A DNA stretch of 63,193 bases, filler included, from Folioceros fuciformis (GCA_049999805.1; 7 parts of 7 records of this genome joined end to end with filler, not necessarily neighbours in it); one strand, 5' to 3'. Numbered from the whole stretch's first letter, positions 1 to 63,193 are shown. The notes: a model not told the origin generated them from the sequence alone. A program made the numbers and translations.

Positions 1-395
1 GAGTCCGTAGGGAAGTGTAGAAGGTAGTGGTGTCGTTGCTGGTTGCTGGTAGTTGTTGGTGTTGGTGCTGGAGTAAGAGAGTGAGTGAAGTGAGTGAGGG
101 AAGTCACAGATCTGAGAGGTTAGGGTCGTTGTAGTGACAAGAGTGAGTTTGTGGGCACCGAGAGAGGTGCAGCTGACCGCTGGACAGCGAGGCCTGTCCT
201 ACGCCTGATCGGAGCTGGAGGGGAGCCCTCGAATCCATCATCGAGTTGATCAAGTCCGACCCTCCATCCACAGCAGCAAGGAACCCCATCGCTCCTTCGT
301 GGGAACGAAACCCAATGTCTGACCGACAGTGGGATAAGTGTGGCCACTAAAGGTGGAACCCGTCGGCAATCAGTGCCCGGGGTTTTGCCTCCACA
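1..395 (-). mobile_element. Repeat family A, probable LTR terminus (starts TGTGGAGGCAAAACC on minus), inserted into a Copia RNase H region
   Basis: Near-identical to 34275-34668 and, inverted, to 38184-38633. All three copies stop at the same base (...CCTCCACA) with different flanks (ctagg, ttttg, cttac). Confidence 0.8.
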
Positions 396-586
396 CTAGG
401 GCCAAACATATCAAATTATATCATCACTATGTCAGGGATGTAGCTGAGAGAGGAGTAGTAAAGGTGACATATATTCACGCAACTAGCAATACTGTAGACA
501 TCTTTACTAAAGGTCTCTCTAAAGAGAAACATTACAAAACATCTAGCCTCCTTAGGGCTCAGGCATTTTTCTCTACCAATTCCTAA
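396..586 (+). pseudogene. C-terminal Copia RNase H fragment (element C)
   Basis: RAKHIKLYHHYVRD...NTVDIFTKGL matches the Copia RNase H end (RTKHI..YHF.RD...ADIFTK). Confidence 0.85.
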
Positions 587-1440
587 TGCTACGTGAAGGA
601 ACAAAACGCAGCATGCTTGGATGAGTGATGATTCAACGGTCTTAAGTCACACTTTCTTGCGGGTGTGCTTTGGTTAGGGATACTTAGTGGATGAAGCTAC
701 AATGATGCAACCTAGTCGTGGGTAGCTCTCAAAGTTTTCCTGCTATGGTCTTACCTTAGTCTCTTGTTGGGTGGCGTAAGTACTTTAGCCTTTCCAACTT
801 CTCAAGCACAACATTGACCTCATCTCTTGTTGGTGATTTGTCTCCGTCCTTCTGTAGAGCTTCATTGCAAGTAATGCCTCTAGCTTGTATGTTCTCTCCT
901 TTGCATTCTTCAATACAGTCTTCAGCTCATTGCACTTCAGTAGTCTTTTGGAGGTTCAACAACAAGTCTATATTAGTGTGAGTTGGCCACCGGGCTTTTC
1001 TAGTCTTTGCCTCCGTGGGAGCAGACCTTAGCTCAGTCCTCCGTATGAGCTTCTCCTACTCCATTGTCACCGGCTTTAGGCTTTTCAGACTTAGGAGGAA
1101 GTTCGCAATCCCTACAGGAACTAGAGCTGTTTTCCTGAAGCTCTGGAGGAGGTCGGAGCTGCTTCTGCCGAGGTGGTTTGCAATCTGTGGAGCTCATTGT
1201 GGCGTCTTCAACAGCCAAAGTGATGAAGAGGACGATGGCAGTCATTCCTATTATACACAAACACTAGACTTCTAGCATGGATTTCATGCTGTGGAGCTGG
1301 GATTTGAAGTGTTTGCAATGGGCTTGTGGCACGTCTGGAGAGAAAAGGCTTGCACATGGTGGTGTTGGTTTTTTGTTAAGATCATAACGTGGTCGTAAGA
1401 TTGTGAATTAATTTTACACGCTACCATTAACCCTGTGGGT

Positions 1441-1598
1441 TAAGTAGGAGTGTTAGGGGTTGGATAGATAACATGTCGTGGTTAATTAGCTAACCTTAGT
1501 TACACAAACCTCTGTTTGTATATACGGACCACATTGTGCTTATTGAATATATGGTTTTCTTCTCCTTTGTTTTCGTTGTAGTACAAAGCAAGTTGACA
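1441..1598 (+). mobile_element. PPT plus short 3' LTR (1451-1598) of Copia element C
   Basis: Purine tract TAAGTAGGAG, then TGTTAG...TTGACA (148 bp) with an internal TATA-like TATATA. Confidence 0.6.
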
Positions 1599-1600
1599 AG

Positions 1601-2296
1601 GAGAACCACAAAAACCACAATGGTTTATGGGAAATCGAGCGTAAGAGGCTGGAGGGGTAGATTGAAGAGCTTTGCAAGTAGAACACAGGCCTTCGAGTGA
1701 AGGTTCGAGAGATGGAGAATCAAAATTATGAGGCCTAGGTAGGGCTCTGTAACACACAGGTCAAGGTTGTCGCTACCCTTCAACTTTGAAAGGAAGAGAG
1801 GGCCATGACCTTGGCCCTTGAGGAGCTCTAGTGGTACGTCACAATGGCGGCAGCTCAACACGCAGACCTACCAGAGGCTTGCTAGCAGTTAGAGTACCGT
1901 ACCCTACGACGAATGGTTACAGATGACATCTAGCAATTAAATGACAGTTTCAATTTCTATCAGGGAGAGATGCTTTGAGTTCTCAAGGAATCTGTAGAAG
2001 AAGTGGAGTGGCTTGATACTGCTGAAGAGTCAGTCGAGACAACGTTAGGACTGCAGACGCTCCCCAATTTGGCTGGTTTGGACCAGAGTCAGCATTCCCT
2101 GGCGTTTGAACCAAGGCCAAACGCAAGAGATTGACTGGAGGAGAGAATAGTCACTCTTCTAGTTACCATTGAGGGAGGAGAGTCTCCATCGATCATCGCC
2201 CTATTACTGTCACTGCCTCCAACCATAATTTTGGGCCCATCGCTAGCTGTCAGCATCATCCTACTAGCATACACTCAATTCTATTTCACCGAGTAA
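1601..2296 (+). pseudogene. Decayed ORF for an unknown coiled-coil protein, antisense and tail-to-tail to Copia B pol
   Basis: One frame reads WEIERKRLEG*IEEL...AAQHADLPEA...EYRTLRRMVTDDI*QLNDSFNFYQGEML*VLKE. All nine internal stops are TAG or TGA. Homologous to 61890-62499. Confidence 0.75.
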
Positions 2297-2389
2297 TTAT
2301 CCAGACTAATTTGCCGAGCCAGAGAAAAATTGTAGTAAGTGAACAACCATATTATAGGGTAGATAGTATGGCAGATTTTTTTAGATATG

Positions 2390-5300
2390 CATGATGCTAC
2401 TCATGTGTACCCTTAGGTAGGCCCTTAGTGAGGATGTCTTCAACATTCAGGGTGGTGTTGACATATTTGAGTTTAATAAGGCTCTGCTCTACAGCCTATC
2501 TCATATAGTGGAACTGGATTTCGATATACTATGCAGAACTGGATTGGCTATGAGTGCTACGGCTGAAAGATTATCACATTGTAGGAGAGTGGGATCTGAT
2601 TGTTTCCAATATATGCCATCCAGAAATTGTCTAACCCAAGTGATTTCTCTGGCTGCTAGGGAGAGGGCACCATACTCTGCCTCCATAGAGGAGAGGCTCA
2701 CAGTTGTGAGTTTCTTAGACTACCAAGAAATTGTTGAACCACCAAGTATAAGACAATATGTAGCTAGTGATTTTCTGCCATTTAAATCCCTTGCCCAATC
2801 TACATCGAAGTATGAGGTAAGGATTGTATTGGCTGAATGTGAATACTACATATAGAAGTCATGTGTGCCTTGAAGATAATGCAATATGCGCTTAACAGCA
2901 ATCCAATGCCGCTTGCTAGGGTTTGAAAGAAATATGGAGACAATGCCAACATCTAGTGAAATATTAGGCCAACTCCAGCCTACAAGATATAATAAACTCC
3001 CAACGGCTTCACGATAAGGTACTAAAGCCATTTCTGCTCTCTCTCCATTTGTAGTTGGGCAATCCTGAAGGGAAAGCTTATCCCCAGTTGATACTATTGT
3101 AGATACTCGCTTAAGATCTGTTAACCCAAACTTAGTAAGAAGCTGTTTAATGGAATGTGACTAATGAAAAGTAATCGTTTCACTTGCAGGATCAAAAGAG
3201 AATTGAATCCCAAGAGCAAAAGTCAAAGGCCCAACATCTGTCATATCCCACTCAAGGGATGGCTCCTTTTTAATCACTGTAAGAATTTGCTGATCATTAG
3301 CAAAGATAAAATTGTCGTCTACGTATAAGGCTATAATGCAGAGTTGGTTGTTTCTACGCAGGATGTAAACACTACTATCTACATCAAAGGGTTCAAAACC
3401 CAAAGCCTTGAGTTTCTTATTAGCTCTCCCATTTCAAATGTGAGATGATTGCTGTAAACCGTATAAGGACTTTAGCAATTCACAGACTTTATCAAGGTCA
3501 AGGATGTATCCTTCAGGCTGGTCCATGTCTATGATTTCATCTAATGGACCATTCAAAAATGCTCTTTTCATGTCCATTTGGTGGACAATCAATTTGTGTT
3601 TTATAACGTAGTAGAGAAGTAGCCTCATTGATGTTGGTTTTACAAAAGTCTCATTGTAATCAATTCCTTGTACTTGAGTATAACCCTTGGCCACTAATCT
3701 AGCCTTGTAGCGAGGCACTGAACTGCCTAGATTCAATCTCACTTATAATATCCACTTTGACATGATCATCGTCCTCCTTGGTGGTAAGTTGACGAGCTTC
3801 CATGTTCCATTGAATATTAAGCTGTTATACTCTGAGTCCATTGCCTTCTGCCATTTTGCATGTTGTGGACCTGACAAAGCTTCTTTGTATGTAAGTGGTG
3901 TATCAAGAGGTTCCATAATAGTGGAGGCAATAGCATTGACATAGGCCATAAGGTTGGCACGTGTTGGTTGACTAGGGGCTAAATTAGATGTAGATAGTGA
4001 CCTAGAAACAAAAGTGTCCCCTGGTGAATAGGGAGGCTTAATCCATTGAGATCTAGGTCTATGTTCCCTTGTGGATCGCCTTGGGGGAGTGATATTTAGA
4101 TCTACATGAATTTGCTATTCAGCTGGAAAAGGCGTTGGATCACGTTGTTCTACAATGTCTAAAGGCTCTACTTCTATTGTTGGATCATATTTGTCTACAG
4201 TAGCGATTGGTTCATATGCTGGCTGCAGATCTGGGATAATAGGATCAATGTCTACGTGTGCTTCAGGTGGTTGAGATGGTTGTTAAGGAGGGACAACTAT
4301 ACTATCTGACATATCTAGAAAAAGTGAGATGTCTAAATCATCAAAAATGTTGGCTTCAGGATCAGATGGCATATGGCCATAGATGGATGAATCTGACAAA
4401 GGCTCGTGACTTGAAACAGATTTCAGGTGGTGATTAAGAAAGAAGCTTTCATTAAAGCTTACACTACGTGCAAGAGTTAGCTGACAAGCATAAGGATTAT
4501 ATAGCTTATAGCCTTTGGAGAACTCAGAATAGCCGATGAAGATGTGTTTAGTGGCACGATTGTCCATTTTACCTTGCTTAGCCTCAAGCACATCAGCATA
4601 TGCAGCAGCTCCAAAGGTATGCAAGTGACTTATCCTTGGCTTGTGTCCAGTGCACCTTTCAAAAGGTGTATGATTGAAATGTGGTTTCACAGGTAATCTA
4701 TTTTGGACATCATTCATGGCTGAAACTACCTCTGCCAAGTATCCCCTGGTCAGGCCGGCAAGGGATACGGTCACTCGGGTGCACTCCTGCAACGTCCTAT
4801 TATATCTTTGAGCTAGATGATAGGGTAATGTTCGTTGATGAATGATACCCTTCTGCTTGTAGTAAGATTGGAAATCATGGCTCAAGTACTCCTTAACGTT
4901 ATCATTGCAAATATGTTTGATAACTTTGCTTGTCTAAGTCTCAGCCAAATGAACATAATCAAGGAACTTGTCATAAGTTTGGTGTTTGCTGTGTAGAAAA
5001 AATATAACACAGTAGTAGCTCCATTCATCCCAAAACATAAGAAAATAAACAACACCACCAAAAGACACAATGGACATTGGCCCACAAAGGTTAATGTTTG
5101 TTGATAAATTGAATTGCGTGTATTACCACATATACACACAATTGCNNNNNNNNNNCTACGTTTATATGTATGTAACCCTAACGAGGGGTTTTACTTCAAA
5201 CAATGTTAATGACATCAAGTAATCCTAAGGCTTTGGTAGGCTCGGGGTCATTGTAGGGTTTTTGAGCTAATTTGCTTACCTAGCAATTTTCACAGAAAAG

Positions 5301-6853
5301 GGTTTCCAAAACTGTGATCTTAATAGGGTCCTTACAAAGCTCAGGAGTATTGACCATGTGTCTAATGTATGTGATACTGGGGTGGCACAACCTATAGTGC
5401 CCGAGGAAAGTGCTGCTTACTTTAGAATGGGAGCCTAATATGAAAACCTTGGGATCTGAAGTTGTGAGCTGAAAACGATATAATAGGTCATTGTAAATGA
5501 CTCCTTCGCCTAGTATCTCAGAAGGATATGTAGCTTGTGTTGTAGAGCAACCTGCTGTGGTAAATGTTACTAGTAGCCCATGATACAAAATTAGCCTATG
5601 GATGGACAGACGATTTTTGGTCATATTGGGGACATGCAAGACTCCAATCAGTTGAAGATGCTTGCCTCCATTCAATGGCAAGATGACATGCCCATAATTA
5701 GCTATTGCTAATCCACTATTATCCCCAAGCAAAACAAAATGCTTGGATGGTGCAGAATGGTAAGTGAGAAACTCATCTCTTGCTTGACATATGTGGTTTG
5801 TTACTCCTGAATCAAGGAACAACATGTCATTTTTTGCTTGTACTAAAGATAAACAAATTGCCAAAATGGTTGGCGCTTTAACACTCTGAGTGATGCTTTT
5901 TTGTCCACGAGACACAATGTGTGACTCAACACAAGGTGGAGCATTGCGTCCGAGCTCTCTTGCCCTCTTTTTCCTGCATTCACTTTCATGGTGTCCAGGT
6001 ATTCGACACTAGTGACATGTCCCCTTCACCTTTCACTGTGGCTGCAAGAAGGAGGGTGTTGTTTATGGTCTCCTTGGACCAAAAGATGGCTTGTCAGGGC
6101 CTTTGCCTCTTCCTTGTCCACATGAGGTGAAGAGAACTTTATGTTGAATGTTGTTGGCTACGTCCAGTAGCTGTCCTACTTAACTCCTCTTCGAGTAGGG
6201 CTCCAATGATCTATAAGGTTGTAACTGCAGGTGTACCAGCGGCTGAAGTAGATTGAACAGCTTGTCTTATTACAAAGTTTTGCGAACTTACAAACACTCT
6301 GTAGCTGGGGGGCAACAAAGTTAGAAGAACTACAGCTGCTTGCAGTTAAGGTATATTTGTTTCACATGAGGATAGTTTGGCCCGTAAGGTATGGAACTTG
6401 TGTATATGATTCTCTATGCTATCACTATCCTTCATTCAAAGAGCATAGAAGAGTTTGGCCGCATTTATCAAAGACAGAGTCCTTGACGGCAAACATGTCT
6501 TTGAACACTTTCCATACACTTGCTGATGTGGGTTGTCCTTATGTATGCTAAAGTATATTTTTGTCTGCAGCTGACAACATGATATTTCTAGCCCGCTTAT
6601 CTTTTTTGTTCCAAGTAGTAATAACAAAGGCTGCTGCTAAGCCTGAAGCATGTGGCAATCCTGTTGATGTTAGTGAGCTTGGCTGGGCTAGAGATCCATC
6701 AACAATGTCCATGAGGTCATGTTCCTTGAGCTTCGCTGTTAGTCTCATTTCTCAGATTGCATAATCTATTCCATTAAAACAATCTCTGTTCCTAAATTCA
6801 ATTTTTGTTGTGTTGTCAATTATGGTGTTGGAAGTTGACCCTCCTCCTGACAT
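2390..6853 (-). pseudogene. Decayed Ty1/Copia gag-pol (element B)
   Basis: On minus: gag from ATG 6853 (EFRNRDCFNG), protease FLDSGVTNH, integrase, RT RYKARLVAKGY/LYVDD, RNase H EAEY/CDNLSA. Copia domain order with many stops and frameshifts. Confidence 0.95.
5099..5202. mobile_element. Solo LTR (or element collapsed into the 10-N gap) inserted in the Copia B integrase
   Basis: TGTTG...AAACA bounded by the 5-bp duplication ATGTT (5094-5098, 5203-5207). It splits the integrase LDVINI/LCGPM segment. Confidence 0.85.
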
Positions 6854-6981
6854 CGTTCATGGTTGGATGTAAAAGGTAACATCTATCTATTACAAGATGC
6901 CCTACATGTTAGAAGTATGTAAGAAAGAGGCTTCTGACCTATCTAGTCTATGGACCTATTGTCGTAGAGAATGGAGTGTTC

Positions 6982-7404
6982 CTAAAACATACTGGCGATG
7001 GAGATCAAGGCTTGCTCAGTAGGTTTAGGTATGACCATAAGGCTAGCGACTAGATCACAACAAGAGACATTAGGTTTTACAGATCCACTTGAGTTATTTG
7101 AGGTGGATATGCAGATTTTCTCCTGTAATTGGGTGACCTGCTTCTCTAAGGCTCCTATGTGTTTCTTGATGTTAATCATGTCTTTCTTGTTGTTCAATTT
7201 GTTGTGACTAGCCTTCTCTTCTAACAACTGGAGTTTGTAGGTTATGAGTGCTAAGCGGTGTCTAAGAGATTTCTTATCAAAATATGGAGGTGTCAGAGGA
7301 TGAAGATGGCTTGCTAAGCTATTAGAATCATGGTGAATTGGTGGCTGCACCACCCCTAAGAAAGGACCTTGAGAGTGACAACAAGCATGCTGACAAGTAC
7401 GCAA
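6982..7404 (-). CDS. Extra heptad-repeat ORF in the 5' leader of Copia B
   Basis: Lies between the putative PBS and gag. MINIKKHIGALEKQVTQLQEKI has 3/4 hydrophobic spacing. Start codon is non-ATG and uncertain. Confidence 0.45.
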   Translation of the reverse strand: MRTCQHACCHSQGPFLGVVQPPIHHDSNSLASHLHPLTPPYFDKKSLRHRLALITYKLQLLEEKASHNKLNNKKDMINIKKHIGALEKQVTQLQEKICISTSNNSSGSVKPNVSCCDLVASLMVIPKPTEQALISIASMF

Positions 7405-7449
7405 TTACTGTATCGCTGATTTATGTTATTATGTGATCAGGATTAGACG

Positions 7450-7644
7450 CTAAAGACGCGCCACTGTATTAGCATAAAGAAAAGGTGAATACAGCGCCGC
7501 GGTCTCGTGACCTTGACGCGGTGACGGTTAGGAAACCCTAACCGTCTAGCCCTAAGCCTGTCTCTCTGGGTTAGTAGACATAACCTANNNNNNNNNNGCC
7601 CTAAGCCTGTCTCTCTGGGTTAGTAGACATAACCTACCCTAACA
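7450..7644 (-). mobile_element. Probable 5' LTR (7465-7644) and non-Met PBS of Copia B
   Basis: On minus: TGTTAGGG...AATACA, then G-TGGCGCGTC. The duplicated sequence around the 10-N gap inflates the length. Confidence 0.55.
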
Positions 7645-8348
7645 TTATGAGTCATGATAGGATATGTTGTCACTTGCTATTCCTAGCAAGGCTTTCTCGT
7701 ATACTGCATTCTTGCCAATATTGCCTAGACAATTGAAAATGTCTTTGCATCTCTTCTGCAAAGTAAAGGAAAGACCCGTATTGGGTTCTATTGCAAGGTG
7801 CCCTTCATAATTTCAGAATACAAACTCCATCAGCAATTAGCGCGTAGCACATATACTATATGCATATGCTATGATACCATAAAGAAATGTGCACAAGAGC
7901 ATTGGACACCAGCAAAAGATTCACGAGAATAAGGTGTTTGTTATGAGAAGCAAAATAGCGTAAGTACACATAAAAGATTGTAACCATTTCTAAACCTAGT
8001 TATAAGTAACCTAGTGTGGTAGGTAGGCCTTTTGTTATTCCACATCATGACATTTTGAGAGCAGTAGGTAGTTTTTGAAAATGATATTCGCAGGGGAGAG
8101 TACCTCTTTTTGCCTTTGGCCCTAATGGGGTTGTTCCTGCAATCTGTGGAGTAGATGGGACTTTCCATCTCTTTTTCAATCATAGAAAATACGCGTTAAA
8201 AGTAAACTAATATGGTTCGTTCTTTTCAGGGTTTGTAGATAGAAGCGATTCCAATAGCCCTGGACTTGCGTTTCCCAACTAGCCAAGCCATGGTGCTTGA
8301 CTTTGTAGCTCGGGCTCACTCTTGCAACTTGCCAGTGCTGATCCCTAT

Positions 8349-8588
8349 TTATCCCTCATCGTCCTCCACGTAGCCAATGTAGGCAAAGTTGGAGTACTTT
8401 GGCAGCACAAGGCCACCTTGCTTGATTGTGATCCTAGCAGCGGCCATTTGGGTGTCTCTGAGAGACCAAGTGTTGGACCAAGCTTACACTCTACCTCTGT
8501 CGGTACATAGAATCTCCCGAGGCTCCTTCAGTTGCAGCTCAGCTCTGAAGCCTGGTGTGACATACACGTAGGACAAGGCTTCAACCAT
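8349..8588 (-). pseudogene. 11S globulin/legumin-like cupin N-terminal fragment
   Basis: ELQLKEPREILCTDRGRV*AWSNTWSLRDTQMAAARITIKQGGLVLPKYSNFAYIGYV resembles the first cupin domain of plant 11S-like proteins (..GAAKL.L...GF..P.YSD..KVAYV). One internal stop. Confidence 0.5.
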
Positions 8589-8671
8589 GGCTCAGGCCAG
8601 CGCCCAATGTTTGATGTTGCTAACCTCCACAACCTTCCCTAATAGATGTTGTCAAAGACAGAGAGGGACTG

Positions 8672-8870
8672 TGAAATGGTGCTCCCCTCCCTGAGTATGG
8701 TAAACCCAACATGAGTTAGCCTAACTTAGGTTAGTTAACCTGTGGTTAGCTATATAGTTTATTATTTTAAACCCTAAACATTTATATATGTGCTCTCTTG
8801 ACTTCTTATAATGTAATGAACTATTCATATGCTTTCTAGCTTCCGCTGTATGTTTTCATGGTATCAGAGC
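8672..8870 (+). mobile_element. 5' LTR (about 8672-8858) and tRNA-iMet PBS of Copia element E
   Basis: TGAAA...TTTCA followed directly by TGGTATCAGAGC (8859-8870). Confidence 0.85.
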
Positions 8871-8998
8871 CATGGATTTTTGTTTTGCCACAATCTGTGT
8901 TTAGTAGATGTTTTTCGAGCAATTTTTTATGGGAAATTGTTGTGGGAATTTGATGATGCATTTATTTATGTGATAAATGCCTCATTTCTCACACACCG

Positions 8999-9349
8999 AT
9001 GGCGCGGCGTCGGGGAAGTGGTGTTTTTGATGGGTCTCATTCTCGATTTTCTGACAGGTTTGTGGATCAGTCGGGGAGATCTGGCCGTGGTAGGAAATCT
9101 CAGAATGCTTTGTCACGGCGTGATTTTTACTACGATCGGATGCAGGAGTCTAGTGAAGATACCCTAGCTGATTTTCTTGCCAGCACAAATTTGAGGACGA
9201 GACCACCAGAATTCACACTTTGTTCCCAGCTGAACAGCATTGAGACCTTGCTTGGTCGCATCCTGGATGAACAGGCTAGGCAGGCGAGCCGTCTTGATTG
9301 CTTTGCTGTGAGAATTGCTGGCTTATTTGAGAGATTTTGTGAGTCATAG
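8999..9349 (+). CDS. Extra 116-aa ORF with C-terminal coiled coil in the leader of Copia E
   Basis: Intact ATG-to-stop ORF between PBS and gag. LCSQLNSIETLLGRILDEQARQASRLDCFAVRIAGLFERF keeps 4/3 spacing over about six heptads. Confidence 0.55.
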   Translation: MARRRGSGVFDGSHSRFSDRFVDQSGRSGRGRKSQNALSRRDFYYDRMQESSEDTLADFLASTNLRTRPPEFTLCSQLNSIETLLGRILDEQARQASRLDCFAVRIAGLFERFCES

Positions 9350-9914
9350 GGCCGGAAATCATGTACTCAGCTTTGTGACTGTGGCTGTCAATTGCACCGT
9401 GATTTTGTGGCGAAGGGGAGCGCGGTAGGGATGCCGGCTTCCCCTCAGCATCTCGGTGAAGGATTGTTGTGACCCGGATCAGGATGGGCGCGGCACATGT
9501 GTGTGTGATCTGGAGCGGTGCTTGTCATGCTTGGGTCGCGGTGTGTGCGTGCCATCCTGTAGCGGGTAGTTGCAACTGAAACGAAACGAAAGGCACTTAA
9601 GTTGGAATATCGGTTCGGTTCCTTTTTAGGTTTGGGCTTTGTTTAAGTTGGAATAACGTTTCGGAATTCAAGTTGGAGTTTCGTTTCGAGTTTCTAGTTG
9701 GGGTTTCGTGTCGGTGCTTAAGTTGGAATAACGGTTCGTAGTTTTTAGGGTTCAGTTCTAGCATATTCTTTTTAATATCTTTTAGGCCTTTTTTTATTGT
9801 TTTTAGTGTAGTTTCTTTCTATGCTTGTAAACTCATAATGGGCTTACAATCTGTTTCCCTTGTGCTTGTAACTTTCAGCATCTTTTCTATTGTTTTTATT
9901 TCTTTCCCTTTTGG

Positions 9915-11127
9915 ATGGAAGTAGATGACATAGATGCTGATAGTGAATCAGATGTTAACACTCTCTCTGAGTCTTTATCTCGTTTAGTGTTGTCTTCTGG
10001 TCCCATAAATCCATTATTGGTGCAAGCACAAACACCTCAGATTTTTCCAATCATGGCTAGTTCTGCTCTTTCCATCCCTGTTCCTTCAGTCGTTTCTTCT
10101 GGCTATGGGGGTGAATTTAAAGAGAAAGACCGTTTTGATGGGAAACCTGCTAGGTATGAAGGTTGGCGAGCTCGTATGAAGGCACATCTGGATGCGCGTG
10201 ATGTGTGGGAGTATGTTGACGGTACTCTACCCGATCCTCGCAAGACTCCAGTTACTGCTCCCAACCAACCAACTGCTGATGAGATTGCCAAGTGGAAGAA
10301 AGGGAACAAGACAGCCTTTGCTATTCTCCTCTCCGGCCTGGATGAACCTATGGTGACCGAGGTAGAGTACTTGGAATCTGCAGCAGCAGTGTGGAATCAG
10401 CTTAAGGAGACATATAAGGTGCAGAATATTCTTACTTTGGTAGCTGCTCGGAATGAGTTTCATTCCTTACGTATGAAGGAGGGTGATTCGGTCGCTGCTC
10501 ATATCAGCCGTTTTAGGCTTCTGCGGTCACAACTTACTTCTCTGGGGAGTGTTTTGACCGAGAATGAGGCTGTTGCGCAGCTCCTTTCCAGTCTTCCTTC
10601 CTCCTACCAAAGTTTTGTTTCAACACAAAATGCAGCCTTACGATCTTCAGTAGCTGCTGTTTCTGCTGGCCAGGTGCAAACTCTTACATTCAGTGAGCTT
10701 GTTGGTGCACTTTTTCAAGAAGAGCAGTCCCGCCATCGGAGTGGGGGACAACCACAGAGAGCTAGGAGTGAGAAGGTGTTGTTCGCTGCCAGAGGAAAAC
10801 CATTCGTGAAGAACAAAGGGAAGAAGGTTCCTGCCAATCCGGGAGCCCCCTCCACTAAGCGACAAGGCAATTGTCATTGGTGTCAACTTCCTGGTCATTG
10901 GGAGAGGGACTGCCGTAAGAAGAAAGCTGGAGAGCCAAAGAAGGAGGTTCGGCTGGAAGCTCATGTTGCTGCAAAGGACAAGGGCTCAGCAACCTCTTCT
11001 CGTAAGAGCAGCTCCACAGTTCTTACAGTTTGCCTCACCTCTACTAGGAATGTTTCTTCTGCTTGGTATATTGATTCTGGGGCTACTTCTCATGTCTGCA
11101 ACAATAGAAGTCTTTTCACTACTTATA
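9915..11127 (+). CDS. Copia gag and start of protease (element E), cut off at segment end
   Basis: Uninterrupted ORF with gag core, zinc knuckle CHWCQLPGHWERDC and protease WYIDSGATSH. Confidence 0.95.
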
Positions 11128-11227
11128 NNNNNNNNNNNNNNNNNNNNNNNNNNNNNNNNNNNNNNNNNNNNTTAATTAATTAANNNNNNNNNNNNNNNNN
11201 NNNNNNNNNNNNNNNNNNNNNNNNNNN
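11128..11227. other. Artificial joining linker; identical ones at 33833-33932, 38634-38733, 45688-45787, 52264-52363, 56847-56946
   Basis: 44 N + TTAATTAATTAA (stops in six frames) + 44 N, six times. Confidence 0.98.
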
Positions 11228-12464
11228 CCCCTGGCGTCTGCTAATAAATTCCCCCAGGCCTCTTATCCTTGCTCTTGCTGAGACGGCTGCAAAAATCCCT
11301 CTCCACCAAATCCGTACGTCATCAGCAAGGCCACCCATAATTGGGATCAAGTCACTCAACAACTCTCCCTCTTGCTTGCAATCTGTCCCACTCTCTCAGC
11401 TTTTCCTTGCATTGTGCTAAGATGAATTTTTTCAATCCCTCAGGTCCACCCTCCGAGTTAGCATTAGGCACCTCCACAAATACTTTGCATGCTGAATTTT
11501 GGCATGCTTCCCTTCTAGCACTTTTGTCCTGTAACTCCCATCTCTCTCCATGAATGTTGGAGCTTTCGTGGGTGGACGATCCTTGACCCCACTAGGCCTG
11601 TATTAGATCTATCCTTCAATGAATCCTTATCCTTCACCCCCTGGAAACCATTGTTCAGCTCATTAGGCTTGAGGCGTTTTCCAACTCGATCGTCAACCTT
11701 CTTATCCAATGATCGCATCTTCTCTTCCAGAAGGAATACCCTATTCTCCAACTCATCAACACTTGTCTTCAGGTTGTTAAGAGGGCTTCTAGCAGCTTCC
11801 CGGACTCCTTCGTCCCATCAAGCTCGCAGCAGCAGAAGTCCCCCACACCAGACTACCCTTGGCCAGTTCCGCCACCGGAGCCACCTTCTGCGACTCCATC
11901 TGCGACCCCGCACAGTAGAACATCAACTTCCCAAGAGCTTCCCGGCCATCGTCCCCTACTCCCTGCTTGGTTTCGGCCAGCAAATCGGAAGCCATCTCTG
12001 GTGCCCGAGATAGGCAAGGTAGACTTCCCTCCACAGACCTCCCTCTGACACGTTAGAAAACTGTTTGCACACCTTCATTAACGTGCTTATCAAATCCCCG
12101 ATCACCAAGCACCTGTCGCCAAGCCGTTCCAACCACCAAATCGGGCGCCTCATTGTTGGCCAACACCTCAACCTACACTTGTAGCCCAAGCCCTAGGTCC
12201 GCGCAACCGCCTGGATCTGACCCCCGACCAGCCAGGCTGCGTCGCCTGACATCCGCCATGTTCCGACTAGATCCGGCCCGGCGTGCCTACCCGCTTGGAC
12301 CCTGCAGCCTGCTACCATAGATCTACCTCGGCCACAGCCCGCCGGAGCACCGTGCCCCTGACTTGCTTGCCTCCACCGTAGCCAGCCACTGTGATCCAGC
12401 CTGCCGCCTAACCGTGATACAACCCACTTTCCCGTCACCTGCAGCCGGCCTGCCTGATGTGCGT
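11228..12464 (-). mobile_element. Remnant of repeat family H (decayed ORF plus GC-rich leader)
   Basis: AAGGTGGCTCCGGTGGCGGAACTGGCCAAG on minus matches AAGGTGGCTCTAATAGAGGAACTAGCCAAG near 39017-39046. The GC-rich flank resembles 39300-42000. Confidence 0.5.
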
Positions 12465-14870
12465 TGTGGAGTAAAATGTTGTGTTTGGGGACATTAAGGT
12501 CCACACTAAACCTCTATGTCATTGTAGCCATGGGATTTGCTCCCAAGGGAATGATTTGTGCCGAGTAACGCTAACTTCTACCACTACTGACTCTTGCCTA
12601 GGTCAAGCCTTATCCACTTCCGTTTCTACTACCCACTAGCTCCCTACCACTACCCCCGGTTAGCCTAGCTATCGTTGACCCTACGACCATGGTCATTGGT
12701 TCCGCAACTGGTAGTGGTCTCCACGACCGTGGCGGCTCCCACCCAAAACCCTAGCGTATATTTTCCTGCACATGTGCTGCCGCGAGTTTCCACCACGGGT
12801 TTCTGCCCCAGGGGCTTCTAGAATCACATATCTAGTCTTATTGGATGCTCCACACACATGCAAATGCTAATCCTTGGGGGACAAGACCCTGCAAATTAGC
12901 CACACTCCCCCACACCCACATGCACCACTCCCCACACATGCAAAACACACCAGAACTCTGGTGTACACTTATTCCTCACAGGCCTGTCTCCAATTGTCTC
13001 CAATCTTCCAGCAACGCCCACAAATCTTCAACGAATCCTTCACAACACCTCACAAGCTTCAACAATCTCAACAATCCTCCACAAATGTCTAGAAATCTCT
13101 CCGAAATCCTTCAAAACTCACATCCCAGCTTCAACACTCTTTCTCAATCATCCAGCAATTTCTCAGCAATTCTCTTCACTCTCTAGCAATCTCAGCAATC
13201 TTCTAGGTCCTCCTCAGTGTCTCAACTCACTCACTCCTTCTCTTCACTCCCTCCTTCAGCCTTTCTTCTTATCACACACTCACTTCAGCACCAGATTCAA
13301 AACGCAGCCAACAGTTCTGGGAATAAGGGAAGGAGAAGCTCTCCTTCCACTTCGCGCAACGAGTGGATTCGTCCCTCTCCTCAGCTACAGACCACAGTAA
13401 GTCTTCTTGTCACACACTCACTTCTTTAACCTTCTTCTTCTTACACACTCACTCTTCACTTGCTCCTTCACACTCCCTTTGAGGTCTCGTCTTCTCACAC
13501 ACGCTCTTCAACACCAGATTCAAAACGCAGCCAATGATGGGTCAGGGAATAAGGGAAGGAGAAGCTCTCCTTTCACTTCGTGCAACGGGCGGATTCATCC
13601 CCCTCTCCTTAGCTATGGACCACAATCAGTCTTCTTCTCACACACTCACTTCTTCAACCTTCTTCTTCTTACACACTCACTCTTCACTCGCTCCTTCACA
13701 ATCCCTTCGATGCCTCATCTTCTCACACACACTCTTCAACACCAGATTCAAAACACAGCCAATGGGTCAGGGAATAAGGGAAGGGGGAGCCCCCCTTCCA
13801 CTCCGCGCAACTAAAAGATTCATTCCCCTTAGCTACGAAGCATAATCAGCCGTTTCGGGGATAAGGGAAAGAGAAGTTCTCCTTCCACTCCGCGCAACTG
13901 GAGGATTCGTCCCCCTCACCACTCACCGCAAAACACAAATAGTGATTTAGGGAATAAGGGGAGGGTCCTTCCACTCAGCATGTAATTTGCTGATTCGTCC
14001 CCCTTAACACCAGCTGCGGAGCAAAAGCTCTCAACCACCCCTAGGAGCGTCGCACACACATTACCCACCCAAGCATCTCCCATCCAGCCATGGGCAGCGC
14101 GGGGATCTCGACCGGGAAGAGTCTCCAACATTTGCTAATTCCCGAGGCTCAACAGGCCCCTTTGTACAACACGTCAGGCGGGATCGTCGCCGCCATTAAG
14201 TCCGGTCTTAAGTAGTCAAGTGCTCTTAATTGCGAGCGGCATTAGGTCCAAGAAAGCATCTTCACCAAATCTTAACTAAATATTATTTTAAGATGCAATG
14301 AATTCTAGCCTATCCTATCACTGCGCTTGCCTCCTATCCGGCCTCTGCGTACTCCTTCCTCAGCCGCCGAATCCCCGGGCTCTCCTCCCTCTTCACTGGT
14401 CAGGCAGATCCTCCCATAAAACCTCCACCTCACTCTTGCTGCCGCCAGACTTCTCTTGTTGAGGCGTGGGTGGGGTTCGCGAGGGGGTCCTTCCCCCACC
14501 TTCTGGTCGCCTGTTGCTGAGGACCATCACAGTTTCTTGTGCTTCCTCTTCTGTGAGTTCCTCCAGTACCACCTCCGAGTAGCAGGGAGGCAGCCCCACA
14601 CCTGGAAGCAATGGGAGAAGCATCACCTGTAGGTCCTCAGTTGCAGGCATTAAGTGTAGAGGAAAAAATATTTGCGAACCCCCTTCCTAAGTGACGGATT
14701 TGGTGGAATTTGGTTTTTTGTGTGAAGTGAAGGAGAAAGCGGCTTAGGTTGAGAATAAAACAGGGGTATTTATACACAAGACCTCCTTAGACCATGGGGT
14801 TTTGGAATGGACCAGTAGTCGGGCCAAGTGTCCGGGGGGCTAGTTGGTCCTTGGGTCTTGGTAGTGGAAT
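12465..14870 (+). mobile_element. Repeat family F copy 1 (TGTGG start, internal tandem units, antisense ORF remnant)
   Basis: Colinear but diverged homology to the reverse complement of about 15405-17531. Minus-strand TATAAATA (14767-14774) lies upstream of ORF 14393-14650. Confidence 0.7.
13200..13980 (+). repeat. Tandem units with core GGGAATAAGGGAAGGAGAAGCTCTCCTTCCACTCCGCGCAAC; inverted counterparts at 15880-16380
   Basis: Core visible near 13319, 13545, 13770, 13857 and 13950. Confidence 0.85.
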
Positions 14871-14881
14871 GAGCTTATATA

Positions 14882-17531
14882 TGTAGACTCCCCCCCCTAA
14901 TATTAGAAATAAGAAACGACGCCTAGGTGAGGCAGGTCATGGACTTAGGCTAGGAAATAAGGAAGTTGTGACTCAACAATGGTCGGGGAAGGTGAACCAC
15001 CGTCATGGAAGGACAACTGGTGGTGGGACTCTGGCGGGTAGTGGAATCGAAGCTGAGAAGGGAGGTAGTCGAAGCTCAACGACGGTCGTAGAAGGGGCAA
15101 TCGATAGTGGATGCCGATGGTAGTCGTGGAAACGAGACGGCCATCGGCGGATGGAAACCATGAGGGGAAGGGCAAGGTCAAACAGAGAAGCAGGTCCATG
15201 ACTAAGGTAGTGAGAGCCGCTACCGGTAGAGGAGAGACAACACCGGTAGTGGGAAGCTCTACCCTGGTTGGGGAACAGCGATGTTGCGTAATCATCAACC
15301 AAGGTTGCTGAACCCCCTACCTGCACCAGGAGGACTAGAATGGAAACAGTTGCAGCCAGAGTGGCAGGATGCACTCTAGCATCCTTGGAGGGCAAAGAGC
15401 AAATAGCCAGCAGCGGGAGTGAGGTGTTTAGGGTTTAGGGTTTAGGGAGTGAGGTGGAAGGATTTGCCCAATCAGCAGCATGGAAGGGGAGCCTGAGGAT
15501 TTGGTGGCAGAGGAAGAAGGGCCAAAAGAAAGGATAGGAGGAGAGCGTGGCGCTAAGGTAGGCTAGGAGTTGTTGCATCTTAAAATAGTATTTAGATAAG
15601 ATTTGGCAAGATGCTATCTTGACTTGGTGCCGCCTGCCATTAAGGGCACCTTTTTTAAAGTTAACTGTTTTTAGAACTAGACTTTATGGCGGGGCTATGG
15701 CTCCTACTCTTGGATCTCTGTACAAGGGGGCCTATTGGTGCCTCTCTGATTAGCAAATGTTGGAGACACTTCCCGGTTGAGATCCCTTGCGTTGTCCATG
15801 GCTGGATTGGGAATGTTTGGGTGGGCAGTGAGTGCAAGACGCTCCTAGGGGTGGTTGAGCACTTTTGCTCCACAGCTGAGAGTGAGGGGGACGAATTTGT
15901 GAGTTGCGCAGAGTGGAAGGAGCACCTCCTTCCCTTAGGTGCTCCTTCCCTTATTCCCTCAATGGCCAGTTGTGTTCTGCAGTGGAAAGTGAGAGGGACA
16001 AATCCACCAGCTGTGTGGAGTGGAGGGAGAGCTTCTCCTTCCCTTATTCCCTGAACGGCCGATTGTGGTCCGTGGTGAGTGGTGAGGGGGACGAATCCAC
16101 CAGCTGCGTGGAGTGGAGGGAGAGTTTCCTTCCCTTATTCCTTGAACCAGTGACTACGTTTTGAATCTGGAGTTGAAGAGCGTGAGTGAGGAGGAGAAGA
16201 AGTCTTAAGGAGTGAGTGAGTGAGGACGAGAAGGAGGCTGAGGAAGTGAGTGAGTGAGGAGGAGAAGGATGAGGACTGATTGTGGTCCGTAGTTGAGGAG
16301 AGGGGACGAATCCACCCGCTACATGGAGTGGAGGGAGTGTTTCTCCTTCCCTTATTCCCTGAACCATCAGCTACGTCCTGAATTTGGTGAGGAAGAGAGA
16401 GTTGAGAGAATGAGAACTTTGGAAGATTGCTACGAGATTGTTGGAGAACTGAAGAGAAACGCTGAGAAATTGCTGGGTGATTGTTTGCTGAAGTTTGAAC
16501 GAGATTGCTGGGGAATTTTTGAGGAATTCCTAGATGTTTGTGGAGGACTATGGAAGGTTGCTGAGGTTGTTGTAAGATTGCTGGAGAGTTGGGAACATTG
16601 CTGGAGAACTGAAGAAAACGACTAAGGAGTTGCTAGAGAATTGAGGAAGAGTGCTAAAGATTGGATGCGAATCTTGGAGAATTTCGAAGAGATTTCAAAG
16701 TGTTGTAAGTGGCTGTGGGAGATTGTTGAAGCTTGTGAGGAAGTGTGAGGAGTGGTGAAAGATTGTGAAGGGTTTGCTAGAAGATTTGGGGACATTGCTG
16801 GAGATTGAGACCCTTGGGGGCAAGCCTGTGAGAATAACTATGAACAAGAGCTCTTGTGTGTGTTTTGCATGTGTGGGAAGTGCTGCATAAGTGTGTGTGG
16901 AAGTGTAGCTCATCAGCGGGGTCTTGTTACCCAAGGATCATCACTTGCATGTGTGTGGGACATTCAATATGCCCATATTTGTGAGTCTGGAAGGCCTGGG
17001 CAAAAACCCGTGGGTGGAAACCCGCGGCGGCACATGCGCCGGAATTTAATTAGTTAGGATTTTGGGTGGGACCCACTATTGTCGTGGAGACCACTACCAT
17101 TGTGGAGACCATCGACCGCGGTCGTGGAGTAGGTAGGGCCCACGGTAGCTAGACTAACTGAGGGGTAGTGGAATCCGCCACCGGCTGTGGAAACCCTATC
17201 GGTAATTGGAAGGTTAGTAGTTGTGGAGGCCCCAACCGGTTGTAAAGGGGGCAGTGGTAGTGGAGACCCCTACGTTGGTTGTAGAGTGCGGACTAGAGTT
17301 GTAGAGTAGGGTCTATGGTAGCTAATCTAGCTGAGGGGTAGGGGTAGTTGAACTAGCAAGTAGTAGAGCTGAGGGGTAGGTAAGACCTGACCTAGGTGAG
17401 AGCTGACTTTTAGAAGAAACCTGTGTTATTTGGCACAAATCATTCCCTTGGGAGCGAATCCCATGGCTACAACGACATAGAGGGTTTGTGTGGACCTCGC
17501 GGTACCCCCAGGTACAATATTTTTCCCCACA
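14882..17531 (-). mobile_element. Repeat family F copy 2, possibly a long (about 2.65 kb) LTR
   Basis: On minus: TGTGGGG at 17531, preceded by purine-rich AGGGGGACAAGGG, with a candidate end GAGTCTACA at 14882. No matching TSD. Confidence 0.6.
15418..15456 (+). repeat. Interstitial telomeric insert (TTTAGGG)3 with 9-bp flanking duplication
   Basis: AGTGAGGTG + (TTTAGGG)3 at 15427-15447 + AGTGAGGTG. Confidence 0.9.
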
Positions 17532-17649
17532 GTAAGCCCTTGTCCCCCCTATTTCCACACAAACATGGATAGTAAGGTTAAGTACACGGTCCCCATTCAC
17601 ATAGAGGCCAAGGATATAAGATTCCTCATCCAAATGCTGTAATACAATC

Positions 17650-18215
17650 TGGCCTCCTACTGCAGATGAGGTGCTTACCCCCTCCTCCCGTGGGCTATCC
17701 TGAACTGTCTGTCTTCTACTCTCCAAGGGTACAGGGGGATCCTTTGTTCCTCTAGTTGCCGCCGTTCCCAGCTCCGTACTCCTGTTGCGGCTTGTCATTC
17801 CAACTCTCTCGGCTGTGGGTTCCGTGATTGTTGCTGCTTCCTCAACCCTGGTGGGGCTTTCCTCTACTGGTGTGGTCCCGCTCTGACCGATAGCGGCTTC
17901 TGCTACCTCTGTCGCGGACCTGCTGCTCCATTTGACCTTCCCTTTCCCTTTTACTTGGCTCCAGGCCTCATCCCGTTCTCGTTTGTAACGGTCCGCGAGC
18001 TTCTGGACTTTCTCCACTGCGGGCCGCCTCTTGCTCTTGTGCTCTCAACATTTCTTATTGCATTTTCTGGTTGGCCTCATGGACCTCTTTGACTTGAGCC
18101 AGGAGCAGCTTCTGCTGATCTTTCATTGCCTACATTCCTTCTTGAGCCCGGCGTACTTCCTCCTGCGCCTGCGCCTTTGCTGCACTCAGGGCCTGTCGAG
18201 CTTCCTCTAGTTGCT
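17650..18215 (-). pseudogene. Decayed coiled-coil ORF associated with family F
   Basis: QLEEARQALSAAKAQAQEEVRRAQ... and KGKGKVKWSSRSATEVAEAAIGQSGTTPV; the latter matches EGKGKVKQRSRSMTKVVRAATGRGETTPV in ORF 15111-15311 (+). Confidence 0.55.
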
Positions 18216-18241
18216 TATGTCTTGCTTTTTAATTTTGGGAT

Positions 18242-18526
18242 TGTTATAATCTAAGCATTTAATTAAGAAGAGGAACATCTATATATGCTCTTAAGAAAAA
18301 GACATTGAAGTTACATTATTGTTATTATTGTTTGATAACCTCATATATGTTTATATATGAGTTTTAATGAACGAGTATGACTTTTAAGTTAGGGCTACAC
18401 CTTTCCACTAATGGGTGTACCTTTTCATAAATAACACCTATATATATCACTTAACGAAACAAGCCCTAACCCTAGTTGATATTGGCAACACTTAAAGTAA
18501 CTCTACTTCAACACTCCCACTTGTTG
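18242..18526 (-). mobile_element. PPT and 3' LTR of another Copia-like element
   Basis: On minus: ACAAGTGGGAG then TGTTGAAG at 18513, AT-rich with TATATA. The far end (18242 or 18218) is uncertain. Confidence 0.55.
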
Positions 18527-19489
18527 CCGTATCCACTAGAATGTGTGTGTTCCCGGTGGCGGCGCCTCATCTTCTAGAATCATTGTTGCTCGCAGACTGT
18601 CTCTGTACAGCAAGTCTTGTGATGACGCCGCTAGGGGACTTGTTAGAGACCATGATAAGAGCGCGAGCACCACTGGAGGTTTGGTTAGCCGCCTTGCACC
18701 TGTTTATTTATTTTATTTGCACCTGAGACACTCACCTTCAAGCACCAAAAACACCACATGGGAAGAAAAAGAAACAAAGCCCAGGTAGCCTCATCCTAGG
18801 GATCTAGCGCTAGTTGCTCTAAATAAACCCGATAAGCCAAGCAAATGTCATTATGAAGGTGTCGTGGGAGGTGTTGGAAGAGACATGGTCTTGGTAAGTG
18901 CATCTCAAATAATGCAATGAGGTGACCAGATTGAGTCGTCAACCATTGTCATGATTCTATAGAAGAGGAATGAAGGTTACCCATGCCTTCAACCCTAGGG
19001 ACCACCAAGAAGGAGCTTGTCTAAGTTGGGCCTCCCATGTAAATAAGTCGAAATCCTTGTGCATCAAACCCATATGTTGACGAATACCTGAGATGTGAAT
19101 ACTTTTCCACACACAGGACAAGTGTTCTTGGCAAAAGCTAACAAAGCGGGACCCATGTCTCTTGGCCTGCTCCTAAACCTACTCACTCCTTCCCTGCTTC
19201 GTAACCCTAATAATCACAAGATCATGGAGTACTGTACCCTTAAAAGTAGAAAACAAAAAAAAGAGAAAAAGAAAAAAAATTACTAAAAGTCTAAACCCCA
19301 CCATGCTCAAGCTCCATGCCCATGGTAATTGGAGACCACCACCGACATCCCCATTACCACACTTCAACACCCCACTTGCTCCACCACGCTCCATCGCCCA
19401 TCCCCCATAGCCCATCACCACATGCATGGTGCACCACCACTCGCGCTTCATCACCACACCTACTCCACCTCGCTCCATCACCGTCACCA

Positions 19490-20130
19490 CTGATCGCTCG
19501 TGCTCCATCACCGGCACCGCCAACTACCCATGCTCCATCACTATCACCGTTGACCGCCCGTGCTCCATCATCGGCACCACTGACTACCCATGCTCCATCG
19601 CTGTCACCGTTGACTACCCATGCTCCATCGCTGTCACCGTTGACCGCCCATGCTCCATCGCTGTCACCGTTGACCGACCATGCTCCATCGCTGTCACCGT
19701 TGACCGACCATGCTCCATCGCTGTCACCGTTGACCGACCATGCTCCATCGCTGTCACCGTTGACCGACCATGCTCCATCGCTGTCACCGTTGACCGACCA
19801 TGCTCCATCGCTGTNNNNNNNNNNNNNNNNNNNNNNNNNNNNNNNNNNNNNNNNNNNNNNNNNNNNNNNNNNNNNNNNNNNNNNNNNNNNNNNNNNNNNN
19901 NNNNNNNNNNNNNNCCGCCACCCCTCACCGCCCGTGGTCCATCACCGCCACCCCTCACCGCCCGTGGTCCATCACCGCCACCCCTCACCGCCCGTGGTCC
20001 ATCACCGCCACCCCTCACTGCCTGTGCTCTATCACCACCACTACCTGTGCTCCATCACCGCTGCCGCTCACCGCCCATGCTCTATCACCACCACTGCCAT
20101 CACCATTTCTACTCATCGCTCCCCATGGAT
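19490..20130. repeat. 30-bp minisatellite (TGCTCCATCGCTGTCACCGTTGACCGACCA) and a 30-bp variant, spanning a gap
   Basis: Perfect tandem copies at 19651-19814; variant CCCTCACCGCCCGTGGTCCATCACCGCCAC after the gap. Confidence 0.97.
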
Positions 20131-20439
20131 GCTAGGTCGAACCAACTCCAATATTACTTCAAACAGTACTTCTTGCAGTCTACTTCCAATAGTACTATCT
20201 CTACTTTCCATAAATCTCTACTTCTCAATCTTTCCAACAATGCTTCTCTACTTTGCAACCTATTTTCAGTAGTACTATCTCTACTTTTAGGCCTATGTCC
20301 ATAGTACATCTCTACTTTGCAACCAATTTCCAACTTGACATCTCTATTGTGCAAAGGACCCTCCTAATGACATTTTTTAGACCCTCCTAATTTTTTAAGA
20401 AGGATGGGTAGCGAGCAAAAGACTCAATATAGGTGATGA

Positions 20440-21085
20440 TTCTTCCTCTCCCTCCACTAGCAAGCCTTCCATTCTTCCTTCCTCTATTTGCAAGCATTCT
20501 ACTCTTCTTTCCTCTTCCTCCGTTTGCAAGCGTTCTACTCTTCTTTCCTCTTCCTCCGTTTGCAAGCGTTCTACTCTTCTTTCCTCTTCCTCCGTTTGCA
20601 AGCGTTCTACTCTTCTTTCCTCTTCCTCCGTTTGCAAGCGTTCTACTCTTCTTTCCTCTTCCTCCGTTTGCAAGCGTTCTACTCTTCNNNNNNNNNNNNN
20701 NNNNNNNNNNNNNNNNNNNNNNNNNNNNNNNNNNNNNNNNNNNNNNNNNNNNNNNNNNNNNNNNNNNNNNNNNNNNNNNNNNNNNNNTTTCCTTTTCCTC
20801 CATTTGCAAGCGTTCTACTCTTCTTTCCTCTTCCTCCGTCTGCAAGCGTTCTACTCTTCTTTCCTCTTCCTCCATCTGCATCCTCTTCCTCCGTCGTTCT
20901 ACTCTTCTTTCCTCTTCCTCCGTTTGCAAGCGTTCTACTCTCTTCTTTCCTCTTCCTCCATTTGCAAGACCTTCATTCTTCCTTCCTCCCTCTTCCCCCA
21001 TTTGCAAGCCTTTGTTCTTTGAACCTCATCCTCTCTTTGCAAGCCCTTTGCTCTTCCTTCCTCTTCCTCCATTTGCAAGCCCTTT
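20440..21085. repeat. 36-bp minisatellite (TTTGCAAGCGTTCTACTCTTCTTTCCTCTTCCTCCG), spanning a gap
   Basis: Perfect tandem copies in the centre, degenerate at both edges. Confidence 0.97.
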
Positions 21086-21346
21086 GTTTAACCTGCTTAT
21101 ACTGTCTTACGATCCATATATACCATTCTCATAAGAAACTTGATTGCTCCATTTTGCTTTGGACTAGATCATGCTCTCGAAGCTAGGTACCTGTAGTAAA
21201 AGCACCTAACATTGCTTACCTTTCACCTTTGACGCTCAAGTATTTTCTCTCCTCGGGATGGACTTCCCGTCTTAAGAACTGATACTTCTACACATCGGAA
21301 AGAAGATAGGAACATCCATCGACAGATACTAGTTCAAACCTAAGCT

Positions 21347-24300
21347 TCAAACTTGAAGCTTGCGTGTTTGCTTATGAAAAATATCCACAATATCGGAAGG
21401 AGAATTTGCACTTTCCGCACTCTTGTCAGTCCTAACAGAAATGAATCGAGGAAAACGCATCGAAATACCGCGCGCCTCGTGCACCAGGCCAAACGCTGCT
21501 TCATGTACAGGCGATAAGGTAAGATCTGCCAGAAAGGGGATGTCAATAGCTAAAATACCCCATACAGAAAACCACGAACCACTGTCACTCATGTACACGG
21601 CAACAGAAGACCTAAGCACGTTACAAAACGTTACCGGCACCAAGGATCTCCCAAACCACCTTCGGTTGGAACCAGACATCGGGATTTTCTCGGGTGCGGT
21701 AATACGGTGGCTTTTTGGGGAGGACCTGCTCCCCAGAGAAAAACTCATTTGCCTGCAGAACAACATCCAGTCCCATGATCACAAGAGCATGATTGGACTT
21801 TATCGTCACACAAGGGTTGACAGCCCTTTGGACGTACCTCTCGGTAAAACGTGTCACTGAAGCCTGACATAACTCGACAAACGCTCTCGAATTGATCCTT
21901 GTGAGGGTTGTAGCATGCTAGCAAGAAAGGGCTGTACCTGCAAACCAAATTCTGTCGATGACGATCCTCTCCTCCCTTTGAAAAAGGCATCTAATATCGT
22001 GGTGGTTATTAAAACTCAACATAATGAAATATAACTCACCACCCAGCCTTACGGCCACTTCCATGCCACGCCCCTATGGGTACGAGGTCAAGAGTATCCT
22101 GTAGCCCTTCTACGTAGTCTCTTTTCACCTGCACAGGCGCATGTCGGTCATCTGTACAAAAGATGTCAGAAGCAAAAACACACTTGCATGGAAGGGTTCC
22201 AAATACCTTAAGCCATCGATCGGAGCGATTTGAAGGCGCATATTCTGAATCTTCATCCAAAGCTTTGGCCATGAATCCTTCACATGAGTGAGAAAAAGCC
22301 TCCTCCAAAAATGCCTCCAAACTGTTAGCTGCCACTGACTCGTCTTCACTGCCTTCGATCTAAAAGCCGTGAGTTCTCACAGTAAAGATAATTAGAAATC
22401 AAGGCTGCACACTAGGTCACGAAAAAAGACCCAGTTCATGGGATCACCTCTATTGCACGAGCGAATTCAATGTACCCCGGCTTCATGTTTGGAAGAAGAT
22501 CATGCATCCCTGAAACCGAGTGACAGTTTCAGTCTGCTACCATACAGAAAGACAGGGCGTGGGACGTCAAGGGAAGGCAAAAACAGGTAGAAGTATTTCT
22601 AAACTTGCATTTCTGCCGTTCTCGAAGAGAGAGTTTCACCAGCCTGGAAAATAAACAAACCACATAAGCTTTAGCCAGCTCGTGAGACGCTCAGAAGCTG
22701 TCAGAGTTGGCTGCGCACTTGCACTCAGAACTTACGGTGTGCCATTTGCATACATAACATCAAATATGAAGACACAGATATGCACCTACAAAACAACGGA
22801 CGTTTGCATAGTTATTATCCCCCACCAATATGTAGAGAAGAAGCAAAGGGAAATAGAAATTGCTGAAATCTAGTACCACACCTTGATGCTTGATACGTCA
22901 ATGACAGCACCATTTCGACCTCCCCTTCCTCGAGTACTAAGATGCTGAAAAGCTAGTAGTTTGTTACCATTATCCCTGTCAATGGCCACAACCTATACCA
23001 AGAAAGAAATGTATCTCTAAGCACAGAATACGATCCATAAAATTGTAAAGCAAGCGACTTGAATGACGCAAGAATCAACTCCCACAGATCTCAAGCGAAA
23101 ATACAGCACCTCAGAATCCAAGATGAATGACACTGCTTCTGGCTTTCTTGCATCTTGCACTATGCTGAGGATGTCTGGAAATCTTGACGTGGTATTGTCA
23201 GAATCTCGAGAGAAGATACGGAGTGATCCATCTTCTTGCAAATGAATTTGCGCCCGTTGGCCATCATATCTGCAGTTGTGGCAAAAATAAGGATAGCATA
23301 AGTGGACTTCAAAGAGTAGACGAGTACCTTACTTCCATTTCCATACTTGTATTCACACGTGAAGGCCTGTCCTTGAAAGCGCTTGAGGACTTCTGGTATG
23401 CCATGTGCTATTCTGCTCACGCATAAACGCGTGGAAGAACTTCGTTACAATGAGGAAAAACAGGCGACAAAGGGTCCACTACTTCCAGCATGACCAGATT
23501 TCAGCAGATCAGATTTTACAAAGACCTTACTTTGCAAGCATTGGCCTTATAGGCGTCCCTGGACACATTGTAATGCTTGAGAGAGCCTCAATACCTTCCC
23601 TTAGAAGTCTGGGCACCAAGACATCCTGCAGAGTATCTCAATATATCAGGAGCAGGATGTCAACAACATCGCAGGACTGCCAGGTGTACAAGCCATAAAC
23701 TCACAAGATTTGGAAACAAGTTATACGCCTCCAGTAAAGCAGCCGATGCTTTCTGTCAAGCAACGGTCAAGGATGAGTGCAGATTCGCTTGCAGCTCTGT
23801 TACTTATGAGTTTGGTTCGCTACTAGATCCAATCCACACGTTATATCTTCTTCACTCCACATGTCACAATAAGAAATGCTGGCCTACTTGAAGTTGACGC
23901 TTCAGATCCTTGAAAGATTCTTCTCCTTGACGATTCGAACAAGAAAACCCATGTAGCAGGACAGCATGTGCTAACGCTGTCAAAACAGTCGTGAGCGTAA
24001 CTCCTATCCTCATGCTCTGTACCTGCAAAGTTGGCAAAAACACCTACAGCATCTGCTGCCTACAAGGACAGTGAAACAAACACACAAGGGCACGACCTAC
24101 GGTATCTGATTGTGATTGGCAGCATAACACAAGCATTTACAATCAACGTTTCTGGTGTAATGGATATACCAGAGTTCGAACAATAAACTTTGTCTCGCTC
24201 TCTCGACAAGCGCGGAGGAGACTAAACACTAGATTCTTCTTGCGTGCAGCACTACCACTTCCGGATGTGTCACTGTGGTGGCAAAGTTTTGCAAGAATTT

Positions 24301-27300
24301 AAACGGCCAAAAGATTTGACGGTCACTCCACGTTTTAGCATTTCAAACAAGCCCATCAATACTCAAAATGCTCAAACATCATCTAACCTAATCTCATGAA
24401 GAGTTGAGAAGACTCGGTGGATTGTCAGGGTTGGCAGGAGCTTTAAGGTTGACTGTGTTTGCCGACAAGACTGAGCGACATCACCTGAAGATCAATTCAA
24501 TGTCAGGGGTTGCACATCAGCTTCCAGACACTGTGGGGGGTAGAACTCAAGGCAACAAAGGTGTCGACATCAATACCAAGGTCACCCAGTGAGTTGTACA
24601 GCTGCTTAAGCTTCGCTACAGGCATGCTGGTCGCCTCTGAAATAGCTTTAAGTATTAGGTTCGCCCCGATACACAATTCCTGAAAACCAAAAGCCTCATA
24701 TCTTTAAGACACTGCACAAGGGTCACCAAATGCAGTACTTTCTGCATCGCTTTAAGATCAGGTCTTTTACCAACAATGACATGCCAATATTTTCATCCAG
24801 GCAACGAAGATAGTAGCAAGCCTGATACAAAGATAAAACACACTTGACTCTGAAAAGCTTACTTTGTTCTCAAAGTCAGGACTTATACGATTTATGGTCA
24901 GATAAGTTGCAGGGAGGACATCACTGGGAGACAAGTCCACCAAGCTGCACAAAACACCAAAAGGCCATTAGACGTTGCATGCTATCAGTCCCATGGCTTG
25001 ACAATCGCCCCATGAAGTGAAAAGAGATGAACATAAGACGTCCCAACACTGTTGCTTTGAGACAAACCTTCGGAACATGTTGCATAGCATGTCTGTTGAT
25101 TTCAGTCGTCCACTTTCCTTCTCAATCAGGTCAAAAGATCGTGCCAAGTGCAGATATGGTGCTGGAGTGCCCATTTCCCAACAAGCTGCCATTACAGTGC
25201 AATGAATGAGAACAATCTCCTCTCAACACATGACACTTTTGAAAGTATTGGGGTTCCTTGCAATGACTTCCGACATACGAATAACATGGACAACGATATT
25301 CTCACTCTACTGTGCCACTATTTCCAGGCCTTCACAGGTGCAACTGGTACATACTACCATGAACTCCAGGAATGTACTTTGAGATGGGGGCCGCGATTGA
25401 TGCATCAAGGCAAGAAAATTGCATCTGTTCAAGGTTTGATCCTTTCACAGTGTGTTTCGCTGGCTTGAGCTCCTCTCTCCATGAGTTCCCTGCACTTATT
25501 AGCTCCTGTGAACTTGCATCCAGCTCCTGGCAAGTCCTCTCACATACCAACCCAGTACTCTCCAACAAATAGGGTGCTTGTTGACCAGAACGGTTATACA
25601 CCATCTCAACTGCCCCGGCTACATCACCACCCACTTTGCTGACAATCTCTTCCGCATCCCTTTCAGAGATATTTCCTTCTAGCATCGATACAAGGTGTTC
25701 AATCTCAGTTTGCCAGATACTTCTACCACCAACCAGATTGATCTCTTTGCTCAGTTTCCTGTCCTGCTGCCCGCCTTCAGATTTCAGTACCTTGCTATTC
25801 ACACACGGCCTACACTGTCCTTCAGTTGTTGGGGAAGTGAAAGCATCCACATGGTGGTCAGTTGGTCCTGAGGCTCCCCTAAAGAAGTCCAGGATTGAAC
25901 GCTGAGCACCGGCTTTCTTGCTATGTGAAGGCATGGTTGAGCATGCTGACTTCAGCTTTCCTGGAAGCTCTATGCCTGTTGGGCTTCTGGATGTCTTGGC
26001 AGATACATCAGCCTGCACCTTTGCTGTCAAAGGGTGTGGTGACCGCAGATGACTGAGATTGTTCCTGGAAGCAGTTTGAGATGGCTGGACAGGTGCTTTT
26101 GGAAAAACAGTGTGAGACAAGGCAAGACCATCCATATTCTTGGTCACCTGCTGTCGATTCGGACGGCGATCCTTTCGTTTTTGCAACTTGTTGGAACCCT
26201 TGTTACTTGTCTGATGCATCTGTGGCCAAATGATGATCTCCTTAGAGATCTCCTTGGCAAACGTGGTTTCTTGCTCAAAAAATCGAATCACCGCTCCATT
26301 CACATCCATATTGGCCTGCACCAGCAACCTCTGCACCTGAGCCCTACTGACACACTCTGGAAGTATGGAAATAAGCTGCGCTTCCTTCACTTCCCTAGTT
26401 ATATCAGCACCCAGACCATCATGTAGGGTGTTTGTCCCACCACTTGTCTCTCCAGTCCCCCACTCTGGACAGGCACCAACAGTATGCAAACTGGGCAGAT
26501 CTGGATCTGACGATCTGCAACTTCCTCCATCTAAGTGACCGTGTGTCCTGACCTCCATCGAATTTTCAGAGGCATTGACACTCTGAGAATTGGGGATAGA
26601 ACGACAGACACCATGGTTCTGTTCGGTCCCTCCCTGCCATGCACAACTCTCTCTCTCTTTGAATTTAGTCTCCTTCCTTTTTTTCCTCGAACTGAATCCA
26701 AGGGCAGCCAACGGAGCTGCAAATGCTGGTGCCAGTTCTTCGTTAGGCCTACTCTCAACTGCATGTGTACTTTCTGACTCTGGATATGCAACTGCGTTGA
26801 AACAAGGAGCGCCCCCTACCATCTCACGCTGTCCACCAGTCTCAGAGAGTGACTTTTCTTGCCCTGAACTATTTGTACTGCCGAAAGCCTTGAGAAAGCA
26901 ACGTTTACTAGCTATCTCATCCACAAGATTCCGAAAGTGCTTGAGCATAGATGCCGTTGCTTTCCCAGTTCTATCGTTGTCTCCTATCCCCACATTAGGA
27001 ATGACGCTCTTCGGCCTCAAAAACCGAATGTACTCACGAAGCTCCTCATAATTTGAATGCTCGCTGTAGGGAACCAAATGTACCTCTAAAGGGCCTTTCC
27101 TCCTCACATCAAAGGAGGTCTTTTTGGATTTATTGTTCCAACCTGTGGGGATAAATCCAATAATCCGATTCACCCCGCTTTCATGCATATATTTTTCCAT
27201 GTTGCCGAAGTTAGGTCTAAAATACGGCCATGTATCACCTAACAGATTCCATCTAACTACATGAACACTAGTGACAGACGGATCGCAAGTGAACAAATCC

Positions 27301-28388
27301 ATCTCCTCTAAGTCCACGCATTTCAGAAGTGCCAGCTTCTTCTCATCGACAAACACCTTGCACTTGCATCTGTTGGCTACCGCTGTCAGAATCTTCTCTT
27401 TGCCGATAATATAAGTGGCGATGAGGATTAAAAACGACTGCTTGTGGAGAAGGGGCCCAGACAAATCGTCCTGCAGAGCGGCAGTGGCACTTGGCTGGCA
27501 TTTACGACCGTCAGCAGCAGCGGTGATGCTAGTGGGAAGCGACAATTCCGACCCATCAACAGCGGAACGCTGAAGATAATCATTCGTTCCTTTCACTGCC
27601 TGGAGTTTCTCCCGTGTACTTTCAGCGCCTTGCAGGTCCACGGCCCCTGGCTGCGACTCAAGTAGTGGTGGTGCCGACACCCCATGCATCAAAGTATGTA
27701 CCACATTCACAATGTACTCCACAGAGGACTGCTGGGAGGGGAAGGCGAATTTTGGGTTGCAATACGTAGTATCCAGAAATACAGCATCTGCTCCGATATA
27801 CTCGGAGAAGGCGGGCTCCGTTTTCATCCAGGGAGAAACCCTCATGTCTCCCGTGTGGACATACCTGAGCATCCACACGCCCACGGGTGTGAGATGGAAG
27901 CGTAGAGAACAAACTCAAGGGACCGAGACAAAGAATTACCTATGGCACTCAGAGTTAAGTCCAGGAACCGTGAAGAGCATCTGAACTGCCCCAGGGCAGT
28001 GATTGGCGTCAAGCAGTATGACTTCGCAGCCATCGATGATGAGGCGCGTGTTCAGGGCGAGAGGGATGACAAAGGCGGAGTCCACTTCGAAAAATTCGGT
28101 GAGAAGGCGCGCTGTGACCTGCGAGCAGAAAATGAGGCCCTTGTTCCAAGTGCGACTGATACCTCTGTAGTGGTCACTATGGAAGTGAGAGAGGAAGTAG
28201 GACACAGACCACGGTCCTGCCCATGTAAAGGAGTCGACGATGAAGCGCGTTCCGGGGATACGCTTCACCGTTGGAAAACCGGGGGGGAAGCAGGATAAGG
28301 AGGGCACGGACTCGCCACAGCCACTGTTGCACGCTACAAGATGCAACGCGCGTTGATACACCTCCAACGACTGCACCGCCGCCGTCAT
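21347..28388 (-). CDS. LIG6: DNA ligase VI (SNM1/Artemis-like MBL-beta-CASP domain fused to ATP-dependent DNA ligase), 21 exons, apparently intact
   Basis: Exon 1 (28388-27940) has SHFHSDH and ANHCPG. Exon 2 (27864-25358) has HTGD and VPYSEHS. Ligase motifs: EYK/YDGQRAQIH (split by an intron), FIFDVMY, CEGFMAK, WLK/VKRDY, RFPRFISVRTDK. The exons splice in frame to the TGA at 21347. Confidence 0.95.
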
Positions 28389-28534
28389 GGCTGGGTATAA
28401 GTTTGAAGGTTCGATCCGTATGAGGTACCAGGTCCCCAAATGACTATTGTCGTAGTGGACAGTCGATTGAGTTTGAATCTGGAGTCGTTTGCCGTCGAAA
28501 CAAATCATTTAACCAAGGTGAAATGCAGGGCAAT

Positions 28535-31500
28535 AATAACAACGTTGGTTTGAGTGCCAAGCAAGTAAGCTCCATGCGGAGGCATGTTTAGTAGAGCAGG
28601 TTACTAAGAGCATGAGAAGCATGCAGCCCTAGGAAAAGTGTATGATAGTGAAAGCTTAAGGCTTAAGTAAATGCTTAAGTAAGTAGTTTCTAAGTTAGTG
28701 ACTTGAGCTGGTGTATAAAAGGGGACCTAGCCGAGGGCTAAGGGAAGTTCAGTACAGTGGAGTTGAGATCAATATCTCCTCAAAGCCTTGAGAGCACTGG
28801 GTGCTTGGGCTATGCCTTAAGAGCATGTGTTACTTGTTGAGCGAAAGGTGCTGTGAAGGAGCTGTGAGAGGAGGCCAAGAGAAGGGAGATCTAAACTCCT
28901 AGCTTAGGCAAAGATGGGGAGTTCTTTCTAGCCCTCCAGCTTTGTATGTTCTTGTTGACTCGTGATTTGAATAAAGAGCAGCAGCAAGGGTGCTGGCTGC
29001 GAGTCCTCCTAGAAGAGGAGGGCGGGATACTTGGAGGCCTAGTGCTGTGTCCGGTGTTTAAAACTGACCCTTGCTTTGGCTTCTAACTGCGTGGTTCTGC
29101 CCCACCCCATTGAAGGGGGTGTTACTTGTTGGTATCAGAGCATAGGTTGAAGCATCCTTGACTAGTACGCTTGTTAACGATGGCAGATCCTGTTGAGCCA
29201 GGGAGAGCAGGGAGGGTGCGCCGCAGGAAGGATAAGGCCCCGCTTACCGAAGCCGTTGTGGAAGAGCCACAGGCAGATCCTCAAGTCGTGAGAACAACGG
29301 AAGAAGGAACTTCGAAGCAAAGGACCGGTACCACCATAGAGGACTAGCTCCAAAAAATCATGAGGAGACTTGATGCTCTAGATCAAGAGATCAAAGGCAA
29401 ATGTAGGCTCGTTGATGAAGAGCCAAAAGAAGTGGAGCCCGAGCCTAAGATCAGTGCTCCTAAGAATGCCAAGAAGTTGAGATTGAGTGTTCCTGTGCCT
29501 AAGAGATATAAGGGCGAGCGTGACGTAGAGAAAATTAGTTCTTGGTTTTTCTCAATGGAAGCGTACTTGGAATCATGCGGAGTGCAGCAAGACGAGTACT
29601 TGAAGCACGTCACGAACTTCTTGGACGAGTATGCTCTTACTTGGTGGAGGACTTACGTAGAGAACGTAAGGCAAGGCAATCGCAGAGCAACGATCTTCAC
29701 ATGGGCAGACTTCAAGGAAGCGCTGCAACTCCGTTTCCAACCAACTAATGCTTCGAGTTTGGCGCGAAGGATGCTCGACAATGTCAAGCATACTGGAACT
29801 TTGCGGGAGTATGAGTGAATTCAGCTCTATTGTCTTGCAATGTCCTGAGATGCATGAACAAGACAAACTCCACAAGTTTACTACTGGCCTTAAGAGATGG
29901 GCTCAAAACAGGATTGCATTGACTAATCCTCAAACGTTGCAAGAGGCTATGGCAGCAGCAGATGCCATACCGGACATGTTTGTCCAGGAGGCTCCAATCT
30001 CCAGGGGGAGATATCCTAGTTCTCAGGGTAGATCTAGAGGCAGAGGACAAGCCACCACCACTGGGAACAGTGCAACTGCTGAGACTACTGCCAGAAGCCG
30101 GGATAGAGGTGATACCAGGAGTCGTGGAGGACGACGTGTAGCACCTACCTCTGGTGTATGTTATAGTTGTGGAGAGCAGGGACATTTTGCTAGAAATTGT
30201 CCACATGCAGGAGCTCCCAACTTGAATCTAGTTGCCACAAATCCACCTGTTCCTAGAGCCAGGATCTAAGAGCTCCCTGAAGAGTCTAGGTGACGCCAGG
30301 AGCCACATGTTGTGAGGACATGTGGTGAGTCATCAAGTGTCAAGGATGACACTATTTGAAGGGAGGGTGGAGACTTGATGTATATATGTGGCAAGATCAA
30401 TGGCTTGGATGTTGAGCTATTGTTAGATTCTGCAGTCACCCATAATTTTGTGACTCCACGTAAGGCAAGAGAGCTTGGCCTTGATTGGATTGAAACTTCC
30501 ACGCCATATAGAATCAAGCAAGCTAAAGGAACTCTGCAATTTCTGGGTGAATTGCATGGAGTAAAGCTGCAAGTTAATGCGTGGCAAGGAAGTGTGAGTT
30601 TTAAAGTCGTGCAGATGGATGACCATGATATCATCCTAGGTCTGGAGTGGTTGAGATCTAATGAAGTGCAAATGGATGTTAAGTCACGCACTATTGAGAT
30701 ATCCAGAAAGCACAAAGTGAGTTGTGCTAGCAGTAGCCAGAGGCTTGAGAGCGTATCAGTACAGCTGATTACAAAAAGAGAGCTCAAGAAAGACCTCAGG
30801 AAAAAGGAGTTATACTTGGTTGTACTCCAAGGACTAGAGGATGGTCTGGAAGAAGATTCCACAGAGGAGAAGGACATCCCAAAAGAAGTACAAGCTGTAC
30901 TAGATGAGTTTAAGGACTTGATGCCAGATGAGTTGCCACCATTGCCGTCTCGCAAAGTTGTGGATCATGAAATTGAGTTAAGGCCAGGGAGTACACCTCC
31001 TTCGAGAGCACCATATAGATTGTCACAAGATGAGTTGCAAGAACTCAAACGACAACTATCCAACCTATTGGCAAAGGGATATGTCAGAGTTTCTAAGTCT
31101 CCCTTTGGTGCGCCTGTGTTATTCACGCGCAAAAAGAATGCAAGACTTAGATTGTGTCTGGATTACAGAGCTTTAAACTAGATCACAATCAAGAATGCAT
31201 ATCCTTTGCCAAGAATGGACGACATGTTTGACAGGTTGAAGGGTGCCAAGTATTTCACCAAGCTAGACCTAATGGCAGGGTACTATCAGATCAGGATTGC
31301 TGAGGGGCATGAGTACAAAACAGCATGTAGAACAAGGTATGGATCTTTTGAGTTCCTTGTCATGCCATTTGGACTTACTAACGCACCTGCCACATTTCAG
31401 ACTCTTATGAATACTATATTCATAGATCTGGTGGACAAGTGTGTTGTAATCTATCTGGATGACATTTTGATCTATAGTCATACCTTGGAGGAACATGTTG

Positions 31501-33832
31501 AACACTTGAGGAAAGTGTTATAGAGACAAAGAGAGAATTCTTTGTTCTTGGCAATCAAGAAGTGTGACTTTGTCAAGACAGAAATTTCATTCTTAGGTTT
31601 CATTGTCTCTACGGAGGGCATCAGGATGGATCCTGATAAAGTTAAGGCCATGCAAGATTGGCAGCCCCCTCGAAATACTCATGAGGTGCGAAGTTTTATG
31701 GGGTTGGCTTCTGTGTACAGGAAATTTGTACATATGTTTGCTAAGATAGCAGCCCCCATAACTAACCTCTTGAAGACAGCAAAAGCTTGGAAATGGGATG
31801 ATGAGTGTCAAGCAGCCTTTGAATGCTTGAAGAAGAAGTTGAGCACGACTCCGGTGTTGGGAATGTATGACCCCAAGAGAGATGTGGAAGTGTTTTGTGA
31901 TGCCTCAGATGTGGCTATAGGTGGAGTTTTGATGCATGACCAAAAGCCGTTAGCTTTTGAGTCAAGGAAGTTGCATCCTTATGAGAGGAAGTATCCCATC
32001 TATGAGAAGGAAATGACTGCTGTCATCCACTGTCTGAAGGCTTGGAGACACTATCTCTTGGGTAGGTCTTTTGTGCTGTATACTGATAATATCAACACGA
32101 CGTACTTCTCAAACCAGTTGAAGTTGAATGCGAGGCAAGCTAGATGGCAAGATTTCCTAGCTATGTATGACGTGACTCTTAGATATAAACCTAGAAAAGA
32201 GAATAAGGTTGCAGATGCGCTGAGCCGCAAGCAGAGTCAAGACGTAAAAGCAATGGCAACTGTGATTGAACCTTTGGATGCTCACAAAGAGATAGCAGAA
32301 GCTTATCTGCAAGATCCTGAAGTGCAGGACTGGATGAATGGGGTGGCAGAGAAAGGAAGCAAGTTCAAACTCAGAGATGGTTTGTTGATATACAAACAGA
32401 AGAGAGTTGTGATCCCTAACTCTATAGGCTTGCAGGGGAAATTGCTTGCTGAGTGTCATGATGTGCCAAGTGCTGGTCACCGTGGAGGTGATTCAACTTA
32501 TGAGAAGTTGAGGAGACTATTCTATTGGCAAGGAATGTATCAAGATACATTGGATTATGTCAAGGCATGTGCTGTTTGTCAGCAGGACAAGGTTGAGCAA
32601 GCTAAGCCGAGAGGTTTATTACAGCCCCTACCTATCCCAAGAGGCCCATGGAAAAGTATTTCTATGGACTTCATCATGCCCTTGCCTCCCAGTAATGGAT
32701 TTACAGCTATCATGACAGTGGTGGATAGATTCACCAGACAAGCACACTTCATCCCCACTAAGAAGCGAGTGATCGCTTCTGAGGCAGCAAACTTGTTCAA
32801 AAAGTATGTGTACAAGTATCATGGCTTGCCCGTGCAGATTGTGAGCGATAGAGATCCAAGATTCACAGGAGAGTTCTAGCAGCACTTGATGAAGAGCTTG
32901 AATGTGCAGCTATGCATGAGTACTGCATACCATCCAAATACTGATGGATTAACTGAGCGAGTCAACCGAATCCAAGAAGAATATTTGAGGCACTATGTGC
33001 AAATTGATCAAAGATTGGGCTGATCATCTTGATGATGCGGAGTTTTGTTACAATAACACAGTACATAGCTCCCTGGGATGTAGTCCCTTTGAGATGAGTG
33101 GAAATTCAGCTTTGGATGTGGTATTCATGCTAAATGCTGAAGTTTTTGACACTACTACTGGAGATCCACGCCAATTTGTTAAGCAATTGAAGGCTAGGCA
33201 TGAGGTTGCCCAAAAGATATTAGCCAAGGCTGAAGCACGTCAAAAGAGATATTCTGATAAGCACAGGAGAGAAACTGTCTTCAATGTTGGGGATAAAGTT
33301 TGGGTGAAATTGAAGCATTTCACACTACCCCAAGGATTGTCTTGAAAGTTGAGACCAAAGCTTGGAGGTCCATATGTTGTCTTGAAGCACATTGGAAAAG
33401 TGGCTTACAAGTTATACTTGCCTGACTGGATTTTTGCACACAATGTGTTTCATGTATCTATGTTGAAACCATTTGTGCTAGGCAAAGAGAAAGAGGATAC
33501 GGACAGGAAGAAGTACAGTATCCTGGTGCAGCATGATCAGGGACTGCGAGAGATTGAGGAATTCCTTGCAGAAGGTAGCGTGGCTACGAGACGTGGAACT
33601 CTACCACAGTATATAGTAAAGTTGCGTGGGATCTCAACACCAGTTTGGGGAACATTAGAGGATATCTAGAGAGGCTCCTGGATAATTGCTTGTTACACTG
33701 GTTATCACTGAGGACAGTGATTCTTTCCTCGTGGGGGAGGAAGTAACAGCGTTGGTTTGAGTGCCAAGCAAGTAAGCTCCATGCAGAGGCATGTTTAGTA
33801 GAGCAGGTTACTAAGAGCATGAGAAGCATGCA
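28535..33832 (+). mobile_element. Near full-length Ty3/Gypsy chromovirus, decayed
   Basis: 5' LTR 28535-29126, PBS TGGTATCAGAGC at 29130, PPT GTGGGGGAGGA, 3' LTR from 33742 cut by the linker. The two LTRs differ at 3 of 91 comparable bases, all transitions. Confidence 0.95.
29180..33669 (+). pseudogene. Gypsy gag-pol (gag, PR, RT, RNase H, integrase, degenerate chromodomain)
   Basis: CYSCGEQGHFARNC, LLDSAVTHNF, YLDDIL, FCDAS, HHCC zinc motif, SMDFI/SDRD, GPY, QYIVKLRG. In-frame stops plus frameshifts near 29812 and 33000. Confidence 0.95.
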
Positions 33833-33932
33833 NNNNNNNNNNNNNNNNNNNNNNNNNNNNNNNNNNNNNNNNNNNNTTAATTAATTAANNNNNNNNNNNN
33901 NNNNNNNNNNNNNNNNNNNNNNNNNNNNNNNN

Positions 33933-34668
33933 GTGTTGCCGGCTGTACAGTGTCTGGTAGGATCGCAGGCAGCGTGTTCCCGGCTGTACAGTGTCTGGTA
34001 GGATCGCAGGCAGCGTGTTGCCGGTTGTATAGTGTCTGGTAGGATCACAAGGTGTAATGACCAGGGTGTAGGGGCTTGCCCCTAGCTCTTGATTGTAAAG
34101 CGTGTGTCTTTCTCTCAACCTGTCCACTCTTGTTCCTTGCTTGGTCAAGTGCTGTAGGCCGGCCATGTCTCATGGCGTCTGGTAAGGTTGTGGGGAGGAG
34201 ATACCCAAGAGGGGAGTGTGTTCCCTTCTTCCTTTTGTTTGGGGTTAGTCTAGTGACTCTTGCCGGGTAGGAGGAGTCCGTAGGGAAGTGTAGAAGGTAG
34301 TGGTGTCGTTGCTGGTTGCTGGTAGTTGTTGGTGTTGGTGCTGGAGCGAGAGAGTGAGTGAAGTGTGTGAGGGAAGTCGCAGATCTAAGAGGTTAGAGTC
34401 GTTGTAGTGACTGGAGTGAGTTTGTGGGCACCGAGAGAGGTGCAGCTGACCGCCAGACAGCGAGGCCTGTCCTACGCCTGATCGGAGCTGGAGGGGAGCC
34501 CTCGAATCCATCATTGAGTCGATCAAGTCCGACCCTCCATCCACAGCAGCAAGGAACCCCATCGCTCCTTCGTGGGAACGAAACCCAATGTCTCAACGAC
34601 AGTGGGATAAGTGTGGCCACTAAAGGTGGAACCCGTTGGCAATCAGTGCCCGGGGTTTTGCCTCCACA
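33933..34668 (-). mobile_element. Repeat family A copy 2, with a 41-bp tandem (about 3 copies, 33933-34050)
   Basis: Matches 1-395; tandem unit GTGTTGCCGGCTGTACAGTGTCTGGTAGGATCGCAGGCAGC. Confidence 0.8.
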
Positions 34669-34803
34669 TTTTGAGAGGAGACAAATGTATGGTAGCTAAC
34701 CAGGAGGCTAGCCAATAACTAAACAGCAGCTTCAAATTCGGTGATGGTTGTCCCAAGAGCAGCAAGTTGGGCTGTGCATAAAGTGAAGGGAGCAAGCACT
34801 TGC

Positions 34804-34997
34804 TGTTGAACAACGAATTTTGCAAATTAATTGTGTAACGAATACAAAAATATGTTATAGTCACATCGTGATAATGCCACTATGCCTACACAGCACTTCG
34901 CTAATTAACCCTTCGGTAAATAACCCTAACCCTAGGTAAAGCGAGTAAGCAAGTAACTTAAGCCCTGACCGGGGTTTATATCTCACACTCCCTCTCG
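34804..34997 (-). mobile_element. PPT and 3' LTR (34987-34804) of Copia element D
   Basis: On minus: GAGAGGGAG then TGTGAG...TTCAACA. Confidence 0.6.
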
Positions 34998-35202
34998 AGC
35001 GCAACGAGCTAAGTCCCCTATTGTCCTGCTGTCGCCCACGAGACCCTCTCATGCCTGCTCCCCTTATGCGTGCTCTTACGCCAATAACCATACTCGAGTA
35101 CTCCCAGAGTACAGGGATGGCGCTACTTCTACTCACCTCCGCTATCGCCTTCCTTCAGGTTTTGCTGTTCATGCTGATCAGAATAGCTTCCTGTTTCTTC
35201 AG

Positions 35203-35467
35203 CATGAGACTCCGGAGTGGCAGGCGATATGATGAGGGTGACAAGAAACTTGCTACCAAGAGGACATCTCCCAGAGCAAGGTCTAGGGGGAGCATCAGAA
35301 TTCGCAACTGGAGGATGGTCATCAGCTTGACTGTTGAGTGGAAGAGCGACCTCCCTACAGCTGAGAACATAGACCCAGAGGTCCTGTGTGAGCTGGAGTA
35401 CAGGATTGACCACATCACTTTGCTGAAAGACACCGCCAGGCTTGCCAAGTCACTAAGGGAAGGTTGA
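35203..35467 (+). CDS. Possible antisense ORF in the 3' region of Copia D
   Basis: MRLRSGRRYDEGDKK...LCELEYRIDHITLLKDTARLAKSLREG lies between pol end and PPT, opposite to pol. Confidence 0.35.
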
Positions 35468-35786
35468 GTGTTTGCTGCAGGCTAGGCAATGGAACTGGCA
35501 TCCAGGTGATTAGGTGCTCGAGGAGCTTCATCTACCTGTTGCGGTTCCAACCAATCAGTCATTTCTTACGTTTCCTAGCAACTGCCACTTGATGCCTGGA
35601 CAGAATCACGGATGCCTGGGGAACACGGACAGGTGCTTGACTGCTGAAGGGATGAACTCACAAGCTGTGAGGCAAACCGTCAGCAGAAGGAGGGCACCTG
35701 TCTCCCCAACCACCAAATAAGTCTAGCATCAAGCTTTACTGTTCTGTATACACTGAGAAGTCATGTATGCCCAACCCTTCCATATG

Positions 35787-38183
35787 CTAACAATGTTTGT
35801 GCTTGGGCAAGGCCTTCGTGAGTATGTCGGCAGTGTTGTCATCTGTCCCCACGAAGCTTACCTTGGTCACACCTCTGTCCACAGCATCATGTATGTAGTG
35901 GTGCTGTACTTCGATATGTTTTGTCCTTGCGTGAAAATGAGGGTTTGCCACCAAGGCCAAGGCTGACATATTGTCACAAGATATCGGGGTTGGCTCAATC
36001 TGCTCCTGTCCTAGATCAAGTAAGAATCTCCTTTCCCACTCAACCTCTTTCGTAGCTTCTGTAAGTGATTTATACTCAGCTTCGGTGGAGGACAGGGAGA
36101 TTGAGCTTTGCTTTTTGCTGCTCCAATTTACAGCTACAGATGCTAATAAGAAACAGTATGTGGATAGGCTCTTATGGGAATCAGAGTCTGAAGCCCAGTC
36201 GGCATCCGTGAATCCACGCAAGGTAAATCTGTCCTTTCCATCACTTCTGTAAACTAGCCCATGGTGCATGGTGCCCTTGAGGTACCTAAATATCCTCTTT
36301 ACGGCCACCCAGTGCCCCCTACCTGGATTCTCCAAGAACTGTGACACTATGCTAACAGTATACTGCACATCTGGCCTGGTCCAGTTAGCGACAAAAATCA
36401 GACTACCTACAGCATGCTTGTATGGCACACCTTCCATATCCTTCTTGTCTTGGGTGCTCTGTGGGCACATGAGGCTAGTCAGTTTTACTCCAACAACTGC
36501 AGGTGTGGTAGCTGGTTGGCAGTCTTCTAGCTTGAACTTTCTTAGGATCTCATTAATATACTTCAGCTGATGGATCACCATCAGCCTATCAGGTCTGTTG
36601 CGGATAATCTGTATTCCCAAACAGAACCTAAGTTCATCGATGTCCTTCATTTCAAATTTACTGCTTAATATTACCTTGACCTCAGAGAGCAAAGGCTGGT
36701 TGTTTGTGGCCAGTATGACATCGTCCACGTAGAGGGCAAGGATCACATATTCAGCTCCTCTGGTAAGTCTGTACACATTTGTATCTGCTGTGCTTTGTAC
36801 GAAGTCAACGCTCAGCAGGAACACATGTATGGTAGTGTACCAGACTCTACCACTCTGTGTTGAGACCATATATGCACCTGAGCAATTTTAACACCTTGTG
36901 TGGGTGCTTCTTGTCTACATAAGCCTCGGGTTGTTCCATGTACAGGTCCTCGTCCAAGGCCCCATAGAGGAATGCTGTGCACACATCCATCTATTGCAGG
37001 TCCAAGTCAAACTGAGTTGCCAGGGCCAAGATCATTCGGATGGACTGTGCTCTAACCACAGGTGAGAAGGTCTCCTAGTAGTCTAGACCCTCGACTTGAG
37101 TGAAACCTCTTGCCACTTCGCCCTTTGCATTCAATTTTAACTTGAAGACCCATTTGCAGGAAATTGGCTTCCTTCATGGTGGTAGGTTAACAAGTGTCCA
37201 TGTCTTGTTTTTTATCAAAGACTGATACTCGTCCTCGACTGCTATACGCCATTGTGCAAATTCTGGACCATTAAAGGCTTGGGGCAAGGTCTTAGGCTCT
37301 TCTGGTAAGGGTACTGTGACTGCTGAGGAGGAGTGTTTGAAGGAAATTGATTGATACGACGGCTCCTTCCAGTCTGACCTCGCTGGCCTGTGCCTTGTGG
37401 AGCGTCTGAGCTCTGGCTCAGGTGGATCTGGTGCATCTTCACCATCACCAGGTGCAGGGTCATCAAGCTCAGGTATATCCTCAACCTTAGGCTCAGCCCG
37501 GAAGAGGTCTAAGTCATCATAGTCATCATCCTGATGCTCATTGAAAACATCCAGGGGTTCCTGAACAATGGGTACATCGTGTTGACCAGCATCCTATGCT
37601 AACTCATCTGCTGGTGCTTGATTGTCAGGTACAGGTGAAGGATCATCAACAGGGGTTGCATCAGCATCGTCCTGAGGGTAGTTGGCAGGGGCATGAGCAG
37701 GGTTGATAACATATGTGTCTGCATCATCCTCAACTCCCTCTGCTGCTGTAGCAACTCCCTCTGAAGCTGGCTCGCCGACAGGTGCATGGGGTTCCAAAAA
37801 GGTAACACTACATGCTAAGATTATGGAATGTCTGCGCTTGTCGTAGAGCTTGTAGGCCTTAACATTCTCACTATATCCGACGAAAATAAGACCTTGAGCC
37901 CTATTGTCTAATTTCCCCCTCTTTTCGGTAGCGATATAGGCAAAAGCTCGATAGCCAAAGACACGAAGGTGGAGAATGCTAGGCTTACGCTTCCAGAAGA
38001 CTTCATAGGGGGTCTTGCCCTTCACAGCACTTGTGTACACCCTGTTCAGGATGTAAGTAGCAGCTACAACAGCCTCTGCCCAGTATCCCTGAGGAAGACC
38101 AGCCCAGAGAAGCATGCTGCGAGTCATGCCAAGCAAGGTTTGATTTTTCCGCTCAGCAACTCCATTGTGTTGAGGAGTGTAAG
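35787..38183 (-). pseudogene. Copia pol 3' half (integrase, RT, RNase H) of element D
   Basis: YTPQHNGVAERKN, LYVDD, DADWA, EAEY, ADILTK. The integrase is cut at 38184 by family A. Confidence 0.95.
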
Positions 38184-38633
38184 TGTGGAGGCAAAACCCC
38201 GGGCACTGATTGCCGACGGATTCCACCTTTAGTGGCCACACTTATCCCACTGTCGTTGAGACATTGGGTTTCGTTCCCACGAAGGAGCGATGGGGTTCCT
38301 TGCTGCTGTGGATGGAGGGTCGGACTTGATCGACTCGATGACGGATTCGAGGGCTCCCCTCCAGCTCCGATCAGGCGTAGGACAGGCCTCGCTGTCCGGC
38401 GGTCAGCTGCACCTCTCTCGGTGCCCACAAACTCACTCCAGTCACTACAATGACTCTAACCTCTCAGATCTGCGTCTTCCTTCACTCACTTCACTCACTC
38501 TCTCGCTCCAGCACCAACACCAGCAACTACTAGCAACCAGCAACGACACCACTACCTTGTACACTTCCCTACGGACTCCTCCTACCCGGCACGAGTCACT
38601 AGACTAACCCCAAACAAAAGGAAGAAGGGAACA
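38184..38633 (+). mobile_element. Repeat family A copy 3, inserted in the Copia D integrase
   Basis: Starts TGTGGAGGCAAAACC exactly at the integrase break. Confidence 0.8.
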
Positions 38634-38733
38634 NNNNNNNNNNNNNNNNNNNNNNNNNNNNNNNNNNNNNNNNNNNNTTAATTAATTAANNNNNNNNNNN
38701 NNNNNNNNNNNNNNNNNNNNNNNNNNNNNNNNN

Positions 38734-41700
38734 CCAACAATCACCAGTGCCTCTCAAAACTGCCCTTAACTCTCTCAAACCCCTCGGACCTCCCCTTCTT
38801 CCAGTACTGTGGTCACCTCTTCAAAATTGACCACTCTTTCTCCCCAAGCCGTAGGATCACATGATGGAATGTTTCATTCCCTCATATTGTTAGGAAGGCC
38901 TGTCATCCGTGGAGTGTCACTCAGAACACCCCCATTGGCTTCCCCCTGACAACAAGCTACTATCTTGGCAACCCGATCCACCACCATCAAGCCTCCCACA
39001 GCCTTTCGGACTTCTCTTGGCTAGTTCCTCTATTAGAGCCACCTTCACTTGCTAGTGCTTAGCACGACTGGGTTCCAATTCTGGCTTGGGCACGAGGATG
39101 TGAATGGTTTCGTTTAGGAGAGAATAGGCCGATGAGCCTCCATCCCTCCTCCCCGCCCCTTAGCACCCCCGATCCTCCCTGCAGTCACACCCATCAAGAG
39201 TCTCTGAGCCCCAATCACCTAGCCGCCGAACTGGTCCAACCATCGAATCAGGCGCCTCACTGCTGGCCATCAACTCCACGTATTATCCTGCCGCGATCCA
39301 GTCTGCCTGGGTCCGATCCACCCCCGCCTTGATTCGCTTTCTAGCCCGGCCCCGCTCAGTCCCATAAGTCCGGCCAGGCTTAGATTCGCCACCAACTAGC
39401 CACAGCTTGCTAGACTGATCCTAGCACCCGCATGTTTGGAGCATCGATCACTTGGATGCCGGCGCTCCCCTCTGATCTGCCTGGCCAACTGAATCCGGCC
39501 CTAGCTTGGATGGCTCCTGCTTCAATCCGCCTGCCCGGCCACCCCGCTGAATCCTATCGGCCTCAGCCCGAATCCGGCTCCCAGGCTACTGCACCTGCTG
39601 TTCCGGCCATCCTACCACCAACACGACTTGCTTGGCGATCTGGGTAGGCCACTGCCTACGCTGCTGGCCGCCTGCCTTCCTCGGCGGCCATGCCAGCCGC
39701 CGGGCCAACTTGCTGGCCGGCTAGATCCGGCCGGGAAGCTAACGGGATCTAGCAGGCCCCCCCTACCAATTTGCCCGCGTGCTTGGGCTCGCTTGCTGGC
39801 CAGCCCGACCTGGATCTAGCCAGGCAGCCAGCCCACAGGACGGCTTGCTCCCCTCGAACGTGGTCAGGCAGCCCTCTTGCTAAGCCACCTGTTGTTGGTC
39901 GGGTCTGCTCGCTTGCAGTGCTGTCTGCCTGCAGCCAGATAGGGCTGCCTATTTGCAGCCGTTTGGCGGAATCCATGCCGCCTCTGGCTGCCTACTTGGC
40001 CAACTCTCGCTGTACCCAGCCGGTTCCTTGCCCGACTAGACCCCAAACCCCCAGGCCTGGTTGCCCTCCCCGGCCTCCCGCCTGCCAAGGGCTGACCACG
40101 TCCCGGATCTGGCTGTCGCTGGTGGCCTGCTTGCTGCCGGGTCGCCGGGCTGCTCCTCAACAACCGGGCCGCTGCTGGCCCAGCCACGCGCCAGACTGCC
40201 TGCAAGCCGGTTTGGCCCTACTGCCCCGGCTGGGCTGCCTGCCTGATGCCGGGTCGGGATGGCTGCTGGCTAGGCTTCTCCGCAGCCCGCCTGGCTTCGG
40301 GATCCGGTCCTGGCCAGCCTGCTGGATTCACCTGCCAGCCAGCGGGCGTTACCCGGATCCAGCCACTTGCAGCCAACCCCTGTCTGGCCCAGCCTCGACC
40401 AGCCGGCCGGCCCTCCTGGATCCATTCGGACCGCAGCCGGATCCAACTCCAGCCCTCCCCACTAGACGCCTGGCCAGGTCTGCCTGCTTGCAGCGGCTGG
40501 CCGCCTAGACCTCAGCAGCTGTTGTCAGCCGCCTGGCCAGCTAGCCAGCCTCCATCACCTTGCCAGGCCGACATCACCCGCTTGTTTGGTCTGCTGGCTG
40601 ATCGATTCTGCCCACCACCCGACCGCACGCCATCCACTGCCATTGCTAGCTCCCTGCAGCTAGCCAATCCGTCTGATCCGGCCAAGACCCCAACTCGGAT
40701 TCGGTGCCGGCCTGCTATTCTTGTAGATCCAACGCCGCCACCTCCCGCTCGACTAGCCAGCCCTGTGCAGCGCCCCCTGCAGCTCTTCCATATCCGACCG
40801 GCTCATCCCCCTGGCCCGCACAGCCTGATCAGCCCGCCTGCCTAGCCGCCTAGACCTGGTCGCTAGTCGGCTGATCCAACAACACAACCCGCCTGCTAGC
40901 CGACCTCCTGCCTTCCGGGATCCGCCAACCTGACCGGACCGTGCCTGGATCCCATCGGCCTCTGGCTGCCTACCTAGTCGGCTAGTGCCTGGGTTTGCTT
41001 GCTTGGTTGGCTCGGCCGCGATCCAGCCAGCTGCCAGGATGCGCGTCGCCTGCAGCAGCTGGGATCCAGCCTACCAGCCTACCAGGTCTAGATCAACCCG
41101 CAGCCCGCTAGCCGCCTTGCTCTGATGGGCCAACTGCCGGCCGCCTACCTGCTTCTCAGCAGCCGGGCCGGTCTGGGCTGCTGCCTAAACTTTTCAGCTG
41201 CCTGCCACCCGCCATGATCCCTCCCGGCCCGTACTCCCCTCAGCTAGATGCCAACCGCCAACCACCTGGTGGCTGTTTGACTGCCTGGCCGGACCCTTCT
41301 GCCCGGCCTGCCATCCGCTTGGCCGCGATCCATCCAGCCTACCGACCACCTGGCTGATCCAATCGCAGGCCAGATCTTGCCAACCCGACCTGCTTCCCCG
41401 CACCGTCTGCCTTGGTGATTGGGCCAAGCACCTGCCTACCTGGATCCACCTGCAGCCGGCCTTCCCGCCGATCAGCCTGGCCGCCTACCCTACCNNNNNN
41501 NNNNNNNNNNNNNNNNNNNNNNNNNNNNNNNNNNNNNNNNNNNNNNNNNNNNNNNNNNNNNNNNNNNNNNNNNNNNNNNNNNNNNNNNNNNNNNCAGCCT
41601 GCTGGGTCCTCCAGCCACCGGCCCTACGTGATCTATTGGTCGCCCATAGATTCCTCAGTCGCTTGGCTACTGCCCACAGGCGGCCTTTGCAAACCAGCAG

Positions 41701-43737
41701 CTGTCTGGCCGATTAGCCAAGCCACCTGCCTAGCACCAGCCGACCCGCCTCTACCTGCCATCCATCCATATCCGTCCCAGCCAGCCACCAGGCAGCTGCC
41801 TGACTGCTTGCTGACGAGTCGGGTCTGTCTTCTGCAACCACCGCCTGGATGCCAGCCCACCAACGAACTGCCCGACCAACCCATTTGCACCCAACTGTTG
41901 CTCCCAACCGTTCCCAGCTGGCTGGCTCTGCATGCATAGCCGACCAACCTCGCGCCGCCCCAACTCTAACTGCATCCCGCCAGCCAGGCCCGTCCTGCGT
42001 GACCGCCTGCTCTCGAACCCTCAGTCCTAGGCACCGCTATCCCCGTCTCCCGCTTCCACCAGCATCACCAGAGAGAGCCAAGCCCCGCTCGCCTTCCATG
42101 ACGTCTTGGGTTTTACTATTCCTCCGTCACCTTACTCCTGGGACCAGAGCCCACGTCCTATCTACCACACAACCTACCTACCCTATCGACTCACCATCAA
42201 TCTAGCTACTATTCTAACCTAATCTCCCAACCTTTCCTCTACAACACTCACTCACAAATCCAAAAAAAAAGAAAACCTATCATTTCCCAGGGGTCTGTTC
42301 AGCATGTGGAGTCCACACCAGTCTGCTGTGGGCAAACGGGTATGGTATCCCTACCAGGCACCCGCTCACATGTATTGTGGCCACATCAATCCCACGGCCG
42401 TTGTAGGTTTCCCCGGAATCGCTCACCTCTGAGCCTGGTTAGCTACGTCTATTGCTCCCCTACACTAGTCAGCTCTCCCAACCACGTACCTACCAATCTG
42501 GCCACACGTCCCATCAATAGGTAGGCACCATTCCTTCACTTGGAAGGGCCNNNNNNNNNNACACGTCCCATCAATAGGTAGGCACCATTCCTTCACTTGG
42601 AAGGGCCCTAGTACCTCCCCTACCGATTTCTACCTTCCAATCACGTTCCTACCAATCATGCAACACGTCCCATCAATAGGTAAGCACCATTCCTTCACTT
42701 GGAAGGGCCCCAATACCTCCCCTACCGATTTCTACCTCCCTACACTCGATACCTTTTCCTCACAAGGCTCCCTACAACACCTTCCTCTACCCACAATCTA
42801 GCTGCTCGTCTCCCTACACCCAGCAACCAACGAGTTTCCTCCGAGCCTATTCCGCTCCCTCCAACTTTGTTTATCGTTCGCCTACGACATTCAACCTTTC
42901 CCAGCACTTACCTTCAACACGTCCAGTCAGTAGGTAGGCACCATTCCTTCACTTGGAAGGGCCCTAGTACCTCCCCTACCAACTTCCAACTACCTACACC
43001 CAGCACCTTTCTCCACAAGTCTCCTCACAACACCTTCTACACGATCCAACTCCACGTTTCCCTACGTCCAAGACTCCCAACCAGACATCACAAGAACCTT
43101 TGCGATCGGCAATAAAAAGGGCACTCGCAGCTCCCCCTTCCGCCAGGATGTCCACGTAGGCTTACGAAAATTGGTTCTCTATTCGTCACGAAAACACTTA
43201 CAATCAAAGAACGGGGGCCTGGCTCAAGTTCTTCGTTCTACTTATATAGGATGGCAGACGGCTTCCTACCTACCACTAGCCGCGGCTAGCTTTAACTACG
43301 CACACCTACCAAGAGGCTAAGACCTACCAATAGTTGCTAAGGCAATGTGCGCCGATGAAGATTAGGACTGTCGGTGCTGCCATAGAAGATTTATTGACCC
43401 CCTTTTTCAAAAAGGTATGGCTAGGATGGCTCTTGAAGGGAGGCAAAGTCTGAAGGTTGAGCCACTGGCCCCCCTCCATTATTGGGATTCGTCTTCTTTT
43501 GGATCCACAAGCTTCCACCGCACCTTCCTCTGTGTGGATCTCTTGGGCTATCCCTTCACCACCACCTACAAGTTTGGTAGGGGAGGGTTCCCCTTGTTCC
43601 TCAACTTGAGGCTCCTTCCCTACGTAGGGTGGGAATGTTCCCTCCGTAGGTAGGGTACCTACCATTCCTACCCCTCCTCTCGTAGGTAGGTTCCCTACCC
43701 CTCCTCTCGTAGGTAGGTTCCCTACGGGAGAATGTAC
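38734..43737 (-). mobile_element. Family H 5' portion: candidate LTR from 43149, PBS-like site, tandem repeats, long GC-rich leader, decayed ORF
   Basis: On minus: ...GTGGACA-TCC-TGGCGGAAGGGGGAG (PBS-like, 43145-43131). Repeats ACACGTCCCATCAATAGGTAGGCACCATTCCTTCACTTGGAAGGGCC at 42504-42990; GC-rich low-complexity sequence at 39300-42000. Confidence 0.45.
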
Positions 43738-44000
43738 TGTTAGAAATCAAGCTTTAACTGAATTGTTATTAAGAGCATACAACACTTAGGATAGTGTAGA
43801 TTATCCCATATTAAACTCGTAGTTATCTATCACCTAAGTGTTATCAAGATGTACTAGGATATTGCACCCTCGAGACTAAGGCTTACCTTATCGAGGGTTG
43901 CCCCGCCTGAAGGCTATATATGTAGCATCCTGTGCACCATAAGTAAGGAACTGTGGAGTCCTTCTAGGCCTGTGGTGCTATTTCAACATGGTATCAGAGC
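43738..44000 (+). mobile_element. 5' LTR (43738-43988) and tRNA-iMet PBS of Copia element G
   Basis: TGTT...AACA followed by TGGTATCAGAGC. Confidence 0.9.
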
Positions 44001-44454
44001 CAGAGAGAGCGCCGGCGGCCATTGCAGCTATGGCGGCGGTTTGAGGCTATGGCCGTGAGCGTGAAGGTGGCTGGCAATGCAAGCCATTGAGAGGCGTAGG
44101 AGGCGCAACGGCGTAGGCAACGTACGAAGCCGCAACAGGCGCTATAGGCGCAAGAGCGCGCTAGAGGCGCGAGAGGGAGAGAGACTCAGGAGGAGCAGCA
44201 ACTACTAGAGGCAACCAGGCCGTGGAAGCCATAGCAGGCCCAGGATTTGCGAGGAGGAAGGCGTGAACTTGACAAACAGTGTTTTGGTTTTTTTTGTTTT
44301 TTGAAAGCTTGAGCAAAGGCTGTTTTTGCTTAGCGAAGAGTCAGCTGCACATTCAGGAATTGTTGAGATTTGATTGAGGCTTGTGGAGCGCTGGAGCTCT
44401 ACAGCAGTGCAGGGAGTTGCAGGACAAGTGTTGGTGCGTAAAGGAGCCTGAATC

Positions 44455-45687
44455 ATGGCTAATGTGCAGGGATCAGACAATATCTCTCAGGTCGTGGGAG
44501 AGAAGTTGGATAACAAGAATTTTGCTTTGTGGAAGTTCAGGATGAAGAACTTCTTGGTAGGTAGAGGCTATTGGGACCTTTTCATAGGTGATGAGAGTGA
44601 ACCAAAGATGGATCGTACTCCATCACAGGAGCAAAAGACTGCTCACAAGCATTGGACTGAGAGAGCATGTAAAGTGTTACACTGGCTCTCCTTAAGCATT
44701 TAAGATGCTATGGTCATAGAGATCACGGGATGTGAGTCTCCGAAGGATGCATAGGACATACTCATGAGGAACTATGGAAATGTCACACATGCTAGGAAAA
44801 TCCAGTTGAAGCAGCAGTTCAACAACTTGTCACGAGGTAGCAGATCCATACTCGTGTATACAACAGAGGTGAAGACCATAGCTGATCAGTTGACGGAAGA
44901 TGGCATGGTTGCAGTTACTCTGAACGGACTTGGCAAGGAGTACAAGTCCTTTGACACATCAATCTCTGTGAGAGTTGAGTTTCCAAGTTGGGATGAATTG
45001 GTTGCTTTGTTGCTGCATGAGGAAGTTAAGCTTGGTCTGAACACAGGTTCAGGTATATGTCAAGGGAGAGACACTGTTTTGTTTTCTAACCAGCGTGGGA
45101 GAGGCCACAGAGGTCGTGGTTCATTTCGAAGACGGGGTGATGCTCGGAACACGCAAAATCAGCAAGACAATTGGCGTGGAGGAAATGCGCAAGGCCAGAG
45201 AGAATCTGGAAGTTTTAGAGGCGCAGGTAGAGCCACGAGAGGAAGAGATGGTTCTTTTCAATCTCATGACCATTCCAATAGAGACAAGGAGTGTTACTAT
45301 TGTGGTAAGGTTGGTCATATTACTAAGGACTGCTATAAGCAGCAAGCAGACATGAGAGGAAAAGGAAGGGAGCATGGGAACTATGCCTCCTCTAGTAATG
45401 CTGGAAATGACCAGGATAGGTTGTTTGCCATGCAACATCTCTCTGAACAGGATGGGCAGAATGATGAGAGATGGTACATTGATTCAGGAGCATCAAACCA
45501 CATGACTCCGCATGGCGAGTGGTTTAACAAGATGGATGCAGGTCCCCATGGTCATGTGTGTACAGGAGATGACACACAACATGACATAAAGCACAGAGGA
45601 ATTGTTCCTCTTAGGATGCCGAATGGTCAGTAGAAGAGTCTGCAAGATGTGTTGCATGTTCCAACCATTACGAAGAACCTGTTGTCT
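44455..45687 (+). pseudogene. Copia gag-protease (element G), with stops, truncated
   Basis: EKLDNKNFALW, CYYCGKVGHITKDC, WYIDSGASNHM; stops at 44701, 44751 and 45631. Confidence 0.95.
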
Positions 45688-46294
45688 NNNNNNNNNNNNN
45701 NNNNNNNNNNNNNNNNNNNNNNNNNNNNNNNTTAATTAATTAANNNNNNNNNNNNNNNNNNNNNNNNNNNNNNNNNNNNNNNNNNNNACTTTGTTTCTCG
45801 TCTTCCAGAAGCGGCGGCGGCTGACATGCTGCCCAGAAGACGGAGAGCTCGACTTCTCTCGCGGCTTGTGTCTAGCCGTGGTCTATGGCCGGTTGTGTGT
45901 AAGGCCGCGAAGCTTTTAGAGCTTGGTGCCTTCTCTCTGGAGCAGGGATCCAGGTTTTTCAAGCAGATCACAGTCAGCATTCGGAGAGTGGATCTGTCGC
46001 AACTTGGATCTGTGCTTTCCTCCACTCCTTTCGTTTTGCGCATCAGGTTTCCAAGGCGCAGGATCGCCTTGAAAATTTGAATACCAACAACTATCTTGAA
46101 GCAGCACAAGTCCCATAGATAAACTATAACGTGCAGCCCCAAGACCCCATACATATGGAATAGCGATCCGTATATTGCATATGGGTATTCTATCATACAG
46201 ATTTTTTTTTTTCTTCTGTCATTGCCACCCATGCGGAATGATTAGGAACAACGAACATTCTTTTCTGGTCTATTATAGAGTAGGTAGAACTTTA

Positions 46295-48560
46295 GTGCAT
46301 GCATACAACTTACATATTGCCTAAGAAATTTGCAGATTGACTTGCAAAGTTAGTACAACTTACATATTTCCTAAGGGACTTGCAGATTGGCTTGCAAAGT
46401 GCATACAACTTACATATGGCCTAAGGAACTTGCACATTGGCTTGCCAAGTGCGTACAACTTGCATCTTGCCTTGTAGAGTGCATACAACTTGCATATTGC
46501 CTTATAGAGTGCGTACAACTTGCATCTTGTCTTGTAGAGTGCCTACAACTTGCATATTGCCTTGTATAGAGTGCATACAACTTGCATCTTGCCTTGCAGA
46601 GAGTGCATACAACTTCCATATTGCCTTGCAGAGTGCGTACAACTCGCATATTGCCTTATAGAGTTCGTACAACTTGCATCTTGCCTTGCAGAGTGCGTAC
46701 AACTTGCATCTTGCCTTGCATAGTGTGTACAACTTGCAACTTGCATATTGCCTTGCAGAGTGCGTACAACTCGCATATTGCCTTATAGAGTTTGTACAAC
46801 TTGCATCTTGCCTTGTAGAGTGCGTACAACTTGCATCTTGCCTTGCATAGTGTGTACAAATTGCATCCTGCCGTGCACACAACTTGCATCTTGCCTTGCA
46901 TAGTGTGTACAACTTGCATCCTGCAGTGCACACAACTTGCATCTTGCCTTGCCTTGCATAGTGTGTACAACTTGCATCCTGCTGTGCACACAACTTGCAT
47001 CTTGCCTTGCAGAGTGCGCACAACTTGCATCTTGCCTTGCAGAGTGCGTACAACTTGCATATTGCCTTGCAGAGTGCGNNNNNNNNNNGCGTACAACTTG
47101 CATATTGCCTTGCAGAGTGCGTACAACTTGCATATCGCCTTGCAGAGTGCGTACAACTTGCATGTTGCCTTACAGAGTGTGTACAATTTGCATCTTGCCT
47201 TGTAGAGAGTGCTTACAACTTGCATGTTGCCTTGCAACATGGGTTGTAGATTGTCCAAGCATACTACAATGTGCATTATCCAAGCACACTACATTGCATA
47301 TGGTCCATGCACAATGCCTTACATATGGCCTGTGTGTGGTCCATGCAGAGTGCCTTATGTACGGTTTGTATGGTCCCTGTAGATTGCCTTGCAACCTGTT
47401 GCATAGATTGTCCTACACCTTGCCTCATACATTGCCCTGTAACTTGTTGTGTAGATTGTCAATTGCTGTGGATGTAACTCTCTCACACAACCTTGGTTTG
47501 TATTTTGTGCCCTCAAAGCCTACATACCATAATGCGATTGTGTCAGGGAAAAAGTATGAGATGTGTTGTGCGATACAGAGTGCATAAAACTTGCATATTG
47601 CCTTATAGAGTGTGTATAACCTTGCACCTTGCCTTGTAGAGTGCGTACAACTTGCACAACTTGCATATTGCCTTATAGAGTGTGTACAACCTTGCACCTT
47701 GCCTTGTAGAGTGCGTACAACTTGCACAACTTGCATATTGCATTATAGAGTGTGTACAACCTTGCACTTTGCCTTGTAGAGTGCGTACAACTTGCATCTT
47801 GCCTTGTGCATACAACTTGCATATTGCCTTGCAAAGTGCGTACAACTCGCATATTACCTTGCAGAGTGCGTAAAACTTGCATCTTGCCATGCAGAGTGCG
47901 TACAACAACTCGCATATTACCTTGCATACAACAACTCGCATATTACCTTGCAGAGTGCGTACAACTTGCACCTTGCCTTGGAGAGTGTGTACAAGTTGCA
48001 TCTTGTCGTGCAGAGTGCGTACAAGTGCGTACAACTTGCATCTTGCCTTGCAGAGTGCGTACAACTTGCANNNNNNNNNNTTGCATCTTGCCTTGCAGAG
48101 TGCGTACAACTTGCATCTTGCCTTGCAAAGAGAGTGCGTACAACTTGCATGTTGCCTTGCAAAGTGCGTGCAATTTGCATCTTGCCTTGTAGAGAGTGCT
48201 TACAACTTGCATGTTGCCTTGCAAAATGGGTTGTAGATTGTCCAAGCATACTACAATGTGAATTGTCCAAGCACACTACATTGCATATGGTCCATGCACA
48301 ATGCCTTACATATGGCCTATGCGTGGTCCATGCACAGTGCCTTATGTACGGTTTGTATGGTCCCTGTAGATTGCCTTGCAACTTGTTGCATAGATTGTCC
48401 TACACCTTGCCTCATACATTGCCCTGTAACTTGTTGTGTAGATTGTCAATTGCTGTGGATGTAACTCTCTCACACACCCTTGGTTCGTATTTTGTGCCCT
48501 CGAAGCCTACATACCATAATGAGATTGTGTCAGGGAAAAAATATGAGATGTGTTGTGCGA
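46295..48560. repeat. 30-bp satellite (GTGCGTACAACTTGCATCTTGCCTTGCAGA) with a duplicated block of about 400 bp
   Basis: Dozens of tandem units; block about 47170-47572 is repeated at about 48160-48560. Confidence 0.97.
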
Positions 48561-49699
48561 TGAATGTAAAAGAGGGAAAAAAAAACGTCTTTGTCAGGTG
48601 ATGGCTAGATTGGGATGCCACACACTGCCAATACAGTCATGTTCATTAGGTTAAGACTAAGGCACTGTATGCAACACGTGTTATGTCCATTAGGTTAAGA
48701 CAAAGGCACTATATGCAACATGCTGCTAGCTATCGGTATGCATATTTCATACCCCAAGATTATAAACTATAACATACATATGTGAATATGTTGACCATTA
48801 CTTTAAGTTATGACTAGTTATAGAAATAGATATGAAGTATTATAGCTAGGCAAAAGGTTATGTCTATTCATTAGGGTTACAACCTTAGATGAATAGGTAT
48901 ATCATTTAGGCTTAATTATACACACAAAAGCCTCTTTTGCACAATTTAATTTATGATTATCTTATAATCAAGTCTCTTTTAAAATATAAACATACAATGA
49001 CTCATTCCTAATGATTAACCTAATGATTAATCGGTTTGCATAATAGTTTATGTAGACCACGTCATCCTTGACCTTCTCACTAAGGGATTTCCCAACGCTT
49101 AGCATTAGAGCCTTGCTACAACAATGGGCATAGCCTTGCTACAACAATGGGCATACATAACATACCTTGACTGCTAATTCAATCAAGGGATCTACAAGCT
49201 ATTCCTCTTGGCCATAACATTAAATAAACAAGGCAGAATAACATATTAATCTAATCTATCACATTAGCATTGAGGGCTTAGGCGATTACTTGCAAGAACA
49301 CACAATAGGGCCCTAGCGCAGAGTTTGCAAAATGAATAATGCATTGTGTGTCAAGAAAGAGGACATAAAAGAGTGGCATATTCATTTTAACCGTGAGTAA
49401 CTGCATTTTATCTAAATTTTTATTATTATGGACTTATTAATAGCTAACCCTAATAACCATTATGTTGCGTACTGTTTAGGTATGACCTTAAAAATAGCTA
49501 TTCCTGTACTCCACCTCAAACCTAGTTGCCATAACTGGCTGTGTAATCCAGTTGTGATGGCCCTAGCACCGGAGACTGAAACTCCTCAGCCCTTTTGCTA
49601 TGGGCCATCCTCTGGTGTTGATAGTCGCCCATGTGCTAGAGCTCATCTTAGCAGCATTCATCATGGGTAAAAAAGCAGCTAAGCTTGCTTCCAGAATGT

Positions 49700-51830
49700 T
49701 GGAATCAAAGGTGATGTCGCATCTCAGTTTCAAGCTATTAATACGTGCAGGAGCTATTGCACAAAGACGAGTGCGTACTACAGTCCCCTGCAGTATGACC
49801 ATCAACCCCGGAAGTCTATGGCTGCATAGAATGGCGGGCGTGATCCGCTTGAGAGGAGCTCGAGGCGTTGGAGTCCCAAAGAAGCCAGAGGTTTTGCAAC
49901 TCGTTTCGGACCTCCTTCATTTGGGGACAATCTCGAGATCTCGGGGCCAAGCACCTCACAGCCAAAGCGGCGACACTGGATATCGATCTCTCCCCCCCCC
50001 ACCCACCGGTGAACTGTGCGTGTCCGCCAACACAGGGTTCTTGCCACTCCCCCCTCTCAATGGCAGACTTTGCCAGCGCCCACCAAGGTGGTCACGTCAT
50101 CGCCTCTCCCAAAATCATCTGCCTGACCAGGCACTTCATCCACGCTTCATCTACCTCCCGTATCTGTGCATCTGCTGTAATGTAACTGGCCGGATGCAGG
50201 ATGTCCACATGCAGATCAAACGTTGTTGATCGAATCCGTTTGGCATGAGCTTTTCTCCGAACTGCATTCAGATAGTCTTCATCTTGCGCAACTCTCTCCA
50301 TTCTTTTGGCGTCTGTCTCCACTGCCCGTGGCGGCTCCTCTTCTCAAGTAGGACCTTGGGCCTTCCGCCTCTGCTTACGCCGAGCAGCTGCTTCGCTTAC
50401 AAGACCTACCATCCGGTTCTTCCTCTTCTGCAGTGAAGAAGCTGCCATTGAAACATTTCTCGATGTTAGGCAAGATGTCAGCTTCAGTGGCTTCCCAAGA
50501 TACCAGTTTCTTCACACATGAGAACAGAAAGAACAGCGGGTGAGTTTTTGATAGCAACCTGTGTTTCTCTTCCGCATCTTGGACGGAGAGGTGGTTGCAA
50601 TCTTCCTCTTCTGTTGCATAGGGACCGTCTTGTGTTTCTTCCAGGGTGGGGTTATCTCTATTGGTGAATCTTCTTCACCGTCTTCCTCCTCTCCTAAGCC
50701 TTGAGCCGCATCCAGTGCTTCATTCAAGCTGTCTTCCTTGGAGGAATAATCTTCCATCTCTTTCTCCTCCTCACCGCTTAATTGTTCAAGGTCAGGGAGG
50801 TCGTCTTCCAAAAGCTCTGGCTGCATGCGCGCCATCTCCACCGGTCTCTCAACCCTCTTTGTTGGCCTTGATGAGATGGGGCCGAACTCTGCTTGGATGG
50901 ATACCCTTTGGCGCTCTCCTGCGATTCTCGAAGCTAGAGCTCGATTCTTCAGAACGCAATCAGCAACATAGTGCAAGACAGTCTGACAGAACTGTTCGCC
51001 TCCTCGCAAAAAACACGTAATGTAAATTTTTAGGGTTATGTAATGCTGGGTTTATAAACATAAACAGACATTACACTAAATAAATACTAACATCTTCCAC
51101 ATTCAAGCAATCTTTCAAAGCGGTTTTTAGCCACATCGGTTCACAACGCCGTGGCACAGCTCTCGCGACATTGACTACAATAAGGCTGTGGCTATCGTAG
51201 TCATCGGTGATATGGCTTGGTGGGTTTCGCGTGCATATGAAATTGACATGGGTTTCCTCTTCCACACCGTCAACAGATGCACACAGAATCCATCCAGGCC
51301 TCCCTGCCTCATCGTCCTGCAAGCCTTGGAAACCGTTAACCCACAAAGCCACCAGCGGCACCCAGGGCAAATTGCAGTCTTCTGGCTCCTCTTCTATGAC
51401 TAAAACCCACTCTTTGTCTGTGTTCAACCTTTTGGCAAGCGTGTCTTCAAGCTTTTTAAGCTTCAAACGCTCGACAAAGTTTTATGCATTTGGAATGTTG
51501 TGGTTTTGGCTACCCCCCGTGCTGCCACCCTGAGTCACATTCATAGGAACATGATTAATATGAACTTCGCTAGCTTTGCTGTTCGAGGCACGGACGCTCC
51601 CGGTTGAATTGTCTTTCCTCAGTATAACAGCTGGTGGCTGTGGTGTAACATCCCCTATTGTGATCGCTGGTCGCCGATGGCTATCTCTTTAGACGAATGG
51701 GCCAAAGGCAGCGCGAGCTGAAGCTTTCACACCGTGTCGTGGTTTCTTCAACCTTAGTGGTGCCTCTAATGCTTGCATGTCAATGGTCGCATTCAGTTAC
51801 TTGTTGCTCCGCCGGCCAGCTGTCATCTTC
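49700..51830 (-). pseudogene. Decayed unidentified coding region, probably TE-borne
   Basis: Chain of minus-strand ORF fragments (51071-51466, 50512-51009, 50092-50322) with an acidic tract and basic NLS-like segments. No domain recognised with confidence. Confidence 0.4.
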
Positions 51831-51862
51831 GAGTCCGCTAGAGAGCCTGTGAACAATGGAAC

Positions 51863-52045
51863 TGTAGGGTTATTAAAGCCCAATGTGCTTAGACTAATGT
51901 GTTTAGTCTAAGATTAGTGTCTAGTTAAGTACCATTAGCTTCCTACATATTAGCTTAAGCTAATCTAAACTAATGGTACTTAACTAGACATTAATCTTAG
52001 ACTAAACACATTAGTCTAAGCACATTGGGCTTTAATAACCCTACA
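51863..52045. repeat. 183-bp near-perfect inverted repeat with TGTAG...CTACA ends
   Basis: 76-bp arms with one mismatch and a 31-nt loop. Confidence 0.97.
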
Positions 52046-53289
52046 ACCTCCCACTTAAAGGCCAATTTACCTTCATAGGAGAGTGGTCTACTGTGAACCT
52101 CCAAAGTTTGGGGTAGTAGTTTGTTTTGGTTGAAAAAGGGTTAATAGTGGTATGGTTTAAACCCTTGCCCATTTTCTCCAATCCCGCTGCCATCTCCCCT
52201 CGCCACGGGCTGATCCAGCCCCTTCCCTTCCAATTTCTCCCTCCCATCCCCTCCTCCTCGCCTNNNNNNNNNNNNNNNNNNNNNNNNNNNNNNNNNNNNN
52301 NNNNNNNTTAATTAATTAANNNNNNNNNNNNNNNNNNNNNNNNNNNNNNNNNNNNNNNNNNNNACGCGATCATGCCCTGCTAACTCAGCTCAGCTTGCTT
52401 GACTGCGATCCATCTGTTTGACGGTCGTGAATGCTGTGGGTGGGTGTGGATGAGTTTGAAGTCACAGATCTGCTCTGCCTCCAAATGGTTCCAACCACGT
52501 CGTTTAAGAACCTCTGGATCCGCTGCTCGTTTGATTTGGTTGAGCCTGTGTGATGTGTTTGTTTGTGGCGTTCGCGCGTGCTCGTTTATGCAGCTCTGTC
52601 CTCTCTCGACAGGCCTTCCAACAAGTTACTTTGAGCACCAATCCTCTGGATTTCTAACAGTAGGCTCAAGGTCTGGTTGAGTCCTGGGATCCCACCGCCG
52701 CGAGGTCGGGGAGGATCGGGCGTCAATCGGTCGATATCTTGTACTTGGCAAGAATCGCGGAGCTTTAGCTATTGCTTCTCACCCTTGTGGATGTGTTTGT
52801 ACGCGTGCAGGTGTCTCTCTGGCCTGCCTCCAAGGGTTCGAACCAGAACAGCTCTGAGCTTGGAGGAGGCTTGGTACAGCTTTTGTGGTTGAGCCCTTTG
52901 GGGATGGGCCGGAAGGATGCCGGCATGATTTGTGACATGCGAAGTCTTGCTTGTTTTCCTTACTTGTTTGCATGTGTTTGGGGCAGTACGGTTGCATAGC
53001 GGCGTTCTCCTACCTCCCCAGGGCTTTCAATCACCAAAGCCCTGTGACTCTATACAAGCTGCTTTGGTTGAGCCACTGGAAGCAGGGCCAAGACTGGGGG
53101 AGCCAATTGGACTAGTTCCAGCTATGGCTTGTATTGTTCTCCTCTGTTTGTCAGTTGAGCTTCGCCGTTTGGAATGTTGATATGTGGCCTCTTCAGCTTT
53201 TGCTGCGACTGAATGCGCTGACCATATTCAAACTGGGTGCGGATTGAAGTTGAAGATAGTTGCAGAGATGGATATGCCTGATCGCCCCC

Positions 53290-53952
53290 AACTTTTGAGC
53301 TGTGCATGCTTGGCTACGCTTTGCAGCATCCTTCATGTTTCCCACGGGACTTTGCCGAGCCCACTTCCGCCGTGAGTCTGCTCTTCCTCCTCAACACCCC
53401 TGAGAACCTTGAGGCCTTCAACGTCTCATGTCTGTGGTGGAGGAAGAACCGGACTTACTCCGGGAAGGGTCATGGTACAATCCCCGTCGAGTTTAGGGTA
53501 TGTGATATGGATTGGACTGAACTGAGCTCCTTACTCTCGAGCTGTGCATGCTTGGCTGGCTTTGCTGGATCCATTTTCATACTTGCCTCGGGACTGTGCC
53601 CCGAGCCCACTTCCGCCGTGACTCCTGTTCCTGTTACTTGACACCCTTGAGAACCTTGAGGACTGGATCGTTCGTCTCCAAGGCTGTCCGGGGGGAAGGA
53701 ACAGGCCCCACTCCGGAGAGGATCACGGTACATTCCCGTGAGCTGTTGGACGTGGATCTGGAGTGCACTGAGCTTCCTACTCTTGTGCTTTGCATACATA
53801 GCTAGGCTTTGCGGCATCCATCGAGTCCATCCTTCTCACGGGACCGTGCCTCATCCCAGACCCATGAGGCCATGCACCAGACCTCATCCCAGACCNNNNN
53901 NNNNNATGAGGCCATGCACCAGACCTCATCCCAGACCCATGAGGCCATGCAC
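53290..53952. repeat. Degenerate repeats of about 240 bp and a short tandem (CCTCATCCCAGACCCATGAGGCCATGCACCAGA)
   Basis: GAGCTGTGCATGCTTGGCT...CCGAGCCCACTTCCGCCGTGA recurs near 53297 and 53540; tandem at 53849-53952. Confidence 0.7.
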
Positions 53953-54497
53953 TCTGGTGGCTAGTAGCGCATGGTAGTGAAGGGATGTCCCAAGAGATTC
54001 ATATAATGGAAGCTCGTGGATCCAGGAGAAGACGGATCCCAATAATGGAGGGGGGCCTATAGCTCAACCTATTGACTCTGCCTCAAGCAGTCATAGCCAC
54101 TCCCTTTTGGAGAGGGGTCTAAGAATCTTCTACGGCGGTGCTGACAATCTCAATTTTCAGCGGCACGCTACCTTGGCAATTATTGGTAGGTCTTATCCTC
54201 TTGGTAGGTGTGCATAGTTGAAGTTGGTGGTGCCTAGTGTGAGAGAAGGGTAGCCCACCACCTACATGGACGAGAGGGTTCATGTATCGATCTCTCCTAT
54301 AAGGAGGGGCTACACAAAGAAATGAACCACCACATTTTGCACTCTTATCATTGGCAAGTCCTCATGCTTAGTAGAGCTTAGGAATCTTGTTGCCAGTTGT
54401 GTGCCATCACAGTTGGTTGTGGCTAAGGGAGGAGTTCCCTGAGTTGAAGGACAAGCGAGCCCCTCCCTAAATCCTTAGGAGTGCACCGGTAGGTGGT

Positions 54498-54692
54498 TGT
54501 TAAGATAAAAGCCCATTTATCTATAGTTAATAAGTACACGCTGTTAATTTAGATTTAAGTTAATGAAGGGTCGCGAGTAAATAATACTCTGATAGTACTC
54601 TGACTATATATGTTGTATGTTTGTTCTTAATATTTTTATGTTCTGCAAACTTGCACACAGCTTCCTCAAGCCTTTTTACATGGTATCAGAGC
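54498..54692 (+). mobile_element. 5' LTR (54498-54680) and tRNA-iMet PBS of Copia element I
   Basis: TGTTAA...TTTACA followed by TGGTATCAGAGC. Confidence 0.85.
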
Positions 54693-54998
54693 TATGTTGT
54701 TAGTTTCCTGTTGATATGGTCTCTAATGTTCTGTGATCTTTTCTCTGAGTGAAAGTGGCGAGACCTATAACTGGGCTAAGGCCCCAGCAGTCATCATTCT
54801 TTGATGGCCTCTGGATTCTCAGCCCAGCACAGATCCCGCTATCTACACTGCAAGATAAGATATGGACCAAAATTCAACTAGGAAACAACACTAATTTTTC
54901 TGGGCAAAATTGGCTGGTTTACAATCAAACCCCTAAAGATGCCGAGGCGAAATCCAGGCTGGCGATGTCGTTTGAAGAATTAGGCTTCTAACATCGCA

Positions 54999-55367
54999 GT
55001 GAATTACAATCTGCCGACTAGGGAACACACTGCGGTTGGCCAATTTCCTGCATCAATTCGAAGCCGTAATCTCAACAGCAATCACCAGCGTGGTTCTTTT
55101 CCATCATCGAGGAGTTTTGATTTTACCAAATCAGCCAGGCCTCGTGAACTCCATCTTCCAGAATTGTGTGCGCTCTCTGGTCTGCCTGCAGGTTGTTCGG
55201 GGAATGTTTGTCCTGCTTGTGAGCTGCAGGTATCATACTGGCTTGTTCAGCAAAATCAAGGTATTGAGCGTATGAGTGATCAGGTACATACCCTTGCTGA
55301 AGACGTTCAAAAATTGAGCCAATATTTGAAGGAAACCCTAGTTTTGGATCGCGCACCGCGGAGCTAG
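54999..55367 (+). CDS. Extra heptad-repeat ORF in the leader of Copia I
   Basis: IERMSDQVHTLAEDVQKLSQYL has 3/4 hydrophobic spacing and is preceded by a Cys cluster. The 5' end is uncertain. Confidence 0.45.
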   Translation: MNYNLPTREHTAVGQFPASIRSRNLNSNHQRGSFPSSRSFDFTKSARPRELHLPELCALSGLPAGCSGNVCPACELQVSYWLVQQNQGIERMSDQVHTLAEDVQKLSQYLKETLVLDRAPRS

Positions 55368-55751
55368 TGTCTGCGATCCACAATCTTCTGACATCCTGTG
55401 GAAGAATCTCGCGGTGGCAGCGGCTCGGCCAAGTTTCTTGCAGATTTTTTTGTGCAACAATTGGGAGCTGCGAATCGTCGTGTGTTGCGTGCCGCCGAGG
55501 CGCTTCACCTTGCCACCTAATCACAAACAGCTGACAGGTGTTTCAGATGTTGCTGGTGGTGCATCTCGTCAAGTCTCTCTCGAATCGGTGTCGCGGCCGT
55601 TCGCAACTCAAAGGAGTGAACAGACAGACTTTTTTTTCAGGAGCGGTTACTGACCTCGTTTCGAAAGCCGGCAGACTCCTTTCATGAACAGTGGTCTTTG
55701 CGAGAACTGCTAATCTCCCTCTTCCTCTAGGAGCCCTGCCCGCCTTTCTCA

Positions 55752-56846
55752 ATGAGCTCTTCAACCCCTCCTTCACCACCGCAACCTCCCAACACACCTG
55801 GGGCTCAACGCCAGTGCACACCTCCATAGGGGCCACCTGCACTTCCACCGTTACCTTCCATGCAGCCTACTTATTCCGCTGATTTTAAAGAAAAAGATCG
55901 CTTCAATGGATCAAAGTATGAAGTGTGGAGTGTTCGGATGCGCTCCGCCTTGGAGGCTCGCAACGTCTGGGGTGTGGTTTCTGGAGCTACAGCCCAACCA
56001 GGCTTAATGGCAACTGATGCAGAAAAGGAAAAGTGGGCGAACGCCAACAACGTTGCCCGTGCTTTCCTGATCAGTGGTCTAGATGAAGTCCTGGTTCCAG
56101 ACGTTGCTTACTTTACTAAGGCATCTGAAATCTGGGTTCAGCTCTCACAAACATATGAGGTTAAAAATATTCTGACCTTGTGTGTTGTTCGTGGAGAGCT
56201 GTTTTCTCTGAGAACGAAGGAAGGTGAGAAGGCTGCAACGTTTGTTGGCAAGTTTCGTCATCTTCGTTCTCAGCTGATTTCACTTGGCTCCACCATGAGT
56301 GAACTTGACGCTGTTGCCCAGCTCTTGACAAGTTTGCCTACAAGTTATCAGCCTTTCGTCTCTAGTTATGGAGCTTCCCTCCGTGACGTAGGAGTGGCTA
56401 TAGCTGCAGGGCAACCGAGCACAATTAGTTTTATAGATGTAGTTGGAGCTCTCTTTCAAGAAGAGCAAAGTAGGGCTAATCACCATGGCTCAGGACGCAC
56501 AAAAACAGATAAAGTTCTGTATGCATCAAAAGGAAAGCAACCACAGCATAAAAACTTCCCTGGTCCTAGATCCTCCAAATCAGGACAGGCCAAGCGATCT
56601 GGCTCTTGCAACTGGTGTGGTGCACAAGGGCATTGGGAAAGGGAGTGCAGAAAAAAGAGATCTGGTGAACCACGGAAAGCCGAGAAGTCTTCCAAGCCGG
56701 CTGAGGTGCATTCCATCACCAAGGAAAGGCCTTCTCAAGCCAGTCTTTCTAGTAAGCACCCTATGGTTATGACTGTTTGTCTTTCCACCTCCTCAACTAC
56801 CTCAGACTGCTGGTACCTCGATTCGGGAGCTACCTCACACATATGC
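55752..56846 (+). CDS. Copia gag and start of protease (element I, same lineage as E and B), truncated
   Basis: DFKEKDRFNG, CNWCGAQGHWEREC, WYLDSGATSH. Open from 55860; an upstream in-frame ATG at 55752 is cut off by one TAG. Confidence 0.93.
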
Positions 56847-56946
56847 NNNNNNNNNNNNNNNNNNNNNNNNNNNNNNNNNNNNNNNNNNNNTTAATTAATT
56901 AANNNNNNNNNNNNNNNNNNNNNNNNNNNNNNNNNNNNNNNNNNNN

Positions 56947-58892
56947 AATTGTGGCTTGCCGGGACACTATGCTAACGAGTGCACAGAGCCACGTAGGCAA
57001 CTTGGATTTGTGCCGTTTTGTCAGGTGTGTAAGGATCTAGGGCACAGGGCTGGGGATCCAAGGTGTTCGGGCATCCCTAGGCCTGCGCTACCTAGATCTG
57101 GAGTGAGAATCACGGAGGCACTGCAAGAGGGACTTCCTCCTGCGGTGGAGACAACAGCTCCAATGACAAGCGCGCCTGTGTTGTCGGTGGAGGCTGAGGA
57201 GGAGCCTTTGATTGACTCTCAAGCATTTTCTGGCATTGTGGAGAAGGGATATTCAGGCGAAGCTAGCGATGGTGAAGAAGTCATGGTGGCAAGGTTCACC
57301 ACTCATTTTGAACGTCATTATCGGGAGAGGACGAAGAAGGAAGAGAAGAGAAGGAGGAGAGAACGTGACAACACTCCTAAACCACCAGAGGCAAGGGAGG
57401 AACCACTCGTCCAGCAAGGGAAGAATGATGTGTCGACTGGACAAGAGGTTGATCCACCTCATCGAGAGGAAGGTGAACTAGATGAAGGAGAGGTTGAAGA
57501 ATCAGCATTCCCACCCGACATCAGCAAGGAGGTTGCTGCAATGCTGGAGGAAGAGCTGACTAGGCTGATGCACCGGTCTAAGAAGGTCACTTTTGCAGAC
57601 CCTCTTGTGACAGGGGTGGTGGAGAGTGCAAGTCCCTTGGAGAAGGAACAGGAAGGAGAGAAGGTTGATCGAAGCGAGGAGGATGGAGGGATCAATCCTC
57701 CTAAGACAACAACAGCAAGGGAGGCTTTGGCCATGAAGGTTGCTGGATTTGCTGACGCCTTGCTTGACCAGGAGTTTGTGGTGAGCTTGAGACAGCTCTT
57801 GTCTGTTAGTCCCAAGGCCAGAAGTTCGTCAAGGAAGCCATCCGAGGGATACCGAAGCCACTCGAAGGGAAGACAGTCCCGACTTGGATGAGTTCAGAGT
57901 TGGCTGATTGTGGAGCTCCTGAAATAGAGGTGGAGATTGCAGGTTGTCTGGTACCGGATGTACCGTTGGATACGAGGTCTGGTGTCAATCTCATGACGGA
58001 GGACACAGCCCATCGTTTGGGATTCACGGAGTTTGACCCTATCCGCGTGTGCCTTCGGATGGCAGACCAGACCAAGAGGAAGCCTCTAGGAGTGTTGAAG
58101 GATGTGCCCACGGTGATAGGAGGGATCATGTTCAAGCTAACCTACATTGTCATGAGGCCAGTGTCTGACCTAGGGTACAAGGTGCTCCTTGGGAGACCGT
58201 GGTTGTACGGGACAGCTTGTGTGTTTGATTTTGGCAGGAAAGGTGTGACCTTTAGGTCTAAACCTACAGGACTTGCTGAAGTTTTGTTTGTCTCGTGGAG
58301 CAAAGCTCCCTATGGGGGAGAAACAGCAGGACCATCCCCCGGGTACACATCTGGTAGTGCTGGAGGTAGCACTTCCAGCACTACAGGAGCCTACAAGGGA
58401 GTAGGGCATACTGTCAGGATGGTGGATTTGGGTCAAGAGGTGACTTGTTTCCATACTGAAGTGGTGGAGAATGAAGATCCACAGGAGGACGAAGAGCAAA
58501 GGGAAGGAGCTGCCTTTTGGAAGGGGAAAGCCTATGACTATGATTTCCCAGAAGAAGGATCAGGAACAATTATAGGGAGTAGTCCCGAAGGAGTTTACGT
58601 GGATCCCAACGCTGTCGAGGACATGGAGTTGACCCCAGGGAAGAAGGTCAAGGTGTCCAAGTACCTCACACCCAAGGAGAAGGTAGGTTTGAAGGCACTG
58701 TTGACTGAATATTTGGATGTGTTTGCCTTCAAGGTGATGGACATGACAGGTGTTCCGGAGGAGCTGGGTGTTCATAGGATAGATCTCAAGGAGGGAAGCA
58801 CACCGGTTCGGGTGAAGCAATACCGATTGAACCCAAAGTACTCCATGGTTGTGAAGGAGCAGTTGGATCAGTACTTGGAGGCTGGAGTCATC
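56947..58892 (+). pseudogene. Ty3/Gypsy gag C-terminus, protease and RT start
   Basis: NCGLPGHYANEC knuckle, protease-like LDTRSGVNLM...LLGRPWL, RT start PVRVKQYRLNP...LEAGVI. Confidence 0.85.
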
Positions 58893-60702
58893 AATTCCTG
58901 ATGCTACACCAATTGAGAGACTGTATGGCTATAAGCCGGATATTAGGCACTTGGAAGTGTTTGGGTGCATGGCATATGTGCATGTACATGATGAGAAGCG
59001 TAGGAAGCTGGATCCTAAAGCAGTGAAGAGTGTTTTTGTGGGGTATGCACGAAATAGGAAGGCATATAAGTGTTATGTGCCATCCACACATGAGATCCTG
59101 ATAAGCAAGGATGTGGTATTTGATGAGTTAGCCTCCTGGTATAGCAACTCAGTTGCACTACCCTATGACGAACCCATAGGGGAGGGTAGTGTTAAGAGTA
59201 CTCCAGCAAAGAGTGAGGATGTGACCAATGGTGGATCACCAACGGTGAATCCATGGTCTGGAAGACTGCGGAATGGTAAACCTAAGACCACTGACCCAGA
59301 CATGTCAGTGAGGGGGAGAGTAGAAAGCAGCAAAACTGGAAATGAGGGATATGAATCCTCAACTAGTGAGAGCATTGACAGTGAGTTTGGCATTCCGTCT
59401 GTGGAAATGCCAGGTGCTAAGGAGCAACAATATGCAAGGCAGGTTCAAAATGAACCAAGACCAAGGAGATCTGAGAGGGTTAGGAAACCCATTGACAGGT
59501 ATACCTATACAAGCTACAATGCGCAACATTATGCGTATATGACAAGGGTCACAGCTTGTAAAGAGCCAACCAAGTTTGCTGAGGCAGTGACAGACGATAA
59601 GTGGTGTCAAGCCATGGATGAAGAATACTCAGCATTAGTTGAGAATGGAACGTGGGATTTGGTTCAATTGCCTGATGGCAAGGTTCCTATTGGTTCTAAG
59701 TGGGTGTACAAGCTGAAGTTCAAGTCAAATGGAACGCTGGAGCGTTACAAGGCCAGGTTGGTTGCAAAGGGATATGCACAACAGTATGGTCTTGATTATG
59801 AGGAAACCTTTAGTCCAGTAGCCAAGATGACAACTATAAGGACAGTCATAGCATTAGTAGCAGCTAAAGGATGGAAGTTATGGCAAATGGATGTCAAGAA
59901 TGCCTTCTTGAATGGTGAGTTGCAGGAGGAAGTGTACGTGGAACAGCCTAAAGGCTATGTTCATCCTAAGTTTCCAACATACATCTACAAACGGAAGAAG
60001 GCATTGTATGGACTCAAACAGGCACCTAGAGCATGGAATGCTCATATCACAAGCTATTTGAAGGAGTGAGGGTTTGTGATTGGAGACGCAGATCAAAGTC
60101 TGTTTGTAAAACAGACCAAGGTAGGACAAGTGTGTCTTGTCGATTATGTTGACGACCTAATCATCACAGGAGATGATGCAGATGGTATTCCACATGTCAA
60201 GGCGAATCTGCAAAAAGAGTTTAAGGTGAAGGATCTTGGTGAACTCAGATACTTCTTAGGAATTGAGGTTGTGTCTACACCTCAAGGAATTTGGCTATTC
60301 CAAAAACAATATGCTAAGGATATGTTGCAGAAGTATGGCATGGCAGATTGCAAAGCAATGGATACACCATTGGAGCAGAACGTTAAGCTGCAAATGGATG
60401 TAGGAGCTGAGCTGGAAATGTGACTATGTATCGATAGATGGTCGGAAGTTTGATCTACTTGACTATCACACGTCCTGACTTAAGTTATGCAGTGGGACTG
60501 ATAAGTCAATTCATGCAGAACCCAAGGAAACTGCACTTGGATGCAGTTAGAAGAATCATGAAATATGTGAAAGAAACTACTGAGTTTGGATTGCTCTATG
60601 AGCATAGGAAGCATCTTGAACTGACAGGATATACAGATGCTGATTGGGCTGGATTTGGGTTTAGGGTACACTTATACAAGGGTTACACCTATTGGGCTGG
60701 AT
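58893..60702 (+). pseudogene. Copia pol fragment (integrase C-terminus, RT, RNase H start)
   Basis: VFGCMAYVHV, RYKARLVAKGY, QMDVKNAFLNG, YVDDL, GYTDADWAG. Confidence 0.95.
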
Positions 60703-60840
60703 CTTCGTTTTCACCTGCCATTATCTCAATGTTGTTGGATNNNNNNNNNNNNNNNNNNNNNNNNNNNNNNNNNNNNNNNNNNNNNNNNNNNNNNNNNNNN
60801 NNNNNNNNNNNNNNNNNNNNNNNNNNNNNNNNNNNNNNNN

Positions 60841-61025
60841 CAGACATTGAGGGTGGAGACGATGGCTTTGGAAGACATCGAAAGCTGAGGCTGGAGCAGC
60901 AATTTGAACCAAGCCTCTTAGCTGAGCGATATATGACAGAGAAGGATGATGTCATTCGGGAGACAGATGTACCAGAAAGAATCCAACTTTTGGAGGAGAT
61001 TGTGGGGCCGCTCCCAGAGGCCAGT
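60841..61025 (+). pseudogene. SPT6: Fragment of transcription elongation factor SPT6
   Basis: RLEQQFEPSLLAERYMTEKDDVIRETDVPERIQL matches the conserved SPT6 segment (FEP..L...YMT..D..IR..D.PERMQ). Confidence 0.8.
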
Positions 61026-61027
61026 GG

Positions 61028-61889
61028 GGGATTATCTTGCATTGGGAACCATGATAGGGCTAGTTGTGCATGGAGCTCGTGCTTGCTTTGAGTGTTCAGA
61101 TTGTATTGATTGCACGTGGGCACCTACATTGCGTGAACAAGTGTATCCAAGAGCTAGGCGTTTCCTCCCCCTTGAGCACCCCAACCGGCCTCTGCGAAAG
61201 GAATGACATAATAATGTTGTGGAGGCAAGAGCCGCCATCTTCTACAGCTATCATGGAGGATCGATGTGAATTAGCAACACCCAAGGAGTTGCGGGAGAAT
61301 AGACGTTTTGGAAGTCGTAGGAAGTCATCTTGGTTTGACTTTTTTGCCCTACTGGGTGCATATGCTGAAGTAAGCCCCAAAGGATGTAATGCACTTGGAA
61401 AGAAACAACGCTGAGGCCATATGGCACACATTGACTGGAGAGCAAGACGACTTTGCAACTCGGATGGACATGGAAATGCATGGTGGGAAGGCATGGTTCT
61501 GGCTAGACCACACAAAAGAATGATTTCCGGCAGCGTCGTACGTCTTAACCCGTCCAGACTTCGACCTTGTGGTTCAAGAGATGTGGAAATATAGCTTCCT
61601 ATTAGCTATGCTTCAAACATAGCATTGAAGTTGGCGAAGGGGAAGGTTGGGTCATTAAAAAGCCATGATTGGCATGTATTGATGCAGGTATACTTCCCCA
61701 TTGACCTTCGAGACCGCATTCATCCAGAGGTGTATAAGGCAATTGCAGGCTTAAGTCGCCTTTACACATGGGTTTGCCAACGAGAGTTTCCCATTGCTGG
61801 AATACATGCAATGTGTGAGGAATGTGTTCGTGTCATGTATGTGATAGAGGAACGATTTCCACCTAAACTCTTGGACATATCACAAACAT
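61028..61889 (+). pseudogene. CACTA/En-Spm transposase remnant
   Basis: GDYLALG...HGARAC..C...RRFLPLEHP, LPYW...DVMHLERN, LKSHDWHVLMQ, EERFPPKLLDI, in the expected order with frameshifts. Confidence 0.88.
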
Positions 61890-62499
61890 GAGGAGGAGAT
61901 GTAGGGTAAGCTACGGACCTCGCAAATGGCAGAAAAGGCTGCCCACCAAGAGGTCCGATCTTTGAAACCTGAACTTTCCTAGACTTGCAAGGCTATGCAA
62001 AGTCATGGGCAGGTTTGGGAGCAAGAGAGGAAGCAACTCGTAGATCGAGTAAACAGCTTCCGGACCAAGGCCAAAGAACTGCAGGTGCAATTGGCTGACT
62101 TCAAGACCCAAGAGGACCAACAAGAGGTCACCTTGCTCTAAGCTCAGACGGAAGCTGTGTCCACCCTACTTCTGTGGGAATCAGCAACAGTCACCTCCGC
62201 TACCCTAGAGAGCTCCCCGACACATCAACACCATCGCTGCCCAACATGTTGGGCTTCCAGAGGCAAGATGGGGATCGGAGTACGGAACCCTTCATAGAAT
62301 GGTGGTCGATGCCATCCAACAATTGGATGACAACCATGCTTTCTTCCATGGAGAGGTACTTCGGGTCTTGATTGAAACAGCGGAGATGGTAATAGAGGGG
62401 CCAACACCCACGGGTGAACGGATAGCACCTTGTAGCCCCAACCATCCCGCCGCCAGGCCTTCCTCACCAGACCTCCAACTACTAGTTCGGTTGCCCTAG
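61890..62499 (+). pseudogene. Second copy of the unknown coiled-coil protein (homolog of 1601-2296)
   Basis: WEQERKQL...AAQHVGLPEA...EYGTLHRMVVDAIQQLDDNHAFFHGEVLRVLIE; three stops and one net frameshift near 62210. Confidence 0.75.
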
Positions 62500-63193
62500 G
62501 CTGGTTCCAATAACCTGCCAATTGCGATTGGAGGAGTAGAATCCTCACCATGCCCCACCTCACCGACACAGGTATCTCTCGCAAATTCCCCCCCTAGACC
62601 CACCCCGCCTACCCTGCCGTTGGCTCATTAAGGTTTAGGTGATAATGAGCCAGTTGTCGTCTGGCAAGATTAGCCTGCCCAAGTCTTAGAATAGCTTTTG
62701 CATTTATGTTGTCCTTCTGGCTACGGCCTCATTTATGTTATGAAAACAGGACCTGCTAACACAGCAAGTGCCTCAAACCTTTCCATATTCGTGCCCATCT
62801 CCGCTTCACCCCCCCCGTCTCCATCTACCAGCTCTCCACTCTTGGTTGTGACCCCGAGCCTTCATCACATTGAGGGGTTTGGCCTCTTCCAGACAGTAAG
62901 AAAAACCCTGTGATGGAAGACTAGGCCATTTCCCTCTAGTTGACAAAGACACAAGCCGTGTGCAAGAGCTATAGAATTACCACGATGTTCGAGGGTCGAA
63001 CCCAATAAGCCTTGCTACGACGACTAGTTGAGAGCGGAGCACCAAGGTAAGCTCCCAGACTAAAGTGTTCTTCTATAACTCCGTTGACCCACGTTCCCGT
63101 GCCTACTCCGCTCTATCACCTCCACTCTGTCTCCCGCCCCTCATCCCCCTCTTGTCACACTCATTCGCTTTGACGGGGACAACTGCTCATGTG

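Follow-up and report, generated by a model that had tools for sequence, protein, structure and literature searches.

Two decayed copies of an orphan, probably coiled-coil protein family in repeat-rich contigs of Folioceros fuciformis

The window analysed here, a stretch of 63,193 nucleotides from Folioceros fuciformis, is a string of contigs rather than one locus: its parts are joined by linkers of 44 N, TTAATTAATTAA and 44 N, and further gaps of 10 N and 100 N lie inside it. It holds two related relics of coding sequence, copy A in the contig at 1-11127 and copy B in the contig at 56947-63193. Because the scaffold is a concatenation of contigs through N linkers, the two copies share no locus. 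The most frequent coding content of the window is Copia, and the features surrounding both copies are collected in Table 1.

Table 1. Features in the contigs that carry copies A and B
Feature	Coordinates	Strand	Evidence or remark
Abundant repeat, terminal part	1-397	+	Ends ...CCACA
Second Copia pol, 3' end (last ~60 codons)	398-590	+	Interrupted on the left by the repeat 1-397
Copy A, full read-through frame	1601-2296	+	9 internal stops; terminal TAA 2294-2296
Copy A, block 1	1610-1822	+	71 codons, heptad-patterned helical segment; shuffles, frame scores, AlphaFold2 model
Copy A, block 2	1835-2005	+	57 codons, AAQHxxLPEA and two to three helices; tblastn, shuffles, frame scores
Copia B, decayed element	2397-7000	-	Pfam domains; pol stop 2397-2399
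Gypsy-like gag/protease/RT start	56956-58901	+	ORFs
Copia integrase-RT-RNase H	58951-60740	+	Starts 50 nt after the Gypsy-like part; enters 100-N gap 60741-60840
SPT6-like fragment, 36 residues	60888-60995	+	E 1.7e-4 to Spt6 (7xn7_m residues 282-317)
tnp2-type (CACTA) transposase fragment, degenerate	61024-61218	+	PF02992 Transposase_21
Copy B	61926-62499	+	First in-frame ATG to TAG 62497-62499; 2 in-frame stops, net 2-nt loss
Copy B, block 1	61998-62210	+	Alignment to copy A block 1; heptad hydrophobicity
Copy B, block 2	62221-62391	+	No stop inside; alignment to copy A block 2

Copy A occupies a plus-strand frame that runs from 1553 for 248 codons when its stops are written as X. The nine internal stops (six TAG and three TGA) are as many as an earlier reading of this DNA, made from the sequence alone and hereafter called the sequence-only reading, had held responsible for hiding the frame at 1601-2296. 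There is no in-frame start codon near the 5' end. The last 35 or so codons are hydrophobic, with a highest 19-residue Kyte-Doolittle mean of 1.96 at residues 202-220 of the translation of 1610-2296. Just upstream of the copy lies a pyrimidine tract followed by AG, a possible splice-acceptor-like site.

Copy B can be read through from 61878 to 62210 in one frame and from 62197 to 62640 in the next, with in-frame stops at 61980-61982 (TAG) and 62139-62141 (TAA). The conserved blocks described below are 10 nt apart in B versus 12 nt in A, which places a frameshift of net 2 nt in B between 62210 and 62221; this frameshift was absent from the sequence-only reading. The tail of copy B is rich in proline, and the hydrophobic tail seen in A is missing from it (Kyte-Doolittle maximum 1.11 versus 1.96). 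Both frames remain fairly open past the conserved core.

The two copies are colinear over 128 codons in two ungapped blocks, which bears out the alignment of about 130 residues previously proposed between them. In block 1 (A 1610-1822 against B 61998-62210), 19 of the 66 comparable residues are identical over 71 codons, and the alignment scores 77 against a shuffle mean of 31 and maximum of 61 (z 8.7). Block 2 (A 1835-2005 against B 62221-62391) is identical at 29 of 54 comparable residues, or 29 of 57 columns, and scores 130 against a mean of 29 and maximum of 47 (z 21.8); the shuffles preserved composition and numbered 500 per block. Within the window, tblastn of A against B gives E 2e-14. 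This similarity exceeds plain DNA likeness, since standard blastn recovers only 55 nt at 73% identity; relaxed scoring recovers 131 nt at 65%. Several finer points of the sequence-only reading were reproduced as well: its 38-residue core is identical at 23 of 38 residues once two stops are restored and at 21 of 38 as it stands, the motifs HxxxWExERKxL and AAQHxxLPEA occur in both copies, and B carries Q and R exactly at the two stops of the core in A (TAG versus CAA, TGA versus CGG). Outside the core, the tails (A 2006-2296, B 62392-62499) are not homologous, their alignment scoring 25 against a shuffle mean of 29.

Coiled-coil composition can inflate weak alignments, and the identity in block 1 is low, so that the likeness might be ascribed to chance or to the shared composition of two coiled-coil-like stretches. 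However, no shuffle in either block reached the observed score, the blocks are colinear, and their conservation follows codon periodicity. We regard this explanation as effectively refuted, with a negligible probability of being right.

Identity at codon positions 1, 2 and 3 is 0.46, 0.61 and 0.27 in block 1 and 0.70, 0.68 and 0.40 in block 2, where 0.25 would be expected by chance from base composition; positions 1 and 2 together are identical at 155 of 256 sites versus 42 of 128 at position 3 (Fisher p 3e-7). Codon periodicity alone cannot tell the strand, and all six frames were therefore scored. The plus-strand frame of the sequence-only reading comes out on top of the six in both blocks, with BLOSUM sums of 83 in block 1, where the runner-up frame reaches 29, and 134 in block 2. 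All other frames score lower, and this plus-strand frame is therefore the coding frame. Two antisense candidates were rejected: a frame that shares the variable third position scores 116 in block 2 but 3 in block 1, and in a 119-aa ORF at 62225-62584 the second codon position is the most variable.

An estimate of dN/dS, the check proposed in the sequence-only reading, was made for A against B. Nei-Gojobori proportions are pN 0.47 and pS 0.85 in block 1 and pN 0.29 and pS 0.76 in block 2, so that pN/pS lies between 0.39 and 0.55. With synonymous sites saturated, A and B are very old relatives. These patterns show that A and B once encoded a protein family under purifying selection over a long time, and the suspicion of a real protein-coding family behind the stops was thus well founded.

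Both copies are dead, A through its nine stops and B through two stops and a frameshift, so that neither locus has a present function. They thereby combine the two marks of a protein-coding relic, frame-specific conservation between copies and disabling mutations. Seven stops of A fall within the aligned blocks. Opposite four of these, B has codons for W (twice), Q and R (the pairs are TGA/TGG, TAG/TGG, TAG/CAA and TGA/CGG), and each of the four stops is one C>T or G>A change away from a codon for the residue in B, in keeping with the C-to-T decay of a real gene suggested earlier; the other three face CGA, AAG and GAG and are uninformative on the type of decay. The CpG observed/expected ratio is about 0.5 in both copies.

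The predicted character of the product agrees between the copies. The best heptad register in block 1 is identical in A and B, and the hydrophobic fraction at a/d positions versus elsewhere is 0.70 versus 0.24 in B and 0.55 versus 0.27 in A. An AlphaFold2 model, computed from A 1610-2014 with X at the stops and B as alignment rows, consists of nine helices and nothing else (mean pLDDT 76, pTM 0.38); these values point to a helical protein of extended shape. The common register and the all-helical model agree with the coiled-coil protein described in the sequence-only reading. An intact product would have comprised some 200-230 residues, all helical. Its N-terminus would have formed a heptad coiled coil some 70 residues long, followed by the conserved motif AAQHxxLPEA and roughly 40 residues of helical core, and the protein may have acted as a coiled-coil oligomer in the role of a structural or regulatory accessory factor.

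Searches for relatives were negative throughout. Pfam assigned A and B to no family; its matches, Shugoshin_N (E 0.1) and DUF7801 (E 1e-4, short of the cut-off for that model), are sub-threshold noise of the coiled-coil type. An exhaustive phmmer search with A matched 0 of 1,835,955,588 representative proteins at E<=1e-3, with the qualification that the query was broken by nine X and that relatives much more distant than B would escape it. Word-based searches with the second part of B, at near and at longer lengths, confirmed 0 of 350 and 0 of 25 candidates at E<=0.01, and scans with the core alignment confirmed 0 of 87 pattern matches in metagenome contigs and 0 of 31 in viral contigs. In the ESM Atlas, B 62209-62496 reached a top score of 0.85, below the lead level of 0.9, with unrelated prokaryotic clusters. 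The structure prediction proposed in the sequence-only reading as a check led to no known fold: Foldseek with the helical model found no match at E<=1e-3 in PDB or BFVD, where the only hits had E of 8 or more. When the window was translated in six frames and searched with an HMM built from A and B, no third copy emerged (best other match i-E 1.8). As far as these sequence and structure collections reach, the family is an orphan. A caulimovirid VAP-like protein, a candidate raised by the coiled coil and proline-rich tail of B, was rejected for lack of Pfam or BFVD support.

Copy A is flanked by Copia remains on both sides. Copia B, on the minus strand, spans from gag near 6900 to its pol stop and retains matches to RVT_2 (7e-49), SH3_retrovirus (3e-20), Pol_BBD (5e-14), Retrotran_gag_2 (3e-8) and rve (6e-4). 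The end of A is 100 nt from that stop, tail to tail and with no LTR-like repeat between, just as previously described. On the other side, the plus-strand tail at 398-590 matches the last 70 residues of an RVT_2-bearing ORF (35787-36869) at E 4e-13, and its part 392-532 is 51% protein-identical to 35933-35793. It is 62% identical in nucleotides to 2527-2403 of Copia B; at so low a DNA identity, the two tails that flank A must come from different lineages. A thus lies within a 1.8-kb stretch between two facing Copia pol ends, antisense at 100 nt from one and sense at about 1 kb from the other, and with this second tail opposite Copia B, "downstream in sense" describes its position as well as "downstream in antisense". 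Between the plus-strand tail and A, stops crowd the plus-strand frames of 591-1600. On the minus strand, 759-1245 contains two rather open frames for which no relatives or family were found; the minus-strand open stretch 759-1055 had no match among longer proteins and belongs to no Pfam family.

No LTR pair enclosing A was found by a repeat search of 1-16000 and sensitive blastn. A PBS-like site with one mismatch, TGGTATCATAGC, lies on the minus strand at 7868-7879, although 12-mers within two mismatches of the PBS are no commoner in the window than chance predicts (6 found versus 6.2 expected). No direct repeat links 380-2420 to 7880-8870, the region beyond this site, or to any other part of the window; the only matches of 380-2420 within the window are to the core of B and to Copia tails. 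Since nothing in 380-2420 matches the region upstream of the PBS-like site of Copia B, the repeat comparisons do not show A to lie inside that element, between its pol stop and a PPT or 3' LTR. A conjectured short LTR at 1453-1584, preceded by a purine run and containing a TATA-like motif, was rejected (z at most 1.1), as it bears no significant likeness to the sequence upstream of five PBS-like sites or to 34671-35786.

Assembled contigs from the source sample offer a further view of these surroundings. Contigs of three DNA runs were placed on the window at a likeness of at least 80%, and their summed depth is not a copy number. Among the contigs listed, 851-2380 is covered in X1 by its own contig alone (depth 9.83; record 3, 725-2635, 0 differences), except for bin 1701-1870 at 13.4 versus 9.83, a rise that hints at one short related piece elsewhere; X2 has two own contigs over the same range (6.48 and 6.02). 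In X1, bins 2381-5100 additionally carry contigs with 87-90% likeness to Copia B (records 5, 6, 8, 11, 14 and 15 among those listed), and these paralogue contigs end by about 2381-2495, leaving A to its own contig. One X1 contig joins 395 directly to 2382; in this contig, a pol end resembling that of Copia B runs into other sequence some 15 nt beyond its stop. Because a conserved gene of the element would be expected in its paralogues at similar likeness, contigs that end before A count against a Copia gene; as a negative this is weak, being drawn from contigs only, from those listed and at a likeness of at least 80%.

The placement of A next to Copia B invites comparison with the extra ORFs of plant LTR retrotransposons. 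According to the excerpts of PMC7264820, these lie mostly between pol and the 3' LTR, in sense (env-like) or antisense orientation; Grande, RIRE2, Retand and PvRetro13 are named as antisense examples, none of the extra ORFs is described with clear similarity to a database entry, and their roles are called still unknown. For common bean, the corresponding excerpts of PMC4093653 give 15 families with an antisense ORF2, 15 of 15 of them Ty3/gypsy, and two Copia families with an extra ORF, both sense and env-like; some of the bean ORF2s match "SMC" (coiled-coil) proteins. In Retand elements, antisense ORFs carry a TRP28/PF04195 domain in 97% of clusters (PMC11963269, in excerpt). In the literature surveyed, which comprised parts of articles apart from their supplements (those of PMC11963269 may hold antisense-ORF sequences), we found no antisense ORF described for plant Copia.

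Measured against the set of antisense additional ORFs (aORF-3R) formed by Grande gene23, RIRE2, Retand ORF4 (TRP28/PF04195) and the common-bean ORF2, the two copies resemble those of Tat/Retand Gypsy elements in being orphan, helical or coiled-coil, and devoid of an enzymatic domain, and A resembles them further in lying antisense just past a pol stop. Unlike them, neither A nor either part of B matches PF04195 (at E<=1 or E<=10), the neighbour of A is Copia and not Gypsy, no LTRs enclose A, and A does not recur in the paralogue contigs of its neighbour. On such a comparison, A would be an accessory ORF encoded antisense in the Copia B lineage, set between pol and a lost 3' LTR as in Tat/Retand Gypsy elements. 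The distance of 100 nt puts it at the usual site of plant antisense extra ORFs (PMC7264820, in excerpt), and its coiled-coil character recalls the "SMC" matches of Gypsy antisense ORF2s, as excerpts of PMC4093653 and PMC11963269 describe them. However, besides the missing 3' LTR, the lack of any repeat matching the region past the PBS-like site and the 87-90% paralogue contigs (among those listed) that span pol but not A, the third Copia pol end of the window (35790, minus strand) has no A-like sequence nearby or downstream according to the A+B profile in six frames, and B lacks a Copia pol placed antisense to it. In our analysis, this reading is very unlikely.

The opposite orientation comes into question as well. 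With two copies and three Copia pol ends in the window, A runs antisense with respect to Copia B and in sense with respect to the tail 398-590, and B runs in sense to a Copia pol across the 100-N gap, with foreign fragments between. Both could be taken for an extra ORF that follows Copia pol in sense, at the env-like position of SIRE-type elements: the plus-strand tail ends near 590 and homology in A begins at 1610, while the RT/RNase H of the other contig enters its gap at 60741 and homology in B begins at 61998. Env-like proteins are described with a coiled coil ahead of a hydrophobic C-terminal segment. A has a layout of this description, and in each of the two contigs the copy lies downstream of a Copia pol and shares its strand, as a SIRE-type env-like ORF does. 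Unlike such an ORF, they do not follow pol immediately; they stand apart from it by at least 1 kb of non-coding or foreign spacer, no LTR was found, and the hydrophobic tail is present in A only and not conserved in B, the two tails not being homologous. The spacers (591-1609 and 60841-61997) share no similarity, that of B consists of SPT6-like and tnp2-like fragments rather than Copia, and the stop-ridden plus frames before A have been noted. We consider this arrangement improbable, in nearly the same degree as the antisense one.

Leaving the orientation aside, A and B might belong to a previously unseen Ty1/copia accessory family, a coiled-coil protein encoded beyond pol, in sense or antisense, in an old lineage with eroded LTRs; we hold this to be rather unlikely. 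Were it true, the extra ORFs of Copia, documented as env-like sense ORFs in the sources as excerpted here, would gain a new type of protein. The three Copia neighbours (two near A, and 58951-60740 by B) may be more than coincidence, though Copia is the most frequent coding content of the window. From the sequence context, the proposal in the sequence-only reading that A is an uncharacterised accessory gene of a Copia lineage is not supported, nor is it refuted: A has no enclosing LTRs, is missing from the paralogue contigs listed and lies between two opposed pol ends, and B stands beside a tnp2-like fragment. The basis of the claim is a single adjacency, within a repeat landscape that is nested and has been partly deleted.

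Along the plus strand of the contig of B follow, in order, a Gypsy-like gag/protease/RT start, a Copia integrase-RT-RNase H part, an SPT6-like fragment, a tnp2-like fragment and, from about 61890, copy B, which is thus one in a string of unrelated truncated coding fragments. The SPT6-like fragment sits just past the 100-N gap. No Copia pol lies downstream of B in an antisense position, in agreement with the earlier statement that B has no recognisable pol downstream. The window ends 700 nt beyond the copy.

Copy B starts about 110 nt past the end of a tnp2-like stretch and on the same strand, which raises the possibility that A and B represent the second gene of a CACTA (En/Spm-type) transposon, B behind an internally deleted transposase and A as an isolated fragment. 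The second ORFs of CACTA elements are generally lineage-specific. In its place directly after a tnp2-like fragment, B resembles such an ORF, the poor conservation of these ORFs across lineages would account for the orphan status of the family, and the acceptor-like pyrimidine tract and AG upstream of A would fit a gene of several exons. However, the Transposase_21 match (E 6e-4, profile positions 128-192 of 213) scores 19.5 bits versus a Pfam cut-off of 28.6, no inverted repeat was found in 56947-63193, and the six frames of 1-1600, beside A, hold no tnp2 signal. Unlike a CACTA second ORF, moreover, A and B match no Pfam transposon family, including in the Pfam search PF03004 and PF03017, which we take to be the models of that ORF (TNPA/TNP1-like); no terminal inverted repeats were found in the contig of B, and A has no transposase remnant nearby. 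A CACTA origin is accordingly given a low probability, on a par with that of a Ty1/copia accessory family.

A host origin is harder to dismiss, though still unlikely. A and B would then derive from a lineage-restricted host gene unrelated to mobile elements, either as pseudogenes or as transduplicated fragments, spread by capture or rearrangement like the SPT6-like piece next to B. That piece, a host-gene fragment (E 1.7e-4), precedes B by 1 kb and shares its strand, 851-2380 is covered by its own contig alone but for the slight increase in bin 1701-1870 (among the contigs listed), an acceptor-like site marks the 5' boundary of A, and B opens with an ATG in a plausible context. The contig of B, with unrelated coding fragments strung on one strand, also resembles the products of Pack-type or Helitron-type transduplication; unlike with these, no carrier termini were identified, and the surroundings of A are mixed in orientation. 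Against a host gene, the family has no relative in a protein library expected to include annotated plant proteomes, and two dead copies in 63 kb of repeat-rich unplaced contigs fit a dispersed repeat better.

The interpretation towards which we lean, with slightly better than even confidence, is that A and B are relics of an orphan family carried or moved by mobile elements, of a class that the window does not fix, and that the adjacency to Copia is incidental. The two relics, pseudogenes or fragments of genes, decayed independently of each other, and the gene of their family would have been carried by mobile elements or shuffled as fragments by them; because only two copies are known, with neither an intact copy nor a relative found in any other genome, this origin is one that we infer from context and orphan status alone. 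The 100-nt adjacency to the pol end of Copia B would have arisen secondarily, through nesting and deletion among transposon debris, and would not mark A as a Copia gene. After long purifying selection both copies died, accumulating mostly TAG and TGA stops of the type that C>T and G>A changes produce, with the frameshift in B in addition.

The analysis illustrates that reading through stops recovers real, anciently selected coding sequence missed by ORF tracks and protein databases, and that a place next to a pol end says little about belonging where repeats are nested and the scaffold is concatenated. The two copies amount to a minor curiosity rather than a new retrotransposon gene. If a genome-wide survey tied the family to one class of transposon, an uncharacterised accessory protein would be added to those of plant mobile elements.

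The left end of the contig of A is formed by an abundant repeat. Its terminal part, 1-397, is 96% identical to 34274-34668 and 95% identical to 38578-38182. Contigs of X4, a run guessed to be RNA, were placed only on this repeat and are uninformative on A. In X1, the summed contig depth on the repeat amounts to 6.6e4-2.5e5, and loose contig ends accumulate at 395-397.

Because six linkers, each carrying the spacer TTAATTAATTAA with stops in all frames, interrupt the window, it is a set of separate contigs strung together, and the order of these contigs and the distances between them are therefore meaningless. Further gaps comprise seven runs of 10 N and four of 100 N. At one of the shorter gaps (7588-7597), an identical 39 nt flank occurs on both sides (7549-7636); this duplicate resembles an unmerged contig overlap, so the real sequence across the gap is probably continuous.

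Coordinates of features in the window
Feature	Position	Strand	Details
Linkers (n=6)	11128-11227, 33833-33932, 38634-38733, 45688-45787, 52264-52363, 56847-56946		44 N + TTAATTAATTAA + 44 N
End of very abundant repeat	1-397; 33933-34668; 38182-38633		terminus ...CCACA; placed at contig ends
Two fairly open frames	759-1245	-	head-to-head with copy A
Tandem array	13264-13916		period ~225-228 nt; copies 63-91% alike
Long imperfect inverted repeats	13873-14416 and 15455-15999		adjoining the tandem array
ORF, 850 codons, no interruption	25332-27884	-	DRMBL domain, E 1.6e-18
Fragment string	56956-62499	+	order: Gypsy gag-protease-RT start, Copia integrase-RT-RNase H, SPT6-like, tnp2-like, copy B
SPT6-like fragment, 36 residues	60888-60995	+	E 1.7e-4 to solved structures

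On the contig of copy B, the second decayed relic of the orphan family, five unrelated truncated coding fragments follow one another on a single strand. The Copia fragment begins 50 nt past the Gypsy fragment, and the tnp2-like (CACTA) fragment lies within about 30 nt of a segment resembling the N-terminal region of the transcription elongation factor SPT6. Where the fragments of this string meet, no LTRs were visible; the string may have arisen through template-switch or capture chimeras, deletions, or chimeric assembly.

Beside copy A, the decayed coiled-coil gene relic, the minus-strand frames consist of 70 codons starting at the ATG at 1245, followed by 99 codons with one stop; they matched no Pfam family, and no relatives were found among longer proteins. 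Elsewhere, the uninterrupted ORF matching the DNA-repair metallo-beta-lactamase domain (DRMBL) is apparently an intact SNM1/Artemis-type gene surrounded by transposon debris.

Contigs from several sequencing runs were aligned to window positions 1-5100 at a likeness of at least 80%. In run X1, the abundant repeat reached a summed contig depth of 6.6e4-2.5e5, versus approximately 10 for the adjoining unique sequence, and it was the only part of 1-5100 represented in run X4, which we guess to be RNA. In run X3, C>T differences from this region numbered 369 and G>A differences 159, with every other kind at 23 or fewer; given this excess, X3 looks like a bisulfite-converted library from the same sample, and could yield the methylation state of copies A and B.
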